Source: a virus (lineage: Duplodnaviria > Caudoviricetes). From it: a stretch of 64,000 nt of DNA. Of the stretch, positions 1-64,000 are shown piece by piece. The position numbers were made by a program, and so were the translations under genes. Every line of letters begins with the position of its first letter. Positions within the stretch are counted from its first letter, which is position 1. A model generated the notes under the pieces. The model did no database searches. It was given only the letters and a program-made list of their open reading frames with translations, and was not told the DNA's origin. The DNA lies in the IMG/VR virus record IMGVR_UViG_3300021960_000017; one strand, written 5' to 3'.

Positions 1-1
1 T

Positions 2-529
2 GTGCGTAACACTGTAAACATGATTGGTAGTTACAACGTTGGCATGGTGTGTACCAACCACACATACGCTTCACAAGACATGTTTGATCCGGATGACAAG
101 ATCTCTGGTGGACAAGGCTTTATCTATGCTTCAAGTATTGTAGTTGCAATGCGTAAGCTCAAGTTAAAGGAAGATCTGGATGGCAACAAGACAAGTGAAG
201 TAAATGGTATCCGTTCAGCGTGTAAGGTTATGAAGACACGCTATGCAAAACCTTTTGAAGGCGTGCAGGTTAAGATTCCATACGAAACAGGCATGGATCC
301 TTACAGTGGCCTAATGGATATGTTTGAAAAGCAAGGCCTACTCGTAAAGCAAGGCAACAGGCTAAAGTATACTACTGCGGCTGGTGAAGAAATCCTAGAG
401 TTCCGCAAGGGCTGGGATGGAGAAAAGTTAGAAGTTATCATGCATGACATTTCCAATGGATTGGTAAATAAGTCCATGGAAGTTGAACCTATAGAAAATA
501 CAACTGAACTCGTGGAGGAAGAAATATAA
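2..529 (+). CDS. uvsX: RecA-like recombinase UvsX, C-terminal part (5' end outside window)
   Basis: NHTY...GGQGFIYASSIVV and KTRYAKPF...KIPYETGMDPYSGL match the RecA/T4 UvsX C-terminal half; uvsY lies nearby. Confidence 0.92.
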   Translation: MRNTVNMIGSYNVGMVCTNHTYASQDMFDPDDKISGGQGFIYASSIVVAMRKLKLKEDLDGNKTSEVNGIRSACKVMKTRYAKPFEGVQVKIPYETGMDPYSGLMDMFEKQGLLVKQGNRLKYTTAAGEEILEFRKGWDGEKLEVIMHDISNGLVNKSMEVEPIENTTELVEEEI

Positions 530-747
530 TGGAAGATGAACTCTTAATTGAAACGTGGATAATTTTAAGAGAGTACATCAAAGACAAACAGAATGCAGCC
601 GACCATTGGATAGGGGAGCTTATAGATTTAGGAGTTAGCGACGAAACTCTAGAAGCCATGGCTGCAGAAGACAAATTTCTAGCAAAAGCAGTTGAATATA
701 ACGATAACGACCAAGATACCGACGATTATGATGATGAGGATTATTAG
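529..747 (+). CDS. small acidic hypothetical protein
   Basis: 72-aa ORF translationally coupled to uvsX (TAATG), with a D/E-rich tail. Confidence 0.7.
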   Translation: MEDELLIETWIILREYIKDKQNAADHWIGELIDLGVSDETLEAMAAEDKFLAKAVEYNDNDQDTDDYDDEDY

Positions 748-758
748 TAAGTAAGTAT

Positions 759-1376
759 ATGAAAAATCCCTCAGAGCGCACGTGGCAAATTATTGGTGCA
801 ATTTTTTCAGACAACAGCCATGTTGATATAACAGTAAAATTTAATACTAGTCAGTTTAACTTTAACGTTGTAACAGACTTTTCATTTGAAGACTATAATG
901 TTAGATGGAACGAGCTCATGGGGGATATTTCAATTAATAGAAAAGTTCTGGCTGAGTTTAATATGCCCTATAGTATGCATGGCAATATACCATTAGAGAT
1001 ATGTCTAAATACACCAGGAAAATTAATATATTCTAATATTAAGTGTAATTATACAGTTGCTTCTGTTGATACCTACACTGATCCTAAAATAACCTTTGGA
1101 AGCTCTTGCGGGATATATGTTTCTGAAAAAAGATTTTGTACTGAATCTGATAAATACAGTGAAAACAGAATTAATGTATTTGTAGATGGATATCCAATAG
1201 AAGCTAGGGATAGGGGTTGGGAATACCATATCACAAATTTAGGTAGCCCTGGGCACCTTTCATGTAATATAAAAGTAGATAAAACATATATAACAAGATA
1301 TAGTTTGCCAGCCGTAGTAGAAAGACAATTTGACGAGTCTTATGTACACTCCTACCTAATGAGAAAAAATACATAA
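759..1376 (+). CDS. hypothetical protein
   Basis: 205-aa ORF filling the gap; TAAGTA 5 nt upstream of the ATG. Confidence 0.65.
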   Translation: MKNPSERTWQIIGAIFSDNSHVDITVKFNTSQFNFNVVTDFSFEDYNVRWNELMGDISINRKVLAEFNMPYSMHGNIPLEICLNTPGKLIYSNIKCNYTVASVDTYTDPKITFGSSCGIYVSEKRFCTESDKYSENRINVFVDGYPIEARDRGWEYHITNLGSPGHLSCNIKVDKTYITRYSLPAVVERQFDESYVHSYLMRKNT

Positions 1377-1379
1377 ATA
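1374..1379 (+). promoter_or_regulatory. T4-type late promoter (TAAATA) for the dctP-like gene
   Basis: TAAATA motif recurring upstream of many structural/late genes; AGGAG RBS follows. Confidence 0.6.
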
Positions 1380-1410
1380 CATTATATTAATATACAGGAG
1401 TCTCCATACT

Positions 1411-2355
1411 ATGACAACTCAAAAAATAGTAAAATGGGTAATTGCACACGAACCTATTCATTTGTTTCTAAGAACTGCTGAAGCATTTGCAGCAGAAATC
1501 GAAGAAACTACAAAAGGTGCATTAAAAATTGAAGTATTAACTGTACCAGAATATGTAGAAAAATACAATGATGAAGCAGTGCGTGATGCTGGCGGAACTT
1601 ATGAGTCAATTTTTGATGCATTAGATGATAATCGCATATCAATGAGCCAAACAGTAGTTTCAGCATTTGGCAAAATTAACAAAGATTTTTATGCTTTAGA
1701 TTTGCCATTCTTATTCCGTGATCATGATCATGTAAGCTCAGTTGTTGATGGGCCGATTGGTAAAATACTATGTGATAGTTTAGCAGAACGTTCAGGATTA
1801 CGTGGTCTCGCATTTACATACAGTGGCGGGTATCGTGTTATCGGTTCAAATAAGCCAATTGTTTCATTAAATGATTTACAGGATTCAACTGTGCGTGTAA
1901 ATGGTAATCCAGTAAACTTTATGACAATGCAAAACATTGGCGCACAGCCTAAAACTCATAATGAATTAGGCTATGGCTATGATGAAATTGAACAGGGTTC
2001 TCTTGATGCAGCAGAAACAACTTATTTGCGTTTCAAAGGTACTCATGTGCTTAAAACTCAGCATAGTATGTTTATGACTACTATTGCAGTCAGTAAAAAG
2101 TTTTGGAACGAACTTGATGAAACAACTCAAGAGCTATTTAAAGTTGCGGCTGCTAATGCAGCAGCAATAGAACGTAAATGGTCTATTGAAGATTGTGAAA
2201 AGTTTGAACAAGATTGTGATAAAAATGGTATTACAATCTCCAGCATGACAGATGTAGATAGAACAAATCTTAAAGCTCTAACACAGTCAGTATATGATGT
2301 TGTTGATGAATTCTTCACACCCGGATTTGTTGCCAACATTCGTAATACACACTAA
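1411..2355 (+). CDS. dctP: TRAP transporter substrate-binding protein (DctP family), no signal peptide
   Basis: FAAEIEETTKGALKIEV, DLPFLFRDHDH, GLRGLAF, DLQDSTVRV (conserved carboxylate-binding Arg), GSLDAAE, ISMSQ; N-terminus lacks a hydrophobic leader. Confidence 0.88.
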   Translation: MTTQKIVKWVIAHEPIHLFLRTAEAFAAEIEETTKGALKIEVLTVPEYVEKYNDEAVRDAGGTYESIFDALDDNRISMSQTVVSAFGKINKDFYALDLPFLFRDHDHVSSVVDGPIGKILCDSLAERSGLRGLAFTYSGGYRVIGSNKPIVSLNDLQDSTVRVNGNPVNFMTMQNIGAQPKTHNELGYGYDEIEQGSLDAAETTYLRFKGTHVLKTQHSMFMTTIAVSKKFWNELDETTQELFKVAAANAAAIERKWSIEDCEKFEQDCDKNGITISSMTDVDRTNLKALTQSVYDVVDEFFTPGFVANIRNTH

Positions 2356-2380
2356 ATTAATAATAAACAAGTATGGACTT

Positions 2381-2418
2381 AAATACCAGGAAGTTAGAAA
2401 TTAACTTCCTGGTATTTT
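2381..2418 (+). terminator. intrinsic terminator, perfect 16-bp stem
   Basis: AAATACCAGGAAGTTA-gaaat-TAACTTCCTGGTATTT followed by T. Confidence 0.85.
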
Positions 2419-2437
2419 GCTGACTACAATTTCGCAC

Positions 2438-2465
2438 TTGACAAATTTGCAAAATACTATATAAT
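2438..2465 (+). promoter_or_regulatory. sigma70-type promoter for uvsY
   Basis: TTGACA-N16-TATAAT. Confidence 0.7.
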
Positions 2466-2472
2466 AATAATT

Positions 2473-2931
2473 ATGATAAACTGGTATACAAAAGTTACAG
2501 ACAATCTGGCCAACATACCAGATTTCATAACTTACTACGAAGCAGAGCTAGAATTAGCTAGGCGTGAAGTAGGCATACACGGCTTAGTAGAAAAGAGTAT
2601 AAAAGAACTTCCTGCAATTACTGAAATTAGATTCAATCAGTTGCAGGAAGTTGAAGCCGTTCTTAATTTTTTAAACATACAATTACGCAAAATTAGACGT
2701 AAACATTTTGTAAAGTATCTGGAAAACTATCCACGAGCACTTACTAGCAGAGATGCAGAAAAGTATGTGGATGGTGAAGATGAAGTGGTAGACTTCGAAT
2801 CACTTATTAATGAAGTTGCCTTATTACGCAACAAGTGGTTGGGCATAATGAAAGGATTGGATTCCAAGCAGTGGATGAGCGGACACATAGTTAGGTTACG
2901 CACTGCTGGTATGGAAGACGTCCAGGTATAA
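2473..2931 (+). CDS. uvsY: recombination mediator UvsY
   Basis: Helical protein with YLENYPRALTSRDAEKYVDGE...KGLDSKQW, typical of UvsY; near uvsX. Confidence 0.85.
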   Translation: MINWYTKVTDNLANIPDFITYYEAELELARREVGIHGLVEKSIKELPAITEIRFNQLQEVEAVLNFLNIQLRKIRRKHFVKYLENYPRALTSRDAEKYVDGEDEVVDFESLINEVALLRNKWLGIMKGLDSKQWMSGHIVRLRTAGMEDVQV

Positions 2932-3251
2932 TGGATAAGCATCAACGCATAATGGACTTGCTTGAACAAGTAGAACGGTTCTTAGAAGATTTCGAACAAG
3001 AAAAACATACAATGCTTAGAGCAATGCGTAACAAAGAAACATCTAAAGAGACCTGGGCCAAATATAGAGATTGCCAAAAGTTCTATTCTAACGCTAAACG
3101 AGAGTTAAATAGTGCACATAATGAATGTTTAGATGCTGTTAAAAGACCAACAGACGGTAAAATTCGTAGCATAGAAAATCATTTGAGAATGTTTAATGAA
3201 ACCTGGCAGTATGCTAGACAGTACAGTATGATAGGTGTATTATATAAATGA
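2931..3251 (+). CDS. hypothetical protein
   Basis: 106-aa ORF coupled to its neighbours. Confidence 0.7.
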   Translation: MDKHQRIMDLLEQVERFLEDFEQEKHTMLRAMRNKETSKETWAKYRDCQKFYSNAKRELNSAHNECLDAVKRPTDGKIRSIENHLRMFNETWQYARQYSMIGVLYK

Positions 3252-4012
3252 TATTTACTAGTGAGCAAGAAAGTCACGAGCATAGTTTAGAAACGCTAGA
3301 AAAGTTAAATGAACATTATGAGTTCAAAACTAGTGTAAGTAGTGTGTTAGATATAGGCTGCGGTAAAGAATTATTAGACCTAAAGTACTGGGCTAATATG
3401 ACTGATGAGTTTGATGAGGAAAATCCAGGACGTCGCCTCAATATAGACTGTGTTGGACTTAACAAAATTGATGTAGTACAGCCTGTAGAGAAAAACATAA
3501 CAACAGTTAAACATGACTTTAATACTGAACAAGGCATGGGAGAGTTTGAAAAGAAGTTTGACGTAGTTTGGTGCCATGATGTCATGCAGTACAGTTGGAG
3601 TCCATTGTGGTTTTTAAATAATGTTAATAAGGTTACAGCAGACGGCGGCATGCTTTATTTGTGTGTGCCAACTACAATAAATGTACTATACCATCAGTTT
3701 ACAAACTATACACTGCCGCTTAGTTTTAATACATTTACTACTACTCAACTATTATACCTGCTAGCACTTAACGGGTTTGATACTAAAAGTTTCTATATGA
3801 AGAAAGAAGCATATGTAGACAGGATAGAGGTTATGACTTATAAAGTCAGTGAACCACTTGACTATAATACAACTTGGTATCATTTAGTGGAAAAAGATTT
3901 ACTAACAACAAACATGTCAGAAATTATATATGAAAAAGGTTACTTGTCCAATCAGGGCCTAGTCACAACCTGGATGGATGGTCAAGTTTACGATTATAGA
4001 TACGAGCGTTAG
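3248..4012 (+). CDS. class I SAM-dependent methyltransferase
   Basis: VLDIGCG motif I, FDVVWCHDV motif, GGMLYL. Confidence 0.85.
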   Translation: MIFTSEQESHEHSLETLEKLNEHYEFKTSVSSVLDIGCGKELLDLKYWANMTDEFDEENPGRRLNIDCVGLNKIDVVQPVEKNITTVKHDFNTEQGMGEFEKKFDVVWCHDVMQYSWSPLWFLNNVNKVTADGGMLYLCVPTTINVLYHQFTNYTLPLSFNTFTTTQLLYLLALNGFDTKSFYMKKEAYVDRIEVMTYKVSEPLDYNTTWYHLVEKDLLTTNMSEIIYEKGYLSNQGLVTTWMDGQVYDYRYER

Positions 4013-4866
4013 AGCTTAGTCCTTAAACGCTGCCATTGTGTGCCTATTTCATCAGCACGCCATTCAATGTTACACATCTTGATTAGCCATTCACTACGAG
4101 CAAAGCAACGCACTTCTTGCATAGTACTACTCATATCCCAGGCTAAACTGTGTTCACTTACTATGCTAGGAATACCTTTTATAATACTGTTTACGCCGGC
4201 GTTACTACTAAAACTTACAGTTAAAAAAGTTTCTTTAAGTTGGTCTTCTAAGTCAAAACTGTCGTAAGTTTTCTGTACAGGCTTTGCAATATTCCATTCA
4301 CAGTTTTGCTCTTTATACCAACCAGGATCACTTATACTAAAATGTAAGTTTTCTCTAAAACGAGGATGTGCTCTTAGTACAATAGGATTATCATACTGTT
4401 TGCGTATTTCAGTTACAGTGTTGCGGAAGTAGGTGTCCATGTCTGGCATGCCTTCCCACTGTAAACTATGAGCATGCTGACCACATATTAATATGTAAGG
4501 CTTCTGTGCACAGTTCCAGGGCTCCTTTACGACACCTAATTGTTTGACCCTATCAGGATTTATGCCCACGTCCAGTGCAAAATCAGCATCTCGATTTATT
4601 CCATTAATACCTAGTTTCCAAGTTTCGTTGCGTATAAGGCCGCCAACTTCTATAACAACTACTGGCTTGCCCTGTGCACGATAATGATCCCATACTCGCT
4701 TATTACCACTCATCTTGCCAAACCAAAGTACACTCCATATAAGTGCAGCATCAGCATCCATGTTCCCCTCAACTAATTCATCTGTGCTTTTTATTGCATC
4801 AATTAGTTGGGGATAAACCATATTTTGGTTTGTTGGTAAGTTATTTGGGAAGTGTGATATCTTCAT
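4009..4866 (-). CDS. GT-B fold, KpsS/capsule-biosynthesis-like protein
   Basis: ILICGQ, IVLRAHPR, SFSSNAGVNSIIKGIP; start placed at MKISHF. Confidence 0.65.
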   Translation of the reverse strand: MKISHFPNNLPTNQNMVYPQLIDAIKSTDELVEGNMDADAALIWSVLWFGKMSGNKRVWDHYRAQGKPVVVIEVGGLIRNETWKLGINGINRDADFALDVGINPDRVKQLGVVKEPWNCAQKPYILICGQHAHSLQWEGMPDMDTYFRNTVTEIRKQYDNPIVLRAHPRFRENLHFSISDPGWYKEQNCEWNIAKPVQKTYDSFDLEDQLKETFLTVSFSSNAGVNSIIKGIPSIVSEHSLAWDMSSTMQEVRCFARSEWLIKMCNIEWRADEIGTQWQRLRTKL

Positions 4867-4879
4867 GGTAAATAGTAAT

Positions 4880-5770
4880 ATGCGTACATTATCAGTATTT
4901 ACCACGTGGCATCCTACAGGCTATAAAAAGTACGGTAACCACTTTATACAGGGCTTCCTACAAAACTGGCCTAGTGAAGTAAAGTTAACAATTTATGCAG
5001 AGGACCACGAGCCAAACACATACAATGCTGACAACATAGAAGTTTTGGATCAACGCTCTACACTGCCAGACCTTAAAGCCTGGCAAGAACGTCATAAAGA
5101 TAATCCACATGCTCACGGTTGGAATGCTGACAAGTCAAAGAAAAGTTTTCTATGGGATGCAAGTAGATTTGCAAACAAGGTGTTTGCACTCTGGCACTTT
5201 GCTAAACACACCGATGCAGACATTATGATCTGGTGTGATGGTGATGTGCGTACACATACTCCAATGCCTATGGAATTTTTACAAGAGATCGCTCCCAGTG
5301 AACAACAACTTACTACACACCTAGGACGCAAAACCTGGCCAGAATGTGGTTGGATGATGTTTAATAGACGCCACCCACAGTTTGAAGAGTTTATGAGTCA
5401 GTGGCGTTGGATATACGAAAGCGACGATATTTTTAATCATGAAGAGAGTCATGATAGTTTTATATTTGGAGAAATGGTACAGGACTTTGCAGATGCAGGG
5501 CATCGTGACCTAGGCGGTCCAAGTATGGGCGGTCATGTTTTTATTAACAGTGTACTAGGCAAGTATATGGATCATCTAAAAGGCTTCCGCAAGGAAGTGG
5601 GCAAAAGTTTAGTGGGTGATGTATATGCTAGGCAGTATGATCATTTTGCTACAGGCGAATGGTGGCAGGATCTCAGGCATGTTACTAAAGCAGACATCCG
5701 TAAGGAAAAATTAAAAAACCCGCACGAATACGATGCAGAACAACAAGTCAAATCGAAAGGTCTAAAATAA
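4880..5770 (+). CDS. GT-A fold glycosyltransferase
   Basis: FANKVFAL, IWCDGD (DxD-like), ECGWMMFN, HDSFIF, YMDHLKG; start placed at MRTLSV, 5 nt after TAAATA. Confidence 0.75.
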   Translation: MRTLSVFTTWHPTGYKKYGNHFIQGFLQNWPSEVKLTIYAEDHEPNTYNADNIEVLDQRSTLPDLKAWQERHKDNPHAHGWNADKSKKSFLWDASRFANKVFALWHFAKHTDADIMIWCDGDVRTHTPMPMEFLQEIAPSEQQLTTHLGRKTWPECGWMMFNRRHPQFEEFMSQWRWIYESDDIFNHEESHDSFIFGEMVQDFADAGHRDLGGPSMGGHVFINSVLGKYMDHLKGFRKEVGKSLVGDVYARQYDHFATGEWWQDLRHVTKADIRKEKLKNPHEYDAEQQVKSKGLK

Positions 5771-6573
5771 TGGGATGGAATCCGTTCAAAAAGTCAAGTT
5801 GGCAAAAAGTAGGCAATGATATTGCCAAAGGAACATCAACAGTAACAAACACTGTGGGAAAAACTGCAACAGATGTAGCAAATACAGTAGCAGATGGTAC
5901 AGTTGATGCCGCTAACACAGTAGCAAAAACAGCAACTGATGCATACAATGCAACCGCCCAAGCAACCACAGATGCTATTAACACAATTAACAGTCAAGTA
6001 CTTCGCCCAGCAACGCAAAGCACAGTAGACAGTTGGAACAAAGCAGCACAAGGTGCACAAATTGGCTGTGATGAATTTACAGCAGGTTGTGTTACAGCAG
6101 GAAAAGCATTTGAAGCAGGTGCTGAAGCTGTAGGCAAAGATCTTGTAGCAATGGGTGAATACCTAGCGGAGAATATTTGTACTATTACTGTTAGTGCAGC
6201 TATCTCAGGCGCATTTGCTGCTACACTAAACAACCCTGCGACCGAAGAAGAAACAACAGCAATGTTTGCTCCATTGTGTGCTGAAACAGCAGCCGCAGCA
6301 GCAGCAGGTGCAGTTGATCAAGCAGTAATTGCCACAGAATGTCATGCAGTTTGTGCTTACTTTGTTGAAATACTTTGGGCTATTCCGGATGTAAGAGAAG
6401 GTGTAGGCGGAGAAAAGGACGCACTTATTGGCGCTCTTGCTACACTCTTAGGACTAGCAATTAGTGAAGCACCCTGGGCGTATGTAAGTCCACAAACAGC
6501 AAGTTTAGTTGTAGCCGGCCTTGTTGGCTATGTTACAGCAAGTCTATGTTGCACAGGTAAATTGCCAGCATGA
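5770..6573 (+). CDS. Ala/Thr-rich protein with 11-mer repeats and a Cys-containing hydrophobic C-terminus
   Basis: KTATDVANTVA-type repeats; two C-terminal hydrophobic segments. Confidence 0.75.
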   Translation: MGWNPFKKSSWQKVGNDIAKGTSTVTNTVGKTATDVANTVADGTVDAANTVAKTATDAYNATAQATTDAINTINSQVLRPATQSTVDSWNKAAQGAQIGCDEFTAGCVTAGKAFEAGAEAVGKDLVAMGEYLAENICTITVSAAISGAFAATLNNPATEEETTAMFAPLCAETAAAAAAGAVDQAVIATECHAVCAYFVEILWAIPDVREGVGGEKDALIGALATLLGLAISEAPWAYVSPQTASLVVAGLVGYVTASLCCTGKLPA

Positions 6574-7343
6574 ACGGTGTTCTCAGTGTACTGCAAAATG
6601 TAAAGACAGTGTTTGCTCATCCTTATCCGCATGTTTGCGTAGAGGATGCGCTGCCTGATCACATTTATGCAGAACTTGAGGAAACTTTTCCTGAAGAACT
6701 AGTTACAAGTACACCTGCACATGATGGTGGCATCACTTACAGATACAAGAGTAATCCAGCACTAGTAGAAGGCAAAATACCAGCCATATGGCAAGAGTTT
6801 TTTGAATATCATACCAGTGCTGATTACTTTGGGGAATGTATCAGTTTATTTGAGCCACACCTTGAAAGGCTATATCCTGAACTGCTAACAGAACTATATG
6901 CTAAACCTGTGACAGTTAGGGATGTAGACAATAGTGGCCACTTTGTAACAGACTGTCAGTTTGTAGTACATGAGCCAGTAGACGAGACCGGCACAAGCAG
7001 AACACCTCATGTTGACAACCCAGTAGAAATTTATGCTGGGCTCTTGTATATGCGTAAGCCTGGTGACGAAAGTGTGGGCGGTAATTTTACTATACATGAA
7101 GTTACAGGTGAGATAACTGAAGTAAACAAAACACTGGGCAGACAAGTGGACAACAGTTTACATCATGCAGTAAAGCAAGTGCCCTATAAGCGCAATACCT
7201 TTTGCATGTTCCTTAATGTAAAGAACAGTGTACATAGTGTTACACCAAGAATCAATCCACAACATACTCGTAGAAGTATTAATATTATTGGCGAGTTCAA
7301 TGGTACAGGTCGTATGTGGAAAGTTAAAGAAATTAAAAACTAA
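6570..7343 (+). CDS. 2OG-Fe(II) oxygenase
   Basis: HVD...GLLYM...HSV...RRS (HxD..H..R facial triad). Confidence 0.85.
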   Translation: MNGVLSVLQNVKTVFAHPYPHVCVEDALPDHIYAELEETFPEELVTSTPAHDGGITYRYKSNPALVEGKIPAIWQEFFEYHTSADYFGECISLFEPHLERLYPELLTELYAKPVTVRDVDNSGHFVTDCQFVVHEPVDETGTSRTPHVDNPVEIYAGLLYMRKPGDESVGGNFTIHEVTGEITEVNKTLGRQVDNSLHHAVKQVPYKRNTFCMFLNVKNSVHSVTPRINPQHTRRSINIIGEFNGTGRMWKVKEIKN

Positions 7344-8575
7344 TGCAGTATACTATGGGCAAAGCTAGCTGGTGTTTTATGACAGGAGAGCATGTTGTAA
7401 AAAGTTACAGTACTAGAAATAAAAAAAGTGTTAAGCCTGCCCGCGGTAGCATATATGATTGTTGGTTACGAGAAACAACTTGTTTGCAAAGACTACAAGG
7501 AAAACTACATTTTCCTAACATGATAGGTGCAGACAAAACTGATCATAGTTTAGCAATGACATTAGTTGGCGAAAGTTTATTTCACACATGGCATGAACAC
7601 AATTTAACCAAGTATCATGATCAAATTGATTGTATTGCAAATGAACTAGAACATGCTAACATAATGTATTTCTATCCAGGAATGGATCCAGCAAGTAAAT
7701 CAAAAGACTTCGCAAAGTTTCCGCTAAGTAACTTTTGTATACAGGATGGCGAAATAAGTTTAATAGACTTTGAGATGTCGTGTCCAATAAACAGTCTAGC
7801 ACACGAAAGATTAAGTGATAGGTTAGGATATCTATACAGTTTTTACAACAAGGATGAGTTTAGACAAGCACTACACATTTGTCTAGATGATCCAAGACAA
7901 AGTTGGGAAAGTGAGCTAATGGCTAAACTATCTGACAAGTCTAAGTTTGATGAGTTACGCAAAGGTAATCCAAGAGAAATATGGGATAATATGACAATGT
8001 TTACACAACCACCAGAAAAAGTAGTCAAAGAATGGAACAAATATCAAAAGCGTTATGGCATTGCTGATGCAGAAGATAGAGTCCAACGTATGAAACTTGT
8101 TGAACTAGCACAACAATGGAACGGAAATGCACAATTGATTGATATTGGATGCAATGATGGATTCATTACCAAACTTATGGCACCACATGTAGCAAAAGCA
8201 ACAGGCGTAGAACCTTTTGTAAAGTTACGTGATGATAAAAAGCCAGCCAATGTAAAATGGTACACAGGCACATTCAATGACTATATGAAGTTCAAAGCAA
8301 CTGACTACTATGATATTGTATTAAGTTTAGCAGTGAGTATTCAATTGCGTGACTTTGGCGGATTAACAGAACAAGAGATAGTTGATGCTTATTACGACTT
8401 GTTAGCGCCTGGTGGTGTTGTTGTACACGAGACACAAAAACTTGAAAACCGCCCAAACAATATAGATCACACAAACAAGATGCTAGCAGCATTTAAAACA
8501 AAGTTTACACAGGAAGCACATGGACAGGCTCGTCCAAGTGGACAGCGAGAATACTATCACTTTAGGAAAGTATAA
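7343..8575 (+). CDS. kinase-like + SAM methyltransferase fusion
   Basis: N-terminal RE...L, SNFCI..ISLIDFE (kinase-like fold); C-terminal IDIGCNDG, YDIVLSLAV, LAPGGVVV. Confidence 0.75.
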   Translation: MQYTMGKASWCFMTGEHVVKSYSTRNKKSVKPARGSIYDCWLRETTCLQRLQGKLHFPNMIGADKTDHSLAMTLVGESLFHTWHEHNLTKYHDQIDCIANELEHANIMYFYPGMDPASKSKDFAKFPLSNFCIQDGEISLIDFEMSCPINSLAHERLSDRLGYLYSFYNKDEFRQALHICLDDPRQSWESELMAKLSDKSKFDELRKGNPREIWDNMTMFTQPPEKVVKEWNKYQKRYGIADAEDRVQRMKLVELAQQWNGNAQLIDIGCNDGFITKLMAPHVAKATGVEPFVKLRDDKKPANVKWYTGTFNDYMKFKATDYYDIVLSLAVSIQLRDFGGLTEQEIVDAYYDLLAPGGVVVHETQKLENRPNNIDHTNKMLAAFKTKFTQEAHGQARPSGQREYYHFRKV

Positions 8576-9378
8576 TGGCATTCAACAATATTATGCAGTT
8601 AGCCTGTGCTGAGATAAGCAAAACAACATCAGGCACTGTAGTAGAGTGGGGTAACCAACGTTTCCGTTACACAGAGAGTTGGGTGCAACAGTGCAGTGAG
8701 CGGGCAGGTAAACCTATACGCAAGCCTGTAAATTATGTTTGGGAATACTTTGAAGACATTGGCTTCCCAGAGTATTTGGCTATAGACATTAACACAGAGT
8801 TGCGAAGTGTAGCCATGGACTTAAACTTTATTCTCCGGGACAAATACAATTACATTAAACAATTTGATCTAGTGACCAATAATGGTACAGGAGAGCATAT
8901 ATTTGATCAGCGTACAGTGTTTGAAAACATGCACAATCTATGCAGGGTTGGCGGAGTAATGTTATGTGTACTGCCCTTTGCTCCTTGGATTAATCATGGC
9001 TTTTATAATTATCATCCTGCTTTATTTAGAGATATAGCAGCGGCTAATGGATATGAATGGCAGTTTTTATGGTTAGCACAAAACACAGGACGCTATATAG
9101 AAATGCCCACCACAATGGATGGCTGGGCAAACTTTGAACAAAAGAAACCAAGAGCCCCTGTAAGCGATTTGGAACGAGCATATGATGAACTACATCAGCG
9201 TGATAGCCGAGCACAAAATATAAGTTTAGTAGCAGCATATAGGAAACTTAAGGATCAACCTTTCCAGATTCCTATGCAGGGTCGATATGTTAATGATGTT
9301 GTCGCTGAATTAAGATCAGAATATAGTGATGCTAACATAGACACTAGACAGGGCAATCATACTAGTGCGGCTTATTAA
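8575..9378 (+). CDS. SAM-dependent methyltransferase
   Basis: MDLN, FDLVTNNGTGEHIFDQ, GGVMLCVLP, HGFYNY. Confidence 0.8.
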   Translation: MAFNNIMQLACAEISKTTSGTVVEWGNQRFRYTESWVQQCSERAGKPIRKPVNYVWEYFEDIGFPEYLAIDINTELRSVAMDLNFILRDKYNYIKQFDLVTNNGTGEHIFDQRTVFENMHNLCRVGGVMLCVLPFAPWINHGFYNYHPALFRDIAAANGYEWQFLWLAQNTGRYIEMPTTMDGWANFEQKKPRAPVSDLERAYDELHQRDSRAQNISLVAAYRKLKDQPFQIPMQGRYVNDVVAELRSEYSDANIDTRQGNHTSAAY

Positions 9379-9381
9379 AAA

Positions 9382-9987
9382 ATGAAAATAGCAGTCTGCA
9401 TAAGTGGGGAAAATAGAGGCAGCGAACAATTAGTTCTGGAAAGTATAGGCAAATATTTGCCTTATGATCAGTTTACTCACACTTGGGCAGAAACGCCACA
9501 GCCTGATTTGCCCGATTTAGAAAGTTTTTTACGGGCATTTAATACCTATATTCTGTCTTTACCAGACGGAAATCCTAGCAAGACTTGGTTCTCCCGCAAG
9601 TTTGATGGTGGAAGAACACAACACGATCGTGTATACCAATTGTATAATCACTGGCATTGTCTAGCCAAAGTACCTGAAGAATATGACATGATTATTCGTG
9701 TAAGGCCTGATGTAGTTTTATACGAGCACGATTGGCAGGCAGATGTTCAAGCAGCATATGAGCAGGATCTACTTTACGGGTATGGCAGCGGGCAAGGTGT
9801 AGAGCAAGGACTAAAAGATAGATTTGCCAGTGACTTTGTTATTATGCATCGCAGGGAGCGTATGCGGAATCCATACGATATAGATTTATGTCCTGGGCAT
9901 GTAGGATGGTGGATATGTTTACAAAAAAACATGGAAGAAAGATTTGTAAATAACAACAGCGTAGTTAAACTAGTAAGAGAGTTATGA
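9382..9987 (+). CDS. putative glycosyltransferase (MKIAVCISG family)
   Basis: MKIAVCISG start and YDMIIRVRPDV motif. Confidence 0.65.
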   Translation: MKIAVCISGENRGSEQLVLESIGKYLPYDQFTHTWAETPQPDLPDLESFLRAFNTYILSLPDGNPSKTWFSRKFDGGRTQHDRVYQLYNHWHCLAKVPEEYDMIIRVRPDVVLYEHDWQADVQAAYEQDLLYGYGSGQGVEQGLKDRFASDFVIMHRRERMRNPYDIDLCPGHVGWWICLQKNMEERFVNNNSVVKLVREL

Positions 9988-10610
9988 CACATCAACAACA
10001 GTTTAAAGATTTTATTCAAGCAGTAGCAGACTTTGACTATGTAATATTCAGAGGATTTTTAAGACTGCCTGACCTTCCTGATACAGATGTTGATTTAACT
10101 GTCAGACCAGATCAGTATGAACAGTTTTGTAAGATTGCTAGGGAATACTTAAAGCCAGGCACACATCAAAATTATGGTTATGCAGAATGGTGTGATATGC
10201 AATACTGGCCACATTTTACTACAGCACCACGAGATCCTAGGATACCCAACAAGCATCAGGCATTTAGAGTGGATTTTTACAACAGTTTATATTTTAAGTC
10301 TCCTCTAGAAGATTACACTACAAATTGGACTGTTAGTAAACGCTATTATGATAATGTTTTAAGCAGACGCAGACTGGAAAACTTTTACTATTTAATCAGT
10401 CCAGAAGACGAAATTGCTCTTACAATATGCAGGGGTGCACTAGACAACCAGGGTGCTTGGAAAGAAAAACATAAGACACGAATTCAGGAACTATTAAATA
10501 CAGTAGATAAACAAACAGCAATAAACACTATAGGCGAAGTTTTGCCAGACGCTGATAAAACTTATGAATTGCTTGTTGCTGAAAAATATGGTGATATAAA
10601 ATGGGACTAG
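9984..10610 (+). CDS. nucleotidyltransferase-like protein (Pol-beta superfamily)
   Basis: RG...DTDVDL and RVDF catalytic-Asp pattern. Confidence 0.65.
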   Translation: MTHQQQFKDFIQAVADFDYVIFRGFLRLPDLPDTDVDLTVRPDQYEQFCKIAREYLKPGTHQNYGYAEWCDMQYWPHFTTAPRDPRIPNKHQAFRVDFYNSLYFKSPLEDYTTNWTVSKRYYDNVLSRRRLENFYYLISPEDEIALTICRGALDNQGAWKEKHKTRIQELLNTVDKQTAINTIGEVLPDADKTYELLVAEKYGDIKWD

Positions 10611-10816
10611 TAGTTAAAAGTTTGGGTAGAGGGGAATGTAATTTTCCTGTTCCGGGTAATAGTCAGTTTCATATAGAGGATAATGTGGGGGACGAATTTC
10701 CTATACACATTCATTTTGGCCAACGCAGTCCTAAAAAATGGCTAGTAAGATTACATTTTACATATTCTGAATATGTAGAGTTTGCAGACAAAATCCTAAA
10801 AGCAGGAAGACTATAA
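10601..10816 (+). CDS. small hypothetical protein, paralog of the next gene
   Basis: IEDN...IHIHF...LVRLHF. Confidence 0.65.
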   Translation: MGLVVKSLGRGECNFPVPGNSQFHIEDNVGDEFPIHIHFGQRSPKKWLVRLHFTYSEYVEFADKILKAGRL

Positions 10817-11013
10817 TGGGACATATTGTTAAAAAAATTATAGGCGACGTTGAACAAGATCCAGGTTATGAAACTCTTACTGTAGAGGACAACAGCAATG
10901 CAATGGTACATGTTCATTTAAAAAACTTAAGATTTGATATTGATCATGACACATACAATGCTCTGCATGATGCCATTGCATCTAGCATAGAGGACATCAG
11001 GGCCAAGGTATGA
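10816..11013 (+). CDS. small hypothetical protein, paralog of the previous gene
   Basis: VEDN...VHVHL..LRFDI. Confidence 0.65.
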   Translation: MGHIVKKIIGDVEQDPGYETLTVEDNSNAMVHVHLKNLRFDIDHDTYNALHDAIASSIEDIRAKV

Positions 11014-11606
11014 AAGTTATAAAGGAACTCCAGTACTGGAATAAGCCAGGCGACAGGCGTTACCAAATACTTGAGGACTCTGATAAAACTTACTTTGCAG
11101 TTTACAATGTTGACGGGCTAGTACTTCCTCAACAAGTACTAGATTATTCGCAAAAACAAAATGACATTATACCTATATACGAATGTGGAGAATGGATACT
11201 AACAGAATATCTGGAAGATTTCCAGCCTGTAATAATAAGAGGTAGTTGCGACTTTTATGAAGACTTGCGGGTAAAAGAGTATAATGATTATTTTAAAGAT
11301 CCAAAAAATATCCTTGCTTATTATAAAAGAGTAATAAACGCCCATCAAGACTTTATTGCTGACACTCATTGGTATTTTGATGACAGAACTGGCACCAATG
11401 TACTAGTTAATCCTGACTTTACAGATTTGCGTATTATTGATGTTTGCAGTTTACGCCCAGTACAGCGTACTTTAAAAATTACATTTTCTCCTAGTGAATT
11501 TTTTTATCCCAGAGAATGGGAAAAAGCAATAGCACACAAGCATGGGTTAAAAAAGCCAGATCTAGAACATCTAGAAGAGTATGACTTTGCCATCTCTATA
11601 CTATAA
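11010..11606 (+). CDS. protein-kinase-like fold small-molecule kinase
   Basis: LTEYLE hinge, DDRTGTNVLV catalytic loop, IIDV. Confidence 0.65.
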   Translation: MKVIKELQYWNKPGDRRYQILEDSDKTYFAVYNVDGLVLPQQVLDYSQKQNDIIPIYECGEWILTEYLEDFQPVIIRGSCDFYEDLRVKEYNDYFKDPKNILAYYKRVINAHQDFIADTHWYFDDRTGTNVLVNPDFTDLRIIDVCSLRPVQRTLKITFSPSEFFYPREWEKAIAHKHGLKKPDLEHLEEYDFAISIL

Positions 11607-12366
11607 CAAACAAAGTCTCAATAGTAAGTGTAATTGGGTAATGGACAGTCTAGCAGTGGGCTGGGCTGGTGATGGACATCACTTTTGGGGATTTATAAAC
11701 GACAACCAAAAACAAATTGGTTATTTACAAGCACAAGGTGCTGACTGGTACTTTTGGGATATGCCCTACTGGGGACGCTGGCGGCCTGGTGCTGATGTAT
11801 TTTATTGGCGTGTTAGTAAAAACTCAATCCACGAAACACAAATAGTAAATAGACCCGATGATAGATTTAATCAATGGAACTTAAAAGTTAAACCCTGGCG
11901 CAACAGTGGGTCTGAGATAGTTGTTTGCCCAAGTAGTGACACCATAACACGCTATTGTACTGGGCAGGGGGAAAAGGAATGGACTGCCAGTGTAATAGCA
12001 GAATTACAAAAGTATACTGACAGACCAATTAGAGTAAGACCCAAACCTAGAGCAGGCAAAACTAGTGGCCCAGTAGCAGCACAAATTGCAGGTATTAATA
12101 GTTTTAAAGAAGACATACAGGATGCTTGGGCTGTAGTTACCAGCGTTAGTATGTGTGCAGTAGAAGCAATAAGCGAAGGTGTGCCTGTATTTTGTGATGT
12201 AAAAAGTTTTGCTTCACCAGTATCTGAAACACTACTAAGTAATATAGAACAGCCTAAACGGACTAACACGAGATCATGGTTTAATCACCTTGCTTACTGT
12301 CAGTTTACTCAACAAGAAATAAGATCAGGATTGGCCTACGGGATTCTAGAATGCAAAGAAAAATAG
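11581..12366 (+). CDS. GT-B fold, KpsS-like protein
   Basis: IVVCPSS, IRVRPKP, AVVTSVSMCAVEAISEGVPVF. Confidence 0.65.
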   Translation: MTLPSLYYNKQSLNSKCNWVMDSLAVGWAGDGHHFWGFINDNQKQIGYLQAQGADWYFWDMPYWGRWRPGADVFYWRVSKNSIHETQIVNRPDDRFNQWNLKVKPWRNSGSEIVVCPSSDTITRYCTGQGEKEWTASVIAELQKYTDRPIRVRPKPRAGKTSGPVAAQIAGINSFKEDIQDAWAVVTSVSMCAVEAISEGVPVFCDVKSFASPVSETLLSNIEQPKRTNTRSWFNHLAYCQFTQQEIRSGLAYGILECKEK

Positions 12367-13268
12367 TAGTTTATGGAACAGGAAGACCAAAAACAAGTCA
12401 AATAATGAGCGACTTTTTTGCTGGCGTAAATTATTCTGGCACTAATTGGATTGCTGAATATCACGGTATTGAAGAATTTTTACGCAAAGGTATACCCAGA
12501 GCAACAGATGCTATTGCTGTATTAGGAATACTAAGAGGCACTGGACTTGCAATGCAAAGAGCAGCATCATTAGGCATAGACAGATACTATGTAGACCATA
12601 GTTATTTTAATCCAGGATACGATGGCAAGTGTTGGCTAAGAGTAAGTAAAAATAGACATACTATGAATTATTTGCCCGAGGTAGACATAAGCAAAGATCG
12701 CTGGAAAATCTTTTTTGCAGAAACCAATCCAGTGCATCCATGGCGAACAAGAGAACAGAGAGGCGATAATATCCTAGTTTTACCGCCAACTCATGCAGTG
12801 CAATGGTATTTTAACACTGGCGACTGGGCTACAAAAATAGTAGATAAACTTAAAGAAATTTTACCACCAGAGCAACATCAAAATATCAAAGTAAGAGTTA
12901 AGCCTAATGAGCCTATTGTAGATAAAGCAGGCAATCTATTAAGATTAGAAAAACACAAAGATGAAAGTCAAGTACCACTAGAATATGATCTGGCTAGGAG
13001 TAATATAGTAATTGCTTATAATAGTAGTGTGGCATTACAGGCAACTATGCTTGGTATTCCAGTTATAACAAACAAACATTGCAGTGTTTATCCGATAAGT
13101 TTTAACTTAGAAGATTTGTATAAAGGTACAGACAGTGAAATATTCGACAATGAGCCTAACAGAGCAAAACTGTTACATTGGCTAGCCAATTGCCAATATA
13201 AACATAAGGAAATAGTGTCAGGTAAAATGTGGCAGCATATACTCGAGCATCAGGAGCCAGTAGACTAA
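12351..13268 (+). CDS. GT-B fold, KpsS-like protein
   Basis: ILVLPPT, IKVRVKP, IAYNSSVALQATMLGIPV. Confidence 0.65.
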   Translation: MQRKIVVYGTGRPKTSQIMSDFFAGVNYSGTNWIAEYHGIEEFLRKGIPRATDAIAVLGILRGTGLAMQRAASLGIDRYYVDHSYFNPGYDGKCWLRVSKNRHTMNYLPEVDISKDRWKIFFAETNPVHPWRTREQRGDNILVLPPTHAVQWYFNTGDWATKIVDKLKEILPPEQHQNIKVRVKPNEPIVDKAGNLLRLEKHKDESQVPLEYDLARSNIVIAYNSSVALQATMLGIPVITNKHCSVYPISFNLEDLYKGTDSEIFDNEPNRAKLLHWLANCQYKHKEIVSGKMWQHILEHQEPVD

Positions 13269-14134
13269 TGGCACACCCACAAGTAAACGAAATAATAAAA
13301 TCTAACCCTGCGCTAATGAAAGTAAAAACTCAGGTTTTGTATCTTCCTGAAAGCAAAGAATACTTTATACATATTCCTAAATGTGGAGGTACTAGTGTTA
13401 GAGATGTATTAATTTTAAAACATCTTGAAACAAAAATACCACTGGAAACAATAGAAACTGGTAACCATAGTAAATCAGCAGAAATAGGCAAACTTATAGA
13501 TTTAGAAACAAATAACTTTTTGGTAAGTGTAAGAAATCCTATTGGAAGATTTATGAGTGCCTATAATTTCCTTAAGGATATAGACAGACGTAAACTCGTA
13601 CATGCTGAACAAGGAAAAGTAGAACTTAATGAAGGGGAAAGACAGTTTTTATCAGATAGACTTGATGCTTTGGAATCCTTAGAAATAACAGGATTTGTTA
13701 ATTTTTTAAAAAATTTGGGAAAGCGACGAGACTTTTATAATACCTGGTACAGAGCAGAACCAGAGCCAAATCATTTTACCTGGGCGTTTGAACGACAAGT
13801 TGATTGGATTGCTGGTATACCTCAGGCAAATGTTAAGTGTTTCAAAATAGAAAGTCAGAAAATTTTTGAATACCTGGGCACAGCCTATGGCGGAAGTAAA
13901 GTTAAACAGTACAGTAGAAAAGCAAATTTAAAACTTAAAGATGCTATACACGAATATTTTGTAGAAGATTTTAGACGTTTAGGATATACAATAAGTGACG
14001 ACTTTAATGTTGTAAGACCAATAATGGTTAAACGAGAAGAAGAAAATAGAAAATGGGTCGATCAAGGTGGTGATGAAAATGCACCACAGTGGCTCAAGGA
14101 CTTTATGGCATCAGTTAAAATTAAAAAGACATAA
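13268..14134 (+). CDS. sulfotransferase (family 2)
   Basis: 5'-PSB FIHIPKCGGTSV and 3'-PB VRNPIGRFMSAY; start placed at MAHPQ. Confidence 0.88.
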   Translation: MAHPQVNEIIKSNPALMKVKTQVLYLPESKEYFIHIPKCGGTSVRDVLILKHLETKIPLETIETGNHSKSAEIGKLIDLETNNFLVSVRNPIGRFMSAYNFLKDIDRRKLVHAEQGKVELNEGERQFLSDRLDALESLEITGFVNFLKNLGKRRDFYNTWYRAEPEPNHFTWAFERQVDWIAGIPQANVKCFKIESQKIFEYLGTAYGGSKVKQYSRKANLKLKDAIHEYFVEDFRRLGYTISDDFNVVRPIMVKREEENRKWVDQGGDENAPQWLKDFMASVKIKKT

Positions 14135-14138
14135 TACA

Positions 14139-15128
14139 ATGTTTATACAAACCGTCAGACAAATATTTCCCAATAGCATAATTGTTGATGCTGCTCTAAA
14201 GTATCCTATAACGCCACAGGGCTGGGATGTAGAAATGCCAGGACGTTCAGAATGTAGATTTAATGAACCTGATTTTAAATTAGTTCTTAATCTGCAGGAC
14301 ATGCTTACTATGGGTCCAGATGGCATTCCAAATGAATTAACTCGCATACACAGTTTTTACAAGCCCTGGGCTGATATGAATAAAATAATAGTTGTAGTCT
14401 GGCCACTGCGTCTTGCAGATGAGTATGATGGAGAATTTCATCTTGTTGAATTTAGCACACATCAGTATGAAACTTGGCAGTCCTATAAGAATGGCGAAGA
14501 GGTTTTACGTGAAGCGTTTGATAAAAAACACAAGGACTTTCAGTATAATTTCCTGTGTATGAATAGGATATCTAAACCACATAGAAAGATCTTATACAGT
14601 AAACTAATGTCACTAAGCAGAGGCAATATTAGTTTACAAACACACGGCCATGAATTAAAATATCCAGGATTAGATTACAAAACCTATAACAATACCTATG
14701 ATAATTTGAGCAACCTGTTAAGTTTGAAACAAAACTTTAATACTAGTATGTTTAGTATTATATCCGAAAGCCAATATGAGGAACGCTGGGGTATAATAAG
14801 TGAAAAGACTTTTAATGCTATTGTAGCAGGCCATCCCTTTTTAGTTGCTGGGCACCAGAGCTGTTTAGATGACATAAAAAGTTTCGGATTTAAAACCTGG
14901 GACTGCATGTTTGATGAAGAATATCAATATGCACAAAATACACATAGAATAGATGCAATGCTAGAGTCAAATGGAAATTATCTGACACTAATAAAACCGC
15001 AACTGTTGCAAGGTCTAGTAGATTATCATCAGAGTGTTATAGATTATAATAGAGATTATTTCTTTAATAGATTTGGGCCAGATAGACTTGCTTACTTTAG
15101 AGCACAGTTACTAAACATTTGGGAGTAG
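14139..15128 (+). CDS. GT10 (fucosyltransferase)-like protein
   Basis: FLCMNR, SIISES...ISEKTFNAIVAGHPFLVAG. Confidence 0.6.
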   Translation: MFIQTVRQIFPNSIIVDAALKYPITPQGWDVEMPGRSECRFNEPDFKLVLNLQDMLTMGPDGIPNELTRIHSFYKPWADMNKIIVVVWPLRLADEYDGEFHLVEFSTHQYETWQSYKNGEEVLREAFDKKHKDFQYNFLCMNRISKPHRKILYSKLMSLSRGNISLQTHGHELKYPGLDYKTYNNTYDNLSNLLSLKQNFNTSMFSIISESQYEERWGIISEKTFNAIVAGHPFLVAGHQSCLDDIKSFGFKTWDCMFDEEYQYAQNTHRIDAMLESNGNYLTLIKPQLLQGLVDYHQSVIDYNRDYFFNRFGPDRLAYFRAQLLNIWE

Positions 15129-15869
15129 ATGCTGCTTGCCAAAGTCAGTATCATAAGGGTCTGGCTGCCCATGGAAGACAACGATGCTACACTGTTTATC
15201 TATTACCCAGGGTTGTTCAGGATCACAGTATTTGTTTTTAGCAGCAGGCCATTTGCCATGCTCATCTAATCCAGTGCCACTTTGTATTAAACCGCCCCTA
15301 AAAACATCCCACTTGAAACTCTGCGCCCAGGTCCTAGGCCACCATACTAGGTCAGATCTATCTTTAAAGTAATTGGTAATATAGTCCTGGTCGCCTAAAA
15401 ACCTTTTTATATATCCAGGTATATCCTGTATAAAATTAGTATAGATATCAGTATAGTCTGGTGCATAGTATCGCATAATGCTGCTATTGCTAACACTATA
15501 GTTAGGTATCCAGCGACTATTAAAGTCCTGACATATACCAAACTTATCAGGTTGATAGTCAAAGAACTTGTCTATATTTTTTACAAGCACAACGTCTAGA
15601 TCCATGTAAAAGACATCTTTAAATCCGTGTGCTGGATTAAACATTTGTATTTTATACCACCAGTATTTCCTCATGCCATTGGCTTCAGGCCAGTCTGGCA
15701 CAATATGTACTCGAGCGTCTATTGTCGGGTAAAAAGGATGGTGTTTGTCTGTTATAATATGAAAAATGTAGGGCTTTGATACAAAGCGTTTTACGGCGAT
15801 GTATAGCTGCCCTACATATATTTCAGGGGGATATTTGTCCCCAACACAGACACAAACAATATCAATCAT
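15111..15869 (-). CDS. GT-A glycosyltransferase (GT8-like)
   Basis: VCVCVGDKY, WWYKIQMF, YMDLDVV, NSSIM, GDQDYI, VVFHGQPDP. Confidence 0.85.
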   Translation of the reverse strand: MIDIVCVCVGDKYPPEIYVGQLYIAVKRFVSKPYIFHIITDKHHPFYPTIDARVHIVPDWPEANGMRKYWWYKIQMFNPAHGFKDVFYMDLDVVLVKNIDKFFDYQPDKFGICQDFNSRWIPNYSVSNSSIMRYYAPDYTDIYTNFIQDIPGYIKRFLGDQDYITNYFKDRSDLVWWPRTWAQSFKWDVFRGGLIQSGTGLDEHGKWPAAKNKYCDPEQPWVIDKQCSIVVFHGQPDPYDTDFGKQHLLPNV

Positions 15870-16240
15870 GCTTCCATAATTGTTTGTTTTTGTGTAGCAG
15901 GCCCACCAACAGTGCGTCTAACAATGTCAGTGCTTATGGGCTCTACATAATAGATTTCTAAAACCTGTGCAAATTCAGTGCCAGTTTCAAACCAATGGTA
16001 TTCATTGGGCGCAACAGTGGTAAATTCACCTGCGGTTATTTCTGTAATGTCTGTTAAATCGTAAGCATTTTTCCTTACATGAATTTGCATGCTTCCACTA
16101 ACACAATAAAATGCATTCCATTTAAACTCATGTTTGTGTTCGCTACACTTCATGTGTGGCTCAACATTTATACGATGTAGTTCGATCATCGGGGTAACTA
16201 ACAAACTCTCTGTAGTACCCCATACTTTACCTTGCAACAT
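15866..16240 (-). CDS. cupin-domain protein (sugar isomerase-like)
   Basis: CSEHKHEFKWNAFY and PNEYHWF cupin motifs. Confidence 0.85.
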   Translation of the reverse strand: MLQGKVWGTTESLLVTPMIELHRINVEPHMKCSEHKHEFKWNAFYCVSGSMQIHVRKNAYDLTDITEITAGEFTTVAPNEYHWFETGTEFAQVLEIYYVEPISTDIVRRTVGGPATQKQTIMEA

Positions 16241-16416
16241 TACATTGCGTTCTTTTTGTCCTGAATTTCAGCACGGCGAGCTTTTGCTAGTTTACCTAGT
16301 TCGCCAAGTGCTTTACGAGCACGAGCAGCCGCAGCCTTTACACCTTTGGTTTCGAATGCTTCGCTTTCTTTTACATATGCTTCAAATTGAGCAACAATAT
16401 CGTCATGACTAGACAT
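16240..16416 (-). CDS. histone H1-like Hc1-family nucleoid protein (58 aa, not in ORF track)
   Basis: Translated by hand: MSSHDDIVAQFEAYVKESEAFETKGVKAAAARARKALGELGKLAKARRAEIQDKKNAM; GxKAAAxRARK motif; AGGA RBS; TAAATA upstream (16446-16451). Confidence 0.8.
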   Translation of the reverse strand: MSSHDDIVAQFEAYVKESEAFETKGVKAAAARARKALGELGKLAKARRAEIQDKKNAM

Positions 16417-16448
16417 ATTCTATTCCTTTCTGTTAGTCGATTAAATAT

Positions 16449-17213
16449 TTATTCTAATGGTAAACGTTCTATATCTTCTTCAACACAATTGGTGCCATAT
16501 TGTATTTCAACCAGCTTAAGAGGTTTATCTGTTTCATTGGCGAGCTGATGCCACATGCCAACAGGTATATGAAGGTTTTGGTGTTTATTATAAACTCCAA
16601 ACAGTTCGTAATCACTACTTGTATTAATTGTATAAACTGTAGCAGTACCTTCTGCTACAAACCAGTGTTCAGATCGCTCTTGGTGCTTTTGCATTGATAG
16701 TTTGCTGCCTGGATCTACTGCCAGTTCTTTCAACTTTGTATGACTGCCATACTCGTGCACTACTCGATAATATCCCCATTGTCTCTGGGTTTTAGGAGCT
16801 TTCCACTCTTCTAAAATCCAACTTGAACTATTTGCTTTATTCTCGCCGCCTACACCAAATACAAACTCAACATCATCGAACACCATTTCTGGGATGTTGT
16901 CAGCAGTCCTATCACCACCGTTAACAAATACAATTTGTGCGTCAGGGTATTTATCCTTTACACGCTGTATTGCCCCAATAGCTGAGTTATCATCGTCAGG
17001 AAAGGCAACAATTTCGTCAACCACACTTAAACTTTCAACAATGGTGGAACGCTCTTGCCAGGGCATAAAACTTCTGCCTTTTTTTCTTGCTAACCATGCG
17101 TCACTGTTAACACCTATAATTAGGCGATCGCCTAACTGTCTTGCCGCTTTAAAATAACTAATATGGCCAGAATGTATGGGATCGAATCCACCAGTTGCTA
17201 AAACTATTTTCAT
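16449..17213 (-). CDS. cytidylyltransferase (RfaE-II/TagD-like) fused to a mannose-6-P isomerase-type cupin
   Basis: TGGFDPIHSGH (HxGH), NGGDR, NSSS; C-terminal RQWGYY, LSMQKHQERSEHW, WHQLAN, EEDIER. Confidence 0.9.
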   Translation of the reverse strand: MKIVLATGGFDPIHSGHISYFKAARQLGDRLIIGVNSDAWLARKKGRSFMPWQERSTIVESLSVVDEIVAFPDDDNSAIGAIQRVKDKYPDAQIVFVNGGDRTADNIPEMVFDDVEFVFGVGGENKANSSSWILEEWKAPKTQRQWGYYRVVHEYGSHTKLKELAVDPGSKLSMQKHQERSEHWFVAEGTATVYTINTSSDYELFGVYNKHQNLHIPVGMWHQLANETDKPLKLVEIQYGTNCVEEDIERLPLE

Positions 17214-17263
17214 AAGATTTGTCCTTATAAATATATGTGTATATTATAAGGTAATTCGCAAAA

Positions 17264-17947
17264 ATGTTCAATATATATGTTGGCTGGGATAGCAGAGAAG
17301 ACATTGCTTACCAGGTATGTGAGCATAGTATCTTAAGAAGAACATTTCGTAAAAAAGTAAATGTTATTCCACTTAAACAGCATGAATTAAGAGAACAAAA
17401 AGTCTACTGGAGAGATATAGACAAACTTGCCAGTACTGAATTTACCTTTACAAGATTTTTAGTACCCTACCTAAACGAGTACGCTGGATGGGCAGTGTTT
17501 TGTGACAGTGACATGGTGTGGCTTACAGATGCGTGTGAGTTAATTAAAGGGTTGGATCCGTCTAAAGCAGTGTATGTAGTTAAACATGACTACAACCCTC
17601 CTGAAGGTATAAAGATGGACGGCCAGTTACAGTTGCCCTACCCTCGCAAGAACTGGAGCAGTATGATGATATTTAACTGCGAGCATCCTAGTTGTAAGGG
17701 ATTAGATTTAGAAACGGTTAATAGTAAAACAGGTGCATACTTGCATCGTTTTGAATGGTGTTCGGATAGTGAAATAGGAGAACTGGGCCCTGAATGGAAC
17801 TGGTTAGTAGGACACTATCAGGAAGGCACTGATGGTACTCCCAAAGTCCTACACTATACAGAAGGTGGGCCCTGGTTCGAAAACATGCGTGATTGTGAAT
17901 ACGATCACATCTGGAAAAAAGAAGTTATTAACCTTTATAGTTCATGA
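17264..17947 (+). CDS. GT-A glycosyltransferase
   Basis: YVGWDSRE, STEFTFTRF, FCDSDM, RKNWSS, EWNWL, HYTEGGPWF. Confidence 0.88.
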   Translation: MFNIYVGWDSREDIAYQVCEHSILRRTFRKKVNVIPLKQHELREQKVYWRDIDKLASTEFTFTRFLVPYLNEYAGWAVFCDSDMVWLTDACELIKGLDPSKAVYVVKHDYNPPEGIKMDGQLQLPYPRKNWSSMMIFNCEHPSCKGLDLETVNSKTGAYLHRFEWCSDSEIGELGPEWNWLVGHYQEGTDGTPKVLHYTEGGPWFENMRDCEYDHIWKKEVINLYSS

Positions 17948-18996
17948 TGCAAAATATACGAGAAAGATTTGACAAGACGGGAATTGCGCTGTTTAGGGAA
18001 GTGCAAATACTTGACTTGGGTAAAACTGGACAAGAAATATTTGTAGAAGGCGAAGATATATATCCCCTATTGTTGGGCAAGAATAAGAATGCAGCACTTC
18101 AGCATTTAAAAATATCTGATCACCAGCCAGTGTTTAATAAAAAAGAGGGTAAATATTTTTATTGGTATACCAGACCAACTTTTAATTATTATCATACTTT
18201 CCTGGACAGTTTTGGATGCCTTTGTAGATATTTAGAGTTAAAAGAACGTATACCAGATTTGCAGTTTATGTTTAATCAGAGCCCAACGCCCAAAGGAGGT
18301 TCACTAAAGCATCCTCCTTATGTTTATGAACTATTAGAATTGTTAGGAATAGATTACCAACTAACCGATGAAAATACACAATATGAATTAGTATATTTTG
18401 GTGATACTATGTGTAACGATCCCGGCACTGGTAAACGTATATGGCCCAGTATAGAACAATATACCCAACTTAATAATTTAATACAACTAGCACATAAAAA
18501 AGTAAATTTACCACCTATAGAAAGGGTGTATTTAAGTAGACGTGCTCATGCAAATCCTTTAAAAAATCGAAAGGATATTATTGGCGAGGATAATACTGTA
18601 AAACGCGGTCTTACAAACGAAGATCAAGTTGTAGATATTTTATCAAGTTTGGGCTATACAGAAGTTTTTGGGGAAAACTATACACTAGCAGAAAAAATAG
18701 TGTTGTTTAATGGAATGAAAAAATATATTAGTACTGCGGGTGCTGGAGTTACTAATATAATCTGGACAATGCCAAACCCGTGCAGTGTAGGCGGAATACA
18801 TACGCCAGGATTTCCTTTTCCTTCAGCAAATCACAAACGACATATATGTTGCCATCCAGATTTTATAAAAGCAAAAATAGATAATTATCCAGGAAAAGTT
18901 CGTTATGTAGACGAATCAGGTAACCCAGCAGATTATAATAGGCCCTGGTATATCAATAACCTAGTAGCATTCGAAAACTGGGCGAAAACTATCTAA
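17944..18996 (+). CDS. GT61 (DUF563)-like glycosyltransferase
   Basis: NYYHTFLD, VYLSRR, RGLTNEDQV, EKIVLF, GAGVTNIIW. Confidence 0.8.
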   Translation: MMQNIRERFDKTGIALFREVQILDLGKTGQEIFVEGEDIYPLLLGKNKNAALQHLKISDHQPVFNKKEGKYFYWYTRPTFNYYHTFLDSFGCLCRYLELKERIPDLQFMFNQSPTPKGGSLKHPPYVYELLELLGIDYQLTDENTQYELVYFGDTMCNDPGTGKRIWPSIEQYTQLNNLIQLAHKKVNLPPIERVYLSRRAHANPLKNRKDIIGEDNTVKRGLTNEDQVVDILSSLGYTEVFGENYTLAEKIVLFNGMKKYISTAGAGVTNIIWTMPNPCSVGGIHTPGFPFPSANHKRHICCHPDFIKAKIDNYPGKVRYVDESGNPADYNRPWYINNLVAFENWAKTI

Positions 18997-19129
18997 ATGA
19001 TCCAATAACCAATAATACTAACAGGCTTAGGAAGCCTAGAATTATTACCCAGCCGATAAATCCTAGCACGCCGGGAAACCATTGTGCTAGGAGTATAACA
19101 ATTATTACTAATAGTAAAAATGCTATCAT
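18989..19129 (-). CDS. 46-aa hydrophobic membrane peptide (not in ORF track)
   Basis: Translated by hand: MIAFLLLVIIVILLAQWFPGVLGFIGWVIILGFLSLLVLLVIGSFR; ATGA overlap with the upstream gene. Confidence 0.65.
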   Translation of the reverse strand: MIAFLLLVIIVILLAQWFPGVLGFIGWVIILGFLSLLVLLVIGSFR

Positions 19130-19371
19130 CTTGGTTTGCTATTGTTAAGGGCTTCTTCTTGTGCAGTTGCCATATTGCCCATTATATCCGAAAACATTCT
19201 AAACATAACAGCACTTTTGTCTTCTTCTTTCTGGGTAATAATACAACTAGCAGTTACGTCTGGTTGCGAAATCACCTTTGCGCGAGCAGCCAAACATTCG
19301 TCCATGTCAGTAAACCAAGCATTGCCAACTATTGTGCCAGCAACAGCAGTGACCATCATAATTGTATTCAT
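19126..19371 (-). CDS. small hypothetical early protein
   Basis: 81 aa; own sigma70 promoter and AAGGA RBS. Confidence 0.7.
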   Translation of the reverse strand: MNTIMMVTAVAGTIVGNAWFTDMDECLAARAKVISQPDVTASCIITQKEEDKSAVMFRMFSDIMGNMATAQEEALNNSKPR

Positions 19372-19398
19372 AGGTCCATCCTTTAATTAACTATACTT

Positions 19399-19426
19399 AT
19401 GATAACACACCTATTAATGGTGTCAA
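19399..19426 (-). promoter_or_regulatory. early sigma70-type promoter
   Basis: GG-TTGACA-N16-TATCAT with extended TG. Confidence 0.75.
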
Positions 19427-19451
19427 CCAGGATATTTTTTTTGTATTTTGG

Positions 19452-19479
19452 TTGACTTTCTGGCTATCCGTGTTAATAT
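19452..19479 (+). promoter_or_regulatory. early sigma70-type promoter
   Basis: GG-TTGACT-N16-TAATAT with CGTG before the -10. Confidence 0.75.
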
Positions 19480-19508
19480 GATCATAGTTAAAGAAAACGG
19501 AGAGAGCA

Positions 19509-19700
19509 ATGAGCAAAGAAGTTAGTGTACAAGAGCTATTTGCAAGCCTGCCAAATGTAGGTAACCTTGTAAAGTTTGATGTACGCACAGGCACCGTTTG
19601 TGGCACAGTAGTTGCTGTAACAGACAAGGCTGCTGTAGTTGAATCCGCACTAGGCGGTGTAATGTATCCTGTCCCTTTTAATAAGGTAAGGCCACTTTAA
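19509..19700 (+). CDS. small hypothetical early protein
   Basis: 63 aa, GGAGAGAGCA leader. Confidence 0.7.
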   Translation: MSKEVSVQELFASLPNVGNLVKFDVRTGTVCGTVVAVTDKAAVVESALGGVMYPVPFNKVRPL

Positions 19701-19707
19701 AAACTGG

Positions 19708-19735
19708 TTGACAACTGCGTTATTCGTGTTAATAT
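19708..19735 (+). promoter_or_regulatory. early sigma70-type promoter
   Basis: GG-TTGACA-N16-TAATAT with CGTG before the -10. Confidence 0.78.
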
Positions 19736-19764
19736 AGGTATAGTTAAACAAAAGGAGAGAGCAA

Positions 19765-19986
19765 ATGGCTACCGATTTAAGAAGCAACACAGAAGGTTTA
19801 CAGCTCACTCGTTTTTGGGGCGGAGAAAACCGCGGTGTTTGTGTACAGGTCACCTCCACTTACCGTAATCTTGCTAGTAACGAATTCTTTCAGTATGTAA
19901 CACTGAGCCGTGAAGAAGCTCGTACACTTGCAAATGATTTGCTGGCATTTGCTAACAAGCGTGAAATAGACATCACACGAGCATAA
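19765..19986 (+). CDS. small hypothetical early protein
   Basis: 73 aa, GGAGAGAGCAA leader. Confidence 0.7.
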   Translation: MATDLRSNTEGLQLTRFWGGENRGVCVQVTSTYRNLASNEFFQYVTLSREEARTLANDLLAFANKREIDITRA

Positions 19987-20181
19987 ATGGAAGATAAAAA
20001 ACAAGAGTTTTGGGACGCATTGCGTATGCCTGTTGAGGCAGATAGAAACTGTTCTAACTGTTTACACGGAGGAATAGACACTAAATTCAGATGCTTTCGG
20101 TGTACGCACTGTCCTAGACCAGCTGGTTACTATAGTCCATATGACAAATTAGAAAATTTGTGGGAATGGGATAAAAGTTGA
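19987..20181 (+). CDS. small Cys-rich (CxxC...CxxC) protein
   Basis: CSNC and CFRCTHC. Confidence 0.6.
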   Translation: MEDKKQEFWDALRMPVEADRNCSNCLHGGIDTKFRCFRCTHCPRPAGYYSPYDKLENLWEWDKS

Positions 20182-20190
20182 TAAAAATGG

Positions 20191-20218
20191 TTGACGTAAT
20201 AGCAATCCGTGCTATTAT
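20191..20218 (+). promoter_or_regulatory. early sigma70-type promoter
   Basis: GG-TTGACG-N16-TATTAT with CGTG before the -10. Confidence 0.75.
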
Positions 20219-20243
20219 GAAGGTATAAAGAGGAGAGAGAGAA

Positions 20244-20396
20244 ATGATAAAGTTCGTAATTACAGCCTACACAGAAAAAGGCCCTTATTCCCAAACTTCA
20301 CGTGGCACCGTAAAAGGCATGAACGACGCCTGCACTGAATTACTTCGTGATCCTAGTATTGTTCGTTACACCGTTGAAGAGGTGGAGATAGACTAA
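20244..20396 (+). CDS. 50-aa hypothetical early protein (not in ORF track)
   Basis: MIKFVITAYTEKGPYSQTSRGTVKGMNDACTELLRDPSIVRYTVEEVEID; strong GAGGAG RBS; stop overlaps the next ATG. Confidence 0.7.
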   Translation: MIKFVITAYTEKGPYSQTSRGTVKGMNDACTELLRDPSIVRYTVEEVEID

Positions 20397-21445
20397 TGGA
20401 TTATGTTCTTATCGCAGACGGGCAGTATCAAAAACTGCAAATCAGAGACAAAGTGTTCCCTGTAGTAAAGGGCTTTAAAACTGGCGCCCGCGGGTCCTAC
20501 ATTACTGTGGATGCTAGCATCCTTGGTAGTGACTATGCTCGCCCAGTGCGTATTAAGTGCAGCAAAAAGGATCTAACCTTTGTAGAAGCAGATGCTTACA
20601 AGCGTCAGCTGGCTGCACTAGACATTAATCGGGATATCAAAGCTAAAAAGCAAACGACCTTTACAGAAGCTCAAGATGAGCAACGCATGAAAGAGATTGA
20701 GGAGCGTTTCGAAATCCTCAACGAAATGACAGGTGCTCTTAAGAGCGGTGACATTCGTGCAATGATTGTTACAGGTCCTCCGGGTGTAGGCAAGAGCTAT
20801 GGCGTTACACAGACACTAGAAGCACAAAGCATCTTTGAAGATGTTGCCAGTCAAAAGCGTAAGTTTGAAGTTGTCAAGGGTGCAATGACTGCACTAGGCT
20901 TGTATGCCAAACTATACGAGTACAGCGATAAAGGTAGCGTACTGGTATTCGATGACTGTGACAGTGTACTTATGGACGACCTTGCACTTAACATTCTTAA
21001 GGCTGCACTAGACTCAGGAAAGAAGCGTAAGATATTCTGGAATGCAGACAGTGCTAAATTGCGTAGTGAAGGCATTCCAAGTGACTTTGAGTTTAAAGGT
21101 ACTGCTTGCTTTATTACAAACATCAAGTTCGAGAATGTAAAGAGCAAACGGTTACAGGATCACTTAGAGGCACTGCAATCACGCTGCCACTATCTGGACC
21201 TTACACTAGACACAATGCGTGACAAGTTCCTACGCATCAAACAGATTGCTAGAACTGGCAAGTTGTGGGGTGCAGACTATGGCTTTACTCCAGAAGGAGA
21301 ACAGGAAATCCTAGACTTTATGTATGCTAACCGCAACAAACTCCGCGAAATGAGCCTGCGTATGGCTCTTAAGATTGGTGACCTTAAAAAAATATCAGAA
21401 AAGTGGAAAAGTCTTGCAGAAAGTACTTGCATGAAGCGAGTATAA
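20396..21445 (+). CDS. AAA+ family ATPase
   Basis: Walker A GPPGVGKS, Walker B VLVFDDCD, FITN sensor, ALQSRC arginine finger. Confidence 0.88.
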   Translation: MDYVLIADGQYQKLQIRDKVFPVVKGFKTGARGSYITVDASILGSDYARPVRIKCSKKDLTFVEADAYKRQLAALDINRDIKAKKQTTFTEAQDEQRMKEIEERFEILNEMTGALKSGDIRAMIVTGPPGVGKSYGVTQTLEAQSIFEDVASQKRKFEVVKGAMTALGLYAKLYEYSDKGSVLVFDDCDSVLMDDLALNILKAALDSGKKRKIFWNADSAKLRSEGIPSDFEFKGTACFITNIKFENVKSKRLQDHLEALQSRCHYLDLTLDTMRDKFLRIKQIARTGKLWGADYGFTPEGEQEILDFMYANRNKLREMSLRMALKIGDLKKISEKWKSLAESTCMKRV

Positions 21446-21513
21446 TGTAGTATACTACAAGTTAGTTAGCTGTATCACTTGCTCCTCTCCTCCTCCAGAT
21501 GCAGTTAACACTG

Positions 21514-21550
21514 GGCGGTGTGTTTAGAAATAGACACACCGCCACTCTTT
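21514..21550 (+). terminator. intrinsic terminator
   Basis: GGCGGTGTGTTTA-gaaa-TAGACACACCGCC followed by a T-rich tract. Confidence 0.75.
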
Positions 21551-21564
21551 TATTATAATAAAGT

Positions 21565-22224
21565 ATGAGTGATATGCTTTTATACACGGTAGGTGACAGT
21601 TTTACATTTGGACAGGAACTAACCGATCCTGAGAAATCCTGTTGGCCTAGACTTGTAGCAGACGCCATTGATTATAAATTAATTAATGATGGCCGGCCAG
21701 GAGTAGGTAATGAGTTTATGGTTAAAAAAACTATGCAGGCTGTTGGCGAAATAAAGCCTGATTTGGTTATAGTATCCTGGTCTAGTGCTGGGCGTTGCGA
21801 GTATGCAGATGAATGGGGAGCATATGATATTTGGCCTGCATGTAGCAGTCGTGTGTTTGACCAAGATCCTAAACTATCCTACCGTAAGCAATTAATAAAA
21901 TACATTACAGCCTATAATAATGAAGAACATGAATACCGTAGATGGTTACGACAAGTTATTCTTTTACAGAGCTTTTTAAAATGTTATAATGTAAACTATA
22001 AATTTGTATCAGCATTTGACAATCAACGCCGCAATAAACGATATATGAAGCATAGTGACGGCTATGTTCAAATGATAGATACCGATAACTTTATAGGTTG
22101 GCCATATGAAGGGCTTGTGGAATGGTCTTACAGAACTCCTCAAGGCCCTGGTGGTCATCCACTTGAAGAAGGTCACCAAAAGGTAGCGGAGAAGATAGTT
22201 GAAGCCTTGCGTATTACACGTTAA
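21565..22224 (+). CDS. SGNH/GDSL hydrolase-like protein
   Basis: GDSFTFG, NDGRPGVGN, GGHPLEEGH. Confidence 0.8.
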   Translation: MSDMLLYTVGDSFTFGQELTDPEKSCWPRLVADAIDYKLINDGRPGVGNEFMVKKTMQAVGEIKPDLVIVSWSSAGRCEYADEWGAYDIWPACSSRVFDQDPKLSYRKQLIKYITAYNNEEHEYRRWLRQVILLQSFLKCYNVNYKFVSAFDNQRRNKRYMKHSDGYVQMIDTDNFIGWPYEGLVEWSYRTPQGPGGHPLEEGHQKVAEKIVEALRITR

Positions 22225-23656
22225 AGACGAAGTTAATGTTAAGATAGAAGGCTTAGATTTGGATACTCGCCGCAAGTTGAGTAATAAATTTAAGTATGAG
22301 ATACCTGGTGCTCGTTACATGCCAGCAGTAAGACTTGGACGCTGGGACGGCAAGATGGCTTTCTTCCAGTTAGGCGGCAGTACCTATATTAACTTGCTGC
22401 CTGAGATACTTCCCATCCTTAGCAGTGACGGTTATGATGTTACACTTAATGACGTCAGAGACTATCAGATGGATTATCCGCTGGAGCCAGTGGATGAGAA
22501 TAGTTATGCTGACAAAGTATGGCCTGACAAGCATCCAGCAGCAGGGCAGCCAATCATACTCAGAGACTATCAAGTAGAAGTTATTAATAACTTTTTAACT
22601 AACCCACAAAGCCTACAAGAAGTAGCAACTGGTGCTGGCAAAACACTTATAACCGCAGTGCTAAGTCACAGATGCGAAGCACATGGACGCACTATTGTTA
22701 TTGTGCCCAACAAGAGTTTGGTGACACAAACAGAAGCAGACTACATCAACATGGGGTTAGATGTGGGCGTGTTTTATGGAGACCGTAAAGAGTTTGGGCA
22801 TACACATACCATCTGTACCTGGCAAAGCCTAAACATACTTCTTAAGAATACAAAGAACCAGGTTGCTCCTATAACTATACAAGAGTTTCTAGAGGGCGTC
22901 GTGTGCATCATGGTAGATGAGGTGCATATGGCTAAAGCAGATGCACTAAAGACATTACTCACTGGCGTAATGAGCCAGATACCCATACGCTGGGGATTAA
23001 CTGGAACAGTACCCAAGGAAGACTTTGAAAAGATCAGTTTGGTGTGCAGTTTAGGTCCAGTTATTAATCACATTAGTGCTGCTGATTTACAGGAAAAAGG
23101 AGTACTTGCAAATTGCGAAGTGAATGTGTTACAATTAATAGACTTAAAAGAGTACACAAACTATCAGAGTGAACTAAAATACCTACTAGAGCAGGAAGAT
23201 AGAATAGATTACATTGCTGGTGTAATTGAACAAATTAGACTTACAGGGAATACCCTAGTATTAGTGGATAGGATAAATGCAGGAACAAAAATTACCCAGA
23301 GGATTCCGGGCGCCGTTTTTGTCAGCGGTGGCACGAAGGCACAAGCTCGTAAACAAGAATATGACGAAGTCGCAGATTCTAGCGATAAGGTTATTGTGGC
23401 CACTTATGGTGTTGCCGCTGTGGGTATTAATATCCCTCGCATTTTCAATCTCGTACTTTTGGAGCCTGGTAAGAGCTTCGTTAGAGTTATACAATCTATA
23501 GGGCGAGGTATTCGTAAAGCAGAAGACAAGGACTTTGTTCAAATCTGGGACATTACAAGTACTTGTAGATTTGCAAAACGACATCTAACAAAAAGAAAAG
23601 CATTTTATACTGAAGCAAAATACCCATTTAACGTACAGAAAGTAGACTGGAAATGA
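22199..23656 (+). CDS. uvsW: SF2 DNA helicase UvsW
   Basis: LRDYQ, ATGAGKT, MVDEVH, GLTGT, AVGINIP, QSIGRGIR. Confidence 0.92.
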   Translation: MKPCVLHVKDEVNVKIEGLDLDTRRKLSNKFKYEIPGARYMPAVRLGRWDGKMAFFQLGGSTYINLLPEILPILSSDGYDVTLNDVRDYQMDYPLEPVDENSYADKVWPDKHPAAGQPIILRDYQVEVINNFLTNPQSLQEVATGAGKTLITAVLSHRCEAHGRTIVIVPNKSLVTQTEADYINMGLDVGVFYGDRKEFGHTHTICTWQSLNILLKNTKNQVAPITIQEFLEGVVCIMVDEVHMAKADALKTLLTGVMSQIPIRWGLTGTVPKEDFEKISLVCSLGPVINHISAADLQEKGVLANCEVNVLQLIDLKEYTNYQSELKYLLEQEDRIDYIAGVIEQIRLTGNTLVLVDRINAGTKITQRIPGAVFVSGGTKAQARKQEYDEVADSSDKVIVATYGVAAVGINIPRIFNLVLLEPGKSFVRVIQSIGRGIRKAEDKDFVQIWDITSTCRFAKRHLTKRKAFYTEAKYPFNVQKVDWK

Positions 23657-24279
23657 CTTTATTTTTAAATGGGTGTAGTTATGGCGCGGCATGGAAGGAT
23701 TTCCCAGGTGTAAATCTTAGTAGGGGTGGTGGCAGTTTTTATAGAAGTATAAGAACTACTATGGAATGGATAGCAGTAAACGGAAAACCCGTCTATGTTT
23801 TTATACCTATTACAGTTTGCACTAGATTTGAAGTAAGCAAAGTAGTAGTTGATCAACCTATAGAAGGAGCATATGATCTTGCTCCGTTTGAACATTATAA
23901 AATAGAGGGTCAACTATCTGATAGTTGTTATAGATCCTGGGACTATCTTTTTATGAATATTATAATGTTTGCTAGTTGGTTGGATCAACAAGGTATAAAA
24001 TATTTGATCTGGGATCAGTGTAATAAGTTTGAAAATGTGCATATTACCGGATTTAAAGCATTTGAAAAACTTAAATGGATACAGGAAAATCCAAGGATTG
24101 TTCCACTGTTTGAGTTTTGCGGCAATCAATATATGTATGACAATGGCGGTGAGAGTTTTGATAATGACGCTAATTTGGAACCTTGTATTAGGCATTATGC
24201 GCCAGAGTCATATACAATTTTAAAGCATTATTTAGACAATTATATAAAAACAAAATTAAATGAAAGGGTAGATTGGTGA
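23653..24279 (+). CDS. SGNH-like protein
   Basis: LNGCSY, NLSRGGGS, C-terminal RHY. Confidence 0.65.
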   Translation: MTLFLNGCSYGAAWKDFPGVNLSRGGGSFYRSIRTTMEWIAVNGKPVYVFIPITVCTRFEVSKVVVDQPIEGAYDLAPFEHYKIEGQLSDSCYRSWDYLFMNIIMFASWLDQQGIKYLIWDQCNKFENVHITGFKAFEKLKWIQENPRIVPLFEFCGNQYMYDNGGESFDNDANLEPCIRHYAPESYTILKHYLDNYIKTKLNERVDW

Positions 24280-24776
24280 GAATATTAACACTTGAAGATG
24301 CAGCATTTGAAATGAATGAACTACCTGATGAGGTAGATGATTTGCGTTTTGCTGTACTGGATAATTCAGATCCAGTAAATCCAGACTACTTTTTTATTCC
24401 TCTTATATTTCTAGAAAGTTTTAATGCGCCAGCACTTGTATTACGGATAGCTGGAAATATTATTAAGATGCCAGTGGACTGGAAGATTCTAATTGGCGAA
24501 CCTGAGCATGGCGACCTGGAAATGTGTAACCTGAGTAGCCTTAATGACAGAGGATTTAAAGCATTTAGTTTTAATCCTATTAGCGGGTTTTTAGCAGACT
24601 ATCTTCCTATTGACATTGTAGATTTGTATACTGATGTTAAGTGGTTTTTCCCTAAAATTAAACAGGGCCAAATACTAGCTATTCCTATTGAAACTGGACC
24701 CAAGCCAAGGTGTGTCTATTGTGCTAAAGAAATTAACAAGCAGAACGAAATAATAGACATTAGTAAGGTGTTATGA
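24273..24776 (+). CDS. hypothetical protein (probably core)
   Basis: 167-aa ORF with core-like codon usage in the replication operon. Confidence 0.75.
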   Translation: MVRILTLEDAAFEMNELPDEVDDLRFAVLDNSDPVNPDYFFIPLIFLESFNAPALVLRIAGNIIKMPVDWKILIGEPEHGDLEMCNLSSLNDRGFKAFSFNPISGFLADYLPIDIVDLYTDVKWFFPKIKQGQILAIPIETGPKPRCVYCAKEINKQNEIIDISKVL

Positions 24777-25000
24777 GTTTAGATCTTCATGGTATGACAA
24801 TACACGAAGGCTGGATTTATTTTAATAATGAAGTAGACCAGGCCTTTTGGCGTGGTGTTAAGTCCATGAAGGTAATTACAGGTAAAGGACTTATGCTGCA
24901 TGAGTTTCCAACATGGGCAAGAAACCATCCTAAAATTCGCGAAGTTGAGTTAAACAAAGATGGTGGAAGTTTTCGTGTTTGGTTAAAGAAGAATGCCTAA
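24773..25000 (+). CDS. stand-alone Smr-domain endonuclease
   Basis: LDLHG and KVITGKG motifs, GGSF. Confidence 0.85.
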   Translation: MSLDLHGMTIHEGWIYFNNEVDQAFWRGVKSMKVITGKGLMLHEFPTWARNHPKIREVELNKDGGSFRVWLKKNA

Positions 25001-25262
25001 AATTATCGTAAGAGAAGATTATAGAGTATATTATTATATGGTGGATCCGCAAAGCAGAAGTCACAGAGATGCTATTGCAGAAGTACAGCGTAAGGTTAAT
25101 GATTTTTTTGCGAGTAGAGATATTCAAGCAACTAGACATATACATCGCAGTTCACAGGGCAAGGGTATGATGTGGATTCATTTTGAAACTCTAAACGACA
25201 GCAATATGTTTTACATGGCTCTAGCAGAACATATTACTAGTAAAGGAGTAAGATTTGACTGA
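24993..25262 (+). CDS. hypothetical protein
   Basis: 89-aa coupled ORF. Confidence 0.65.
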   Translation: MPKIIVREDYRVYYYMVDPQSRSHRDAIAEVQRKVNDFFASRDIQATRHIHRSSQGKGMMWIHFETLNDSNMFYMALAEHITSKGVRFD

Positions 25263-25689
25263 ACTGCCTCTTAATCAGGTATTGGGTGCTCTTGATAAAA
25301 AGGATATGAAGTTCTGGGATCGTTGCACACCTGAACAGCAAAAGAAGATTGCTCCATTTCTACTAAACAGATATATGAGTATTGTGAAAGGTAGTGCAGA
25401 GTTGCATGCTTATTATCTCATGGCTACCAATCAGCGTGTGAATGTAAACTATTTTGCACTCAGTAAGCATCCTAAACTTGTATGGCAACTGTTATGTACC
25501 GTGAGCCCAGGCATGGGCAATCAGTTCCATCAGTGGATAGGCAACAAAAAGAAAAAGTCCAGTAATACGGACATACGCAAAAGACTCGCAGAGTTATATC
25601 CTAATTACAAAGAGGATGAACTAGACTTACTAGCCAGTATTACTACAGCATCTGAATTAAAACAACTGGCTGAGGCTAGTGGACAATGA
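25255..25689 (+). CDS. clamp-loader small subunit (T4 gp62-like)
   Basis: FWD..TPEQQKKIAPFLLNRYMS, HPKLVWQLL, YPNYKEDEL. Confidence 0.75.
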   Translation: MTELPLNQVLGALDKKDMKFWDRCTPEQQKKIAPFLLNRYMSIVKGSAELHAYYLMATNQRVNVNYFALSKHPKLVWQLLCTVSPGMGNQFHQWIGNKKKKSSNTDIRKRLAELYPNYKEDELDLLASITTASELKQLAEASGQ

Positions 25690-26483
25690 TAGACTTTAAC
25701 ACAGATAAAGTTGTAATTGCTTACTATCCTCCGGGCGCCGGCGGAAAGACTGTCTTAAACTGTCTAGGAATAAGCAAAAACTTTTGTATACAAGATATTG
25801 ATGCGCCGCTAGACAGTCTTAGCAAGTTTAATCTTATAAAAACACGAATAGATCAATATGAAATAAGCAATAATTGGTCAGATTTAGATTTAGGTTGTGT
25901 ACAACTTTATGGATTAGATGCATTTAAAGGGTTTAGTCCTGCTTTTTATCGTACTGCAATTTATAATGAAAAATTAGTAGAATTATTTCAAAGTGGTATA
26001 TATATGCCAATTGTTTGCCATACATATGCACAATTAAAAAATGTCCTTGGTATTTTTCCTAACAGCCAAATAATTGGGTTGCAGAATAGTTTTAATTTTA
26101 CAGCAAGCCGAAATTACGAAATTTTTAATATTAAAAAAGGATATAATGAAATAAAAGGTGACAATTGGCCCAGGGTAGTACCTAAAAAATTTTCCGATTT
26201 CCCAAAGGAAATTCAACAGGAAATACTAAATGACTTTCCCACATTTTATAATGCAATAACAAACAGAAAACATTATAACGATACATTTTTACAAGATGTT
26301 CATATGGATCATATATGGGATGTGCAATGGTTTTCAAATGTAGAAAAAACTTTAACTGAACTAAAATCCCTTTATAATGCTCTGAAGTTGGATGATTTTG
26401 ATACAGAAAAAATCCGATATTATTACACTAGATGGAAAACAAAAGTATATGATATATCCATGGATAACAATAAAGTCGTATAA
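25686..26483 (+). CDS. P-loop/sulfotransferase-like hypothetical protein
   Basis: N-terminal YYPPGAGGKTV loop; internal YNEIKGDNWP module. Confidence 0.55.
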   Translation: MIDFNTDKVVIAYYPPGAGGKTVLNCLGISKNFCIQDIDAPLDSLSKFNLIKTRIDQYEISNNWSDLDLGCVQLYGLDAFKGFSPAFYRTAIYNEKLVELFQSGIYMPIVCHTYAQLKNVLGIFPNSQIIGLQNSFNFTASRNYEIFNIKKGYNEIKGDNWPRVVPKKFSDFPKEIQQEILNDFPTFYNAITNRKHYNDTFLQDVHMDHIWDVQWFSNVEKTLTELKSLYNALKLDDFDTEKIRYYYTRWKTKVYDISMDNNKVV

Positions 26484-27220
26484 TGCAAATGAATGACTTT
26501 ACAAGTGTTATAAAAGATGCTATAATTAATTATAGTATGGAACCTAAAGATTATACATGTAAGTATTGTGGCAGATCGTATCGTAAAGAAAGCACTCTAG
26601 CAGCGCATCTATGTGAGCCTAAACGTAGAGCACAACAGGAGCGCGAACCTGGTGTACAGATTGGTATGCAGGCTTATTTGCGTTTCTATGAGCTCACACA
26701 GGGCAGTGCTAAACTAAAAACATATGCTGACTTCAGTGAATCGCCATACTATAATGCTTTCGTGAAGTTTGGCAGACATTGTCAGAGCATTCGTGCAATA
26801 AACATCAGTGGCTTTATAGACTATGTAATTAAGGAAAACAAGAAGCTGGATAACTGGACCAAGGACAGTGTATACCAGGACTTCTTGTTTATGCATCTAA
26901 AACGAGAGAGTGTACAGGATGCACTGGAGCGTAGTCTGGAAACCATGGCAGATTGGGCGGCTGAAAAGGAAAGTGTATACAATCATTATTTCCTATATGC
27001 TAGTAAAAATCGTATTGTAAGTGATATTACCAAGGGACGCATCAGCAGTTGGGTTGTGTTTAACAGTAGTACTGGTATTGAAATGCTGGACAAGTTGAGT
27101 ACTGAACAAATTGAGATAGCGTTTCCCTATATTGATCCAGACTTTTGGAAACGCAAGTTTGTGGACTATGTTGCTGATACTGAATGGGTAAAGCATATAC
27201 TAAGTGAGGCAAAAATATAA
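26483..27220 (+). CDS. zinc-finger (C2HC) protein
   Basis: YTCKYCGRSYRKESTLAAHLC. Confidence 0.75.
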   Translation: MQMNDFTSVIKDAIINYSMEPKDYTCKYCGRSYRKESTLAAHLCEPKRRAQQEREPGVQIGMQAYLRFYELTQGSAKLKTYADFSESPYYNAFVKFGRHCQSIRAINISGFIDYVIKENKKLDNWTKDSVYQDFLFMHLKRESVQDALERSLETMADWAAEKESVYNHYFLYASKNRIVSDITKGRISSWVVFNSSTGIEMLDKLSTEQIEIAFPYIDPDFWKRKFVDYVADTEWVKHILSEAKI

Positions 27221-28263
27221 TGTTTGTGTCGGGTACTATAGAAGATTGCTTTACAATGCAATTTTTTGACATTTTATCAGCATATGCAAAAGCAAATAAT
27301 ATCAATATTGATACAGATAAAAAGTTTTATCTAATAGATCATGTTACAGATGATTATCCCCCTGGCTATGATCATTACTTTGTTGAAAATGGAAATGAGC
27401 ATTTATCTGTCTTAGGAAAAGCAAAACGTCTAGTAGACGAACAAAAAGCAGATTTACTATATGGGAGTTATCTGCATAAAAAGCATCCCTTATTTGATAG
27501 AACTATTAGTATGGCTGGAAGTACTAATCTTTCCAATATTTTTTATACAAGTCCTTTTTATTTTACTAGTTTGTTATTTAAAAAACAACATCGCGATAAA
27601 AATTTAACTTTTATAAATGGCGAAAACAGAAGTGTACGACATTATTTTTTAGATCAAGTTAGCAAATATATGGATTTAGTAATTAACAATAGTCAGTCAA
27701 CAATCAAAACAAATCTAACTGGATATTATAATAATGCTGATAATATCTTTGCAAATTATTGTAACAATTTATATGACATAGATAATTCACCTACCAATCA
27801 TATTAGTACGAATATAATAAGTTTTGGAAAATTTGGTCAAACCAGATTAAGTTATGAACCTTTGCCAGAGTATTTTACAAGTCGTTGTATGGTTTATCCA
27901 GAAACTACCTTTTATAACTGGGAAATATTTATTACTGAAAAAACATGGAAATGTGTAAAAGCAAAAACACACTGGATTATATTTGCAGGTGCAGGTAGTT
28001 ATGAAGTAATGCGTGAAGTAGGATTAAGGAGCATTATAGAACTATGTCCAGATTCTATGAATGACTTTGACAGTATCGAAGATCATATCCTTAGAATAGA
28101 AAAAATTAGTAAATGTTGTGAATATATTTCTAATAACAGTAGCATATTTGATAGTTCTGAAGCACATAATATGTTAGAATTAAATTATGAAAATTTCCAT
28201 AATCCATTATTAAGTGTGGAACGTTGCGTAAAACCCTTTATTGATAGGTATATAAGCACATGA
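27220..28263 (+). CDS. GT10-like protein (paralog of 14139..15128)
   Basis: FINGENR, VYPETT...FITEKTWK..KAKTHWIIFAG. Confidence 0.55.
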   Translation: MFVSGTIEDCFTMQFFDILSAYAKANNINIDTDKKFYLIDHVTDDYPPGYDHYFVENGNEHLSVLGKAKRLVDEQKADLLYGSYLHKKHPLFDRTISMAGSTNLSNIFYTSPFYFTSLLFKKQHRDKNLTFINGENRSVRHYFLDQVSKYMDLVINNSQSTIKTNLTGYYNNADNIFANYCNNLYDIDNSPTNHISTNIISFGKFGQTRLSYEPLPEYFTSRCMVYPETTFYNWEIFITEKTWKCVKAKTHWIIFAGAGSYEVMREVGLRSIIELCPDSMNDFDSIEDHILRIEKISKCCEYISNNSSIFDSSEAHNMLELNYENFHNPLLSVERCVKPFIDRYIST

Positions 28264-28823
28264 TTGACTTGCCTGATATTGATATAGACTTTAAAAATAG
28301 ATCTGATATTTTAAAGTTTATAGAGCATACACCTGCAAGATTAGAGACTGGCAGGCAGCATAACACTGGTGTATACTTTACTGACATACCCAGTGCAGGT
28401 GATGGTATGAGTACCTTTGATCACAAGCAAGCGGAACAACTGGGTTACTTTAAATTAGATTTGCTCAATGTAAGCGTATATGATCAGGTAAGAGACGAAG
28501 TACATTTAGTAGAATTAATGACTACAGAACCTCGGTGGAATAGACTCTGGGAAGATAGGGAGTTTTGTGAACAAATTGTACACATTGGTAATCATTATGA
28601 TTTAATTAAACAAATGAAGCCAGACAGTATACCCAGGATGGCTATGTTTTTAGCAGTGATGCGGCCAGGTAAAGCACACTTGCGTAACAAACCCTGGGCG
28701 GAAATTGCCAAAACTGTCTGGCAGCGACCTGAAAACGACAAATACTTTTTTAAGAAATCACACAGTGTAAGTTATGCACATCTTGTAGTCGTGCACATGA
28801 ATTTACTTGACTCGCTTAACTAG
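28260..28823 (+). CDS. minimal DNA polymerase III alpha (DnaE)-like protein, 187 aa
   Basis: PDIDIDF, HNTGVYF, FKLDLL, LAVMRPG, FKKSHSVSYA. Confidence 0.85.
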   Translation: MIDLPDIDIDFKNRSDILKFIEHTPARLETGRQHNTGVYFTDIPSAGDGMSTFDHKQAEQLGYFKLDLLNVSVYDQVRDEVHLVELMTTEPRWNRLWEDREFCEQIVHIGNHYDLIKQMKPDSIPRMAMFLAVMRPGKAHLRNKPWAEIAKTVWQRPENDKYFFKKSHSVSYAHLVVVHMNLLDSLN

Positions 28824-29177
28824 TGTAATATTTTTTCGCTTACTGCGACTTTTGGCCATCTCTAGTATGTTAACACTTGGTCCAAATATTATTTCTACAT
28901 CTTTAATATTAAGAGTAATTAAACTATAAGTGAACTTTGCCCAATCACCTTTTAGAAATAAGTTGATAGGAATTTTTTGGTTACTTTCCCACCACCAGGT
29001 TTCACCTAATTCCAAAAATTCTTGTCTATCGTCCTCAGTCTTTAGTGCTTCATAATTGTAAATGCTACAAACAGTATCATCGGAATTTTGTATTATTCCT
29101 AGATACTCATCACCACCATAACTAACAAGGCTTAAAAACGGATATTTTTCTTTTATTTCGTCGCTGATTCTTGCCAT
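28803..29177 (-). CDS. hypothetical protein
   Basis: 124-aa ORF, convergent with mini-DnaE. Confidence 0.75.
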   Translation of the reverse strand: MARISDEIKEKYPFLSLVSYGGDEYLGIIQNSDDTVCSIYNYEALKTEDDRQEFLELGETWWWESNQKIPINLFLKGDWAKFTYSLITLNIKDVEIIFGPSVNILEMAKSRSKRKNITLVKRVK

Positions 29178-29202
29178 TATAAAAACTATAAATAGTAGTG
29201 AT

Positions 29203-29961
29203 ATGACTACTATTACCAGTTACTTATACGAGCAAAATATTAAGGTTACCACAACTGATGTAACCGTGGGAAATGTTATGAGTATGTTTTACACACCAAA
29301 CATCAAAGTCTACAGAGGGATCGATAATCCTGTTAGAGTAAACTTTGTTAACAGGGATCAGAAGAAGGTCAGCCTAACTGATAAAACTGTTACCTTTGTT
29401 ATGATAGACAAAGAGACAAACAAAACACTCCTACAAAGAAGTGTTACAAGTATAAACCCAGCCGCTGGTACAGCAGAGTTTACACTCAGAGATGTTGACA
29501 TGTACAACCTAGACGGCAAATATTATACATATGCTTTTAAAGTTGTTAACGGCGAAGGCAGAACACAAATTGGTTATAGTGATGACAACTATGGTGCAGG
29601 TGGTGTGCTTGAGCTTATAGAAGGCGTTTATCCAACATTTGCTGCTAGTACTCTAGAAGATTTTGGTGCTGGCGATAATGGAAGTATCATTTATATTGAT
29701 CCATATGTTAATTCGAACAATGCGTTACACACCGCACAAGTTTATTTTTCAAGTGCATTTACAGGCACACTAACAGTCAAAGGCAGTTTAAGTCCAGGAG
29801 GTAGTGGACTTACAGCAGACGACTTTACTACTATTACAACTCAAACCTACACTGCACAGTCAGATAATGTTGCTTTTAGTTGGAATGGTGTTTACAGTGC
29901 TATACAATTTGTTCGCAGTACAACAACTGGAACACTTAGTAAAGTGCTGTATAGGCCATGA
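29203..29961 (+). CDS. putative virion structural protein
   Basis: TAAATA at 29189-29194; beta-rich T/S/G composition. Confidence 0.55.
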   Translation: MTTITSYLYEQNIKVTTTDVTVGNVMSMFYTPNIKVYRGIDNPVRVNFVNRDQKKVSLTDKTVTFVMIDKETNKTLLQRSVTSINPAAGTAEFTLRDVDMYNLDGKYYTYAFKVVNGEGRTQIGYSDDNYGAGGVLELIEGVYPTFAASTLEDFGAGDNGSIIYIDPYVNSNNALHTAQVYFSSAFTGTLTVKGSLSPGGSGLTADDFTTITTQTYTAQSDNVAFSWNGVYSAIQFVRSTTTGTLSKVLYRP

Positions 29962-30617
29962 AGTTAGTAGGATTTGGCTGTAGTTTTACATATGGAAGCG
30001 AACTAATAGATCCCAACATAAATGAATGGGATCAACATCATACAAATAAAAAGTATAGAGAAAGTCATGCCTGGTTAGGCTTACTTGCTAAACGACTAGG
30101 GTGCGAGTTTGATAATCGAGGTGAACCTGCTAATAGTAACTTTGCAATAGGTCAACAAGTTGCTGAATATGTTCGAACAAATCGTGAGAATTTACAAGAT
30201 ATTACTATTTGTATTGGATGGACTGGGCGACCAAGAATGAGCTGGTATGATGATCACTGGACACACAATGGTTTTGTCAGCGATAAAACAGGCTGGACAG
30301 ACAGTTGTCGGGAATGGGTAACTAGACACACTAGTCAAAGTTTAGATATGTTTACTGATAATGCTAAATTGATTGCTAATAGTGTGTGTAAGTTTTACGA
30401 TGTTAATCTACTACAGTTTAATTCACTTGGAAAACATGGGACAACAGGCTATAACAAATACCTTGCTGACGGATCCAGTATGGATGAATATTTAAGAAGT
30501 AAACAAGTTGATTTCGAAAAAAACTTTTTTGCAAGTGGCGATCATCCCAACGAAAGTGGTCATGAAGAATGGACAACATTTATGTGTGACTGGATAACGG
30601 GAAACAACCTTGTCTAA
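29958..30617 (+). CDS. SGNH-like protein
   Basis: GFGCSFTYG, NRGEPANSN, GDHPNESGH. Confidence 0.8.
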   Translation: MKLVGFGCSFTYGSELIDPNINEWDQHHTNKKYRESHAWLGLLAKRLGCEFDNRGEPANSNFAIGQQVAEYVRTNRENLQDITICIGWTGRPRMSWYDDHWTHNGFVSDKTGWTDSCREWVTRHTSQSLDMFTDNAKLIANSVCKFYDVNLLQFNSLGKHGTTGYNKYLADGSSMDEYLRSKQVDFEKNFFASGDHPNESGHEEWTTFMCDWITGNNLV

Positions 30618-31173
30618 AAAACTTTGGCAGTTTGGATGTAGTGTAAGCCTTGGTGAAGAAGCAACAAAGCCATATGGCGTCTGGATTGCAGAACATATTG
30701 GATATGAGTTTATCCAGCAAAGCGAAAGCAGTGCTAGCAATCCAAGTATAGCATTAAAGTTTTGCGAACTATATACCAAAATTGACAGTGAAGACCTAGT
30801 AATATTTGGCTGGAGCCATCCTAGCAGATCAAGTTGGTACAATAAACATGCACAGGGATGGGAACATTTAAATTATATACAACAGAAAAAGCGGGGAGAT
30901 CCGTTAACTGGAAGTGTGGTAGATTACATAACACACCAAATATGTGATTATGTTATAAACACCAACGATTGGTATCCTAAACATATTGTAGACACAACCT
31001 GTAAACTTAATAACCTAAAATATCTACATGTAGATTGTGTTCCAGGAATGGTAGATTATTTAATGCATGAACAAGCCAAATACATAGCAGACCACTTGCA
31101 TCCTAATGATCTAGGACATGAACGAATTTTCCACTTGATTAAATCGGACATTTTTAGTATAATTAATACATGA
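30610..31173 (+). CDS. SGNH-like protein
   Basis: FGCSVSLG, SSASN, DHLHPNDLGH. Confidence 0.75.
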   Translation: MSKKLWQFGCSVSLGEEATKPYGVWIAEHIGYEFIQQSESSASNPSIALKFCELYTKIDSEDLVIFGWSHPSRSSWYNKHAQGWEHLNYIQQKKRGDPLTGSVVDYITHQICDYVINTNDWYPKHIVDTTCKLNNLKYLHVDCVPGMVDYLMHEQAKYIADHLHPNDLGHERIFHLIKSDIFSIINT

Positions 31174-32129
31174 ATTCTATACAGCAAGCAGTAATTGATA
31201 ATCTGCCCAGGCAGAAGCGTAGTCCAGGTGGCTGGTATACGTTTAATGCTGTATGCTGTCATCACAATGGAGAGAGCCTGGACAAGCGTGGTAGAGGCGG
31301 TGCTATAACAGATGGCGAGGCAATAACCTATCACTGCTTTAACTGTGGATTTAAAACTGGCTGGCGTCCTGGCAGACATGTTAGTTACAAGTTTCGTAAA
31401 CTGCTAACCTGGTTAGGCGTAGAAGAAAATGAGCGTCAGCGTCTTGTAGTAGAAGCACTACGCATCAAGGAAACTGTAGTTGTTGAAGAGGAAGATGAGC
31501 CTGAATTTACTATAGAGTTTCCAGTTAGAAAACTTCCTGAAAATTGTGTACCATTAACTGAAGCACCGGCTGAGTTACAGGAGTATGCAGTCAGCAGATG
31601 CTTGCCAGTAGATGAATTGCTCTGGAGTAATACTAGAGCAGGCGGGTTATATCGTCGGATAATTGTACCTTGTACGTGGGACAATCGAGTCATAGGGTCA
31701 ACTGCCAGGGCGGTTACTGACGATATAAAACCCAAATACTTTAACAACTATGAAGCCAACTATGTTTATGGAATAGATCGCCAATTAAAGGATGGAAAGT
31801 TTAGCATAGTGTGCGAGGGTATTTTGGATGCACTAGTAATTGGTGGTATAAGTATACTAACTAACAGGTGTAATGACATACAAGCACAGATAATAGACAC
31901 GTTGGGTAGAGAAATTGTGCTGGTTCCTGACAGAGACAGGGCAGGACAATCACTAATAGATGATGCACTAGAGCATGGCTGGAGTGTAAGTTTTCCTGAA
32001 TGGGAACCAGATGTAAAAGATATTAATGCCGCAGTGGTACGATATGGCAAACTTTTTACTTTAAAATCCATTATTGATGCAAAACAAACCAATAGACTAA
32101 AAATAAACTTAATGAGGAAAAAGTTATAA
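31170..32129 (+). CDS. DNA primase (Zn-binding + TOPRIM, gp61-like)
   Basis: CCH...YHCFNC, CEGILDAL, PDRDRAG, KDIN. Confidence 0.9.
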   Translation: MNSIQQAVIDNLPRQKRSPGGWYTFNAVCCHHNGESLDKRGRGGAITDGEAITYHCFNCGFKTGWRPGRHVSYKFRKLLTWLGVEENERQRLVVEALRIKETVVVEEEDEPEFTIEFPVRKLPENCVPLTEAPAELQEYAVSRCLPVDELLWSNTRAGGLYRRIIVPCTWDNRVIGSTARAVTDDIKPKYFNNYEANYVYGIDRQLKDGKFSIVCEGILDALVIGGISILTNRCNDIQAQIIDTLGREIVLVPDRDRAGQSLIDDALEHGWSVSFPEWEPDVKDINAAVVRYGKLFTLKSIIDAKQTNRLKINLMRKKL

Positions 32130-32962
32130 TGGATATCTGGCTAGGGTTTCTGCCTGGAAGCGGTGCTACTAGTATAGAAATGCTTTTACGGTCTGACTGC
32201 ACTAGTTTGGAAACATTACCTGTTGATGATTTTTGGGTTGAGGGGAAAGATTTTGTTACAGGGCATGGTAGTGGCAAACAATGGCATCCTTACACCTCCC
32301 AAGAGTTATTTAATCCAAAATATAAAAAAGCTAAAGTTAATATTTTTACACCTATAATTCCTATGTCAGATCTCAAAGGTAAGGAAATTTTAGAACATAT
32401 TTATATTCAACCAGGAATAAAATTTTATCTTGGACCATCATGTAAACGTAGTTGTGAATTTGCAGTAATAACAACACAAAAAGTACCTTCTTACCCTAAC
32501 AACATTATAAATTTGGAGCATTCTGCTCAATGGAGTACTGGTAGTCTTGATAAATGGGAAATTAGGGAAGCAATAAGTCTAAACTTTATGCAATGGTTTG
32601 TACCACAAATGATAGAACAATGGCAAATTGCTAGCAATCTTGGGTTTACTTGTATAGATACATTAGAACTGTTTAGTTGTTATCCAACAGTAGTAGATAG
32701 CATAGTAAACCAAATTGGGTGTACTATTACTGATAATGAAATGTATAAGCAGCATGTTAATCACTGGTTTACGGGACAAGATAAAATATGGAATGATTGG
32801 GACAGATATAATGAATATAAAAATGGTAAAGGAAAATTAACAGGAGATATTGTACATGAAGCAATGATCCAGTATAATTTAAGAGAACGTGGAATAGAAT
32901 TAAAGTGTTATGGATTAAACGAGTTTCCAGACGCCCAGACATTAAAGGATTTTTATGAGTAG
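32129..32962 (+). CDS. P-loop/sulfotransferase-like hypothetical protein
   Basis: N-terminal FLPGSGAT loop, similar to 25686 and 34856. Confidence 0.5.
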   Translation: MDIWLGFLPGSGATSIEMLLRSDCTSLETLPVDDFWVEGKDFVTGHGSGKQWHPYTSQELFNPKYKKAKVNIFTPIIPMSDLKGKEILEHIYIQPGIKFYLGPSCKRSCEFAVITTQKVPSYPNNIINLEHSAQWSTGSLDKWEIREAISLNFMQWFVPQMIEQWQIASNLGFTCIDTLELFSCYPTVVDSIVNQIGCTITDNEMYKQHVNHWFTGQDKIWNDWDRYNEYKNGKGKLTGDIVHEAMIQYNLRERGIELKCYGLNEFPDAQTLKDFYE

Positions 32963-34352
32963 AGAATACACACCAGATTTACAAAAACTGTTTTTAGAAA
33001 TGATGATGCAGGATGCACAGAATTATGTGCGAGTGCAGAACATTTTTAATCCAGAGAACTTTGACCGTAGTTTGCGTGATGCAGCAAAGTTTATTAAAGA
33101 GCATGCTACTAAGCATAGTACTATGCCTACATATGAACAGTTAAATGCAGTAACGCAGGTAGATGCAAAGCCTATTCCAGAGATGGCAGAAGGGCACAAC
33201 GATTGGTTCCTGGAAGAGTTTGAATCATTTACTAAACGGCAGGAACTGGAACGTGCTATTCTTAAAGCAGCAGACTTATTGGAAAAAGGAACATATGATC
33301 CCGTAGAAAAACTAATCAAAGATGCAGTGCAGATCAGTCTAACCAAGGACATGGGCACAGACTATTTTGAAGATCCTCGCAGCAGACTTATGAAGTTAAA
33401 AGACAACAATGGCCAAGTAAGCACAGGTTGGCCTGCGCTGGATCGCAAATTGTTTGGTGGCATGAACAAAGGTGAGTTGAACATTTTTGCAGGTGGTAGT
33501 GGTAGTGGTAAGAGTTTGTTTATGCAGAACTTGGCTGTTAACTGGGCAACGGCAGGACTCAATGGTGTATATTTGACACTGGAACTTAGTGAAGAACTGA
33601 GTGCAATGCGTATTGATAGTATGCTCACAAACATTGCCAGTAAAGAGATATTCAAGGATCTTGACACAGTAGAGATGAAAGTCAAGATGGTTAGCAAAAA
33701 AGCAGGCAACTTGCAGATTAAATATTTGCCAGCACAGAGCACAGTTAATGATGTTAGAGCATACTTAAAAGAACTTGAGATTACAAAGAACATGCGTATT
33801 GACTTCCTGCTTATTGATTATCTGGACTTGTTGATGCCAGTTAGTGCAAAGGTAAGTCCCAATGATTTGTTTGTTAAAGACAAGTATGTGAGTGAAGAAC
33901 TACGCAACTTGGCTAGAGAACTTAACACAATCTTTGTAACAGCATCGCAGTTGAACAGAAGTGCAGTTGAAGAGATTGAGTTTGATCACAGCCATATTAG
34001 TGGTGGTATCAGTAAGATTAATACAGCAGACAATGTGTTTGGTATCTTTACGAGTAGAGCAATGCGTGAGCGTGGACGCTATCAGATACAGTTAATGAAA
34101 ACTAGAAGTTCAAGCGGTGTTGGCCAAAAGGTAGACCTGGAGTTTGACATTGAAAGTTTGCGTATTAGAGACCTTGGCGAAGATGAAGACTATCAGAACT
34201 TTAAGAAGCAAAGCAGTTCAATCTACGAGCAACTAAAGAACGGAGACAAAACTCCTGAAGCTGAGGGCGATGCTGAAGTAAGTAAGATTACAGCAAATGT
34301 GCAGAGCAGTAAACTTAAAGACATGTTAGCAAGTTTAAAGCAAAGTGACTAA
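32955..34352 (+). CDS. replicative DNA helicase (DnaB/gp41-like)
   Basis: GGSGSGKS, TLELSE, LLIDYLDL, TASQLNR, MKTR. Confidence 0.93.
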   Translation: MSREYTPDLQKLFLEMMMQDAQNYVRVQNIFNPENFDRSLRDAAKFIKEHATKHSTMPTYEQLNAVTQVDAKPIPEMAEGHNDWFLEEFESFTKRQELERAILKAADLLEKGTYDPVEKLIKDAVQISLTKDMGTDYFEDPRSRLMKLKDNNGQVSTGWPALDRKLFGGMNKGELNIFAGGSGSGKSLFMQNLAVNWATAGLNGVYLTLELSEELSAMRIDSMLTNIASKEIFKDLDTVEMKVKMVSKKAGNLQIKYLPAQSTVNDVRAYLKELEITKNMRIDFLLIDYLDLLMPVSAKVSPNDLFVKDKYVSEELRNLARELNTIFVTASQLNRSAVEEIEFDHSHISGGISKINTADNVFGIFTSRAMRERGRYQIQLMKTRSSSGVGQKVDLEFDIESLRIRDLGEDEDYQNFKKQSSSIYEQLKNGDKTPEAEGDAEVSKITANVQSSKLKDMLASLKQSD

Positions 34353-34878
34353 AATACACACATTTAGTGATGGATTCGGTGCTGGTCATGCTTTTCCTAT
34401 GTGGCCCCAGATGATTGCTGCAAGTGGGTTTGATGTAGTTAATTATAGTGAAGTTAGCATTAGCGTTCCTGAACTACTGGATTTGTTTTATAAATCTTAT
34501 AACTTTTATGATAGATTTTTAGTACAACTTCCTGAGTTTGGTAGAATAATTGGTGTTAGGATGCCAGCACAGACAGATAGAAATCTTCATACCAGGGATC
34601 AAAATCTTCTAACGGATTTAAAAAATAAAAACTTTCGTAATGTAACCATACTACATGTGCCAGAAATGGATAAGTGGAGTAGGCAATTTTCTGACAGAGG
34701 AGAAGAACCTCAACCTCAGCCAGTGGTTCATGCTAGATGGTTGACGCAAAACTTTCCTGATTTAATTAGCCCAAACATATACTATACTATAGAAAAATTT
34801 GGCAAGTGGGAACCCTATTACTGGGATAGAGAACAACAATGGAAAGACTTAATAAATGAAGCTAGTTTGTTTCAGTAA
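34345..34878 (+). CDS. degenerate SGNH-like protein
   Basis: FSDGF in place of GDSF; WPQMI; QPQPVVHARW in place of HP..GH..W. Confidence 0.5.
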   Translation: MTKIHTFSDGFGAGHAFPMWPQMIAASGFDVVNYSEVSISVPELLDLFYKSYNFYDRFLVQLPEFGRIIGVRMPAQTDRNLHTRDQNLLTDLKNKNFRNVTILHVPEMDKWSRQFSDRGEEPQPQPVVHARWLTQNFPDLISPNIYYTIEKFGKWEPYYWDREQQWKDLINEASLFQ

Positions 34879-35491
34879 TAACACCGGTGGCGGATTAATT
34901 TGTGATTTACTAAATCATAAGCACACTTGGTCTGATAGTTATAAAATTTCAAATATAGAACATAATGTTTTTAAACAAACTGATACTCCGACTATATCTA
35001 CTAAGATATCAGACCTTGACATGTGGAATAAAGTTTCAAAAAAATATAAAAACTCTAACCAATGGTACGGAACACATGTTCATCCTAGTGCTATTCCCAA
35101 TCTAAATGACTTTGAAGAAGTATTAATTATAACAACTACTGGTCGTGACAGTAAATTATATAGATGGTTAAGGTATTACTACGGGTGGTTTTATAGTGTT
35201 GAACCCAATTGGATTGAAGATGATAACTTAGAACACATTGACAAAATTAGAGAAATGGCAAAAAATGTATTCATTGAATTCTCAGGATGGAAAGATTATC
35301 CATGTGTTGAGTTTTCAGATATAGTGTCTGGAAAATTTGTAACTGAGAGAAATCTCAATGTTGAAAGATTCAATGATTGGCAATCTAAAAATCAGTTTTT
35401 GTTTAATAGCTCTATTAACAAATGGGGTGTTTTAAGATTTGATGAAGCAGAATATGAAATAACTACTGGGCTAGCATACAAGTATCATTAA
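34856..35491 (+). CDS. P-loop/sulfotransferase-like hypothetical protein
   Basis: N-terminal FSNNTGGGLICDLL; GTHVHP. Confidence 0.5.
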   Translation: MKLVCFSNNTGGGLICDLLNHKHTWSDSYKISNIEHNVFKQTDTPTISTKISDLDMWNKVSKKYKNSNQWYGTHVHPSAIPNLNDFEEVLIITTTGRDSKLYRWLRYYYGWFYSVEPNWIEDDNLEHIDKIREMAKNVFIEFSGWKDYPCVEFSDIVSGKFVTERNLNVERFNDWQSKNQFLFNSSINKWGVLRFDEAEYEITTGLAYKYH

Positions 35492-37181
35492 GATACTTGT
35501 CTAGTCTATAGCCCTTTGCTTCCCAACAGTCAATATAGCGTGTGCCGTTAGTCATTCGTATCTTGCCTGATCCTACAATAACATCGTGGTCTCTGTAGCC
35601 AAAGGGCTTCTTAATAGTTACGTCTACATATTCACTGTTGCCTACACCTAGCGTAACAAATGTAACATATCTTCCTTGCTCCCCCTTGAATACACGGCCG
35701 TTTGCTACTAGTCCTGCAAAGTTTACACGGTCCAGATAGGTTTCTTGTACAAACATATTGGGCATAAACTCTGGCTGTGACCAATAGCCATTGCGTTTGT
35801 ATTGTGTTACGGGAGATTCACATACACCGTTTTCGTATCCTAGTTCACGCAGGTCCCAGCCTGCTGTTTTTGCTTCCTGTTTGTGCACCCAGCGTTTATA
35901 TGATCCCTGGCAATGTTTGAGTGCTGCTTGCCAGAACTTCATAGGATTGTGTGCTTTTTGATATGCCAGTGCCCAGATAAGTCTGCCCAGGTTTACAGCA
36001 TGAGCACGACATAAACCAAAGTTGCCCAGCCCATATAACTCTTGTATAATTGCTTCCTTGTCATCATGCTCGCCCATGCGAGTCATAAACTCCATTACAC
36101 GCTCTTCATCTTTTTTAGCAAATGCCCGTCTGTACATGTCTGCTTCATACAAGTCACAACCTATGAGTTTGGCTATTTTGCGTATAGCATCGTCTTCATA
36201 TACAATAGTGTCCTCCAGTCTGTTCTCTGTCCAGTCCTGGAAAAAACTTGCCTTTTGTCTGCCAGTGGTTGCAACAGGGCGTATAAGTGCTGTAGCAAAT
36301 ACACAGTCTGCTTTTGATTGAGGTTGTATTGCACGGAATAGGCGGCGCATTGCAGGGGACTCCGCTTGTGTTACACCAATTACATCGCCTCTGCATAGCA
36401 GTTGACTTGTCTCAAAGTCTTGTTCTGGATATGCTTCCAGTGGTGTGTCAGGGTCTATTTCTATAAGTTGGCTTAGTCCACGGTTAGCCAGTATGTCTAT
36501 TTTAAGGTGCTCTAGATCTTCTACTTCACGTTTGTCTAATAATATTTGATTGTCTTTGTTGAATAAACTCTTGGGTAGTTTTCTTTCAAATACAAGAACA
36601 CCACCACAGTGTTTGCTGATACTACGTTTTTTGCCTATTAGTTTTCTTTCTATTCTCATGGCCTCTTCCTTGTCAATGTCTAAATCTTCATAACGAAAAT
36701 TGCGAGGAAGTCTACCAGACGCACCTAGACGGCGTGCCGCTTCTCTACGTGCACTGCGCTCCTTGTATAGCACATAGTTACTGATTCTTGCTGAACGTTC
36801 TGGCCAATTTGCAAAGATACGTTGCATGACAGTGTCCTGTTGCCAATGCGGAAAGTCTATGTCTACGTCTGGTAGATCATCCCTCAGTGGATTTAAGAAA
36901 CGTGCAACCGGTATTTGCCACCTTATGGGATCAACGTCTGTTATTCCTAGAAGATAACAGACAAGACTAGACCCTGCCGAACCCCGAGTCATATGTGTAA
37001 TGTCCTCGGTCAGAGCTAATACGTCACAAATTGTTAGGAAATAATCAGTAAAGCGAAGTTTGAGTATAATCTCAAGTTCTTCGACTAGTCTATCGTGGTA
37101 CTCTTGAGCCTCTGGTATGTGCCTTACAAACCTGCCAAGTAGCCTATCTAATTGAGCCTTCGCGTCTTTTGGTAATTTCAT
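35463..37181 (-). CDS. dnaE: compact DnaE-like DNA polymerase III alpha lacking the PHP domain
   Basis: RGSAGSSLVCYLLGIT, PDVDIDF, HCGGV, KIDIL, CRAHAV, C-terminal OB fold; 572 aa. Confidence 0.88.
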   Translation of the reverse strand: MKLPKDAKAQLDRLLGRFVRHIPEAQEYHDRLVEELEIILKLRFTDYFLTICDVLALTEDITHMTRGSAGSSLVCYLLGITDVDPIRWQIPVARFLNPLRDDLPDVDIDFPHWQQDTVMQRIFANWPERSARISNYVLYKERSARREAARRLGASGRLPRNFRYEDLDIDKEEAMRIERKLIGKKRSISKHCGGVLVFERKLPKSLFNKDNQILLDKREVEDLEHLKIDILANRGLSQLIEIDPDTPLEAYPEQDFETSQLLCRGDVIGVTQAESPAMRRLFRAIQPQSKADCVFATALIRPVATTGRQKASFFQDWTENRLEDTIVYEDDAIRKIAKLIGCDLYEADMYRRAFAKKDEERVMEFMTRMGEHDDKEAIIQELYGLGNFGLCRAHAVNLGRLIWALAYQKAHNPMKFWQAALKHCQGSYKRWVHKQEAKTAGWDLRELGYENGVCESPVTQYKRNGYWSQPEFMPNMFVQETYLDRVNFAGLVANGRVFKGEQGRYVTFVTLGVGNSEYVDVTIKKPFGYRDHDVIVGSGKIRMTNGTRYIDCWEAKGYRLDKYLNDTCMLAQ

Positions 37182-37256
37182 TGCCTTTGTTTGCCTAAAT
37201 GCCTAAAGTTTTCGTTTTTTGCCTAAGTCATTACTGAGTAATGACGTTTTTATTTA
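37182..37256 (-). promoter_or_regulatory. late promoter + palindrome + 4x (T/A)AGGCA leader of the dnaE-like gene
   Basis: TAAATA 37251-37256; GTCATTACT-N-AGTAATGAC 37227-37245; repeats at 37220, 37200, 37192, 37182. Confidence 0.65.
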
Positions 37257-37289
37257 GCAATCAAGGCCAACAAATTTAATTTTTTTGAT

Positions 37290-37598
37290 TTATAATAGTT
37301 TCTTTTTTAGGATTTGGCGCACATCGTCATCTGAAAACTTAATATGCCAAGTGCCATTAAATGTTACATAATCAACATTTGTCAAATATGCATAGTCTTT
37401 ATTATCTGTTGTCATGGTACTGTATTGAAACAGTTCAGATAATATTAAATCTTTATACCTGATAGTGTTTATTTTGATATAACTATCAGAGTGTGTTCTA
37501 TAATTTTTTCCGTAAAAATGTAATTTTACTTCAGTAGGTGATATTTCTTCACGCTTTATATAAAATGGACCTATAGTTTCAAATTCAAATTCTATCAT
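37290..37598 (-). CDS. hypothetical protein
   Basis: 102-aa ORF coupled to the upstream gene. Confidence 0.6.
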   Translation of the reverse strand: MIEFEFETIGPFYIKREEISPTEVKLHFYGKNYRTHSDSYIKINTIRYKDLILSELFQYSTMTTDNKDYAYLTNVDYVTFNGTWHIKFSDDDVRQILKKKLL

Positions 37599-38236
37599 TT
37601 ATATCTCGTTAATATTAAAACACTTCTGCGAGGATACTTACCACTAAAGTTTGCACTTACGTGAAAACGGTTTCTAGGCCAAGTCATTGCTGTACCCAAA
37701 GTCCAATGATGTATAAAGTCTACAGTAAACCCTGATAATTTATTATAGTCTAAATGTGTAAGGTACGTGTAATCAGTTTTGTCAAATGGTGTGTTGTCTA
37801 GACCGTATTCTTCTCTAGTAGTTTGTTTATAAGTAGTAACACCTTTATTTCCTAAACCTGTTTCAGCATTAAACGAAACAGCTCGGTCACTGCTTTGATC
37901 AAAAATCAGTGTATAATAGGATTCCTCATCTACGTGCGTTAACGGAATAAGATAACTAGTAGCTATATTGTCATTTTTGTCATGTTCAATATAGCCATCA
38001 CTATGTACGCCACCTGCACCATAATCACTATTGATATTTACAGTAGTAATAACTTCATTATCAGGTAGTTTCGCTTGCAGTTGTTCAAGTTTATGAGCAA
38101 AAAAAGGCTGTGCATAGTGGCACATTGTTTGATAACGAAGGCCGTTGTTACGACTTAACTCTTTAGGAAGCACTGAGTCGTACCATAAAAACCATTCGCA
38201 TTCTTCTTGGGTAAAAAAGTTGGGTATCTGTTTCAT
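37595..38236 (-). CDS. 2OG-Fe(II) oxygenase-like protein
   Basis: VHSDG...SYLIPL...RFHVS...RRS. Confidence 0.65.
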   Translation of the reverse strand: MKQIPNFFTQEECEWFLWYDSVLPKELSRNNGLRYQTMCHYAQPFFAHKLEQLQAKLPDNEVITTVNINSDYGAGGVHSDGYIEHDKNDNIATSYLIPLTHVDEESYYTLIFDQSSDRAVSFNAETGLGNKGVTTYKQTTREEYGLDNTPFDKTDYTYLTHLDYNKLSGFTVDFIHHWTLGTAMTWPRNRFHVSANFSGKYPRRSVLILTRYK

Positions 38237-38850
38237 ATTGATTTAAGTTTATTACTGACCATATCAAATACTAAAGCGTTGCCTTGTGTAGACAAATGAT
38301 TGATAAGTCCAGGATATTTTTTTTGTATTTTAACTAAGTTGATTGCATGATCTTCGGTTATAAATTGTGGATCTACGTTTAGATTATTTACTACAACGCA
38401 AGGTACTGCGCCAATCTTAAGATTAATTTCTTTGCGGAGCAGCCTGTAAATATTATTTTGATACTGTTCATCAAAATGATAAAAGAAAAAGTTTCTTGCA
38501 GTTCTTAATGCAGTATTAAATGGATTCAGAAGATTCCACCATCTTGTGTAATGATACTCAATATCAGCTAACATTAAGTCTGCATTATGGTGTAGTTTAT
38601 CACTATAGTGTACTGGATGTTTTTTTGTATTAACTCTCAATGGCGAAGTGTGGCTAACAATAACACAATCGTAGTCGCTGATATTTTTAACAGATTCAAT
38701 TTGTTGTAGGATTTTATATTCACCAACGCCAGCTTGTGCAAGATTTGTAACTGTGTGTTGTTTAGCTATCAGATTTGGCCAGCCTGAATCATCGTTATAC
38801 TTTACCGACCAATCAGCCGCATAACTATCACCTATGATAAGTATTTTCAT
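38233..38850 (-). CDS. SGNH-like protein
   Basis: IIGDSYA, NLAQAGVGE, INHLSTQGN. Confidence 0.78.
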   Translation of the reverse strand: MKILIIGDSYAADWSVKYNDDSGWPNLIAKQHTVTNLAQAGVGEYKILQQIESVKNISDYDCVIVSHTSPLRVNTKKHPVHYSDKLHHNADLMLADIEYHYTRWWNLLNPFNTALRTARNFFFYHFDEQYQNNIYRLLRKEINLKIGAVPCVVVNNLNVDPQFITEDHAINLVKIQKKYPGLINHLSTQGNALVFDMVSNKLKSI

Positions 38851-38859
38851 TATTATAAT

Positions 38860-38887
38860 AATATAACGGATGCCAATATTAAGTCAA
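38860..38887 (-). promoter_or_regulatory. sigma70-type promoter
   Basis: TTGACT-N16-TATATT. Confidence 0.6.
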
Positions 38888-38888
38888 C

Positions 38889-39662
38889 TTATATCTGAAG
38901 AGTTTCCATTCCTCTAGCATATTTCTCAAGATGTTTAACATATTCAACCATACTATGGTCACCGAAGTTATCAATCTTACCTGCTAGTAGACCTCTCCAC
39001 ATGCCGCGGAATCTGTCCTTAACCATCTGGAAACCAGTTGGGTTACGAACATTACCCCAGGTGTTTAAGTAGTGCTGCTCGCCATGGTGTCTATAACCCA
39101 TAATTCTCAACGGTACACGAGTAACAATGTCGTTATTGTTTACCCAGCGATGGTGTGTAACTGCCAAACTATCTACATATTTTTTCCAACCTACTCTAGG
39201 TGACCCATATGTGTATAGTTCTTCTACTGCTGGAATACCTTCGTATAAGTGACAGCGGCTAGCCATAATAGTTGCCATTGCTGCACCTAAACTGTGGCCG
39301 CAAAACCATAGTTTTTGTTTTGTTTTCTGAATATCTTCAAGCACCATTGGCCAAAGTTCGTCTACCTCTGCTTTGAAGCCACGGTGTACACGGCTAACTG
39401 TCTCTGCTACAACTGGCATTGCCTGTAAGTCTGCTTTAATGTCGTTAAGTTCTGTTGGCTGTGTGCCTCTGCATGCAATAACACAATCGTCTTTGTTTTG
39501 AAAACGATATGCCTGTGCGCCATCTCTGTTATAAAATTTTGTTGTTGTAAATCCTAGAACTTTTGCAGCGGCTTTGGCGCCTTTCTCGTCTAGATATGCT
39601 ATTTGTGCAAGTTTTGCAAATAAAAGGCTTCTTTCTTGAAAATTCTGCTCAGTGATAGACAT
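38889..39662 (-). CDS. lipase, class 3 (alpha/beta hydrolase)
   Basis: ACRGT, VHRGF, GHSLG, YTYGSPRVG, NNNDIVTRVP, DH. Confidence 0.92.
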   Translation of the reverse strand: MSITEQNFQERSLLFAKLAQIAYLDEKGAKAAAKVLGFTTTKFYNRDGAQAYRFQNKDDCVIACRGTQPTELNDIKADLQAMPVVAETVSRVHRGFKAEVDELWPMVLEDIQKTKQKLWFCGHSLGAAMATIMASRCHLYEGIPAVEELYTYGSPRVGWKKYVDSLAVTHHRWVNNNDIVTRVPLRIMGYRHHGEQHYLNTWGNVRNPTGFQMVKDRFRGMWRGLLAGKIDNFGDHSMVEYVKHLEKYARGMETLQI

Positions 39663-39687
39663 TGCTCTTCTCCCTTTGTTATAATAA

Positions 39688-39702
39688 TATTTAACATAAA
39701 TA
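39688..39702. promoter_or_regulatory. back-to-back divergent late promoters
   Basis: TATTTA (39688-39693, minus) and TAAATA (39697-39702, plus). Confidence 0.55.
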
Positions 39703-39723
39703 CATGAAAATAGGCGTAGTAGA

Positions 39724-39978
39724 ATGAAAAAGCATACCCGCAGTATATTGCAGGAGCTCAGTTTAGCAGCTCATAAGAAAGATCGTCAGCATCTTATTGA
39801 AACTCGCGGCGAGAATATTATTGAAAGTGCAATTAATATTATTGAAGAAATCTATAGAAACTACGACGCTGAAACTGCCGGCGATCTTGAGCGCAGATTT
39901 ATTAACAGTATTCGCAATCGTGACACCAAGCGTTTTATAGTGGGCATGAAGCGAGCAGACACAGATGAAAATAAATGA
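39724..39978 (+). CDS. hypothetical late protein
   Basis: 84-aa ORF after the late promoter. Confidence 0.7.
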   Translation: MKKHTRSILQELSLAAHKKDRQHLIETRGENIIESAINIIEEIYRNYDAETAGDLERRFINSIRNRDTKRFIVGMKRADTDENK

Positions 39979-41212
39979 AGTAGCATTCACTCAAGCATGG
40001 TATCTTGTTGAGGGTAAAGAGGGCAAGAATGTCCACTTAACTCATCTAGAAGACCTAGTGTTTGATGAAGGCTATGCTGGTGCACAAAAAGCTCTACAGT
40101 ATGTAAACGGTGTGCGTGACATGCTAGCACAGGGTGGCGGCAAGCAGAAAGTAACAGTAAAATGGGACGGTGCACCTGCTATATTTGCTGGCACAGATCC
40201 GGCAGATGGTAAGTTTTTTGTTGGCACCAAGAGCGTGTTTGCTCAGTCTCCTAAATTAGTTAAAGACAAAGCAAGTTTAGACGAGTATTATGCTGGTACA
40301 GCATTACACGATATACTGGGACAAAGTTTTACCTATTTAAAAAAGTTAGGCATACAGGGTGTGCTACAGGGCGACCTATTGTTTAGCCCACTAAGGCCTC
40401 CTGAAACATCTGAAATAGATGGTGAAAGTTATATTACTTTTAGACCTAACACAATTACATATGCTGTAAAAGATGGAACAGACTTAGCAAATCGTATTAA
40501 ACGTGCTAAACTAGGTGTAGTATTCCATACAACATACTCAGGCCCTAGTGTAGCAGACATGCAGGCAGAGTTTGGTGCTGATGTAAGCAGTTTAAAAGGC
40601 AGCTCAGATGTTTGGGTTGAGGATGCTTACTACAAAGATTATACTGGCACAGCCACACTAACTGATGCTGAAAATAAGGAAATGCTAGCCAAGGTACAGG
40701 GTATTAGCAACCAACTTAAAAAGACAGATCCTGCTACTTTTGACAAGTTCTTAAATGAACCTGACATAAGTGCTATGCTTAATATTTTTATGAACAGCCG
40801 AGTGCGTAGCGGTGAAATGGTAGGCGATCCTAAAGCATTTATAAATGGATTCCTTCAATTTTATAAAGACCGTATGCAAAAAGAAGTAGAGAAACTAAAA
40901 GGTGGCGCAGATTCACCAGCAGGCCAACGTCGCATGGAAAAGATAAATGCCATGAACGACTTTGTTAAAGATAACTTCAGTACACTTGTTAGTATGCTTG
41001 ACATTTATAGACAATTAATTGGTGCTAAACTATCCCTAATAAGCAAACTAAATACGGTAGAGGGTATTGGTACTTTCCTTAAAACTGATACTGGTTATAA
41101 GGTTACTAATCCTGAAGGCTATGTGGCAATAGGCCATGAAGGTGGTGCAGTTAAATTCAACGATAGATTGGAATTTAACCGTGCTAACTTTATGCTTGCC
41201 AAGGAATGGTAA
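39965..41212 (+). CDS. RNA-ligase-like (KxDG) putative virion protein, DUF6267-like
   Basis: HLTHLED, VTVKWDGAPA, FVGTKS, LQGDLLF, PEGYV. Confidence 0.7.
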   Translation: MKINEVAFTQAWYLVEGKEGKNVHLTHLEDLVFDEGYAGAQKALQYVNGVRDMLAQGGGKQKVTVKWDGAPAIFAGTDPADGKFFVGTKSVFAQSPKLVKDKASLDEYYAGTALHDILGQSFTYLKKLGIQGVLQGDLLFSPLRPPETSEIDGESYITFRPNTITYAVKDGTDLANRIKRAKLGVVFHTTYSGPSVADMQAEFGADVSSLKGSSDVWVEDAYYKDYTGTATLTDAENKEMLAKVQGISNQLKKTDPATFDKFLNEPDISAMLNIFMNSRVRSGEMVGDPKAFINGFLQFYKDRMQKEVEKLKGGADSPAGQRRMEKINAMNDFVKDNFSTLVSMLDIYRQLIGAKLSLISKLNTVEGIGTFLKTDTGYKVTNPEGYVAIGHEGGAVKFNDRLEFNRANFMLAKEW

Positions 41213-41887
41213 ATGTTTGAATTTTTAAAAGAAGAATTAACAGAAGCAAAGTATATTAGATCTCCTCGCGACACAGTAGGCCGTAGTGATCAAGGTATTG
41301 CTGAAAGTTTCTTTGAACATTTATTAGTTCTACAACAAATGCGTTTTGAAAATCCAGCATATGCTCAGAAGTATGCTAGTGATACGTTACGCTACATGAG
41401 CTTTAACAATGTTAGAACTGGCGCAACTGATTTGCACAATCTAGCAAGCATACTTAATAATCCAACTAGATTTGCAGACAAAATGGGCACAAGTGGCTTA
41501 CAATTTGACGAACTAGGATTTAAACGCTACCTTCGCAATATTAAAGATGGCAAATATATGCCCGCTCAAGACCGTGCATTCTTTTATAAAATGCAAAAAA
41601 ATCTAGGCATAAAAAATGGTCTACTCAACCAGGCAAGACGCATGATGAGTGATTATACTGCGGCTAGTGGCAGTGAGCGTACTAATGTAAGTGCTAGAAT
41701 GGTAAATGCATTTAGACAAGATGGCCAATATCGCAGTGATATGTTTAGTCCATATGCTAAAACAATTAAAAACAATAAACTACTTCCTGACACAGAAAAG
41801 CCAGGAATGAGTTTGGCTGCAAAGACTGCTATTGCTACTGTAGGCGGTTTTGCTGCTGGATATGCAATTTCTAGAGCTCTAGACTAA
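41213..41887 (+). CDS. putative virion/head protein
   Basis: N-terminal LKEELTEA propeptide-like segment; hydrophobic G/A C-terminus. Confidence 0.55.
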   Translation: MFEFLKEELTEAKYIRSPRDTVGRSDQGIAESFFEHLLVLQQMRFENPAYAQKYASDTLRYMSFNNVRTGATDLHNLASILNNPTRFADKMGTSGLQFDELGFKRYLRNIKDGKYMPAQDRAFFYKMQKNLGIKNGLLNQARRMMSDYTAASGSERTNVSARMVNAFRQDGQYRSDMFSPYAKTIKNNKLLPDTEKPGMSLAAKTAIATVGGFAAGYAISRALD

Positions 41888-41949
41888 AACTTTTACTTTT
41901 CCGTGATAAATATCAGTAAGCTCGAAATGATCGGGCAATGGAGAAAGAA

Positions 41950-42366
41950 ATGGCAGAAATTACCAGAGTTCACGGTAATGCTTTTGGCGTTGTAGCCAAT
42001 GACCGCGGCGAAGCCGGTAGCGGTGCAATTAGTGCAGACGAAACAGTAATTCTTAATGGTCCACAGTTAGACTTCTTTAAGATCATTGTTAAGGATGTAT
42101 CAGGTAACGTAGAGGATCTACGCAACGAATTAGACGCAGGTGAAGGTGTAGAAGCAATTCTACGTCACATTGGTCTTAAGGGTAACATTGAAATTTACCA
42201 AGTTGAGGGCGACACAAGTGGTCAAATTAGTGTTGCTATTTACCCAGCAGGTGCTTATACAGCATCAACACTTCAAACAGCAGTTCGTACATTAAGTGCT
42301 GCTGGCGCTAACAACCTCGACTGCTCAAGCAGCGATGTAACAGATCCTGGCTTCGAGCTAGTATAA
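41950..42366 (+). CDS. putative abundant virion protein
   Basis: TAAATA upstream, GGAG RBS, high-expression codon bias; start placed at MAEIT. Confidence 0.6.
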   Translation: MAEITRVHGNAFGVVANDRGEAGSGAISADETVILNGPQLDFFKIIVKDVSGNVEDLRNELDAGEGVEAILRHIGLKGNIEIYQVEGDTSGQISVAIYPAGAYTASTLQTAVRTLSAAGANNLDCSSSDVTDPGFELV

Positions 42367-42386
42367 TATAAAAGGGAACAGTTCAA

Positions 42387-42692
42387 ATGGCTGATTTAAG
42401 TGAAGGCGTAAGAAACGCACAAACATATAGCGGTGACCGTCAGGTAGCCCTAACAAGTCTCTCAAAGAGCAACATGACACAGGACGAGCTCGACGCAGCA
42501 ATCCAGTTCATTCAGAAGACAGCAACAGTTATCGGTATCGGTGACGACACAGCAGGTGGCTTTAACGCTGGTGTTAGTGATGTTGTTTATGTACTTTCAG
42601 AAGGTCCTGCTCCAGCAGCAGGTTCAGACTTCGGTGAAGGCACAACAGGTGTAACAGCGGCAGTTGTTGCATACTTTGACAACCTTCTCTAA
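42387..42692 (+). CDS. putative abundant virion protein
   Basis: High-expression codon bias, followed by a terminator. Confidence 0.6.
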   Translation: MADLSEGVRNAQTYSGDRQVALTSLSKSNMTQDELDAAIQFIQKTATVIGIGDDTAGGFNAGVSDVVYVLSEGPAPAAGSDFGEGTTGVTAAVVAYFDNLL

Positions 42693-42711
42693 GGTTTAAA
42701 AATAAACTGTT

Positions 42712-42744
42712 AAAAGGGCGGTGTTTTTACATCGCCCTTTTTTA
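42712..42744 (+). terminator. intrinsic terminator
   Basis: AAAAGGGCGGTGT-tttt-ACATCGCCCTTTT + TTT. Confidence 0.85.
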
Positions 42745-42762
42745 TTCTACATACATAATAAT

Positions 42763-43182
42763 ATGAGACATTGTTCAAGCGTATGGCAGGATCATCCTGG
42801 CATACATAAAGTAGATATCGATAAACTAAGTCCAATGAGTTGGCATGCAGATAACCGTTGGTACTGGCGAGATTTGCCACGCATAATGGATGACGGTTTG
42901 TGGTATCCATTACTATATTATAAATGTACACTAGACTGGTGGAACACAAGTTTCTACAAACGCAAAGGTTCACACGAAATGTGGACGCATATAAATCCTC
43001 CCCAAGTAAATGAAGATGGTATGATATGGGGCGTGTATATGGGCACAAACAGATTGAAATGTCTTAAGTTTATGTCGTATAATAGTGTTGATTGTATAGA
43101 ATGCAAAGGCCAGGCACAGTTAATCGAGCTAGGTGTATATTTAAGAGACAAGGATCCACTACACAATGCCGTTACAGTATGA
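42763..43182 (+). CDS. ParB/Srx-like domain protein
   Basis: IMDDGLWYPLL...VYMGTNRL..LKFMSY..VDCI. Confidence 0.5.
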   Translation: MRHCSSVWQDHPGIHKVDIDKLSPMSWHADNRWYWRDLPRIMDDGLWYPLLYYKCTLDWWNTSFYKRKGSHEMWTHINPPQVNEDGMIWGVYMGTNRLKCLKFMSYNSVDCIECKGQAQLIELGVYLRDKDPLHNAVTV

Positions 43183-43633
43183 AGAAATATGGCACCTGCT
43201 CACACTGGTTGACATTACAGAAACTGGACATACCAGAGGCACCGGACTATTAAGAAATCAACAACGTAATTTCGAAACTGTTCAGCAAGTAATAGGTATG
43301 CTAACACAGCCTTTTGGAATAGGGCCTCCTTCTAGTTACAAGTGGGGTAAAGTACATAGACGGTTTAAAGACACAGGCACGGTATGGGGCGAGGTCCATG
43401 ACTTTACTCAGGAAATGCTTGCAGATTTAAATGTGTGGTTGTGGCGTTTTGGTATAGAGCGTGAAGGTGTTTTTGATTTACATGAAAAATTTGACGGTAA
43501 AAATTTACTTAATGCGTTTGAAAATGTGCCTGTTATAACTGGATTAACAGAAAATGCAGTACTACAACCACCTGTGTTTAGTATATCCCCTAAACTACAA
43601 AATGTGCTATTAATATGTGAGACTAGGCGGTAA
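43166..43633 (+). CDS. hypothetical protein
   Basis: 155-aa ORF. Confidence 0.7.
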   Translation: MPLQYEEIWHLLTLVDITETGHTRGTGLLRNQQRNFETVQQVIGMLTQPFGIGPPSSYKWGKVHRRFKDTGTVWGEVHDFTQEMLADLNVWLWRFGIEREGVFDLHEKFDGKNLLNAFENVPVITGLTENAVLQPPVFSISPKLQNVLLICETRR

Positions 43634-43634
43634 C

Positions 43635-43734
43635 TAAATATGTATGATGCATTAGGCACAACTAGGCTCATTATAGGCAAAAAAATAGGCATACAATCAA
43701 GCATCACCCAAAGGAGTTGGTGAGACCGTAATCA
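43635..43734 (+). promoter_or_regulatory. late promoter + structured leader with 4x TAGGC
   Basis: TAAATA 43635-43640; TAGGC at 43653, 43663, 43674, 43686; GATGC/GCATC flanks; TCACC(C)AA-AGGAG-TTGGTGA hairpin. Confidence 0.65.
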
Positions 43735-43983
43735 ATGGCAGACATTGAAAAAGAAAGTTTAGAAGCACACGTAGAGTTGTGCTCTGAAAGGTATAAAGCA
43801 TTGCACGATAAACTCGATGCAGTAAATCTTCGTCTTGACAAACAAGACAAGACACTAACTCACATCGCTACTAGTATTAGCAAAATGGAAGAAGGACGCA
43901 ACAAGCAAGTAATGGCTTGGGGTGCAGGTATTATTGCTGCACTTGCTGCGGCAGTAGGCGTTTTACTTTTAAAAGTCCTTTAA
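43735..43983 (+). CDS. coiled-coil + C-terminal TM protein (XhlA/holin-like)
   Basis: Heptad region followed by WGAGIIAALAAAVGVLLL. Confidence 0.55.
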   Translation: MADIEKESLEAHVELCSERYKALHDKLDAVNLRLDKQDKTLTHIATSISKMEEGRNKQVMAWGAGIIAALAAAVGVLLLKVL

Positions 43984-44003
43984 TAAAACTCATAAATACA
44001 TAT

Positions 44004-44273
44004 ATGTTAACGAGCGAAATTACAGAAGCTATGGCGTGGGCAAAGCGTGGCAATACAGTTGTCCGTAAGTTCCGTTGTTCTAGTGGCAGACGCAAAGGGC
44101 GTATTGTTGCTAAACCTGCTCAGTGTTTTGCTGCACCTGACATACAAAAGCGTATTAAGTTAAAGATGACTAAAATGCGTTTAGGTAGCAAGATGATCAG
44201 AAAGTCTAAAAGGACCAAAAAGGTTAATCCTGCTAGTAAGAGAGTAGCAGCCCTTAATAGGAGTAGCAGATGA
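44004..44273 (+). CDS. highly basic putative head protein
   Basis: K/R-rich; ATG 5 nt after TAAATA; ITEA propeptide-like site. Confidence 0.65.
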   Translation: MLTSEITEAMAWAKRGNTVVRKFRCSSGRRKGRIVAKPAQCFAAPDIQKRIKLKMTKMRLGSKMIRKSKRTKKVNPASKRVAALNRSSR

Positions 44274-44563
44274 AAATTTTAGAAGTTTTAACTCCCAAAC
44301 TAAAAAAGGGCAGTAATGTTGTTATCAACGAATCCCCTTACCAAGTGATTAATTATGAAGGCAATGTGTTAACCGCAGTGCCGCAGGGTGGAGACCAACC
44401 TATTAAAATTGATGTAACAGGCTGGGTATTAGAATTTAGTCCACAGGGTCTAGTATTTAGACAGCCTAAAAGCCCAGCAGAAAAAGATCGTAGTCTACCA
44501 CCTGGCAGTATTGTTGACATACAGGGCACGCCTAGAATCATAGGAACTCCAGAGAGGGGTTGA
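44270..44563 (+). CDS. hypothetical (putative head) protein
   Basis: MKILE start. Confidence 0.65.
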   Translation: MKILEVLTPKLKKGSNVVINESPYQVINYEGNVLTAVPQGGDQPIKIDVTGWVLEFSPQGLVFRQPKSPAEKDRSLPPGSIVDIQGTPRIIGTPERG

Positions 44564-44564
44564 T

Positions 44565-44783
44565 ATGAGATTTTTAGAATTTTCCAAGGGACCAAGTACC
44601 TATATAACAAATGAAGAGCAAGATTTGTTGCACCATGTAGACGCAAATGGTGTTTTGTATAAAAAGAAGTTATCAGAACGTGAAGCAGAGATAGCAAACA
44701 GACTTGTAAACCGAGATTTGCTATTAAGGAAAAGAATCAATGATCAAATTACATACCAAAGAAGCTCTAAGTCAAAACCTTAA
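44565..44783 (+). CDS. hypothetical (putative head) protein
   Basis: MRFLE start. Confidence 0.65.
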   Translation: MRFLEFSKGPSTYITNEEQDLLHHVDANGVLYKKKLSEREAEIANRLVNRDLLLRKRINDQITYQRSSKSKP

Positions 44784-45162
44784 TAAAATAATCGAAAACA
44801 ATACAACATTAAAAATATTACAAAAATCAGATAAGATCTTTGTTAATAATAAAACAATAAAACAAGAAGGTGACTTTTTTGTTTTAGATAATGCTGAGTA
44901 TTTCTTTAGAAAAAAGTCTGCTGTAGCATATGCAGTTTGTTTAGAAAATAAAAATTCCAGCCTGGCTAGTAAAATACAACGGCTTGACAGTAATTTAGGC
45001 AAACTTTATGAAGATTATTTCTGGTACAGCAATGGTGTAAAGAACACAAAAGACAAAATTAAAAAAATAAATCTATTTAATAGATTATCAGATCTCAAGC
45101 CTAAACTCATGTCCACAAAACGAGAGCTGGATCTAACTTTGAAATCCGTAAAAATAGCATAA
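44740..45162 (+). CDS. hypothetical protein
   Basis: 140-aa ORF. Confidence 0.65.
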   Translation: MIKLHTKEALSQNLNKIIENNTTLKILQKSDKIFVNNKTIKQEGDFFVLDNAEYFFRKKSAVAYAVCLENKNSSLASKIQRLDSNLGKLYEDYFWYSNGVKNTKDKIKKINLFNRLSDLKPKLMSTKRELDLTLKSVKIA

Positions 45163-45188
45163 ATACAATAATAGTTGAGGAAATTACA

Positions 45189-45986
45189 ATGAATTTAGAC
45201 GACCTTATTCCGGCTCCCAATGCTAAGAAGGTAGCACAAATTGCAGGCAAGACATTTGGCTACACACTTGATTTAGACAAATTGAATCACGACAAGGCGG
45301 TAAAGTTACGTGAATCTTTTGCAGGCAAACTAGCACATATTGAAAAGAAACTAGGTGCTAAGATTGGCAATAACAGAAGTTATTTGCAAAACAAACTCTT
45401 CTTAGAAGCTATTGACAAGTTTATTGCAGAAGGCCATGGCGTGCATGGTAAGGTTTGTAAAGATTGTGGTTGTGAATTTGATAATCCAAAGCCAGGTTGT
45501 GACTGCAAACATGACGGTCATAATGCTAATGGCAGCAACTGGATCAGTGCACTAGAATTAGAAGAATCAGTTGTTACTGAAGGCACACTTGAAAATTCAG
45601 AACTAGTGCTTGCTGCTAAAGACATGGTAGACAAGATCCAGGCTATGGTAGAAGATCTAGGCGAGATGCAAAACGAACAATTAGGTCCTCTTACAGATGC
45701 TATTAGAGACGAGATGGGTACCGACGTTGCAGACCAATTTAAAGTTGCAATGGAACAGGTAGTAGTTAGCGCACTTGAAAATATGAGAGCAAGTCGCGAC
45801 GCTGCTGACCAAGCAAGTAGAATCCTACAAGGCGAAGCACCACCAGCAATGATGGGTCCAGAAGAGGAACCAGCAATGGAACCAACAACTGACATGGACA
45901 TGGAACAGCCAGCTGAAGAAGACTTTGGTGCTGCTGATGCCGCACAAGCAGGTGACGAAGAGCTAGGCAGAGAACGCCGTGGCTAA
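45189..45986 (+). CDS. putative prohead core/scaffold protein
   Basis: Late promoter; helical acidic C-terminal half; internal Cys/His cluster (CKDC..CDCKHDGH). Confidence 0.5.
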   Translation: MNLDDLIPAPNAKKVAQIAGKTFGYTLDLDKLNHDKAVKLRESFAGKLAHIEKKLGAKIGNNRSYLQNKLFLEAIDKFIAEGHGVHGKVCKDCGCEFDNPKPGCDCKHDGHNANGSNWISALELEESVVTEGTLENSELVLAAKDMVDKIQAMVEDLGEMQNEQLGPLTDAIRDEMGTDVADQFKVAMEQVVVSALENMRASRDAADQASRILQGEAPPAMMGPEEEPAMEPTTDMDMEQPAEEDFGAADAAQAGDEELGRERRG

Positions 45987-47166
45987 ACTGTTTGCAGACT
46001 ATCTAAAAGAAGCAGACGAAAATCCCGCAGCCATTATAATGAGCGTTGCAGAACTTATGCGTAAGGATATGGATGCAGATAATGAGGTTGCTAAAACCAG
46101 TATTCCATTTTTCCTAATGCAGTTACGCAATGCTGGACTGCCTATTTCCTACGCTGGCTTAAAAGCATACTACAATGCTCATCCAGAACTTAAGAATGTT
46201 ATACAAACATTCAATGATGAGGAAATCATATTTGTAGGACAAGGCGACGAAGCTGACGGCGAAACACTAGGCGAACCACAGGGCGACATTCCTCCTGAAG
46301 AAGTGGTAGACAACATGGCAAAACGTGCTATGAATAAGAGAATGAACGAGGAAGAAGTTGAGCTTGATGAAGCAAGAGTCCCTAAAGATGACTTAAACTG
46401 GGTTGCAACAGGTGGAGAATTCGGTAAGAAAAGAAGATTTCCTGGTTACATTATTAAAAAAGAAGGCATTAAGTACAACGCATACGACGAAGATGATATG
46501 GACCGAAGAGCGGGAGCTATGTCTTTAGAGGGTTTGGCTAGAATGTTGAAGCCTTATATAGATAGAAGAATAGGTGGCGGTTGGGAACTAAGTAAAGCTC
46601 TTGGATTGGATGACACAATGATAGAAGGCAAAGATCAAGGCGCTTCCAAAGAAGAGGAAGATGAATTCCATGTTGCACTAGACGATTTAGTGCACAAAAC
46701 TTTTGGCCATAGTAGTATGGAAAAGAAGAAGAAACCAGCAAGGGAAGAAAGGATGTCTCAAGAAGAATTCGACTACTGGCAATCACCAGAGAGTCTAGCA
46801 AAACTTGCAGGCATTGCTGAAGCAAAAGCAGATCCCAAGATTGTAGCAAAATTTGCAAGAGTTCCAGGAAGCCAGCGTTCATACTACATTATGAAGTGGG
46901 CAGAAGAAAACGGCATTGATGGCAACGAAGCAATGGAGCTTGCTGGCTATGAAAAAGGTAGCTATATGGGCTATGGCACTTATAACTGGCGCTATGTTGG
47001 TGAATCAGACATTAGCGAACGCAAACTTACAGGTGGTGAAAAGCGTAGCCGCGAAGCCAATGTAAAAAAATTAAAAAAGCATAAGGGCGACTTTGAAAAA
47101 CGCTATGGCAAAGATGCTGAAAGCGTAATGTATGCCGTTGCTACAAAGCGTGCTAAAGGGGACTGA
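45979..47166 (+). CDS. multi-module putative internal head protein
   Basis: Modules separated by [ILV]xE sites (LKEA, LDEA, MIEG, IAEA, ISER). Confidence 0.55.
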   Translation: MAKLFADYLKEADENPAAIIMSVAELMRKDMDADNEVAKTSIPFFLMQLRNAGLPISYAGLKAYYNAHPELKNVIQTFNDEEIIFVGQGDEADGETLGEPQGDIPPEEVVDNMAKRAMNKRMNEEEVELDEARVPKDDLNWVATGGEFGKKRRFPGYIIKKEGIKYNAYDEDDMDRRAGAMSLEGLARMLKPYIDRRIGGGWELSKALGLDDTMIEGKDQGASKEEEDEFHVALDDLVHKTFGHSSMEKKKKPAREERMSQEEFDYWQSPESLAKLAGIAEAKADPKIVAKFARVPGSQRSYYIMKWAEENGIDGNEAMELAGYEKGSYMGYGTYNWRYVGESDISERKLTGGEKRSREANVKKLKKHKGDFEKRYGKDAESVMYAVATKRAKGD

Positions 47167-47168
47167 TA

Positions 47169-47528
47169 GTGGCATATTTACCTACAGGTGCACAAGCTCG
47201 TGAGCGTTCACAAAACAACAATACAATAGCACAACAGATTGCTATTATGGAAATTGCAGTTTTGAATGCTATAGCAAGCAATGCGTTTAGTGCAACCATC
47301 AGTAATACTAGCACAGTAACAATACAGGGGTCTACTATTACTGGTAGCCCAATGACAGACAACGACGCAGCAGGTATAAACTACTACAAAGCCTGGCAGG
47401 GCACTATCACAGATGCAGTTGCTACAGAGCAAATGAACGAAGTTATTGCACACTTTGAAGGCAAAGGCTATACTATTGCTCGTAAAAGCACAAGCGGCAC
47501 ATATTTTTATTGGTATCTAACCTGGTAA
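47169..47528 (+). CDS. putative virion protein
   Basis: GTG start, 119 aa, T/S/A-rich. Confidence 0.6.
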   Translation: MAYLPTGAQARERSQNNNTIAQQIAIMEIAVLNAIASNAFSATISNTSTVTIQGSTITGSPMTDNDAAGINYYKAWQGTITDAVATEQMNEVIAHFEGKGYTIARKSTSGTYFYWYLTW

Positions 47529-47543
47529 ATGCTATAATTTAGT

Positions 47544-48224
47544 ATGATAACAGAACAATTTGCTTATGGTAGTTTAAAGCGTAAAAGCGTAGACGGCCAA
47601 AGATTGTACACTACGCCTGACGGTTTAGCAGTGCCCAGTGTTACAACAATACTAGATAAAACAAAACCAGAACAAGCAAAGCAAGCTCTGCGTGAGTGGA
47701 AAAAGCGAGTAGGTGAAACAAAGGCTGCTGAAATTACTAAAGAAGCAGCAGGCAGAGGCACTCGTATGCATGCCTATTTGGAGCAGTATGTTAAAGAAGA
47801 TAACATAAGTGAACCCGGTAGTAATCCATATAGTCAGCAAAGTTACAAGATGGCCAACATTATTGTGGAACAAGGCTTATGCAATGCTGATGAATTTTGG
47901 GGCACAGAAGTCCCACTTTACTTTCCACAAGTATATGCTGGCACTACGGACTGTTTAGGCGTTTACAACGGCAAACCTGCAATCATTGACTTCAAGCAAA
48001 CAAACAAGCCCAAAAAGACTGAATGGATAAGTGATTACTTTATGCAGTTATGTGCATATGCTGATGCTCACAATGAAGTATATGGAACTGATATTGAGCA
48101 AGGCGTTATACTAATGTGTAGCAAAGATTTCCAATTCCAAACCTGGGTTATAGAAGGAGAAACCTTTCAAGACTACAAACGTCAATGGTGGACACGAGTA
48201 GGCGAATACTACGGCGCAAACTAA
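47544..48224 (+). CDS. PD-(D/E)XK exonuclease
   Basis: PSVTTIL, RGTRMH, EVPL, YAGTTD, IIDFKQT, QLCAY. Confidence 0.88.
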   Translation: MITEQFAYGSLKRKSVDGQRLYTTPDGLAVPSVTTILDKTKPEQAKQALREWKKRVGETKAAEITKEAAGRGTRMHAYLEQYVKEDNISEPGSNPYSQQSYKMANIIVEQGLCNADEFWGTEVPLYFPQVYAGTTDCLGVYNGKPAIIDFKQTNKPKKTEWISDYFMQLCAYADAHNEVYGTDIEQGVILMCSKDFQFQTWVIEGETFQDYKRQWWTRVGEYYGAN

Positions 48225-48251
48225 TAAATAACATATATTAGGAGTTTAGCC

Positions 48252-49823
48252 GTGGCTGTAGTACAAATTTCCAGAATACAACACCGCAGTGGTGTCTATG
48301 AAAACTTACCTCAACTCGCAAGAGGTGAGATAGGTTTGGCTGTGGACACACGTCAGGTTTATATTGGCAACGGTGGCAGTGATGCTCCAACTACAGAAAA
48401 TTTAGAAATCCTAACAAGTCGTAGTGATGTTCTAGCACTTGCTGATACCTATACATACAGTGATGTTCAAATTGGATTTAGTGCCCAAACAGGTGTTAGT
48501 GCACTTACTCCTATTACTAGAACACTACAAAATAAACTTGATGACTTTGCGAATGTAAGAGATTTTGGTGCAGTAGGTGACGGCGCAACAGATGATACTG
48601 CGGCTATTAACCGTGCACTTTATGAACTTTTCTCTAGAGAAACAGAAAAAAGAATACGCAGAGCACTGTATTTCCCAGGTGGTGATTATCTAGTAAGCAA
48701 CGAAATTAAAATCCCAACTTATGCCAAACTAGTTGGCGAAGGACCTGACAGTACAATTATTCGTAGCAATGACTCAACAGGGCCAGTAGCACAGTTTGCA
48801 GATAGTTTACAGCAAATTGATGCAAGTGTAGGATCAAGTAGTGCTACACGTCCAAGTTTTATTACTGTAGAAGGTATTACCTTTAAAGCAGACAATGATA
48901 TTGATGTTTTTAAAGTAGATCAAGCAAGTAATGTTCATTTTATAAATTGTGTATTTCAAGCTAACAAAACCACTGCACCTATTACAGTGGGCAATCAAAA
49001 GGCCTGTGTTAGACTTACAAGCAGTGCAAGTTATCAAACAGAGTTTGTAACATTTAGAAACTGTACACTACAAGGGCAAAGTTTTATTGTGATAGCAGAT
49101 GACGATATGAAGAATGTATTGTTTGATGGTTGTAAAATGGTTACAGCCTTCAAAGGTATGAAGATTGGCGAAACAATAACAGGCAGTGCTCCAAGTATTA
49201 TTGGTCCTAAAAGCATGAAGGTTATCAACACTCTTTTTGATGACATCTACAACAATGCTATTCACATTTACAGCACTATTAGAGGATTTGTTAGTAGCAA
49301 TAACATCTTTAAGGATTGTGGCAACAATGGACTTGGCAGCGGCAACCCTAATCATGATGTAATACTTTTTGCAGGCCAAGGCTGTTACAGTTTTGGTGAT
49401 AGTTTTGACAGACCAGACGTTGATGTAACTAGCACAACTAGAAAAATAGATCATGGTGCTAGAAACATCGCTACCGAAGACGATACCCTACAGGTAGGTT
49501 CACATATTAGACGCACTCAAGCCAACATAACACTTGCTAATAATACTACAGCAAGCACTGGTGTAACATTTGCTGACAATGGTGACTATTATGCAATTGA
49601 AATAGACTATTACATAAGCAGAAACAGCAAGTTTAGACAGGGCAAACTTACTATTACACATGATAGTTCAGCACAAGTACTTGATGATGATTTTAACGAA
49701 AATAATGGTGATGTAGGCGTAACATTTGCTTTATCCAATGCTGCTAATGTAACAACATTAAATTATACAACTGATAACCAAACAACAGGTACAGTGTACC
49801 TCACTACAAGAATAATAAGATAA
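48252..49823 (+). CDS. tail fibre/tailspike: Mtd_N-like head + pectin-lyase-like beta-helix
   Basis: ISRIQHRSG...LPQLARGEIG; NVRDFGAVGDGATDDTAAINRAL, LYFPGGDY. Confidence 0.85.
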   Translation: MAVVQISRIQHRSGVYENLPQLARGEIGLAVDTRQVYIGNGGSDAPTTENLEILTSRSDVLALADTYTYSDVQIGFSAQTGVSALTPITRTLQNKLDDFANVRDFGAVGDGATDDTAAINRALYELFSRETEKRIRRALYFPGGDYLVSNEIKIPTYAKLVGEGPDSTIIRSNDSTGPVAQFADSLQQIDASVGSSSATRPSFITVEGITFKADNDIDVFKVDQASNVHFINCVFQANKTTAPITVGNQKACVRLTSSASYQTEFVTFRNCTLQGQSFIVIADDDMKNVLFDGCKMVTAFKGMKIGETITGSAPSIIGPKSMKVINTLFDDIYNNAIHIYSTIRGFVSSNNIFKDCGNNGLGSGNPNHDVILFAGQGCYSFGDSFDRPDVDVTSTTRKIDHGARNIATEDDTLQVGSHIRRTQANITLANNTTASTGVTFADNGDYYAIEIDYYISRNSKFRQGKLTITHDSSAQVLDDDFNENNGDVGVTFALSNAANVTTLNYTTDNQTTGTVYLTTRIIR

Positions 49824-49829
49824 TAATAT

Positions 49830-50300
49830 ATGTGGTATGCAGATCCCCAGTCTAGGATTCTAGACTGGTTTAAATTTCGCCAATCCCTGGACATTATGTC
49901 TGAATATGAGGCAGTTTGTGCTACTAATAAATTGTATCACACTGCTCCTATTAGTAATAGATACTATCATTTTGATTTTCCTGAGGAATGGCCTGATCCC
50001 TGGGAATTAATTGTGGAAAATCATTACGATGATATTGCAAGAGCACTAGGAATGTTATATACTTTAAGATATAGTAGGCATGAGTTGTCCGGTGAGCTTA
50101 GATGCTACTCAGACAAAAACCACAGTAAGGAATATAATTTAGCATGGTTGTGCGAAGGAAAATATGTACTTAATTACGATCTCGGAGTTGTCGTAAATAC
50201 TAACATCGAACTTAAAGAATTAAATTTAAAAGCAAGAGTAACTCTAGAGGAACTAGTAGGAAATGAGTCAAATTCAAGTAACAAAAAGGAATGGTCGTAA
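49830..50300 (+). CDS. hypothetical protein
   Basis: 156-aa ORF. Confidence 0.7.
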   Translation: MWYADPQSRILDWFKFRQSLDIMSEYEAVCATNKLYHTAPISNRYYHFDFPEEWPDPWELIVENHYDDIARALGMLYTLRYSRHELSGELRCYSDKNHSKEYNLAWLCEGKYVLNYDLGVVVNTNIELKELNLKARVTLEELVGNESNSSNKKEWS

Positions 50301-52551
50301 AGAACCTTTAGACCTAGAAAAGTTACACAAAGTTGTATTTTATGCATGTAACGGTATTACAGGCGTTAGTGCAAGTGAAGTAGAAATCCGCAGTCATTTA
50401 CAATTTTTTGATGGTATTGAAACCAGCACTATACAAGAAACACTTATAAAGAGTACAGCAGATCTAATCAGTGAAGAAACTCCGGGATATCAGTATGTTG
50501 CTGGCAGACTTATTAACTATCACCTACGCAAAATGGTTTATGGGCAGTTTGAACCATGGCCACTATATAAACTCGTAAAGCGCAATGTAGAGACTGGTTT
50601 TTACGATCCAGCATTACTTGAAGATTATACTGAAGACGAGTGGAACGAATTAAACAATTATATTAAGCACGACAGAGATGAAAATTCAACTTATGCTGGC
50701 ATGGAACAGTGGCGCGGCAAATATCTAGTAAAGAATCGTGTAACTAACGAAATATTTGAAACACCGCAAATGGCTTATATGTGTATTGCTGCTACCCTTT
50801 TTAGCAAGTATACAGAAAATCGTTTGCGTTGGGTAAAAGATTATTATGACGCTATATCTACTTTTTATATTAGCCTACCTACTCCTGTTATGGCTGGTGT
50901 ACGAACACCGCAAAGACAGTTTAGTAGTTGCGTGCTTATTGAAACTGACGACAGCCTTGATAGTATTAACGCCACTGCTAGTAGCATTGTAAAATATGTT
51001 AGCCAGAAGGCTGGCATTGGCATTGGTGCCGGCAATATTCGTGCTATCGGCAGTCCAATCCGCCGCGGCGATGCTTATCACACAGGTGTTATTCCTTTTT
51101 ATAAACTATTCCAGAGTGCTACTCGTAGTTGTAGCCAGGGCGGTGTACGCAACGGTGCTGCTACCCTATACTATCCTATCTGGCATTTGGAAGTTGAAGA
51201 CCTACTAGTACTTAAAAACAACAAAGGCACAGAAGACAATCGTGTACGCCATATGGATTACGGTGTGCAGTTTAATAAACTAATGTACGAGCGTTTAATC
51301 ACTGGCGGCAACATTACACTGTTCAGCCCAAGTGATGTGCCCGGCTTATACGATGCATTCTTTGCAGACCAGGATAGGTTCAAGGAGCTCTATGAAACTG
51401 CAGAACGCAATACCCGTTTGCGTAAAAAGACTGTAAGGGCTGCTGACCTATTCTCAGCGTTCATGGAGGAACGCAAAAACACTGGACGCATTTATCTAAT
51501 GAATGTGGACCATGCTAATGACCACGGCAGTTTTAAAGCAGATGTTGCACCTATTAAACAGAGCAACCTTTGCTGTGAAATTGACCTACCTACCAAGCCG
51601 CTGTCAGACTTCAATGATCCAGAAGGGGAAATTGCACTATGTACACTTAGCGCAATTAACTGGGGACTTATTAGGGATCCTAAAGATTTTGAGAAGCCTT
51701 GCACTCTAGCAGTGCGCGGATTGGATGCACTATTAACATATCAAAACTATCCTGTCAAGGCAGCGGAACGTGCTACTATGCTACGTCGCCCATTGGGTAT
51801 TGGTATTATCAATCTAGCATACTGGCTAGCACGTAATGATACAAACTACACTAATCCTAACCTAGAGCTAGTAGACGAATATGCAGAAGCATGGAGTTAC
51901 TATCTTATTAAGGCTAGTGCTGATCTTGCTGTTGAGCAGGGTGCATGTCCTGGAACTAACGAAACAAAATATGGTGATGGTATTACGCCTAACCAAACAT
52001 ACAAATCAGACCTGGACGAACTTGTAGCACACACTGAGCGCATGGACTGGACTGGGTTGCGTAAGCAACTAGCAGAAACAGGCATTCGCAACAGCACACT
52101 AATGGCACTTATGCCAGCAGAAACAAGTGCACAAATCTCCAACAGCACTAACGGTATTGAGCCTCCTCGTGCCTATGTAAGCGTAAAGCAAAGCAAGGAC
52201 GGTGTGCTAAAGCAAGTAGTGCCAGGTTATCCGCGTTTAAAGAATAAATACGAACTACTATGGGATCAGGAGTCACCTGAAGGTTATCTAAAGATTATGG
52301 CTGTACTACAAAAGTACATTGACCAGGGTATTAGTGTTAATACCAGTTACAATCCTACCTTCTTTGATGACGAAAAGATTCCAATGAGTACTATGTTAAA
52401 GCACCTTATCATGTGTTATAAGTATGGTCTCAAGCAGTTGTATTACTTCAACACCTACGATGGTGCAGGTGACGATGTAGCGGAAAAGGAACAAATCAGC
52501 ATTGAACTATCTGAAATAGACGATGCAGATTGTGAAAGTTGTGTAATTTAG
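50263..52551 (+). CDS. nrdA: class Ia ribonucleotide reductase alpha subunit
   Basis: ATP cone (VTKRNG), PTPVMAG, SSC, SNLCCEI, LMPAETSAQI, CESC C-terminus. Confidence 0.97.
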   Translation: MSQIQVTKRNGRKEPLDLEKLHKVVFYACNGITGVSASEVEIRSHLQFFDGIETSTIQETLIKSTADLISEETPGYQYVAGRLINYHLRKMVYGQFEPWPLYKLVKRNVETGFYDPALLEDYTEDEWNELNNYIKHDRDENSTYAGMEQWRGKYLVKNRVTNEIFETPQMAYMCIAATLFSKYTENRLRWVKDYYDAISTFYISLPTPVMAGVRTPQRQFSSCVLIETDDSLDSINATASSIVKYVSQKAGIGIGAGNIRAIGSPIRRGDAYHTGVIPFYKLFQSATRSCSQGGVRNGAATLYYPIWHLEVEDLLVLKNNKGTEDNRVRHMDYGVQFNKLMYERLITGGNITLFSPSDVPGLYDAFFADQDRFKELYETAERNTRLRKKTVRAADLFSAFMEERKNTGRIYLMNVDHANDHGSFKADVAPIKQSNLCCEIDLPTKPLSDFNDPEGEIALCTLSAINWGLIRDPKDFEKPCTLAVRGLDALLTYQNYPVKAAERATMLRRPLGIGIINLAYWLARNDTNYTNPNLELVDEYAEAWSYYLIKASADLAVEQGACPGTNETKYGDGITPNQTYKSDLDELVAHTERMDWTGLRKQLAETGIRNSTLMALMPAETSAQISNSTNGIEPPRAYVSVKQSKDGVLKQVVPGYPRLKNKYELLWDQESPEGYLKIMAVLQKYIDQGISVNTSYNPTFFDDEKIPMSTMLKHLIMCYKYGLKQLYYFNTYDGAGDDVAEKEQISIELSEIDDADCESCVI

Positions 52552-52560
52552 GGGAAGAAA

Positions 52561-53733
52561 ATGGCAGTATTGGACACAGACAACAGAGACCACAAAAACA
52601 GAAAAAGTTTTTTAGACGGCAATGTGGGCGTACAACGCTATGACGATGTAAAGTATCGTGCGTTTGACAAACTTACTGACAAGCAACTTGGTTTCTTCTG
52701 GCGTCCTGAAGAGGTAGATATTTTGCGTGATGCAAAAGACTTTAAAGAACTTACTGATCACGAAAAGCATATCTTTACTAGTAACCTAAAGCGTCAAATC
52801 CTACTAGACAGTGTGCAAGGACGCTCACCTAACCTTGCGTTTCTTCCACTAGTAAGTTTACCAGAACTAGAAACATGGATTGAAACCTGGGCATTTAGTG
52901 AAACTATTCACAGTCGCAGTTACACACATATTATTCGTAATGTGTATGCTGATCCGAGCAAGGTGTTTGACGAGATGTTAGACATCCAAGAGATTGTAGA
53001 TTGTGCAGACGATATTACACGGCACTATGATGATTTAGTTCGTATGGCTGGCTGGTACAATTTACTGGGCGTTGGTAAGCATCTTGTTGTCAGCGGCAAA
53101 GAACACGATACTTCCAAAGTAAACGGTAACTTCAGCAACGTTGCAACAGAGATCAATGTTGATTTGTATGAACTAAAAAAGAAGTTATGGCTTACACTAA
53201 TGAGTGTAAACATTCTAGAAGGTGTTCGCTTTTATGTAAGTTTTGCTTGCTCGTGGGCATTTGCAGAACTTAAGAAGATGGAAGGCAACGCCAAGATTAT
53301 TAAGTTTATCGCTCGCGACGAAAATGTGCATTTGGGTAGTACACAACAATTATTAAAACTATTGCCCAAAGAAGATCAAGACTTTGCAAAGATTGCTGAT
53401 GAAACATTGGAAGAATGTGTACAAATGTTTGTAAGTGCAGTTGAGCAGGAAAAGCGTTGGGCAGAATACTTGTTTAAAGACGGCAGCATGATTGGCTTGA
53501 ATGCACAACTACTAAGTCAGTATATTGAATGGATTGCTAACAAGCGTATGATTGCCATTGGTATCAAGAGTCCATTTAATGTTCCACAGGCTAGCCCACT
53601 TCCCTGGACACAGAAGTGGATCAGTGGCGGCGAAGTACAAGTAGCACCACAGGAAACAGAAATTAGCAGTTATATTATTGGTGGAACTAAACAGGATGTT
53701 GAAGAGAACACCTTTAGTGGTCTTAGTTTATAA
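52561..53733 (+). CDS. nrdB: class Ia ribonucleotide reductase beta subunit
   Basis: FFWRPEE, LLDSVQGR, ETIHSRSY, EGVRFY, RDENVH, APQETEISSY. Confidence 0.97.
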   Translation: MAVLDTDNRDHKNRKSFLDGNVGVQRYDDVKYRAFDKLTDKQLGFFWRPEEVDILRDAKDFKELTDHEKHIFTSNLKRQILLDSVQGRSPNLAFLPLVSLPELETWIETWAFSETIHSRSYTHIIRNVYADPSKVFDEMLDIQEIVDCADDITRHYDDLVRMAGWYNLLGVGKHLVVSGKEHDTSKVNGNFSNVATEINVDLYELKKKLWLTLMSVNILEGVRFYVSFACSWAFAELKKMEGNAKIIKFIARDENVHLGSTQQLLKLLPKEDQDFAKIADETLEECVQMFVSAVEQEKRWAEYLFKDGSMIGLNAQLLSQYIEWIANKRMIAIGIKSPFNVPQASPLPWTQKWISGGEVQVAPQETEISSYIIGGTKQDVEENTFSGLSL

Positions 53734-53810
53734 TGAAGACCCTAGTGTTAGGCGGACTAATAGTAGTCTGGATGATGGCTCTATTAGTAATAATTCATTT
53801 CCATGCATGA
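53733..53810 (+). CDS. 25-aa hydrophobic peptide (not in ORF track)
   Basis: MKTLVLGGLIVVWMMALLVIIHFHA; TAATG coupling to nrdB. Confidence 0.45.
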   Translation: MKTLVLGGLIVVWMMALLVIIHFHA

Positions 53811-54255
53811 AATAGAAGACTGGATATTAAACTTTTTGAGTAAACCCAATAGTGCTTTTGCAGGGATGCCTCCTTGTCCTTATGCAAAACGAGCATGGTT
53901 AGATGATAAGGTTATAGTGCATAAAATTTATCCATGGAATATAGAAGACGCTCTGCGTTGGACCTTAACTTACTTTCCACCTGACAAAGATGTAGTTCTG
54001 TTTTGTATGGATCCAAAACTCATTTCTGCAGAGCATCTTGAAAAACTTGCAATAAGTACTGATGACTATATTATTTTAGACGACCATCCTGCTAATCCTG
54101 AAGTTGTAGATGGAGTCTTGCTTAATCAAGGAACATATGCTATACTATTTGTACAGCGTAGGAAAGAATTAGAAAAGGCACGTCAAGAACTTTCCCAAAC
54201 AAATTATTATAAAAATTTTACAGAAGAGTATAAAAACGACGTAGTAAATAGATGA
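53803..54255 (+). CDS. DUF1415-like protein
   Basis: WI..FL...PPCPYAK and DDHP resemble the CPFAK/FHP motifs of DUF1415. Confidence 0.55.
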   Translation: MHEIEDWILNFLSKPNSAFAGMPPCPYAKRAWLDDKVIVHKIYPWNIEDALRWTLTYFPPDKDVVLFCMDPKLISAEHLEKLAISTDDYIILDDHPANPEVVDGVLLNQGTYAILFVQRRKELEKARQELSQTNYYKNFTEEYKNDVVNR

Positions 54256-54686
54256 CATTATATGCATATATTGATTTAACAGAAACAAACTATACTCCAC
54301 AACTTGAATATGAAATACTACCAAAGGACACAGATCCTGTTCCATTGTTAGAAATATACAAACAGTATTGTAAGCATAAAGAGTTTGAGAGTGCGTGGCC
54401 TATGTTTGCAGAAGAATTTGCAGCACCTCATAATGACATAATTGCATATAGAGTTAAAGATAAGATTGTAGCGTGGAGTTTGATATACAAGATTGCAAAA
54501 GACACTGTATGGAATATGCAATTTGCTTGGGACTACAAACAACCCAAATTAAAACTAGGCTATAAAAGTATAAGAACAGAGTGTGCCATTTATAGGGAAC
54601 TTGGATATAAAACTATGATGATAGATGATGACGTTCCTTATAAAGCAGAGTTACAAGGCTTTAAAATTTTTGGACCTATAAAATGA
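54252..54686 (+). CDS. Arg/Leu-tRNA-protein transferase (ATE_C)-like GNAT
   Basis: AYRVKDKIVAWS...FAWDYKQPKLKLGYKSIRTECAIYRELGY resembles ATE FYDP..LSLG....EI..A...G. Confidence 0.5.
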   Translation: MTLYAYIDLTETNYTPQLEYEILPKDTDPVPLLEIYKQYCKHKEFESAWPMFAEEFAAPHNDIIAYRVKDKIVAWSLIYKIAKDTVWNMQFAWDYKQPKLKLGYKSIRTECAIYRELGYKTMMIDDDVPYKAELQGFKIFGPIK

Positions 54687-55003
54687 ACGTATATACAATA
54701 TACGCAGATCTTACAGAAGGTGCAAATGTAGACGACTTTTTGTCTAGCATCAAAGAGTTCTTTGGAACTCTGGACACACTTGTTGCCTATCGTATCACAC
54801 GAATGAAACTGGGATTTCGCAGCAAAGATATAGGCGAGTGGCGTATAGATATGGAATTCAAAACCATGCAAGACCTAGATGATGCTATGGAACGTGTTTT
54901 ACACAATAGGAAGACAGTGGACAGTCATATACATTTTACACAGTATATAGATGCTGACAGTCTAGATCATTTTTTATACAGGGACTTTCCAGATGAAGTA
55001 TAA
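54683..55003 (+). CDS. DUF6614-like protein
   Basis: YRITRMKLGF...EWRIDMEF...DLDDA. Confidence 0.55.
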   Translation: MNVYTIYADLTEGANVDDFLSSIKEFFGTLDTLVAYRITRMKLGFRSKDIGEWRIDMEFKTMQDLDDAMERVLHNRKTVDSHIHFTQYIDADSLDHFLYRDFPDEV

Positions 55004-56198
55004 CATCTGGAACAAATGGGACCCGCTTAAGGTTGTAATGTTAGGCGACAACTGGGGTCCTGAATTTTTCCAAGGTATTAAAGATGATAGGATTCGTAGT
55101 CCATTACAGCAAATAGCAGAGGAAACTCTAGAAGAACTAGCATATTTTGAAAGTGTACTTAAAGACTTTGGCTGTACTGTTCTTAGACCTGTAATAGACA
55201 GAAACGATCGTATCGAGAATTATGTAAGTGAAAACGGAAAAATAAACGGTGGTGTTCCGCGTACCGCATTACAACCAAGAGATAGTCAAATAGTAAGTGG
55301 AAATGTTTTATATAGTGAATTTACTGACAATCCAGGAATAGTACAAGGATTAAAACAATACGGCGAAGTTAACCCTTTTTTAGACCAGCAGGATATTCAA
55401 CTTATTCTTCATAATAATCCTATGGATCAAGATCAATTTGATCGACGTGCTGGCGCCGATTACCCTACATATGAATATTATTTAGAAAATAGAAAAGACA
55501 AAAATAAATTTTTAGATTATGTTTGGGAAGAACTTAATAGTTTTGTTGATTTAGAAGGGATGCCTACTAGTGCAAACTCTTTTTTAATTGGTAAAGACAT
55601 ATATGTAGATTTTAAGTGCCCGCTACCCTATAGAATCTTAGAGAAGATTTTTCCAGATATCCGCATAAATGTTTTATCGCATGGCCATACCCACGCTGAT
55701 GCTTGTTTTCATCCTATTAAACCAGGAGCAATTTTAAGCATTACAGATTTCCAAAACTATGAAGAAACATTTTTTAATTGGGATGTTTGTTATTTAAAGG
55801 GTGAGAGTTGGGATAAAGTTAAGGGGTTTATAAAGTTAAAGAAAGAAAATCTTGGAGCATGGTGGGTTCCTGGTGCTGAAGATAATCCACAGTTTTCTAA
55901 CTTTGTTAATAGTTGGCTAGATGAATGGGTTGGATATGTTGAAGAATCAGTATTTGATGTTAATGTATTAGTGTTAGATGAACATCATGTTTGCGTTAAC
56001 AACATGGAAAATCCGCAACTATTAGAGTTTTTAAAAAAACATAAAATGGAGCCTATTCACATTCCCTGGAAGCATAGATATTTCTGGGACGGTGGATTAC
56101 ACTGTATTACTTTAGATTTATACAGAGAAGGTGTACAGCAAGACTATTTCCCTGATCGTAAACAACCAATAGTCCAAAAGGAATTAGTAAATTGTTAA
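54993..56198 (+). CDS. amidinotransferase (glycine/inosamine-P type)
   Basis: WNKWDPLK, LQPRD, HAD, FDVNVLV, WDGGLHC (catalytic Cys). Confidence 0.88.
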   Translation: MKYNIWNKWDPLKVVMLGDNWGPEFFQGIKDDRIRSPLQQIAEETLEELAYFESVLKDFGCTVLRPVIDRNDRIENYVSENGKINGGVPRTALQPRDSQIVSGNVLYSEFTDNPGIVQGLKQYGEVNPFLDQQDIQLILHNNPMDQDQFDRRAGADYPTYEYYLENRKDKNKFLDYVWEELNSFVDLEGMPTSANSFLIGKDIYVDFKCPLPYRILEKIFPDIRINVLSHGHTHADACFHPIKPGAILSITDFQNYEETFFNWDVCYLKGESWDKVKGFIKLKKENLGAWWVPGAEDNPQFSNFVNSWLDEWVGYVEESVFDVNVLVLDEHHVCVNNMENPQLLEFLKKHKMEPIHIPWKHRYFWDGGLHCITLDLYREGVQQDYFPDRKQPIVQKELVNC

Positions 56199-57358
56199 GA
56201 GAAAAGTATAACATATGGAACAAATGGGATCCGCTTAAAGTTTGTATGTTAGGCAACAATTATGCTCCAGAATTTTTTAACGGCCTTCCAGACAAAGCAG
56301 GCGATCCACTAAAGCGCATATGTGAAGAGACTCTTGAAGATCTTGCAGGATTTAAAAAAATACTACAAGACTTTGGAGTAGAAGTAATACAGCCAGAAAT
56401 GGATCCTAACGAACGCTTTATTGACAATCCTAGCCGGTATCCAAGAGGACCACTACAACCAAGAGATCGTCAAATTGTACTTGCAAACAAATGTTATATA
56501 AGCGGCAATGATCATCCTTCAATTAAAACATGTCTGGAAAATTATGGTGAAGTAACAGATATAAGAGATGTAGATATTCACGTTCCTTATTATATGACTA
56601 GAGAAAGATATGACTTTATTCGTGGAGATGATTACCCAAGTTATGAAGACTTTTTAGAACATAGAAAAAATAAAGATTTTTTTAAAGATTTTGTATGGGA
56701 GGAACTTTTAGAAGTTAAAATAGACCTATCTCTTGACAGTGCTAGTAGTTTTCCTCTTGGTGATAATTTTACTATAGGCATAGGATTTGAGAAAAATATA
56801 TTTTTTTCTCACATTATACAAGAAATGAAATATTATTACACAGTTTTAGATCATTTTCATTGTAAATTAGTGCCTGTAATTGGTCATTCAGATTCAAATT
56901 TCCATCCTATTAAGCCAGGTGCAATATTAAGTTTGCATGATGTCCAAAATTATGAGAAAAATTTTCCTGGCTGGGATGTTTGCTATTTGCCAGAACAGGG
57001 TTGGAGTAAAGTTGAATCTTTTTTAAAACTTAAAAGATTAAACAAGGGCAAATGGTGGGTAGCAGGCGAAGAGGATAATGATGAGTTTACACATTTTGTA
57101 GAAACATGGTTGCAGGATTGGGTTGGATATGTAGAAGAAACAGTGTTTGACGTAAATGTTCTAATGCTAGACGAAAATCATTGTTGTGTTTCTAACCCCA
57201 ATAACGAGCAAGTAAACGCATTTTTTAAAAAACATAAAATCGAACCTGTGCATATTCCTTGGCGACATAGATGGTTTTGGGATGGCGGGTTACATTGTAT
57301 TACATTAGAGTTATACAGAGAAGGTAAACAACAAAATTATTTCAAAGGAGTTTGTTAG
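56192..57358 (+). CDS. amidinotransferase, tandem paralog
   Basis: WNKWDPLK, LQPRD, HSD, FDVNVLM, WDGGLHC. Confidence 0.88.
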   Translation: MLREKYNIWNKWDPLKVCMLGNNYAPEFFNGLPDKAGDPLKRICEETLEDLAGFKKILQDFGVEVIQPEMDPNERFIDNPSRYPRGPLQPRDRQIVLANKCYISGNDHPSIKTCLENYGEVTDIRDVDIHVPYYMTRERYDFIRGDDYPSYEDFLEHRKNKDFFKDFVWEELLEVKIDLSLDSASSFPLGDNFTIGIGFEKNIFFSHIIQEMKYYYTVLDHFHCKLVPVIGHSDSNFHPIKPGAILSLHDVQNYEKNFPGWDVCYLPEQGWSKVESFLKLKRLNKGKWWVAGEEDNDEFTHFVETWLQDWVGYVEETVFDVNVLMLDENHCCVSNPNNEQVNAFFKKHKIEPVHIPWRHRWFWDGGLHCITLELYREGKQQNYFKGVC

Positions 57359-57631
57359 TTGTTAACACTATACACAAAAAATTTATGCCCTTATTGCGAT
57401 ATGGCTAAAACATATCTACTTGCTTATGAAATTCCCTTTACAGAAGTAAACATTGAAGAAGATACTGAAGCACGAGAGTTTGTATTAAGCAAAGGCCATC
57501 GCACAGTGCCACAGATATACCGAGACGGAGAATTATTTGTTGAGGGCGGCGCTGAAGGCTTGATTAAAGTAGGTCATGAAACTATCAAAGAGCGTTTAGG
57601 TGATTTAAATCTAGGCGGCCTAAGTCTCTGA
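57359..57631 (+). CDS. glutaredoxin (NrdH/Grx-like)
   Basis: CPYC, RTVPQI, GG; TTG start; near nrdAB. Confidence 0.9.
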   Translation: MLTLYTKNLCPYCDMAKTYLLAYEIPFTEVNIEEDTEAREFVLSKGHRTVPQIYRDGELFVEGGAEGLIKVGHETIKERLGDLNLGGLSL

Positions 57632-57668
57632 ATAATAGTAGCAGTTAATTGTACGGATAAATATTAGC

Positions 57669-57953
57669 ATGGCAAGACCTGTAGTAAGAATCGGTGACAG
57701 AAATAGTGCTGGCGGCGTAGCAGTTAGTCCAGTGCGTAATGTGCATGCTAATTTTAGACCTTTTGCAAGGTTTATGAGTAGTGTAACACCTCACCCCCCA
57801 TGTCCTAGAGTTCCAATCCACTGTGGCGCAAAAGCAGCATTGCCAGGCAGTAGAACAGTTCGTGCTGGTGGCAGACCTGTTGTTAGACGTGGAGATGTAG
57901 ACACTTGTGGACACCCTAGAGCATCAGGTTCTAGAAACGTCTTGTGTGGATAA
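57669..57953 (+). CDS. PAAR-repeat spike-tip protein (T4 gp5.4-like)
   Basis: VRIGD, PHPPC, GSRTVRAGGRPVVRRGD..TCGH, GSRNV; ATG 5 nt after TAAATA. Confidence 0.9.
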   Translation: MARPVVRIGDRNSAGGVAVSPVRNVHANFRPFARFMSSVTPHPPCPRVPIHCGAKAALPGSRTVRAGGRPVVRRGDVDTCGHPRASGSRNVLCG

Positions 57954-57956
57954 TTA

Positions 57957-59858
57957 ATGGCAACTATTAAAGCAACTATCACTAGTCTTGGTCTTAATGC
58001 ACTGGGTGGTGCAGTAAATGGTCAGGGTTTAAATAACCTAGGTAAAATTTTAAGTCAGCCTATGTCTAACCTTGGTGGATTTGGCGGTCAGATGGATGCC
58101 CAGGCTAAAATTGCAAATATAATTAAAACAGATTACGATACTCCAGCATTATTAAATGCTGGTGGTTTTAATCCATTAGTTTACCTTAGCAATGCATTAA
58201 CTGGTGTAGCAGATGAAGTAGGCAGCGCAACTAGTGATGGTCGTGGTGCTATTTCCGGATCACTAGGATCAGGTTTTCAAGCTCTAGATGGATCAGGTAT
58301 AGTAGATGCAATTAGTATACACACAGAGTACCTTAAAGGAAGTTATGGTGCTAATAGTATTATGCAGTGTTTTGTTGGTGTAGAAGCATTTTGCTTTATC
58401 AGTAAAGAAATGTACCAAACACTCGAAGGCGGTCTAGCAGCTCGTTTTGGTAGCGCATTTGCTGCGTTAAACAGTAGTTTACCAGCAAGTGAAACATTAT
58501 CAGCAGTAGATAGTACATTTTTAGCAAATAATAGTAACAGTGAAGTAGAGGAAATATTAGGTGGCGAATATGCCTTTACCAATTTTCTTGGTGTTAATAT
58601 AAACAACATCACAGACGCAATAACAAATGGTTTTAGTAATTTTATTACTGGTAATGTAAAAACAACTTTAGCACAACTTGCAGTTGATTTTACCAACCTT
58701 GGTAATGCGTATGATCTTACAGACATAGACAACTTTGGAAATCCCGGACAGATAGTAGACAGATTAATTAGTGTGGGTGCTGGTGATATTACGGGTGTAA
58801 TAGATGCTATGCAGGATATTGGTGGAAATCAATTACTTGCAAATGTTGGTAATTTATCCAGTAGCCAGTTTAACAGTCAATTAACAGATGCATTAAGTTT
58901 AATTACCAACTCTGAGATGATTGCAATAGCGCAACAAGCATTAGGTAGTAATGTTCCTAATTTGACTAGTTTGGCTGACTTAACTGATATAAGGAAAGTA
59001 TTACCAACGAGTTTTGATAATATTAGTCCTAATACTTTTACTCAACTAGTTGTTGAACTTAAAAATTTAAATATTGGAAATTTACAAACACCGCAACAAC
59101 TTGGTACATTACTCGGACGATTCGATTTTCCTGTAAGTTTGCCTACAATAGAAAATTCAACAGTATTAATTGACAATGACGCCGCTGCAAATATTAGAAC
59201 TAAGTTTTTAAATAAAAACTTTAAAGACATGAAAGTAAGTGATGCAATAGGGTCACTTGCGGGTGTTGGTATAAGAAACCCAATTACTAGGTTTACTAAT
59301 GCTATGACAGAAATGGCTAACGCTGGTGCATTTACTGCATTAAATGCTTTATATACTCGTCTTAATGCAGGGTTAAATGGAGATTATAATACAGGCGCTG
59401 TATATGGTGTAGATACTATTGATGATCCGGTAACCAGTATAAGTTATAATGACATGGATGCGTTTGTTAATGCTACACTTTCCCTTATTGGCGCAGAGAT
59501 AACCAGCATTGCGAGCACGGCTGCTTACAGTGATGCTTTTAATAGAGCCCGTGATGCAATTACAGAAATACAGCAAAAAATTTACGATGAAAGCATTACA
59601 TATATTCCTATGATGGATTTGCATTTAAATGATAGAAATAATGATCCTGTAAATGTATATGGTTTTGCGACAAGCATGGAGTCAAGAGTAGAAGACCCTG
59701 ATGCTTTAGATGTACTAAAAGGATTAGCAGAGGCGGCTAAATTACAGAATGATAAGTTTGGTAGCTATTGGGACGCATTTATAAGCGAAACCGTTAATAG
59801 AAACGCTGTTCAAACGCATTCAATAGACTGGATTGCAGAAGATAAAATAGAAATTTAA
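57957..59858 (+). CDS. putative tail/baseplate structural protein
   Basis: 633 aa, G/N/S/T-rich, immediately downstream of the PAAR gene. Confidence 0.55.
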   Translation: MATIKATITSLGLNALGGAVNGQGLNNLGKILSQPMSNLGGFGGQMDAQAKIANIIKTDYDTPALLNAGGFNPLVYLSNALTGVADEVGSATSDGRGAISGSLGSGFQALDGSGIVDAISIHTEYLKGSYGANSIMQCFVGVEAFCFISKEMYQTLEGGLAARFGSAFAALNSSLPASETLSAVDSTFLANNSNSEVEEILGGEYAFTNFLGVNINNITDAITNGFSNFITGNVKTTLAQLAVDFTNLGNAYDLTDIDNFGNPGQIVDRLISVGAGDITGVIDAMQDIGGNQLLANVGNLSSSQFNSQLTDALSLITNSEMIAIAQQALGSNVPNLTSLADLTDIRKVLPTSFDNISPNTFTQLVVELKNLNIGNLQTPQQLGTLLGRFDFPVSLPTIENSTVLIDNDAAANIRTKFLNKNFKDMKVSDAIGSLAGVGIRNPITRFTNAMTEMANAGAFTALNALYTRLNAGLNGDYNTGAVYGVDTIDDPVTSISYNDMDAFVNATLSLIGAEITSIASTAAYSDAFNRARDAITEIQQKIYDESITYIPMMDLHLNDRNNDPVNVYGFATSMESRVEDPDALDVLKGLAEAAKLQNDKFGSYWDAFISETVNRNAVQTHSIDWIAEDKIEI

Positions 59859-59893
59859 CAAATTTTTCCAGTATTACTTACATAAATAAACAC

Positions 59894-60170
59894 TGTAACG
59901 TCGAAGGGCGTTGAAAAACGTAATGGACATGGGGGCAGTACCCATCGTCTCCACCATAAGCACATGGCATTTGTAGTGTGTTTATGTGGGGACGAACCAG
60001 GATCGACATGCGTGGAGTATACAACTGGAGTTATCGGTAGGCGTGACCGTAAATCAGCAAAACAAAGTAAATGCAAACGATAATTTTGCATCTGAGGATT
60101 TTGCCCTAGCGGCATAATACCTATGGGCGTACAGGGCGCCTGGAAACAGAAGGGACTTAGGTCCCACCTG
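59894..60170 (+). ncRNA. ssrA: two-piece (circularly permuted) tmRNA
   Basis: Acceptor piece: T-arm ATGGG-GGCAGTA-CCCAT and CGTCTCC-A-CCA (ends 59956); hairpin intervening sequence 59957-59987; coding piece starts GGGGACG (59988) giving G3.U70; tag GCA AAC GAT...GCA TAA = ANDNFASEDFALAA at 60073-60117; outer ends approximate. Confidence 0.95.
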
Positions 60171-60195
60171 CATTCTTCAGAATAAGGAGTTTAAT

Positions 60196-61137
60196 ATGAA
60201 GAAGCTAATAGTTGCTGCCGCTGCGGTAGCATGTTTAACAACACCTGCGATAGCAGAAGAAAAGGCTGCAAGTCCTATTGATAACATGAACATCAAGACA
60301 TTCGGCCAAGTTCGTGCATATGCACAGGTAGATTCACGTGACAATGTTGATGCAGAAGTAACTTCTGATACAACTAGATTTGGCTTTACAGCTAATGGTC
60401 AGGCAGGTGCAGTTGGTCTATTCGGTGAATTAAGTGCAAATGTTAATGCCAATGACGGCAACGCACTTACAACCCGCTTTGGTTATGTTGGTGCTTCACT
60501 ACCAAAACTTGGTAGCATTAGCCTAGGTAGACAGCATAGCGTACAAGACGGTTTCACTGATCAGGCAGACATCTTCATGAGTGCAGGCAACAACAGTATT
60601 CAGCAAATGGGCTTTTACCAAAACAATAGTGTAAAGTACACAAATGAATTTGGTGGTGTCAAAGTTGCAGCACTTGTTGCAATGGCTGATGGCGACGCTG
60701 CAAACAACGACATTGACCGTTACGAAGTAGGCGTTAGTGCTTATGGTTTTGGCGTTTCAATGGGCAAAGAAGAAGATACTGATACATCATACTATGGCAT
60801 TGGTTACGGCGCAACATACGGTAAGCTCACTGTTGGTGCAACTTACAGCATCAAAGACGTAAACGATGGTGGTGGTTTTGGCGATATTATCCTGTACAAC
60901 AGTGACAAGACTACTGCGGTTACCCGTGGTGCAGAAGTTGCTGTAGGTTTCGCTATGACAGACAAGATCACAATCAACGGTGGTTACAATGTTACAGACG
61001 CTGACGGTGACGAAGGTAATGCTATTGGTGAAGTAGTATACGGCCTTGGTTCAAACGCTGTAGCATTTGCTAGTGTTGAATACGATATTGATGCAAGCGA
61101 GTCAATCACTCGTGCAGGTCTCAATATTAAATTCTAA
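60196..61137 (+). CDS. outer-membrane porin (Gram-negative porin family)
   Basis: Signal peptide ...TPAIA/EEK, TTRFGF, RFGYVG..LGSISLGRQ, alternating beta strands, C-terminal Phe. Confidence 0.9.
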   Translation: MKKLIVAAAAVACLTTPAIAEEKAASPIDNMNIKTFGQVRAYAQVDSRDNVDAEVTSDTTRFGFTANGQAGAVGLFGELSANVNANDGNALTTRFGYVGASLPKLGSISLGRQHSVQDGFTDQADIFMSAGNNSIQQMGFYQNNSVKYTNEFGGVKVAALVAMADGDAANNDIDRYEVGVSAYGFGVSMGKEEDTDTSYYGIGYGATYGKLTVGATYSIKDVNDGGGFGDIILYNSDKTTAVTRGAEVAVGFAMTDKITINGGYNVTDADGDEGNAIGEVVYGLGSNAVAFASVEYDIDASESITRAGLNIKF

Positions 61138-61161
61138 TAATAACATAAGATGTTATATAAT

Positions 61162-61196
61162 AGAGGGGAGAGTAAAATCTCCCCTCTTCTTTTTTT
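61162..61196 (+). terminator. intrinsic terminator
   Basis: AGAGGGGAGA-gtaaaa-TCTCCCCTCT + TCTTTTTTT. Confidence 0.9.
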
Positions 61197-61238
61197 GCCT
61201 GCTATAAATATGATATCTACAGGTAGGTACACACATAC

Positions 61239-61472
61239 ATGAAAAAAATCTTTATCTTGATGATAGGGTTTTCTCTATCAGGCTGTGCCGTGCCAGGTGC
61301 AATTGAACTTGCTAGCACTGTAGGCAGCTGGGCTGCTGATGGGCTAGTGCAGGCTGAAACAGGAAAAAACATACCTGATAAATTAGTAAGTGATCTAGTA
61401 GGTAAAGATTGTACACTAAAAAATATTTTTAAGAAAAAGTTAGATATTTGTAAAGAAATCGAAGAGGAATAG
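61239..61472 (+). CDS. putative lipoprotein
   Basis: MKKIFILMIGFSLSG/C lipobox. Confidence 0.75.
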   Translation: MKKIFILMIGFSLSGCAVPGAIELASTVGSWAADGLVQAETGKNIPDKLVSDLVGKDCTLKNIFKKKLDICKEIEEE

Positions 61473-61475
61473 CTA

Positions 61476-61676
61476 ATGGCTAAGAAGAATAAAAACGACA
61501 AAGTACTAATGATTCCAGAAGGCGAGACTCGCGCCAATGCAAGTTTTCATTTTGTATATCCTAAAACAATAGGTGAAATTAGAAAAGACAAGAAGTTGCG
61601 TATGCGTAAATACCATCCTGGTAAGCGTGAGCATGTTTGGTTTGTAGAAACCAGAATGCCAAACCATAGTAGATAA
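61476..61676 (+). CDS. rpmG: divergent ribosomal protein bL33-like
   Basis: KLRMRKYHPGKREHVWFVETRM aligns with bL33 [22 protein letters not shown]; N-terminal KVLMI..FHFVYPK matches the bL33 strands. Confidence 0.7.
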   Translation: MAKKNKNDKVLMIPEGETRANASFHFVYPKTIGEIRKDKKLRMRKYHPGKREHVWFVETRMPNHSR

Positions 61677-61709
61677 GCCTATAAATAAAACATACCAGGA
61701 GATATCAAA

Positions 61710-61874
61710 ATGGCAAAAGGTGCAAAATCTATTGGTTCTAGCAAAGGCGTAAAACTAACCCTAAACAGAACTGGTACAAAAAAGCGTACAAGTATTGGTC
61801 AGAGCAACAATACAAAACCCAAAAATAAACATGCACGGCAGGACTTCAAAGCATATCGAGGACAAGGCAAATAA
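61710..61874 (+). CDS. 54-aa basic protein ending YRGQGK (not in ORF track)
   Basis: MAKGAKSIGSSKGVKLTLNRTGTKKRTSIGQSNNTKPKNKHARQDFKAYRGQGK; TAAATA and AGGAG upstream. Confidence 0.75.
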   Translation: MAKGAKSIGSSKGVKLTLNRTGTKKRTSIGQSNNTKPKNKHARQDFKAYRGQGK

Positions 61875-61899
61875 ATACTCCTGAAGAGGAGTATCGATT

Positions 61900-62343
61900 A
61901 TGTATGAATATCGAGTAACAGTTTTGAAAGTAGTCGACGGTGACACCGTAGACGTGGATATTGATTTAGGTTTTGGTGTTTGGCTACGCAATGAGCGTGT
62001 TCGTATAATGGGCATAGACACTCCAGAATCTCGCACTAGTGATCCAGTAGAAAAGAAGTTTGGCCTTGCTGCAAAAAACAGATTAAAGCAACTTCTTGGT
62101 AAAGAAGCCATACTTAAAACACAGGTAGACAAAGATGGCGAGGATATGAAGGGCAAGTTTGGCCGTATACTTGGTGACTTTGAATGCTATGACGCAAAGA
62201 ATGACAGACATACCGTAGTAACTGAAATATTAATACAAGAAGGTCACTGTGTTCCTTACTTTGGCGGTAGCAAAGAAGACGTTCAAGAGCAGCATATGCG
62301 TAACAGAGAACGTCTAATTGCTGAAGGTATTGTTACACTATAA
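61900..62343 (+). CDS. thermonuclease (SNase-like)
   Basis: VVDGDTV, RVRIMGIDTPE, KFGRILG, LIQEGH. Confidence 0.9.
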   Translation: MYEYRVTVLKVVDGDTVDVDIDLGFGVWLRNERVRIMGIDTPESRTSDPVEKKFGLAAKNRLKQLLGKEAILKTQVDKDGEDMKGKFGRILGDFECYDAKNDRHTVVTEILIQEGHCVPYFGGSKEDVQEQHMRNRERLIAEGIVTL

Positions 62344-62347
62344 ACGG

Positions 62348-62375
62348 TTGACAAGCGTAAAATAACTGCTATAAT
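62348..62375 (+). promoter_or_regulatory. sigma70-type promoter
   Basis: GG-TTGACA-N16-TATAAT with extended TG. Confidence 0.8.
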
Positions 62376-62390
62376 GATCATATATTAACT

Positions 62391-63140
62391 ATGACGGAGG
62401 TTCCTGTGGGACCAAGAGCAGGACTGTTAATTATAGGATTTATGGCAGGCGTTGTCTCCTACTACTATGGTGGTGATCCTAGAACTGAAATAAAGTTTGT
62501 TGATGTTGAGCGGGTAGTTGAAAAACTAGTGCCTGTTGAGCGTGTAGTTGTCAAAGAAGTAGTAGTTCCTACTGTGGTAGAAAAAGTAGTAGTTAAAGAA
62601 GTTCCTACTACTAAAACTGTTATACAAACAAAAACAGTCTATGTCCCCGACACCAAAGAAAAAAATAGCGTACATGAAGATGACCTTTATTGTATGGCAC
62701 TAAACATATATCGTGAAGCAGCAAACCAAAGCCTTGCTGGCATGGTTGCTGTTGGCAGGGTAGTAATGAATAGAGTCAATGATAGAAGGTTTCCTGGTAC
62801 TGTGTGTGAAGTTATATACGAAGGACCTGTAAAAGAAAGTTGGAAAACTAAACAGAATCCTAATCTTGCAGAAGAAGATCGTGTATATTATCCACGTAAA
62901 AATCTTTGTCAATTTAGTTGGTATTGCGACGGCAAAAGAGACGAAGTGATAAACACTGAAAACAATATAAAGTGGCAAACCGCTACAGATATTGCCTATG
63001 ACATTTTGGCATATGATAGATGGAAAGGATTGGTAGAAGGATCTACACATTATCATGCAAACTATGTAAAGCCTACTTGGCGTAAGAGCATGACACTTGT
63101 AGCACATATTGATGATCATATCTTCTACAGAGCTGACTAA
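62391..63140 (+). CDS. SleB-like cell wall hydrolase with N-terminal TM anchor and VEK-rich stalk
   Basis: CMALNIYREA, VGRVVMNRV, FPGTVCEVI, CQFSWYCDG, THYHA, HIFY. Confidence 0.9.
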   Translation: MTEVPVGPRAGLLIIGFMAGVVSYYYGGDPRTEIKFVDVERVVEKLVPVERVVVKEVVVPTVVEKVVVKEVPTTKTVIQTKTVYVPDTKEKNSVHEDDLYCMALNIYREAANQSLAGMVAVGRVVMNRVNDRRFPGTVCEVIYEGPVKESWKTKQNPNLAEEDRVYYPRKNLCQFSWYCDGKRDEVINTENNIKWQTATDIAYDILAYDRWKGLVEGSTHYHANYVKPTWRKSMTLVAHIDDHIFYRAD

Positions 63141-63898
63141 TGTTTAACACAGATGGTTTAGAAAAAGCACGACAAGATTTTAAACAGAATAGGTTCTGTG
63201 TTATTGACAACATTATACAAGAGCCCTGGATAGGCGAGTTATATAAATGCTTGCCTAATATGAACATGGGTTATTGGATGTGTGCTGGACACAAGCATCA
63301 AAAGATAAGCCAAGAGCAGGCAAAAACACTGGACATGGCTGGTTATAAAAGTTATCATAAAACAGCAGCACAACAAGATTTCGGGTACTGGCATCGTGCG
63401 AAATGGATATTAAAAGAAGAAGACCTAATAGAGAATGATTTTCCAAGAGTAATAGAATTTACTAGAGTTGTTTTAGGAGATTACTCACTGGGGAAACCAG
63501 AGACTACATTTTTGGATATTGCTGAGTATATCAGCGAATTTACCAATATGTTTACTGAACAACCCAGTTACAGTGCATATGATAATGAGAGTTGGCTAAA
63601 TGCACATCATGATCCAAGACGCTGGTTAGCATATATTTTCTATTTTAATCCTGGGTGGCAAGCCCATTGGGGCGGGCAACTATGCATAATGAATGATGAT
63701 GAAACTACAATTAAGCATAGCATTGAACCATTTGGTAACCGTTTGTTAATAATGGATGTAAGTGAAACAACTGGTCCAAGAATTAACAAGCACTTTATTA
63801 GCCCTGTAAGTTATATTGCTCCTTATCCAAGATATAGTTTGGCAGGTTGGTTTTACCCAAAGGACGCAAGTGGCGCAATGCCTGTAATGAGACACTAA
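63140..63898 (+). CDS. 2OG-Fe(II) oxygenase (prolyl-hydroxylase-like)
   Basis: HHD..LAYIFYFN..W...GGQL...HFI...RYSLAGW. Confidence 0.88.
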   Translation: MFNTDGLEKARQDFKQNRFCVIDNIIQEPWIGELYKCLPNMNMGYWMCAGHKHQKISQEQAKTLDMAGYKSYHKTAAQQDFGYWHRAKWILKEEDLIENDFPRVIEFTRVVLGDYSLGKPETTFLDIAEYISEFTNMFTEQPSYSAYDNESWLNAHHDPRRWLAYIFYFNPGWQAHWGGQLCIMNDDETTIKHSIEPFGNRLLIMDVSETTGPRINKHFISPVSYIAPYPRYSLAGWFYPKDASGAMPVMRH

Positions 63899-63905
63899 AT
63901 AACAT

Positions 63906-64000
63906 ATGGAAAACAAACACACACAAGAACAGGAAGGCCCAGTCCAAAGTCATGACCCAGATCAGAGAGTATGGGAATATGATGGAACTGGACAAAAGAT
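63906..64000 (+). CDS. partial ORF running off the window end
   Basis: ATG after TAAATA (63896-63901); open frame MENKHTQEQEG... Confidence 0.5.
   Translation, partial: MENKHTQEQEGPVQSHDPDQRVWEYDGTGQK

What the first reader, a model, noticed from the sequence alone, without database searches (positions are those of the whole stretch)
1411..2355. TRAP DctP substrate-binding protein without a signal peptide, late-expressed
Seen: the protein starts directly at the first beta strand with no Sec/Tat leader; the carboxylate-binding Arg (VRV) is kept; the usual Asn after D-x-x-E is replaced; no dctQM lies in the window; it has its own TAAATA, RBS and a 16-bp terminator. Inference: repurposed as a cytoplasmic or virion ligand sensor or sponge (organic acid, sugar acid or signal) rather than a periplasmic uptake receptor.
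Basis: partly seen in the sequence, partly recalled or inferred. Interest (0 to 1): 0.6.

Follow-up and report, generated by a model that had tools for sequence, protein, structure and literature searches.

The report
Leaderless late-gene DctP binding protein of phages
A large uncultured T4-like phage makes, late in infection, a complete solute-binding protein of the bacterial TRAP-transporter type that has no export signal. It belongs to a big, undescribed phage clade in which this normally periplasmic receptor seems to work without the TRAP membrane transporter.

Summary
ORF 1411-2355 (+) is a full DctP-fold protein (Pfam E 9e-41; model pLDDT 95.6). It has no in-frame upstream start and no leader. 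It has an ATAAATA late-promoter motif, an AGGAG ribosome-binding site and a strong terminator hairpin. The carboxylate Arg (R162) is kept and the partner Asn is Thr.

New here:
- All about 94 phage copies lack a leader, and they form one clade (support 99) nested among leader-bearing copies from Bdellovibrionota.
- Phage TctC and ordinary DctP genes next door do carry signal peptides.
- The Bdellovibrionota copies examined had no DctQ/M gene nearby.
- 76% of phage copies have TAAATA 15-55 nt upstream, against 9.6% of neighbouring genes (p 1e-32).
- About 40% lie beside AsnB-like PP-loop ligases, and about 30% beside exported TctC receptors.

Best reading (0.42): a cytoplasmic late-phase binder or acceptor of an anionic metabolite, not an uptake receptor. 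Main rival (0.22): a protein carried in the virion or released at lysis. The ligand is unknown.

Other first readers of this scan flagged the same family in at least seven other phage genomes. I found no paper on it. Verdict: new variant of a known kind.

The parts
759..1376 (+). Upstream gene of 205 aa, function unknown. It is the only neighbour shared with the closest relatives, where the same gene pair recurs.
   Evidence: 31% identical to the gene directly upstream of the 68% orthologue in L081, L082 and L161. No Pfam or PHROG match. The Atlas model is poor, pLDDT 0.29.
1372..1380 (+). T4-type late-promoter-like motif CATAAATAC, with TAAATA at 1374-1379, 37 nt before the ATG. It overlaps the stop codon of the upstream gene.
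   Evidence: The same ATAAATA motif lies 27-37 nt before the virion-protein genes at 39724, 45189 and 48252. Across the family, 48 of 63 copies have it against 102 of 1065 other genes, p 1.4e-32.
1396..1400 (+). Shine-Dalgarno sequence AGGAG, 10 nt before the ATG.
   Evidence: Read from the sequence. An AGGAG-type site is visible in the same position in most of the printed upstream sequences of the phage copies.
1411..2355 (+). Leaderless DctP-fold protein, 314 aa. Short motifs: W9-x-x-A-H13-E-P15, RDHDH 103-107, FTYSGGYR 135-142, VRV 161-163, ETTYLRF 202-208, ERKWS 254-258.
2381..2419 (+). Intrinsic terminator-like hairpin with a 16-bp stem and 5-nt loop, followed by a U-run.
   Evidence: dG -22.9 kcal/mol, z -6.82, and none of 200 shuffles folded as well. 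The orthologue in L161 has a different hairpin followed by a T-run in the same place.
2438..2465 (+). Perfect sigma-70 promoter (TTGACA, 16 nt, TATAAT) that starts the next unit (uvsY, 2473-2931). It marks the 3' boundary of the DctP unit.
   Evidence: 12 of 12 matches. uvsY was identified by PHROG 231. L161 also has TTGACG-17-TATAAT after its terminator.

Best explanation
ORF 1411-2355 encodes a complete, well-folded DctP-type solute-binding protein. It is made without any export signal, as its own late transcription unit, in a T4-like phage whose longest recorded contig is about 228 kb.

It belongs to a monophyletic, phage-dominated clade in which the signal peptide appears to have been lost once. 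The nearest leader-bearing relatives are orphan binding proteins of predatory Bdellovibrionota, and the ones examined are not encoded with DctQM.

I infer that the protein stays in the cytoplasm of the infected cell late in infection. There it would bind a small anionic, probably carboxylate-bearing, metabolite. It would act as an intracellular acceptor or buffer for a solute that phage- or host-encoded importers bring in, and that AsnB-like PP-loop ligases in many relatives go on to use.

Shown: fold, absence of a leader, the clade structure, the promoter-motif enrichment, and the gene neighbourhoods.
Inferred: cytoplasmic location, ligand class, and hand-over to an enzyme.
For: (1) Fold and integrity: Pfam E 9e-41, model pLDDT 95.6, TM 0.84 to TRAP binding proteins.

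(2) No leader is possible, because of the stop at 1360.

(3) By my hydrophobicity rule, 91 of 94 phage copies lack an N-terminal hydrophobic extension. The three flagged ones have an internal Met just before the conserved motif, so they are over-called starts. By contrast, 35 of 54 copies from bacterial genome bins have classic leaders.

(4) Internal control: the phage TctC genes and the phage ordinary DctP gene in the same loci start with typical signal peptides.

(5) In the tree, all 64 viral and 17 genome-bin leaderless rows form one clade with SH-aLRT 99, nested among leader-bearing Bdellovibrionota rows.

(6) The family is not a TRAP component in the cells examined. The leader-bearing Bdellovibrionota copies sit with an AMP-binding enzyme, a carrier protein, an MBOAT, and an ABC importer with an NMT1-type receptor. 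None has DctQM nearby. DctM was undetectable in 3 of 5 such genome bins.

(7) Leaderless copies recur next to importers and carboxylate-activating enzymes. Of 57 distinct viral loci:
- 24 hold SGGxDS PP-loop proteins. The model of one family best matches asparagine synthetase, beta-lactam synthetase and carbapenam synthetase, Z 8.2-9.4.
- 18 hold exported TctC.
- 3 hold DctQ, DctM and a leader-bearing DctP, flanked by two leaderless copies.
Leaderless copies in bacterial bins lie behind an MFS transporter.

(8) R142 and R162 match SiaP R127 and R147, by my own alignment from memory of SiaP. The role of R147 is documented in PMC4646407 and PMC5812351. R207 and R255 are invariant as well, so several Arg are conserved, which fits an anionic ligand.

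(9) Unchecked lead from this scan: the same genome is said to hold two TctA/TctC cassettes, one of them with a PP-loop enzyme, and a glutaminase-less AsnB homologue just upstream of the window.
Against: - No ligand is known and no binding was tested.
- The window itself has none of the partner genes within 64 kb. 24 of 57 viral loci also lack them, so the coupling is not obligatory.
- The gene has a dedicated late promoter, while the PP-loop, TctC and DctQM genes mostly do not. In three lineages it sits inside head or tail gene clusters. Both points fit a structural or released protein at least as well.
- The canonical Arg is kept in only about half of the clade, and the partner Asn is always replaced. 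The ligand therefore need not be a carboxylate.
- I know of no precedent for a cytoplasmic DctP acting as an acceptor for imported solute.
Confidence: 0.42

Rival explanations
1. Virion-associated or lysis-released binding protein. It would be made late in the cytoplasm and either assembled onto or into the particle (as a decoration, adhesin or injected internal protein) or set free at lysis. It would then act outside the cell or in the next host without needing a signal peptide. The secreted homologues of predatory bacteria would do the equivalent job by export.
For: TAAATA late motif in 48 of 63 phage copies against 9.6% background, a frequency comparable to the 3 of 5 seen for major head protein genes. 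The unit is monocistronic with a strong terminator here and in the orthologue. The gene lies between the portal and head maturation protease genes in L121-type phages, directly after the major head protein gene in L148, and directly before a head-tail adaptor gene in L117. The family is found in phages and in bacterial predators, both of which must deal with a Gram-negative cell envelope.
Against: In most loci the gene lies in variable metabolic islands beside PP-loop enzymes, TctC, redoxin-like proteins or PhoH. There are up to two full-length copies, plus split copies, within a fetched stretch of about 17 kb. No capsid-targeting or fibre-attachment feature is visible. No cultured phage carries the gene, so no virion proteome can be consulted.
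Confidence: 0.22
2. Binding-protein fold turned enzyme. The cleft would catalyse a reaction on an anionic metabolite, as in other enzymes built on the periplasmic-binding-protein fold such as THI5, MqnD or cyclohexadienyl dehydratase (from my own knowledge).
For: Family-specific polar residues are invariant across 84 members that share as little as about 30% identity with the window protein, whether leaderless or exported: H13, Q80, Y137, S138, R142 (nearly invariant), R207, E254 and R255. Meanwhile the canonical ligand Arg varies. That pattern suits an active site or a single fixed ligand better than a diversifying receptor. The neighbours are enzymes: PP-loop, radical SAM, SDR, a weak redoxin-like match, and BKACE.
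Against: No catalytic motif is recognisable. The whole fold superposes on ordinary receptors.
Confidence: 0.12
3. Sponge for a host signalling or defence molecule, sequestering it in the cytoplasm.
For: It is a high-affinity small-molecule fold in the cytoplasm. It is widespread in phages and sometimes present in several copies.
Against: From my own knowledge, known sponges are small oligomeric proteins made early in infection. This gene has a late promoter in 76% of copies. It has no PADLOC match. In the papers I searched, sponge reviews and screens did not turn up a binding-protein fold. Homologues with the same invariant residues are exported in predatory bacteria.
Confidence: 0.08
4. Ordinary periplasmic TRAP receptor that reaches the periplasm by a non-classical route and feeds the host's DctQM.
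For: The fold is complete and R162 is kept. Phage-encoded periplasmic receptors exist, for example the TctC and DctP copies with leaders in related phages.
Against: Where relatives are exported they carry a Sec leader, so export in this family needs one. Phages that encode their own DctQM and a leader-bearing DctP still keep the flanking family copies leaderless. Residues 5-11 form strand 1 of the fold rather than a cleavable segment. The Bdellovibrionota copies examined are not linked to DctQM.
Confidence: 0.03

Closest known systems
TRAP-transporter substrate-binding proteins (DctP family, Pfam PF03480). The nearest solved ones by sequence are PDB 4p47, 4n8y, 4xfe and 4pdd. SiaP is the reference for the mechanism.
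   Same: Same two-lobe fold with the long spanning helix, TM 0.81-0.84. Shared DLPFLF, RDHDH and T-x-H motifs, and the Arg pair matching SiaP R127 and R147.
   Different: No signal peptide. No DctQM in the window. The Asn of the E-N motif is replaced by the family-specific E-T-T-Y-x-R-F. The N-terminal W-x-x-A-H-E-P segment and the E-R-x-W-S motif on the long helix are private to the family. The first 60 or so residues do not align to the best solved hits. The protein scores below the TIGR00787 cut-off.
Leader-bearing orphan DctP-like proteins of Bdellovibrionota, Elusimicrobiota and Polyangiaceae genome bins (uncharacterised)
   Same: Same private motifs and invariant residues. They are the sister and outgroup rows to the phage clade in the tree.
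   Different: They carry Sec-type leaders. In Bdellovibrionota they sit with a Dlt-like set (AMP-binding enzyme, carrier protein, MBOAT) and an ABC importer.
Phage-encoded exported binding proteins: the TctC/Bug-type and ordinary DctP receptors in related phages, and cyanophage PstS (the last from my own knowledge)
   Same: A phage borrowing a bacterial solute-binding fold, often in the same variable genome islands.
   Different: Those keep signal peptides and are plausibly uptake receptors. This clade has none, and it has its own late promoter where they mostly do not.
Cytoplasmic proteins built on the periplasmic-binding-protein fold (LysR effector domains, THI5/NMT1, MqnA/MqnD, HisG) - from my own knowledge
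   Same: They show that the fold can work inside the cell as a sensor or an enzyme.
   Different: Those belong to other branches of the fold superfamily. No sequence or family relationship was seen here, and no DNA-binding or catalytic domain is attached.

Membership tests
DctP / extracellular solute-binding protein family 7 (fold and sequence family) | Significant match to the family profile over its whole length | tested here: met
   PF03480 E 9.1e-41, profile positions 10-280 of 286. NF037995 at 101.6 bits, above the cut-off of 50.
DctP / extracellular solute-binding protein family 7 (fold and sequence family) | Two-domain fold with the long spanning helix | tested here: met
   pLDDT 95.6 with a helix at 237-268. 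TM 0.84 to 8t9t, 4nq8 and 4pdd.
Functional TRAP-transporter receptor (P subunit) | N-terminal signal peptide or lipobox for export | tested here: not met
   Stop at 1360 and no alternative start. Strand 1 starts at residue 5. The phage clade is leaderless. SignalP was not available, so I used a hydrophobicity rule and reading by eye.
Functional TRAP-transporter receptor (P subunit) | Encoded with, or dependent on, DctQ/DctM membrane subunits | tested here: not met
   No DctQ or DctM in the 64 kb window. The Bdellovibrionota neighbourhoods examined lack DctQM. DctM was missing from 3 of 5 of those genome bins, whose completeness is unknown. Only 3 of 57 phage loci have DctQM nearby. The rest of this phage genome could not be searched.
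Functional TRAP-transporter receptor (P subunit) | Conserved carboxylate-clamping Arg (SiaP R147) and partner Asn (SiaP N187) | tested here: inconclusive
   The Arg is present here (R162), but only in 34 of 67 leaderless and 11 of 17 leader-bearing members. The Asn is replaced by Thr or Ser in almost all members.
TIGR00787 dctP subfamily (NCBIfam) | Score above the curated cut-off | tested here: not met
   116.1 bits against a cut-off of 175.05.
Phage sponge or other known defence-related family | Match to a defence-related family model | tested here: inconclusive
   No PADLOC match for this protein or three relatives. PADLOC holds defence systems, not phage counter-defence proteins, and no such library was available.

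The most novel reading that the evidence does not exclude
The leaderless clade is a so far undescribed kind of phage late protein: a solute-binding protein working on the 'wrong' side of the membrane. One version is a cytoplasmic acceptor. It would pull an imported carboxylate off secondary transporters (TTT, TRAP or MFS) and present it to glutaminase-less AsnB-like ligases, perhaps for a phage-specific modification pathway. The other version is a particle-borne ligand trap delivered to the next host.
Probability: 0.25. Interest if true: 0.8.

Novelty: new variant of a known kind. Interest (0 to 1): 0.62.

Why it matters
TRAP binding proteins are textbook periplasmic receptors. Here at least a hundred phage homologues appear to have lost export once, kept a highly conserved set of family-specific residues, and gained their own late promoters. 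If this protein works in the cytoplasm, it would add a new role for the fold. It would also point to an unrecognised metabolic module of large aquatic phages: importer, intracellular binder and AsnB-like ligase. If it is particle-borne, it would be a new class of virion ligand-binding protein shared in ancestry with secreted proteins of bacterial predators. Either way the family is abundant in marine and freshwater viromes, is routinely mislabelled 'TRAP-type C4-dicarboxylate transport system periplasmic component', and could be miscounted as a nutrient-uptake auxiliary gene.

Tried and rejected
The contexts of the long contigs behind P0021, P0030, P0038, P0085 and P0110 could therefore not be read. 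I used the search for related loci instead.
- No whole genome is held for the window. An exact 40-mer from the window start found nothing in metagenome contigs. I could not check the earlier-scan notes about TctA/TctC cassettes, a PP-loop enzyme and an AsnB homologue elsewhere in this genome.
- INPHARED phages: no DNA relative. The only protein hits were at or below 32% identity and were ordinary DctPs in bacterial or contaminant records. No cultured phage carries the family.
- PADLOC: nothing.
- Pfam and PHROGs gave nothing for the upstream partner gene 759-1376, and the Atlas gave nothing usable.
- Profile searches of the PP-loop partners against PDB sequences matched only the SGGxDS region. 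Foldseek was weak. VIA-align gave AsnB-family matches at a middling Z of 8-9.
- Literature: seven searches and three papers read found no description of leaderless phage DctP proteins. Searching 'DctP' is confounded by 'dCTP'.
- Capsid-targeting idea: by my own reading of the sequence, I-A-H-E at 11-14 does not fit the T4 prohead-protease L/I-x-E rule. It also lies in strand 1 of the fold, so I dropped it.
- I could not map the invariant residues onto the cleft, because model coordinates are not exposed to scripts.

Full report
**What is there.** The window comes from a T4-like phage. It holds UvsX (2-529), UvsY (2473-2931), ribonucleotide reductase and virion-protein genes. The longest contig recorded for this exact protein is 228,546 bp.

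ORF 1411-2355 (+) encodes 314 aa. It matches Pfam DctP at E 9.1e-41 over nearly the whole profile. It passes the NCBIfam TRAP_S1 cut-off but not the stricter TIGR00787 one. An AlphaFold model built on 84 homologues has pLDDT 95.6 and pTM 0.92, with strand 1 at residues 5-11. Every top Foldseek match is a TRAP binding protein, at TM 0.81-0.84 and 16-23% identity. The gene is real and the protein is a complete DctP fold.

- Upstream start: the in-frame stop is at 1360, and none of the 16 intervening codons is ATG, GTG or TTG. No upstream start can add a leader.
- Arginine: the Arg of V-R-V is R162. It aligns with the LKG-x-K-I-R-V arginine of solved DctPs. This is the SiaP R147 position, whose salt bridge to the substrate carboxylate is documented (PMC4646407, PMC5812351).
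- Asparagine: the E-N motif reads E202-T203-T204-Y205, so the partner Asn is replaced.
- Membrane subunits: tblastn with phage DctQ and DctM found nothing in the window.
- Signals: CATAAATAC lies at 1372-1380, 37 nt before the ATG. AGGAG lies at 1396-1400.
- Terminator: a 16-bp hairpin at 2381-2417 (dG -22.9, z -6.8) is followed by UUUUG.
- Boundary: a perfect sigma-70 promoter at 2438-2465 then starts uvsY.
- Orthologue: the 68% orthologue in L161 has the same layout with different sequences: AATAAATAA, AGGAG, a different hairpin with a T-run, then TTGACG-17-TATAAT.

All parts of the observation are confirmed.

**The protein is not a one-off.** The 120 best database homologues (43-68% identical) all start within a few residues of the same W-x-x-A-H-E-P strand. 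The family has private motifs: W9, H13, P15, Q80, T-Y-S-G-G at 136-140, R207, E254 and R255 are invariant, and R142 is nearly so.

Pattern scans found 77 viral contigs, up to 354 kb long. They also found contigs from genome bins, mainly of Bdellovibrionota, with some from Elusimicrobiota and Polyangiaceae. By a hydrophobicity rule and by eye, 91 of 94 phage copies have no N-terminal extension. The other three have a Met just before the motif, so they are over-called starts. In contrast, 35 of 54 genome-bin copies carry classic Sec-type leaders. Atlas clusters nearest the protein are 88-100% viral.

**An internal control.** In the same phage loci, the TctC (Bug-type) receptors and an ordinary DctP begin with typical signal peptides. 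These phages therefore do encode leaders where export is wanted. The absence of a leader in this family is a selected state, not a gene-calling artefact.

**Phylogeny.** In a maximum-likelihood tree of 136 proteins, all leaderless rows (64 viral and 17 from genome bins) form one clade with SH-aLRT 99. This clade is nested among leader-bearing Bdellovibrionota rows, with ordinary DctPs further out. With ordinary DctPs as the outgroup, the simplest reading is a single loss of the leader followed by radiation in phages. The root is a midpoint root, so the direction is an inference.

Several 'bacterial' leaderless rows are probably phage contigs placed in the wrong bin. For example, L002 in a Polynucleobacter bin carries a UvsY 76% identical to the window's.

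**Is the family a TRAP component at all?** In Bdellovibrionota the leader-bearing copies sit with an AMP-binding enzyme, a small protein with a weak (below cut-off) PP-binding carrier match, an MBOAT, a membrane-anchored 349-aa protein, and an ABC importer with an NMT1-type receptor. This layout resembles a Dlt system (from my own knowledge), and no DctQM was seen nearby. DctM was undetectable in three of five such genome bins, though their completeness is unknown. Even the exported members therefore look like TRAP-independent orphan binding proteins.

**Context of the leaderless copies.** Among 57 distinct viral loci:
- 24 hold one of two families of about 350-440 aa with an SGGxDS PP-loop motif and no Pfam match.
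- 18 hold exported TctC.
- 12 hold a redoxin-like gene, which lies directly downstream.
- 3 hold DctQ, DctM and a leader-bearing DctP, flanked by two leaderless copies.
- 24 hold none of these, as in the window.

A model of one PP-loop family (pLDDT 85) best matches asparagine synthetase, beta-lactam synthetase and carbapenam synthetase, at Z 8.2-9.4 over 230-290 residues. The match is middling but consistent. From my own knowledge, those enzymes adenylate a substrate carboxylate. Leaderless copies in bacterial bins follow an MFS transporter and a 201-aa unknown protein.

So the leaderless protein recurs beside importers and carboxylate-activating enzymes. An unchecked note from this scan says the same genome carries two TctA/TctC cassettes, one of them with a PP-loop enzyme, and a glutaminase-less AsnB homologue 564 nt before the window.

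**Late expression.** TAAATA lies 15-55 nt upstream in 48 of 63 distinct phage copies, against 102 of 1065 other genes in the same loci (odds ratio 30, Fisher p 1.4e-32). The motif is found before 3 of 5 major head protein genes. It is rare before PP-loop (2 of 35) and TctC (5 of 26) genes and absent before the DctQ/M genes.

In the window, the same motif precedes virion-protein genes. In three lineages the gene sits among structural genes:
- L121 type: between the portal and head maturation protease genes.
- L148: directly after the major head protein gene.
- L117: directly before a head-tail adaptor gene.

The clade is therefore, with high probability, a late gene, usually heading its own unit.

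**Binding site.** R162 is kept here but only in 34 of 67 leaderless and 11 of 17 leader-bearing members. R142 is nearly invariant, and R207, R255, H13, Q80, Y137, S138 and E254 are invariant. Several motifs that look special (DLPFLF, RDHDH, T-x-H) are shared with ordinary DctPs.

The conserved determinants therefore differ from those of classical TRAP receptors. Their invariance across phage and predator members suggests one fixed ligand or a reaction centre. Several conserved arginines favour an anionic ligand.

**Weighing the readings.**
- Cytoplasmic binder or acceptor of an anionic metabolite, 0.42. This is the best-supported reading. The protein is synthesised in the cytoplasm and not exported by any known signal. 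It recurs beside importers and AsnB-like ligases, but the coupling is absent in 42% of loci and in this window.
- Virion-borne or lysis-released binding protein, 0.22. The late promoter and the structural-cluster placements are real evidence for this.
- Enzyme on the binding-protein fold, 0.12. The invariant polar residues keep this open.
- Immune-signal sponge, 0.08. It fits poorly with late expression.
- Non-classical export to serve the host's DctQM, 0.03. It is contradicted by the leader-bearing relatives and neighbours.
- The remainder allows for something not considered here.

**Novelty.** No cultured phage carries the family. No paper was found. Sources label it as a periplasmic TRAP component. 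First readers of this scan independently flagged the same family in at least seven other phage genomes. None of the notes shown carried a follow-up on the family itself.

It is a new variant of a known kind: a known fold and family, with a new cellular location, new regulation and a new conserved site.

Noticed in passing
L120:5980-6939, L137:5980-6931, L124:3653-4610, L143 and L154 (just upstream of 8001): In several phages the family gene is split into two adjacent ORFs, an N half of about 160 aa and a C half of about 164 aa. The break falls at the same place, before the K-x-R-x-N-x-N-P strand. BFVD lists such halves as separate proteins (A0A6J7WI33, A0A6J7WKL0). A recurring split suggests a working two-chain form rather than decay.
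   Followed up: partly
L127:7986-13668 (also L128, L129, L134, L135, L155): Large phages (contigs up to 244 kb) encode a complete TRAP transporter: DctQ, DctM and a signal-peptide-bearing DctP. It is flanked on both sides by leaderless family copies, with a 72-88 aa ORF between the first copy and DctQ.
   Followed up: partly
L088:9989-11155, L101:533-1675 and about 40 further copies: Two phage-dominated families of glutaminase-less PP-loop proteins (SGGxDS motif, no Pfam match). By structure they are nearest to asparagine synthetase and beta-lactam synthetase. They are often repeated with TctC and the leaderless DctP in the same stretch; for example, L124 has four PP-loop genes, four TctC genes and three to four DctP-like genes.
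   Followed up: partly
L003:7887-14391, L009, L018, L050 and other Bdellovibrionota loci: Predatory-bacterium gene cluster: an exported DctP-like protein, a membrane-anchored 349-aa protein, a small protein with a weak PP-binding match, an AMP-binding enzyme, an MBOAT, and an ABC importer with an NMT1-type receptor. It looks like a Dlt-type envelope-modification system with an added binding protein.
   Followed up: partly
window 2438-2465: Perfect sigma-70 consensus promoter (TTGACA, 16 nt, TATAAT) directly before uvsY. The orthologous position in L161 has TTGACG-17-TATAAT.
   Followed up: partly
L002, L014, L029 (Polynucleobacter bin); L016 (Saccharibacteria bin); L022 (Nomurabacteria bin): Contigs in published bacterial genome bins carry phage-type genes (UvsY 76% identical to the window's in L002; TctC or PP-loop genes beside the leaderless DctP in L016 and L022). 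They look like phage contigs placed in the wrong bin, possibly a hint to the host through co-abundance.
   Followed up: no
viral loci, cluster c10 (for example L081:6736-7029): A 95-108 aa protein family of unknown function had TAAATA in the late-promoter position in 9 of 9 distinct copies. It often lies two to three genes upstream of the DctP-like gene.
   Followed up: no
window 16449-17213 (-): A 253-aa protein whose N half matches heptose 7-phosphate kinase / heptose 1-phosphate adenylyltransferase and whose C half weakly matches cysteine dioxygenase (PHROGs). 63% identical copies occur in seven of the related loci.
   Followed up: no

Follow-up and report, generated by a model that had tools for sequence, protein, structure and literature searches.

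This stretch of viral DNA (the window, 64,000 nucleotides) raises the question of what hydrolase-like, sulfotransferase-like and glycosyltransferase-like genes are doing among the replication genes of a phage, and how they came to stand there. The first-pass annotation took them for a few interchangeable enzyme families that spread into core-gene junctions. We consider it likely that a backbone of fixed order is interrupted by old pools of fillers, each faithful to its slot, which are exchanged among relatives and act as soluble tailoring enzymes. The region from 20.4 to 37.2 kb of the window makes up the replication module of a marine or estuarine jumbo phage, uncultured and with a genome of roughly 228 kb, of which the Pseudomonas phage PA5oct (Arenbergviridae) is a distant relative. 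The backbone genes, AAA, UvsW, c39, c42, ZnF, mini-DnaE, c47 (minus strand), structural, primase and helicase, follow one another in an order that PA5oct and 124 non-redundant IMG/VR relatives share, and an ORF check bore out both the coordinates and the gene order first annotated for the window (Table 1). The homologs of the AAA gene in relatives are 54–87% identical. Two translationally coupled operons were recognized at 21,565–28,823 and 29,203–35,491; the upstream border of the first is the hairpin and promoter-like site, and the structural gene opens the second. Junctions between backbone genes are called slots below, and the genes within them fillers.

Table 1. Features of the replication module and its surroundings, with window coordinates.
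Feature	Coordinates	Strand	Evidence or remark
AAA ATPase, backbone	20396..21445	+	phrog_1250, weak AAA Pfam matches; last gene ahead of operon
Terminator-like hairpin overlapping promoter-like site	21514..21559	+	13-bp stem, 7 GC pairs; TAGACA-17-TATAAT
SGNH/DUF6071 hydrolase, slot AAA/UvsW	21565..22224	+	GDS motif; DUF6071 46.2 bits (cut-off 27); family profile E 2e-59
UvsW-type helicase, backbone	22199..23656	+	ResIII, Helicase_C, UvsW_N; PA5oct homolog 49% identical
SGNH member, slot UvsW/c39	23653..24279	+	GCS motif; family profile E 8.5e-37
c39, backbone	24273..24776	+	phrog_11279; found in PA5oct and relatives
Smr-domain protein, 75 aa, slot c39/c42	24773..25000	+	PF01713, 35.9 bits
Semi-conserved small protein, 89 aa, slot c39/c42	24993..25262	+	Cluster of 20, all at c39/c42; 27–70% identical
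c42, backbone	25255..25689	+	phrog_11758; candidate gp62 of the first-pass annotation; PA5oct homolog 37% identical
Candidate sulfotransferase (lead only), slot c42/ZnF	25686..26483	+	N-terminal Gly-rich loop PPGAGGKT
Zinc-finger protein (ZnF), backbone	26483..27220	+	Weak C2H2 match, phrog_11058
Distantly GT10-like, phage-only family, slot ZnF/mini-DnaE	27220..28263	+	GC 0.285, most AT-rich gene of the stretch
Mini-DnaE, 187-aa DnaE-palm-like protein, backbone	28260..28823	+	phrog_11778 'DNA polymerase', E 2e-54
c47, backbone	28803..29177	-	phrog_11637
Virion structural protein homolog, backbone	29203..29961	+	PA5oct counterpart annotated structural by MS/MS
SGNH/DUF6071, slot structural/primase, filler 1	29958..30617	+	DUF6071 31 bits (cut-off 27)
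SGNH paralog, slot structural/primase, filler 2	30610..31173	+	25% identical to 29958..30617
DNA primase, backbone	31170..32129	+	phrog_47
Sulfotransferase-fold protein, slot primase/helicase	32129..32962	+	Model pLDDT 89
DnaB-type replicative helicase, backbone	32955..34352	+	PF03796 (DnaB_C); 52% identical to PA5oct
SGNH remnant, truncated, slot helicase/DnaE-like, filler 1	34345..34878	+	Weak profile match, E 4.8e-6
Sulfotransferase / P-loop-kinase-fold protein, slot helicase/DnaE-like, filler 2	34856..35491	+	Model pLDDT 94.5
DnaE-like polymerase gene, 572 aa, backbone	35463..37181	-	Right edge of last slot; 93% identical in L002
Sixth SGNH paralog, outside 21,565–35,491	38233..38850	-	Next variable stretch, beside class-3 lipase gene 38889-39662

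Five SGNH/DUF6071 genes, one of them truncated, lie between 21,565 and 35,491. Those starting at 21565, 23653, 29958 and 30610 all match one SGNH/DUF6071 profile (E about 1e-37 to 1e-61), and the residues Gly, Ser, Asn and His hardly vary (at least 90% conserved) across 44 members averaging 18% identity, which suggests selection on catalysis. The gene at 34345..34878 lacks the nucleophile Ser and the entire C-terminal His block; it is therefore a remnant and, judged by its residues, catalytically dead. The gene at 29958..30617 belongs to the most widely kept filler lineage, of which all 24 structural/primase copies can share one origin. No signal peptide was seen by eye in the stand-alone SGNH proteins, and the literature searched did not mention DUF6071.

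Three further fillers had been labeled sulfotransferase-like, and the label is supported by structure models for two of them. The best solved matches of the 32129..32962 model were sulfotransferases (Z 9.8 over 196 residues, rmsd 4.3), and its aligned loop, as read from the sequence, has no Lys at the position that binds the PAPS 5'-phosphate in sulfotransferases. The 34856..35491 model matched sulfotransferases with Z 7.1, equal to P-loop kinases; its TM scores in the Atlas were 0.56–0.60 for sulfotransferase clusters versus 0.45–0.49 for kinases. These fold scores are middling (Z 7–10). The third gene, 25686..26483, is a lead only, given by Atlas language-model features (DUF2972 and Sulfotransfer_1 at 0.93). 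None of the three gave a Pfam match, including to the Pfam sulfotransferase models, and they exhibited no profile-profile similarity to one another, so that a single family is not demonstrable. Each of the seven homologs found for 25686..26483 lies at c42/ZnF, and all seven found for 32129..32962 lie at primase/helicase. The GT10-like label of 27220..28263 received weak, motif-specific support: the gene has no Pfam match, and when the profile of its 146 relatives was compared with the PDB, two GT10 fucosyltransferases came out on top (FUT9, E 0.012; plant FucTA, E 0.54) in an alignment centered on an E...ITEK motif. The Smr gene, which had been counted as core, lacks homologs throughout the related loci and belongs among the fillers itself.

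The relatives add radical SAM/SPASM and B12-radical SAM proteins, a ClpP-like protease, DUF3307, ferredoxin, an APS-kinase-like P-loop protein, methyltransferases and PIG-L. Altogether, the 417 fillers fell into 119 similarity clusters, which is more than the "few enzyme families" of the first-pass annotation, although SGNH makes up 112 of the 327 fillers of at least 100 aa (34%) and was found at eight of the nine junctions.

The fillers may be described as soluble tailoring enzymes for de-O-acetylation or acyl transfer, sulfation-like transfer and glycosyl transfer, which would be made alongside the replication proteins and would chemically diversify some molecule made by the phage or belonging to the host. 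A glycan would be the most likely target, for example the product of a putative sugar-gene island at 3.2–19 kb of the window. This glycan-tailoring function is what we infer, and the surface or glycan diversification first suggested is plausible from the enzyme types; co-expression with replication genes is a poor fit to a virion-glycan role.

The same slots could serve another purpose, namely DNA or nucleotide modification, with turnover driven by host restriction and modification-dependent nucleases. PA5oct is resistant to several restriction enzymes, and a modified guanine was proposed for it (PMC12191111). The fillers lie within replication operons, where their translation is coupled to that of primase and helicase, and such an arms race would account for their fast turnover. 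Kinase/sulfotransferase-fold, glycosyltransferase-like and radical-SAM proteins, which the fillers resemble, are also enzyme kinds of known base hypermodification pathways. However, SGNH hydrolases, the dominant filler, are not known to take part in DNA modification, and among solved structures the SGNH profile came closest to lipolytic proteins of the GDSL family and to carbohydrate acetyl-esterases. Furthermore, the radical-SAM fillers have SPASM or B12 domains, and fusions with sugar-nucleotide enzymes (UDP-galactopyranose mutase, epimerase) occur among relatives of the GT10-like gene. We hence regard a DNA-modifying purpose as rather unlikely, and glycan tailoring as the preferred reading.

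Comparison of related genomes, which had been proposed as a check, indicated that the junction contents are not fixed: occupancy varies at eight of the nine backbone junctions. The slot was empty in 3 of 26 loci at AAA/UvsW, 23 of 55 at UvsW/c39, 12 of 49 at c39/c42, 28 of 51 at c42/ZnF, 30 of 69 at ZnF/mini-DnaE, 49 of 72 at mini-DnaE/c47, 12 of 61 at structural/primase and 44 of 86 at primase/helicase, and the divergent c47/structural junction was never filled (empty in 70 of 70). Each variable slot holds 8–31 unrelated clusters (19 at ZnF/mini-DnaE) in 9–21 arrangements; since the relatives are metagenome contigs whose genes were called as naive longest ORFs, fillers below 100 aa and exact overlap sizes are uncertain. 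On a helicase tree rooted on PA5oct, which is a gene tree and not a genome tree, the primase/helicase slot changed between occupied and empty at least 20 times (branches with good support force at least 12 of these), with 30 changes of its full state. The five-member clade that holds the window exhibits four different fillings of this slot. In phages whose helicase, next to this slot, shares 92% identity or more with that of the window, the slot is filled by one gene of sulfotransferase-fold, SGNH or radical-SAM type, or by two genes, and the fillers are therefore interchangeable there. The closest relative, L094, has a backbone 79–92% identical to the window, and all six variable slots covered by its contig differ, with same-family fillers only 32–44% identical. 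At helicase/DnaE-like, a radical-SAM gene replaces 34856..35491 in L002 and L060, and the gene is absent in L005.

Variable occupancy would also result if the ancestor of the clade had carried all the fillers and independent deletions had followed, with neither insertion nor exchange. The SGNH lineages are indeed old and slot-faithful, the structural/primase SGNH occurs in 49 of 61 loci with a single origin possible, and the filler at 34345-34878 is visibly decaying. Such loss is nonetheless difficult to reconcile with PA5oct, in which eight of the nine junctions are empty and UvsW/c39 holds one small ORF, or with the lineages at the base of the helicase tree, which like the outgroup are empty at primase/helicase. 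It cannot yield unrelated genes at one slot in phages with nearly the same helicase, and the 14 unrelated families of at least 100 aa at primase/helicase and 22 at structural/primase would all have to stand in tandem in the ancestor. Loss as the only process is hence quite improbable, and exchange at the slots is retained.

The exchange would take place within one slot, to which each lineage is largely faithful; in this sense the cassettes are interchangeable, and their spread between junctions turned out to be rare and old. The SGNH tree requires 10 changes of junction label (minimum 7, shuffled mean 22). Filler homologs have a median identity of 26% between junctions (SGNH maximum 38.7%) versus 41% within a junction, so that no recent slot hopping is seen. 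There are well-supported SGNH sister pairs in different junctions (AAA/UvsW of L016 with c39/c42 of L071; the 38233 gene of the window with primase/helicase of L020), and two other filler families reach about 60% identity across junctions.

The borders are precise to the codon. As first noted, inserts overlap or abut the start and stop codons of the core genes, and homology with a close relative stops within about 10–30 bases of gene borders. In blastn against L002, it runs up to 32120, begins again precisely at the helicase start (32955), extends to the helicase stop (34352) and no further, and returns at 35490. The conserved C-terminal F-Y-E-stop of 32129..32962 holds the helicase start codon, indicating that this C-terminus is co-adapted to it. 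Overlap of stop and start codons is not specific to inserts, as the median gap in relatives is −4 for core–core, core–insert, insert–core and insert–insert pairs alike. Other metagenome contigs follow the backbone and then diverge 8–36 bases into the bordering backbone gene (32963, 35499), or at 34569 inside the SGNH remnant. The fillers also differ from core genes in composition, as was first judged by eye: GC3 is 0.247 in the nine flagged inserts versus 0.336 in the backbone (p 0.0013), and with Smr as a tenth insert 0.255 versus 0.297 in the remaining window (p 0.02). The same direction was found in 59 of 68 related loci.

Self-mobile cassettes, able to enter further junctions actively through homing, transposition or site-specific recombination at a motif common to the junctions, would explain the presence of SGNH at eight junctions, the few sister pairs and the 60% identities across slots, and the common stop/start syntax could supply microhomology. 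However, neither the fillers of the window nor the 25 Pfam families most frequent in a set of 149 fillers yielded a nuclease, transposase or integrase domain. Neither repeats nor promoter-terminator motifs were found around the fillers, which have no intergenic space to hold them, and the homologs in different slots are far more diverged than those in one. We consider self-mobility very unlikely. An artifact of chimeric assembly or false ORF calling at the variable junctions is scarcely conceivable, even with relatives that are all naively called metagenome contigs, because the DNA inserted at primase/helicase spans 690–1755 bp (beyond any ORF-calling effect), many contigs and samples independently show the same arrangements, the fillers belong to conserved families of up to 146 representatives at 50% clustering, and contigs of other runs span the arrangement of the window, those from a sample not flagged as its source covering primase, filler and helicase with 0 differences.

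Slot-faithful exchange among relatives is thus the preferred reading. Every co-directional or convergent backbone boundary acts as a slot that is empty or holds one to several accessory genes, spliced in with codon precision so as to preserve the overlap or abutment of stop and start codons. Each slot has its own pool of alternative fillings, made up of old slot-faithful lineages and chiefly of the expanded SGNH/DUF6071 esterase-like family. New fillings may arise from insertions that happen rarely and persist only where genes meet, and may pass among co-circulating relatives via homologous recombination in the conserved essential genes on either side, which would reshuffle the filler set from phage to phage. 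The distances between window and relatives are uneven in this respect: for c39+c42+ZnF they are 0.20 to L094 and 0.23 to L087, and for mini-DnaE+c47+structural 0.11 and 0.63. AU tests of primase versus helicase gave no topological conflict (p 0.59), and the window was sister to L094 in both of these blocks; the case for recombination therefore rests on the uneven distances and slot turnover.

Swappable slots of this type are a fine-grained form of the already known plasticity of phage genomes. In PA5oct, gp260–gp269 are the backbone genes in the order and orientation of the window, but only an 83-aa ORF between UvsW and c39 is a filler, compared with eleven slot genes at 21,565–35,491. T4-superfamily phages have hyperplastic regions with PeSL-mediated modular shuffling (Comeau, Arbiol and Krisch 2014, PMC4122927; Comeau et al. 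2010, PMC2908710), and swapping between relatives is thought to help adaptation (PMC4122927; PMC2908710). There, too, syntenic core replication and virion genes are broken by phylogenetically variable genes, with ORFan insertions among core genes. However, the variable genes of the T4 superfamily are grouped in regions between large core blocks and are proposed to be exchanged via composite early-promoter/terminator stem-loops flanking the ORFs, whereas the window has a slot at almost every operon gene boundary and neither intergenic DNA nor a flanking motif. Its sole promoter-bearing divergent junction is the one that is always empty, and a third of the larger fillers come from a single enzyme family.

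The seg and mob genes of T4 are free-standing homing endonuclease genes between T4 genes. Like the fillers, they are single genes placed precisely between essential phage genes and are present or absent among relatives; the fillers differ in that no nuclease domain was found in those of the window, catalytic residues are conserved, and they are slot-faithful rather than invasive. Phage SGNH/GDSL hydrolases are known as tail-fibre polysaccharide deacetylases and as NanS-p sialate O-acetylesterases (PMC9569702, PMC10462455). The SGNH fillers belong to the same superfamily, keep the Ser/Asn/His blocks and have carbohydrate acetyl-esterases among their nearest solved relatives. The known enzymes either form a domain within a receptor-binding protein or are carried as prophage cargo, whereas those of the window are stand-alone proteins of about 190–220 aa that occur in six copies within 17 kb, lie in replication operons and match DUF6071 best.

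Plus-strand ORFs with overlapping or abutting stop and start codons form a continuous chain in this region, with just two interruptions: a hairpin paired with a promoter, and the minus-strand gene c47. Family searches named an AAA ATPase, a UvsW helicase, a zinc-finger protein (ZnF, phrog_11058), a virion structural homolog, a primase, and a DnaB helicase as its conserved backbone, together with a DnaE-palm-like protein of 187 aa (mini-DnaE, phrog_11778), the small protein encoded by c47 (phrog_11637), and two proteins to which these searches assigned no function (phrog_11279 and phrog_11758). No PHROG match was obtained for any of the nine inserts flagged in the first-pass annotation, nor for the Smr gene or the 89-aa protein beside it. 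The nearest cultured relatives are distant by helicase identity (Pseudomonas phage PA5oct, 52%; Agrobacterium phage Atu_ph07, 47%), and megablast of the 15-kb stretch detected no nucleotide-level relative among 50,697 GenBank phage records. The window proteins were found on a contig of 228,546 bp, and its DNA is present in marine and estuary metagenomes. For comparison, IMG/VR loci surrounding the helicase and the zinc-finger gene were collected (160 in total), which gave 123 non-redundant loci, or 124 with the PA5oct stretch. The backbone order was identical throughout all 124, including PA5oct. A junction between two backbone genes is hereafter called a slot, and an accessory gene lying in it a filler.

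Positions of the backbone junctions, fillers and neighboring features in the window, with the occupancy of each slot in the related loci
Feature	Coordinates	Strand	Empty loci/loci covering the junction
ORF chain	20396–35491	+	
Hairpin and promoter pair (operon start)	21514–21559		
AAA–UvsW slot			3/26
SGNH/DUF6071 gene	21565–22224	+	
UvsW–c39 slot			23/55
SGNH/DUF6071 gene	23653 (start)	+	
c39	24273–24776	+	
c39–c42 slot			12/49
Smr gene (75 aa)	24773–25000	+	
89-aa protein gene	24993 (start)	+	
c42	25255–25689	+	
c42–ZnF slot			28/51
Sulfotransferase-like lead	25686–26483	+	
ZnF–mini-DnaE slot			30/69
GT10-like gene	27220–28263	+	
mini-DnaE–c47 slot			49/72
c47	28803–29177	−	
c47–structural junction	29178–29202		70/70
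Structural gene	29203–29961	+	
structural–primase slot			12/61
SGNH/DUF6071 gene	29958–30617	+	
SGNH/DUF6071 gene	30610 (start)	+	
primase–helicase slot			44/86
Candidate sulfotransferase-fold gene	32129–32962	+	
F-Y-E-stop and helicase start overlap	32950–32965		
Truncated SGNH remnant	34345–34878	+	
Candidate sulfotransferase-fold gene	34856–35491	+	
DnaE-like gene	35463–37181	−	
Second variable stretch	37290–39662	−	
SGNH/DUF6071 gene	38233–38850	−	

Eight of the nine junctions, whose comparison across relatives was proposed in the first-pass annotation, vary in occupancy among the 124 loci. The c47–structural junction is both the sole divergent one and the sole one that was never filled; promoters are presumably located there, and insertions seem to be tolerated only at co-directional or convergent gene boundaries. 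The related loci hold 417 fillers that fall into 119 similarity clusters, with 8–31 clusters and 9–21 arrangements per variable slot, which does not agree with the idea that the fillers come from a few families, although one of them, SGNH, supplies 112 of the 327 fillers of at least 100 aa and was found in eight of the nine junctions. Radical SAM/SPASM proteins rank after it, and further types are B12-radical SAM proteins, methyltransferases, PIG-L, ferredoxins, DUF3307, a ClpP-like protease, and a small APS-kinase-like P-loop protein. The Smr gene had been counted as core, but none of the 124 related loci contains a counterpart, so it represents a filler of the c39–c42 slot that is private to the window. 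The ClpP-like protease (Pfam CLP_protease, E 8e-35; 1246–1812 of locus L009 and 12 other loci) is a recurrent filler of the UvsW–c39 slot, and in locus L088 it lies one slot further at approximately 60% identity. In four close relatives (L087, L090, L084, and L099), the ZnF–mini-DnaE slot holds a three-gene unit in which an APS-kinase-like P-loop protein (140–152 aa; 29.1 bits, cut-off 21.1) is flanked on both sides by copies of an unknown protein (141–156 aa); in L099, this unit is preceded by a gene 74% identical to the GT10-like gene. The next variable stretch, on the minus strand, is a second hydrolase-rich accessory set containing a 102-aa ORF, a 213-aa ORF with no Pfam match, a sixth SGNH paralog, and a class-3 lipase (Pfam Lipase_3, E 4e-18).

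Turnover of the primase–helicase slot was traced on a tree of the helicases with PA5oct as the root. This slot is empty in the outgroup and the basal lineages, and at least 20 changes between occupied and empty are needed, at least 12 of them forced by well-supported branches; counting full states, 30 changes were obtained. Within the five-member clade of the window, whose helicases are at least 92% identical to that of the window, the slot holds a sulfotransferase-fold (ST-fold) gene in one member, an SGNH gene in two, a radical-SAM gene in one, and both a radical-SAM and an ST-fold gene in one. The closest relative, locus L094, is 79–92% identical in the backbone and differs from the window in all six variable slots covered by its contig, where even fillers of the same family are just 32–44% identical. 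Different fillers thus replace one another in a single slot of close relatives, as proposed in the first-pass annotation for interchangeable cassettes, but the spreading of such cassettes among junctions was found to be rare and old. The median identity of homologous fillers is 26% between slots (at most 38.7% for SGNH) versus 41% within a slot, and only two small families reach approximately 60% across slots. On the SGNH tree, junction labels change 10 times, where the minimum is 7 and the shuffled mean is 22, and none of 200 shuffles was as low; the 24 copies in the structural–primase slot may have a single origin. This pattern indicates that exchange inside a slot is far commoner than movement between slots.

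The junction sequences place the filler borders at codon precision. DNA homology with the related locus L002 stops 9 bases before the primase stop codon and restarts at base 1 of the helicase; it extends to the final helicase base, is lost again, and returns only 27 bases into the backbone gene that follows. The ST-fold family of the gene at 32129 always terminates in F/Y-Y-E-stop, which encloses the helicase ATG, and the window copy overlaps the helicase start codon with F-Y-E-stop. Because this ending is kept together with the ATG in members as little as 39% identical, the ST-fold filler has long been resident in the primase–helicase slot, and its coding end and the translation start of the helicase are, as judged from these sequences, constrained together. 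Overlap or abutment of the inserts with neighboring codons, pointed out earlier, is real, with a median gap of −4 between fillers and their neighbors, but it is equally the rule for core–core pairs and hence not a signature of insertion. Apart from this stop/start overlap, no flanking motif common to the junction sequences was found, and a strong hairpin paired with a promoter occurs at the operon start alone. Promoter-like sites are in slight excess over the shuffled expectation (84 vs. 66.5, sd 7.9), and terminators are at expectation (13 vs. 11.4, sd 3.0); we make no claim for internal promoters.

The AT-richness that had been noticed by eye was confirmed by codon composition. GC3 is 0.247 for the nine flagged inserts and 0.336 for the backbone (p 0.0013); with Smr added, the inserts have 0.255 and the remaining window genes 0.297 (p 0.02). 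Of 68 loci, 59 show a filler–backbone difference in this direction (Wilcoxon p 2e-10). A high AT content is also seen in fillers that are old and faithful to one slot, which indicates that the bias marks accessory status and not recent import.

The natural inference is that fillers are exchanged through homologous recombination between the conserved flanking genes. The relative divergence of neighboring backbone blocks differs up to five-fold: distances from the window to L094 and L087 are 0.20 and 0.23 for c39, c42, and ZnF, and 0.11 and 0.63 for mini-DnaE, c47, and the structural gene. The block trees gave no topological conflict, the window being sister to L094 on both tested sides, and an AU test found the primase data compatible with the helicase-tree clade (p 0.59). 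Neither nuclease or transposase domains nor HNH, GIY-YIG, or LAGLIDADG domains were detected in the fillers of the window or, for 149 fillers from relatives, in the 25 Pfam families that occur most often; flanking repeats and promoter–terminator motifs were likewise absent at the fillers, and the fillers therefore show no sign of self-mobility. In natural populations, contigs from other runs span the primase, the ST-fold gene, and the helicase, one of them with 0 differences. Other contigs begin with a match to the backbone but depart from the window at 32963, 34569, and 35499, of which the first and last lie 8–36 bases inside a bordering backbone gene. This hints that alternative slot alleles coexist in the same waters. 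The contigs diverging at 34569 come from two other metagenome runs and follow the window to a point inside the remnant gene at 34345, as if a recombination border lay there. Summed contig depth is low over 34789–35320 in several runs, which cannot show absence, and the listed contig joints were discounted since their short sides are <33 bases at 90% likeness. An RNA run gave only short pieces, 90–95% alike and from a relative; these may include DNA, and expression is not inferable from them.

Four of the five labels given as SGNH hold, and the fifth belongs to a remnant. The genes at 21565, 23653, 29958, and 30610 form one SGNH/DUF6071 family with the minus-strand gene at 38233, with family-profile E values of 4e-22 to 3e-61 for all five. 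The DUF6071 gathering score of 27 was exceeded by the genes at 21565 (46.2) and 29958 (31), and those at 23653 and 30610 were assigned by the family profile; among 44 members, 11 match DUF6071 and 7 match Lipase_GDSL in Pfam. In these 44 sequences, of 18% mean identity, G10, S12, N41, and H198 each show conservation of 90% or more, corresponding to SGNH blocks I (nucleophile Ser in G-D/C-S), III (Asn), and V (His). Cys replaces the Asp of GDS in many members, and all five window copies retain the Ser and His. Among solved structures, the profile is related to lipolytic proteins of the GDSL type and to acetyl-esterases acting on carbohydrates. The gene at 34345 is linked to the family by its profile (E 4.8e-6), but has Gly at the position of the nucleophile and lacks the C-terminal half, and with it the His block, and is thus a truncated remnant and not an SGNH enzyme. 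A local comparison of its iterated homolog set with SGNH was discounted as circular, SGNH members being part of that set from the outset.

Three genes had been labeled sulfotransferase-like, for two of which fold matches were obtained. The model of the gene at 32129 (pLDDT 89) found sulfotransferases as its top solved matches (Z 9.8 over 196 residues, rmsd 4.3), followed by P-loop kinases (Z 8.3), whereas for that at 34856 (pLDDT 94.5) both scored Z 7.1 (sulfotransferases over 170–176 residues), with better chain coverage by sulfotransferases, which also score higher than kinases in the Atlas (TM 0.56–0.60 vs. 0.45–0.49). These scores are middling, and the Foldseek E for the model of the gene at 32129 never came down to 0.001. 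We consider both as candidates for the sulfotransferase fold, with P-loop kinases close behind or tied. The N-terminal loop of the gene product at 32129 reads P-G-S-x-x-S, without the Lys expected in the 5'-phosphosulfate-binding loop of PAPS-dependent sulfotransferases, and the invariant H53, R146, and S150 may be counterparts of their catalytic His and 3'-phosphate-binding Arg/Ser; its family profile gave no meaningful match among PDB sequences and no solved sulfotransferase. The third gene, at 25686, is a sulfotransferase lead from a language model only. Up to E 5, none of the three matched the Pfam models Sulfotransfer_1, Sulfotransfer_3, or Sulphotransf, and no Pfam match of any kind was found for those at 25686, 32129, 34345, 34856, and 37595. 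No relationship among the three emerged from profile–profile comparison, with probabilities of only 0.3–2.4%. At approximately residues 145–200, the product at 25686 and its L088 homolog share roughly 50 residues, including a K-G-D/I-N/D-W-P word, that are missing in the other six family members. The GT10-like gene at 27220 belongs to a phage-only family of 146 representatives, with conservation of 90% or more at E228, E240, K241, and K244 across 147 sequences. The top PDB ranks of its profile went to two fucosyltransferases of GT10, human-type FUT9 excepted from no other filter than rank (E 0.012) and FucTA of plants (E 0.54), at marginal E values and aligned on the E...ITEK motif, a candidate form of the C-terminal nucleotide-sugar motif (E...x-T-E-K), and its Atlas model (pTM 0.71) has a weak GT-B neighbor. 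Pfam Glyco_transf_10 matched neither this gene nor the 60 relatives scanned, and Pfam matches up to E 5 were at chance level; some relatives are fused to sugar-nucleotide enzymes.

The predicted filler types, namely SGNH acetyl-esterase-like, ST-fold, GT10-like, radical SAM, methyltransferase, PIG-L, and APS-kinase-like proteins, are compatible with tailoring and would fit the modification of a glycan or small molecule. Alternatively, the fillers may modify phage DNA, for which their location within replication operons and the modified guanine proposed for the DNA of PA5oct (PMC12191111) can be adduced. Whether glycan or DNA is the target, a broader scenario can be drawn, which we regard as rather improbable: the clade would keep a stock of tailoring-enzyme alleles, each a single gene and shared across the population, at fixed slots in essential, highly recombining replication operons, and recombination during co-infection would reshuffle esterase, sulfo-, glycosyl-, and radical-SAM chemistry, resulting in combinatorial diversification of a phage-made glycan or DNA modification under host defence pressure. 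Should the cargo tailor virion glycan or phage DNA, such slots would provide a route to rapid chemical diversification in abundant marine phages. The heavily expanded, uncharacterised SGNH/DUF6071 family and the phage-only ST-fold and GT10-like families, as the main cargo, are targets for biochemistry, and the conserved flanks offer PCR and long-read anchors for surveying filler diversity in natural populations.

The slot pattern is real and well supported, and represents a known kind of phage genome plasticity in a new form; no paper describing single-gene slots or mentioning DUF6071 was found in the literature searched. It reveals that plasticity in a giant phage can be very fine, with variable genes placed not in separate islands but at nearly every boundary of an essential coupled operon, and with fillers whose turnover outpaces the divergence of the genes beside them. 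The proposed combinatorial system would have a logic comparable to locus swapping in bacterial O-antigen and capsule. Phages of the T4 superfamily also carry variable genes between syntenic core genes, the exchange of which was ascribed to promoter/stem-loop motifs (PMC4122927, PMC2908710), and the slots resemble these hyperplastic regions in that variable genes lie amid a conserved syntenic core. Compared with the T4-type PeSL arrangement, however, the slots are finer-grained, holding single genes, and the fillers lack flanking composite early-promoter/stem-loop motifs. The present clade further differs from the T4-type phages in that its presumably promoter-bearing junction is never filled and its fillers are dominated by one expanded enzyme family.

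Follow-up and report, generated by a model that had tools for sequence, protein, structure and literature searches.

The window analysed here is a single stretch of 64,000 nucleotides from the genome of a virus of the Caudoviricetes (IMG/VR record IMGVR_UViG_3300021960_000017). An ORF scan of the window identified a gene with an ATG start at 28260..28823 on the (+) strand that encodes a protein of 187 aa. Its start codon overlaps the stop codon of an upstream 347-aa ORF (ATGA), and its 3' end shares 21 nt with the 3' end of a convergent 124-aa gene. The protein contains, in this order, the motifs PDIDIDF (residues 5-11), HNTGV (34-38), KLDLL (65-69) and KKSHS (165-169). M1 lies 5 residues ahead of D6, and the RGS motif is absent from the polypeptide. 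A preliminary description of this DNA had reported a 187-aa ORF with four DnaE motifs in that order, and both the ORF call and the translation agree with it. The gene, its conserved codons and the neighbouring genes are listed below.

20396-21445: 'clamp loader' (weak AAA/clamp-loader match, E 8.5e-4)
22199-23656: UvsW-like helicase
26483..27220 (+): Zn-finger protein of 245 aa, phrog_11058 (E 4e-54), conserved upstream neighbour
28260..28823 (+): gene assigned by similarity to a split minimal Pol III alpha, of which it would encode the C-terminal half that binds metal and template (phrog_11778 E 2e-54, structure Z 9.0, dN/dS 0.05)
28275..28289 (+): D6-I-D8-I-D10 codons, DxDxD strand (E. coli D401, D403, D405; alignment to 2HNH 398-406; invariant in 46 of 46 sequences)
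28452..28460 (+): K65-L-D67 codons, third catalytic Asp (E. coli K553, D555; alignment to 2HNH 553-555; invariant in 46 of 46)
28662..28673 (+): R135-P-G-K138 codons, fingers motif (E. coli R639-P640-G641; 2HNH 639-641; R135, P136 and K138 invariant)
28755..28775 (+): K166-S-H168...Y172 codons, fingers KSH motif (E. coli K758-S759-H760...Y764; 2HNH 758-764; K166, H168 and Y172 invariant)
28803..29177 (-): convergent downstream neighbour of 124 aa, phrog_11637 (E 1.5e-30)
31170-32129: primase
32955-34352: DnaB helicase

It can be seen that the gene lies in a replication-gene neighbourhood. The preliminary description had placed it close to genes for a clamp loader, a Zn-finger protein, a primase and a helicase; the last three were found, whereas the gene called 'clamp loader' gave just the weak match listed above. 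Of 55 related loci, 49 have the Zn-finger gene directly upstream of the gene, in many cases right up against its start codon, and the phrog_11637 neighbour is present in 51 of the 55, as well as in the phages Paride and Phosso. The Zn-finger protein has an N-terminal C2H2-like finger, with C26, C29, H42 and C44 invariant, and was modelled confidently (pLDDT 89.5) as an all-helical protein; comparison of the model with solved structures gave no significant match, the best being at E 1.0 with Foldseek and at Z 4.6 with VIA wide. We regard it as a candidate third component of the mini-polymerase described below, or of the primosome.

The 347-aa ORF (27220-28263, (+)) that is found between the Zn-finger gene and the gene of interest has no Pfam or PHROG match. 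The overlap of its stop codon with the following start codon made it a possible partner, but it was rejected as such because it is present in just 2 of the 55 related loci, and we conclude that it is a sporadic insertion. The DNA is AT-rich, and scanning it for sigma-70 promoters and terminators gave no useful information. From UvsX to the genes for ribonucleotide reductase, the window is colinear with Paride, a PA5oct-like phage, and a near-identity DNA search with the 24-36 kb portion of the window gave no match among cultured phages.

Relation of the 187-aa protein to bacterial Pol III alpha

The phrog_11778 'DNA polymerase' profile matched the protein over its full length (E 2.2e-54, residues 6-184 on positions 8-192 of 197); the match to Pfam PF07733, the NTPase domain of Pol III alpha, was sub-threshold (11.9 bits vs a cut-off of 23.9) and covered residues 3-15 only. 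When a profile of 25 orthologs was aligned with E. coli DnaE (2HNH), the two were colinear in four islands of the latter, 398-420, 535-559, 615-641 and 740-767. In this alignment D6, D8, K65 and D67 are equivalent to D401, D403, K553 and D555, R135-P136-G137 to R639-P640-G641, and K166-S167-H168 to K758-S759-H760.

An AlphaFold model of the protein alone had a mean pLDDT of 77, the palm strands (residues 1-70) being predicted at 44-63 and the helical fingers (71-187) at 78-97. The top 14 matches to this model in a Foldseek search were all Pol III alpha (probabilities 0.25 to 0.99). Likewise, VIA aligned the model with 2HNH 401-779 (Z 9.0, rmsd 6.4, 177 aligned residues), with 183 residues of the phage protein covering a stretch of 379 in E. 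coli DnaE; the top 11 chains of this search were all C-family polymerases, and the next chain, an unrelated one, scored Z 3.2. The derivation from DnaE that had been proposed is supported by the profile alignment to 2HNH and by the structural matches, and an AlphaFold model, which had been suggested as a check, has a fold that matches C-family polymerases, with a palm part of low confidence.

In common with bacterial Pol III alpha (DnaE; E. coli 2HNH and Thermus aquaticus 3E0D) the phage protein therefore has homologous palm strands with the equivalents of D401, D403, D555 and K553, along with the RPG and KSH motifs of the fingers, and the structural Z is 8-9 over residues 401-779. However, it differs from bacterial DnaE in that the PHP domain, the thumb (about 433-510 in E. 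coli) and the beta-clamp-binding, OB and tau-binding domains are all missing, the fingers are only about 120 residues long, and the GS loop is on another polypeptide. The absence of the PHP domain, the RGS motif, most of the fingers and the OB fold had been remarked on previously; alignment to DnaE supports each of these and adds the thumb.

Orthologs were detected by tblastn in 96 cultured phage records, all of them jumbo phages, in keeping with the earlier statement that small DnaE-like genes occur in some such phages, and 93 of the 96 matches span at least 80% of the query. The phages concerned are PA5oct-like phages (48% identity), Phosso (46%), Atu_ph07 (42%) and Rak2/PBECO4-like phages (Rak2-like, about 39%), together with Xanthomonas, Erwinia and Yersinia relatives. 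IMG/VR contributed 51 more loci with identities of 42-91%, and the exact protein is present on several ENA, JGI and Logan contigs. In 46 sequences, which include Paride and Phosso, residues D6, D8, D10, R14, H34, G37, K65, D67, N70, R135, P136, K138, K166, H168 and Y172 are invariant, and residue 167 is S or A.

The preliminary description had singled out two observations that would count against the gene, loss of the catalytic Asp from orthologs and a frameshifted remnant, and had suggested that dN/dS be assessed. D6, D8 and D67 are retained in all 46 sequences, and the reading frame is intact, with ortholog length held at 183-200 aa across 40-90% identity. The dN/dS ratio against the nearest relative (L005, 91% identical) is 0.05, which indicates purifying selection. 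We conclude that the gene is real, conserved and under purifying selection, and that it is not a frameshift remnant.

These data also bear on whether the gene could be a decaying or non-functional piece of what was once a full-length phage DnaE, such as might remain after duplication of a 572-aa DnaE that is also encoded in the window. A second DnaE-like gene does lie just 7 kb away, and the PF07733 score of 11.9 bits falls well short of the 23.9 cut-off; however, a dN/dS of 0.05 and a conserved length are not what decay would give, the two proteins resemble each other in their motifs only (9 aligned residues with a BLASTP E of 0.008; hhalign probability 12.6%), and the 572-aa gene is missing from most genomes that have the 187-aa gene. 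We consider decay to be extremely improbable, and on sequence comparison the 572-aa protein is only remotely related to the 187-aa one.

The 572-aa gene itself (35463-37181, (-)) encodes RGS and DxD motifs in one chain that has no PHP domain, and matches PF07733 positions 19-260 (E 7e-43) and also the fingers domain. It is part of a reverse-strand block (35463-39662), which is inserted between the DnaB gene and a small virion-protein gene, two genes that adjoin one another in Paride. One of four near-complete relatives (G008) has a 564-aa counterpart, 8 kb downstream of the 187-aa gene homologue and on the opposite strand, and no counterpart is present in Paride, Phosso, G006, G007 or G009. 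Among cultured or deposited sequences, an uncultured 484-kb phage gave the best match (LR756508.1, 39% identity). We considered whether the 572-aa protein could be the source of the nucleotide-binding function that the 187-aa protein lacks, and rejected this, since the protein is self-contained and most genomes that have the 187-aa gene do not encode it.

The N-terminal half and the position of the split

A minimal Pol III alpha that is split in two has been described in group 2.2 jumbo phages (Iyer et al., 2021, Viruses 13:63, PMC7824862). It comprises an N-terminal NTP-binding protein and a C-terminal protein that binds Mg2+ and template, whose genes lie far apart in genomes that also encode a family B polymerase, and much the same accessory role beside the family B replicase as we consider below was suggested for it (PMC7824862). 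Judged by its sequence, the 187-aa protein is the C-terminal subunit of this published enzyme (phrog_11778), and so half an enzyme and not a whole one; we refer to it below as the C-half and to its counterpart as the N-half. It shares with the published system the family (by a full-length profile match), the split point and the replication neighbourhood, and the phage appears to be of the same T4-related kind, the window being colinear with PA5oct-like genomes and relatives having a family B polymerase. Unlike the cultured members, to which its identity is no higher than 48%, the copy in the window belongs to an uncultured aquatic phage; the genome additionally has the contiguous 572-aa PHP-less DnaE, and a partner half would lie beyond the window. 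We conclude that the finding made in the window correctly re-discovers a published family, although what had been taken for a whole enzyme is one half of it, and that the C-half appears to be an uncultured-phage addition to a family known from sequence.

The only matches to PF07733 in Phosso and Paride are ORFs of 177 and 169 aa, respectively, that cover profile positions 21-95 and belong to phrog_11127. These N-half genes are 224 kb (Phosso) and 44 kb (Paride) from the C-half genes, and the proteins end ...WGVGRGSSVASYVLFLIG...EFL(K/N). The C-half opens with PDIDIDF at about position 100 of the same profile. That the two ends fall at matching profile positions indicates that the break is in a short loop between the nucleotide-binding and the metal-binding elements of the Pol-beta-like palm, and the RGS motif is 'missing' from the C-half because it is encoded on the separate N-half polypeptide.

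The position of the break is highly constrained. In a metagenome collection of N-half proteins, 255 of 258 end exactly 33 residues past the G of GRGS and 252 of 258 end in EFL plus one residue (K, R or N); the modal length of the family is 172 aa. On the other side of the break, all 44 C-half orthologs analysed begin at the DxD strand and lack the GS/RGS loop, with 30 of the 44 starting 5 residues ahead of the first Asp and the others 2-8 residues ahead. With 2-8 residues before DxD and an N-half that ends 33 residues after GRGS there is no space for intein pieces, and the halves would therefore stay separate. A search for a fused form of at least 351 aa returned a single 390-aa chimera with a methyltransferase fragment, and this lends weak support to the view that all members are split.

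The DnaE of cyanobacteria is also encoded by two distant genes; there, each half bears part of an intein, and splicing yields a single chain. The phage system is similar in that a C-family catalytic subunit comes from two distant genes, but the phage proteins are split elsewhere and have no intein segments at the split ends.

Stand-alone N-halves are abundant in metagenomes, mostly aquatic ones, with at least 8000 proteins at E <= 0.001 and at least 6189 at E <= 1e-30. Nearly all of them are 168-177 aa long, and they include thousands of 90%-identity clusters. Among distant relatives, the N-half neighbourhood is kept in locus L126 (1759-5519) and in Paride (L062:31968-37939): in both, a gene for a MazG-like pyrophosphatase is found upstream of the N-half gene and one for a clamp-loader AAA+ subunit 2-3 genes downstream.

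The two halves occur together. Among cultured phages the numbers of records with the N-half and with the C-half are equal for Escherichia (34/34), Erwinia (8/8), Salmonella (8/8), Xanthomonas (4/4), Yersinia (4/4) and Agrobacterium (2/2), and surplus N-half matches are parts of ordinary full-length phage DnaEs. We also inspected five large IMG/VR contigs that were picked for carrying the N-half; four of them also carry the C-half, the fifth being only 39% complete, and in those four the N-half gene is 67-92 kb downstream of the C-half gene. The N-half is thus present in Paride, Phosso and all four near-complete relatives; five of these genomes are syntenic, and in them its gene follows that of the C-half at a distance of 44-92 kb. 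In Paride, the N-half gene adjoins that for the clamp loader. An ORF of about 890-960 aa for a family B polymerase is present in all four near-complete relatives, and none is found inside the window.

No N-half is encoded within the 64-kb window. Given its distance of 44-92 kb downstream in syntenic relatives, it is expected here beyond the window. Walking outwards by exact-protein matches did not meet it within about 20 kb past the end of the window, where genes for ribosomal protein S21, Hsp20, ClpS, IMPDH and CsgF/CsgG were found. Three large IMG/VR contigs with the C-half (G001-G003) likewise have no N-half within the at most 73 kb that they contain downstream of it, which we do not read as absence because the spacing elsewhere is 67-92 kb. 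A scan of viral contigs with the poor patterns that could be derived from a two-sequence N-half alignment gave nothing. A 172-aa N-half protein that ends YDLDITEFLR (P0122) was considered as this phage's own and was dropped because it occurs in other samples.

The preliminary description had presented the gene as a self-sufficient 'mini-DnaE'. For this to be correct, the 187-aa protein would have to bind nucleotide and primer-template and extend primers by itself, possibly while bound to the primase or to the Zn-finger protein. The invariance of the three catalytic Asp and of the fingers motifs is in its favour, as is the position of the gene within the primase/helicase block with a Zn-finger neighbour in 49 of 55 loci. 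However, the GS/RGS loop that defines nucleotide binding in a Pol-beta-like fold is missing from the protein, a separate gene with exactly that loop co-occurs in every sufficiently complete relative, and the palm part was predicted with low confidence (pLDDT 44-63) when modelled alone. The claim of self-sufficiency is not borne out by these results. We think it very unlikely that the protein acts in this way, and its sequence suggests that it is probably not a stand-alone polymerase.

A predicted complex of the two halves and its putative role

Association of the halves was examined by complex prediction, in which the C-half from the window was combined with P0122, the N-half of a related uncultured phage, as a stand-in, each with its own alignment. 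The pair scored 0.90 and the best of three controls 0.00; among solved complexes 58 of 80 attain that mark, and among mismatched pairs 2 of 110, counts that apply only roughly here because user-made alignments were supplied. Contact agreement between runs was at least 96%, and the partner was modelled with a pLDDT of at least 89. In the model, residues 133-146 of the N-half, which include the GRGS loop, contact residues 2-12 of the C-half, the DxD strand, and the C-terminal segment of the N-half packs on the helix that bears the KSH motif. The prediction supports binding between the halves; however, since single-chain DnaE structures have been solved, the halves of a split gene can pass such a test, and the score may only reflect likeness to those structures.

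We propose that the C-half is, very probably, one subunit of a two-polypeptide minimal nucleotidyltransferase of the C-family (Pol III alpha-type) in T4-related group 2.2 jumbo phages. It would supply the beta-strands with the three metal-binding Asp (D6, D8 and D67) and K65, along with a much reduced fingers module that bears the RPG and KSH motifs. The GRGS loop for the triphosphate of the incoming nucleotide would come from the separate N-half of about 170 aa, encoded tens of kb downstream next to the clamp-loader gene. We infer that the halves join non-covalently and without an intein, to give a heterodimer, as supported by the complex model, with one palm and a composite active site, in which the N-half would grip the triphosphate and the C-half would provide the metals and the contacts to the primer 3' end and the template. 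Such an enzyme would have about 360 aa in two chains, as against about 1160 aa in one chain for bacterial DnaE.

A different possibility is that the enzyme is split in this manner and is not a templated DNA polymerase, and that it makes untemplated tails, RNA or a nucleotide signal, or serves as a non-catalytic replisome adaptor. The transferases of the Pol-beta fold include many members that are not polymerases. The absence of the thumb, clamp-binding and OB domains is consistent with this possibility, efficient templated synthesis not being assured without them. A literature search found no biochemical or genetic study of any member of the family, as the preliminary description had also held with regard to biochemistry. 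Against a function other than templated synthesis, the conserved residues go beyond the generic transferase triad to those specific to the fingers of Pol III alpha (RPG and KSH, including H168 and Y172), the structural matches are exclusively to C-family polymerases, and both genes are in replication neighbourhoods, with primase and helicase here and with the clamp loader in Paride and L126. Retention of the Pol III alpha-specific fingers residues argues for templated synthesis, and we judge a function other than polymerase to be unlikely. E. coli H760, the equivalent of H168, has been discussed as the residue that selects the sugar; if so, H168 may be a sugar-selecting residue and a DNA product would be favoured, which we note as a lead.

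As to the role of the putative split polymerase, our best guess is that it is an accessory to the family B enzyme. Lacking a thumb and a clamp-binding domain it would probably be of low processivity, and we envisage a short-patch polymerase that assists the family B replicase, with possible tasks that include extending primase products before hand-off, gap filling and repair. The location of the C-half gene by those for primase and helicase, and of the N-half gene by that for the clamp loader, fits such a role. In low-GC Gram-positive bacteria, DnaE extends RNA primers before hand-off to PolC. The analogy is one of function only: there, too, a C-family helper works beside a different main replicase, and the C-half gene adjoins primase and helicase genes, but the Gram-positive DnaE consists of one full-length chain and works with the clamp.

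A more specific version, which we put forward tentatively and regard as rather doubtful, is that the two-gene mini-Pol III is a dedicated primer-extension or hand-off polymerase that links the primase-helicase to the family B replicase, possibly with the Zn-finger protein as a third subunit. If true, a bacterial-type polymerase core would be at work inside a replisome of the T4/archaeo-eukaryotic type, comparable to the passage from Pol alpha to Pol delta or from DnaE to PolC, and the contiguous PHP-less DnaE of this phage would, as a third polymerase, contribute another specialised activity. Among known versions of the core of the bacterial replicative polymerase, the split minimal Pol III is the smallest, and it is cut in two by nature at the active site; its family abounds in aquatic metagenomes. 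If active, it would define the minimal parts that a C-family polymerase needs and would show how T4-like replisomes use a second polymerase.

We also noted that a stretch of about 19 kb at 2931-22200 of the window, mainly on the (+) strand, has no counterpart in the colinear region of Paride, the comparison being with the Paride segment between the homologues of window 2473-2931 and of the UvsW-like helicase. A gene for a GT61-like glycosyltransferase is found inside this stretch, at 17944-18996.

Follow-up and report, generated by a model that had tools for sequence, protein, structure and literature searches.

The 64,000-nt stretch of DNA analysed here (hereafter the window) belongs to a large phage with genes for a DnaB-type helicase, a primase, a ribonucleotide reductase and a tmRNA, and a search for near-identical DNA in cultured phages found none. 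On its minus strand, an intergenic stretch of 108 bases precedes a dnaE-like gene, whose 572-aa product has a Pfam match beginning at residue 24 and aligns with phrog_405 from profile position 360; an ORF at 28260–28823 had no Pfam match. The three genes upstream of the dnaE-like gene (37290–38850, minus strand; 102, 213 and 205 aa) matched no family. An earlier note on this DNA had described the intergenic leader as TAAATA, a palindrome, three TAGGCA, one AAGGCA and then the ATG, and on the minus strand this proved correct to the base (Table 1), with five bases (AAAAC) separating TAAATA from the hairpin (predicted −8.2 kcal/mol) and the ATG (37181–37179) following directly on AAGGCA. Spacing of the four repeats, or words, is irregular (20, 8 and 10 nt; 21–23 and 11 nt in relatives), and the RNA beyond the hairpin is no more folded than shuffled sequences (z = 0.02). 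Because the AAGG of the last word ends only 2 nt from the ATG, too near for a normal Shine–Dalgarno (SD) sequence, the earlier remark that no canonical SD is present holds for the window, but not for most relatives, in which the homologous repeat is GAGGCAC, 4–7 nt from the ATG, and supplies an ordinary SD (GAGG).

Table 1. Positions of the leader elements and of the genes that they precede in the window.
Feature	Position	Strand	Remarks
TAAATA promoter-like hexamer	37251–37256	−	invariant in 30 non-redundant relatives; full TATAAATA in several
Hairpin GTCATTAC-TCA-GTAATGAC, 8 bp, loop UCA	37227–37245	−	the 19-nt palindrome of the earlier note
Repeat 1, UAGGCA	37220–37225	−	1 nt past the hairpin
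Repeat 2, UAGGCA	37200–37205	−	kept in the nearest relatives and the L030 clade
Repeat 3, UAGGCA, most conserved copy, UUUAGGCAAA	37192–37197	−	near-invariant columns in alignment A1
Repeat 4, AAGGCA, overlaps the ribosome-binding site	37182–37187	−	homologous to RAGGCA(C) of relatives
Five further NRGGCW copies, codons 8–25	37107–37160	−	AAGGCT 37160, TAGGCT 37146, TTGGCA 37138, AAGGCA 37125, GAGGCT 37112
DnaE-like protein gene, 572 aa, palm and fingers, without PHP domain	35463–37181	−	PF07733 7e-43, PF17657 1.5e-14
TAAATA promoter-like hexamer, second leader	43635–43640	+	kept in 32 distinct related leaders
Candidate helix P1, GAUGC 43646–43650/GCAUC 43701–43705, encloses four words	43646–43705	+	pairing conservation
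Candidate hairpin P2, CACC(C)-loop-GGUGAG	43705–43724	+	82% paired; A-U to G.U changes
82-aa coiled-coil protein, C-terminal membrane anchor, XhlA-like	43735–43983	+	phrog_2990 2e-5; phrog_1193 ('hemolysin' XhlA) 2.5e-4, weak

The same layout, TAAATA and four TAGGC, had also been reported at 43635–43734, and we could confirm it there on the plus strand, with TAGGCA at 43653, TAGGCT at 43663 and TAGGCA again at 43674 and 43686 (10–12 nt spacing) ahead of the ATG at 43735 of the XhlA-like gene. In 32 distinct relatives, whose upstream genes are as little as about 30% identical, this second leader is kept in the order TAAATA, GAUGCU, three to four words at 10–14 nt, AAUCAAGCAUC, CACC-loop-GGUGAG and AUG. 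Pairing in P1 reaches 95% across 20 sequences, which include U.G variants but hardly any covariation; GAUGCU/AGCAUC would enclose the loop that bears the words, and the variants GAUGCA/UGCAUC and GAUGCUAGA/UCUAGACAUC were identified by eye. P2 likewise has almost no covariation; its anti-SD-like strand would pair with the SD-like GGUGAG and could thereby occlude the ribosome site of the 82-aa gene. RNAalifold predicted no consensus structure for 20 XhlA-type leaders, and what points to P1 and P2 is conservation, few U.G changes and few by-eye variants, not solid covariation.

Several other details were seen around this leader. Within 43705–43734 (plus strand), the upstream AUCACC paired with the SD-like GGUGAG resembles the 16S anti-SD, an AAGGAG lies in the P2 loop 18 nt from the AUG of the 82-aa gene, and an in-frame mini-frame (GTG-AGA-CCG-TAA) stands just before that AUG. 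The gene upstream (43166–43633, plus strand) encodes a 155-aa protein (P0002) for which the searches gave neither a family nor a useful Atlas neighbour; it stays in synteny with the repeat leader and with the XhlA-like gene among relatives as distant as about 30% identity. In contigs G006 and G010, which are more distant, the XhlA-like gene stands without a repeat leader, and in more distant contigs the words are kept before the SSB gene (see below) and the dnaE-like gene but not before the XhlA-like gene.

To judge chance, word clusters were counted against a background, as the earlier note had proposed, in 'genome-wide' counts that cover the 64-kb window and partial relatives. TAGGCA as such is not enriched in the window (42 copies versus 40.2 in shuffles), but its clustering exceeds chance: same-strand clusters of at least three TAGGC within 60 nt occur only twice in the 64 kb on both strands, compared to 0.10 expected under a first-order Markov model, which produced two or more in 0.25% of 400 simulations. 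Both clusters are intergenic, directly 5′ of a start codon and in the orientation of the gene.

The same dnaE-like protein is present in 44 IMG/VR contigs (81–98% identity), in which the leader architecture is kept while the flanks diverge. The conserved order is (T/C)TAAATA or the full TATAAATA, a hairpin 2–6 nt further on, YYRGGCAC (always 0–3 nt past the hairpin), an A-rich spacer, UUUAGGCAAA, RAGGCA(C) and AUG. Every relative has a hairpin at this position, and the hairpin covaries strongly. Aligning the orthologous leaders, a check suggested in the earlier note, revealed 10 different outer 5-bp stems without a mispair (0/50 pair cells non-canonical) and 3–5 pair types per position, the relatives being not independent samples; one G.U pair on the minus strand occurs in the L020 lineage, and the loop varies freely (UCA, GAAA, ACU and others). 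Distant relatives (L099, L102 and L117) have a minimal, hairpin-less dnaE-like leader, TAAATACCAA-AAGGCA-AATA-TAGGCAC-ACATT-ATG, and that of G010 reads TATAAATAAATGCCC-AAGGCA-AAT-GAGGCA-TTT-ATG.

A hairpin of this kind could also be an intrinsic terminator for plus-strand (antisense) transcription, to which the repeats would be unrelated, and a pattern scan indeed calls the stem at 37227–37245 followed by GTTTTTATTT on the plus strand. We nevertheless consider this highly improbable, since the T-run simply complements the conserved TAAATAAAA, no plus-strand unit ends at the hairpin (1.7 kb separate it from the end of the nearest plus-strand gene), and the minus-strand G.U pair of the L020 lineage would be C.A on the plus strand. 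Moreover, a terminator leaves the words and the other leaders unexplained.

The words do not stop at the start codon. Five coding NRGGCW copies, overlooked in the earlier note, occupy the first 75 nt of the dnaE-like gene. Gly16 is encoded by GGC and Arg20 by AGG in 20/20 relatives, even though AGG accounts for 8% of the Arg codons in the phage and other conserved Arg codons, as well as neighbouring synonymous sites, vary. This fixation of GGC and of the rare AGG argues that the in-frame words are kept and that the module probably extends to about +62.

A third class of leader, larger than the other two, emerged when the 203-kb and 132-kb contigs of two relatives were scanned for TAAATA followed by two words. 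It precedes the gene for a 328-aa protein with a full-length match to the phage single-strand-binding protein (SSB) family phrog_1192 (2e-64), and the relatives G001 and G002 together with 62 distinct SSB leaders (SSB 63–100% identity) have the same promoter–hairpin–word–SD layout. The SSB leaders follow the plan TTGACx-N17-TATACT (sigma-70-like), strong hairpin, two to four words, SD and AUGGCA; TAAATA often lies inside the spacer of the sigma-70-like promoter, and the −10 box forms the 5′ arm of the hairpin, which has many sense-strand G.U pairs. Given this overlap, transcripts from the early-type promoter would be without the hairpin and those from TAAATA would carry it. Both arrangements, TAAATA in the TTGACx-N17-TATACT spacer and the −10 box as 5′ arm, can be seen in leaders L267/L268 and L263 (G001, G002). 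Most SSB leaders have a separate strong, well-placed AAGGAG, so the words do not serve as ribosome site in every case. Within the window both copies of the module precede other genes, the phage's own SSB gene being located outside it.

The SSB of this clade matches phrog_224 at only 8e-5 and belongs to another subfamily than T4 gp32; it gave no Pfam match, and a PDB sequence search returned only low-complexity matches. Its family is common to the jumbo phages PA5oct and RaK2/121Q. In the cultured phages with the same SSB family (PA5oct, 58% identity; Vibrio phage 2.275.O, 49%; 121Q, 45%), SSB leaders are long and the word is absent, so that it does not simply travel with the SSB family. Because the same module also stands before the SSB gene in relatives, the putative regulon would comprise three genes, for SSB, the DnaE-like protein and the XhlA-like membrane protein. 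The earlier note had proposed an undescribed phage regulon; a small regulon is supported and can be extended to this gp32-like SSB gene, with no Rfam match.

The three leader classes share an identical word logo, [U>A>C]AGGCA[C/A], in which the base after GGC is A in 87–96% of copies, within leaders composed of 42–45% A and 17–25% U. Relative to shuffles, AGGCW is enriched 27-fold in SSB leaders, 31-fold in dnaE-like leaders and 32-fold in XhlA-like leaders (151 vs 5.5, 59 vs 1.9 and 54 vs 1.7 across the three classes). In the 203-kb relative, intergenic word clusters occur only in three leaders (dnaE and XhlA by the first pattern, SSB by the second). Other word pairs in relatives G001–G010, among them the dense cluster L125 inside a 937-aa ORF and L351, fall within coding sequence or at the ends of genes and resemble chance occurrences. 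An IMG/VR-wide scan for three AGGCAC words retrieved, among the matches listed, mostly coding tandem repeats, and only L162 and L251 (XhlA-type leaders), perhaps also L208 and L230, were of the leader kind. In four unrelated IMG/VR contigs (L155, L178, L242 and L238), TAGGCAC- or GAGGCAC-type iteron arrays with a fixed 9–12 bp period and some inverted blocks were found; these resemble iterons at the replication origins of other, unrelated small elements and have no relation to the dnaE-like leader.

As an alternative to an RNA element, the earlier note had raised a phased DNA operator, in which a DNA-binding regulator of the phage would occupy the direct repeats and either block or activate the TAAATA promoter. 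The 10–14 bp between XhlA-type repeats, near one helical turn, would suit such an operator, and similar TAGGCAC iterons exist in unrelated viral contigs. On the other hand, the 20, 8 and 10 nt of the dnaE-like leader (21–23 and 11 nt in relatives) are not phased, the repeats lie downstream of the start, up to and past the AUG into coding sequence and always in sense orientation, and the adjoining helices covary and tolerate G.U pairs, which is relevant only in RNA. We therefore disfavour this alternative as very unlikely. The covarying hairpin, the G.U pairs and the presence of the leader in metatranscriptome contigs (see below) instead support the view that the two sites in the window are copies of one conserved cis element that would act at the RNA level on the sense strand.

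Logan contigs from four metatranscriptome runs of four studies (about 98.5% identical to the window) cover the leader and the 5′ part of the dnaE-like gene; the words are thus present in RNA. These contigs end at 37220, 37221, 37223 and 37236, 15–36 nt downstream of TAAATA, and none extends further upstream. Contig cover is absent over 37243–38300 and the three upstream genes, which is not evidence of silence; in DNA runs, 98–99% of the whole stretch is present. From these ends there is a weak hint at either a message start at the hairpin or shortly before it, or processing within the first word; contigs do not discriminate between the two.

Processing is central to one rival explanation, in which a sequence-specific endoribonuclease would cut at the words and so, in the manner of T4 RegB, remove the protective hairpin and ribosome site, shutting the messages off; RegB, which cuts GGAG, provides the precedent (PMC3014915). 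Consistent with cleavage, in three studies the contig ends fall within the first word, 4–7 nt 3′ of the hairpin, and one of these contigs passes at 37221 straight into adapter sequence, suggesting many fragments that end there. However, these are contigs, not reads, so their ends are soft; the fourth runs on to the exact palindrome centre (37236), and low coverage near a true 5′ end or a reverse transcriptase stop at the hairpin would look alike. No nuclease candidate is known, and we regard cleavage as unlikely.

Upstream, the promoter-like element resembles that of T4-type late genes, TATAAATA, which is located about 6 nt before the transcript start and read by gp55. Its TAAATA core does not vary among relatives, some of which have the full octamer, and the dnaE-like leader would be classed as 'late' solely on this likeness to the T4 late promoter TATAAATA. 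In the window TAAATA also precedes many genes, among them the phage tmRNA gene (13 nt before the match), with a modest enrichment before genes (15/67 versus 8–12 for control words, with crude gene calls). The tmRNA (59852–60160, plus strand) is permuted and of alphaproteobacterial type (RF04321, 120.8 bits; RF01849, 112 bits), which hints at an alphaproteobacterial host; the box 13 nt before the RF04321 match is CATAAATA.

In T4, binding of gp32 to its own message involves first a structure at the 5′ end and next the unfolded repeats that overlie the ribosome site, and gp43 binds a hairpin and its own ribosome site (PMC3014915, PMC535899). Since SSB and polymerase leaders here similarly combine a 5′ structure with open, word-bearing RNA over the ribosome site, our preferred reading, to which we give roughly even chances, is a translational operator on the mRNA, composed of the 5′ hairpin and of single-stranded UAGGCA words over the ribosome site and shared by a small regulon. 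Transcription would start a few bases after TAAATA, so that the message would begin with a stable hairpin. An unstructured A-rich tract would then display three to four (U/A/C)AGGCA(C/A) words, the last of them covering the ribosome-binding site, and codons 1–25 of the dnaE-like gene would probably add between two and five copies. One single-strand-binding factor may start at the junction of hairpin and first word and then occupy further words; once bound, it would keep ribosomes from their site and, jointly with the 5′ hairpin, influence how long the mRNA lasts. Protein binding, the identity of the binder and the direction of the effect (repression) are points that we infer. Against an operator, the XhlA-like target has no evident link to replication.

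Words and hairpin could alternatively serve as a protein-independent expression element, the 5′ hairpin guarding against 5′-end-dependent decay and the AGG words acting as standby or STAB-SD-like sites for ribosomes, so that a few messages gain in translation and stability. Every word does hold the SD core AGG (the last copy being the SD of most dnaE-like leaders), the tract lacks structure and is rich in A and C, the hairpin lies at the predicted 5′ end, and SSB would be needed in large amounts, as established for T4 gp32 (PMC3014915). Yet pairing with the anti-SD accounts for AGG and not for the equally invariant CA(C/A), other genes in the window use plain AGGAG or GGAG without words, most SSB leaders already have their well-placed AAGGAG, and words are kept inside coding sequence too. 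We consider such an element possible but rather improbable.

Returning to the operator reading, the leading candidate for a reader of the words would be the phage SSB, which might report free SSB as T4 gp32 does; by analogy with that system we put it forward tentatively, another phage or host RNA-binding protein being about equally likely. T4 gp32 is not sequence-specific, and the strict GGCA core would not be expected for a protein of its type, which counts against SSB as the reader, as does the absence of the word from PA5oct-type relatives. If SSB (or a partner) did read the UAGGCA words by the 5′ hairpin, free SSB and replication state would be coupled to the synthesis of SSB, a polymerase subunit and a membrane (possibly lysis-timing) protein, a proposal for which we claim a similarly limited probability. 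Among other possible readers, RRM_1 was not found in the five partial relatives, nor was CsrA (PF02599), for which control genomes did match, and a search for RegA (PF01818) gave no match in the partial relatives or in any control. In T4-type phages regA sits at the clamp-loader region; the ORFs around this region had no family match. A triple AGGCWA pattern, as for a decoy ncRNA, gave nothing in G001–G005.

The earlier note had inferred a shared cis-regulatory RNA read with TRAP- or CsrA-like logic. Its first part is upheld by the covariation, G.U pairs and RNA contigs; the likeness to TRAP and CsrA holds only as logic, their defining features being missing (GGC core instead of GGA or NAG, 3–4 copies, 2–14 nt spacers and no CsrA in the five partial relatives). 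Target leaders of CsrA/Rsm carry A(N)GGA words, typically in hairpin loops, with one over the SD. Like CsrA/RsmA leaders, the module has several copies of a short G-G word, one over the SD, which implies a multivalent reader, but its core is GGC, not GGA, and its words are in open RNA instead of hairpin loops. TRAP-type leaders have 9–11 (G/U)AG triplets 2–3 nt apart, unlike the three to four hexamer words of the module with 2–14 nt between them. The gene V protein of filamentous phages, which binds ssDNA, represses gene II translation via a preferred leader sequence and would thus parallel the role proposed here for SSB, as a phage ssDNA-binding protein doubling as translational repressor of a replication gene; it differs in its unrelated fold and phage, single target site and lack of a 5′ hairpin module. 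Two traits of the module, a hairpin no more than a few nt from the 5′ end and SD-like words at a distance from the start codon, recall stabiliser hairpins of the ompA type and STAB-SD elements, which have neither the conserved CA(C/A) extension nor a multi-gene set.

At gathering score, Rfam identified only the tmRNA in the window and neither leader matched, and at E up to 10 only chance-level matches were obtained in 37050–37350. The module appears to be a conserved element for RNA-level control in a clade of uncultured aquatic giant phages related to T4, and it matches no Rfam family. Textbook accounts of translational autoregulation of replication proteins are, to our knowledge, confined to T4 and its nearest kin. 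According to a review, T4-type phages further removed from it are without the known operator, and more study is called for (PMC3014915). The module described here is easily recognised and operator-like across hundreds of contigs of uncultured aquatic giant phages, and links three genes, not one. If our reading is true, co-regulated genes in uncultured phages could be located by a sequence-defined handle, and the module would offer a test case for the acquisition of RNA sequence specificity by an SSB-type or other protein, a hint that a small XhlA-like membrane protein is tied to replication status and a candidate new RNA family for Rfam.

Its closest precedent, by analogy, would be the autogenous translational operators of T4 genes 32 and 43, absent from the earlier note, like which the module may work without being a member. 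It resembles the gene 32 operator of T4, T2 and RB69 in its place in the 5′ leader of an SSB gene (here in relatives) and in its order of parts, a structured 5′ element ahead of short repeats in unfolded RNA that reach across the ribosome site; in T4 the message is long-lived (PMC3014915, PMC535899). It differs in that the T4 leader has a 5′ pseudoknot that nucleates binding and the module a simple covarying hairpin, for whose loops no conserved pseudoknot partner was seen with folding tools that cannot predict pseudoknots. Moreover, T4 repeats are UUAA(A) in an A+U-rich tract, as opposed to UAGGCA in an A-rich tract, and the module also serves two other genes and a different SSB subfamily (phrog_1192). 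With the gene 43 operator of T4 and RB69, the module shares the leader of a replicative polymerase and a hairpin some 40 nt upstream of the AUG, followed by a single-stranded part with the ribosome site (PMC3014915). Its polymerase, however, is DnaE-like and not of family B, its repeats are without counterpart there, and its hairpin loop is not conserved, whereas in T4 the loop UAAC is the determinant (PMC3014915).
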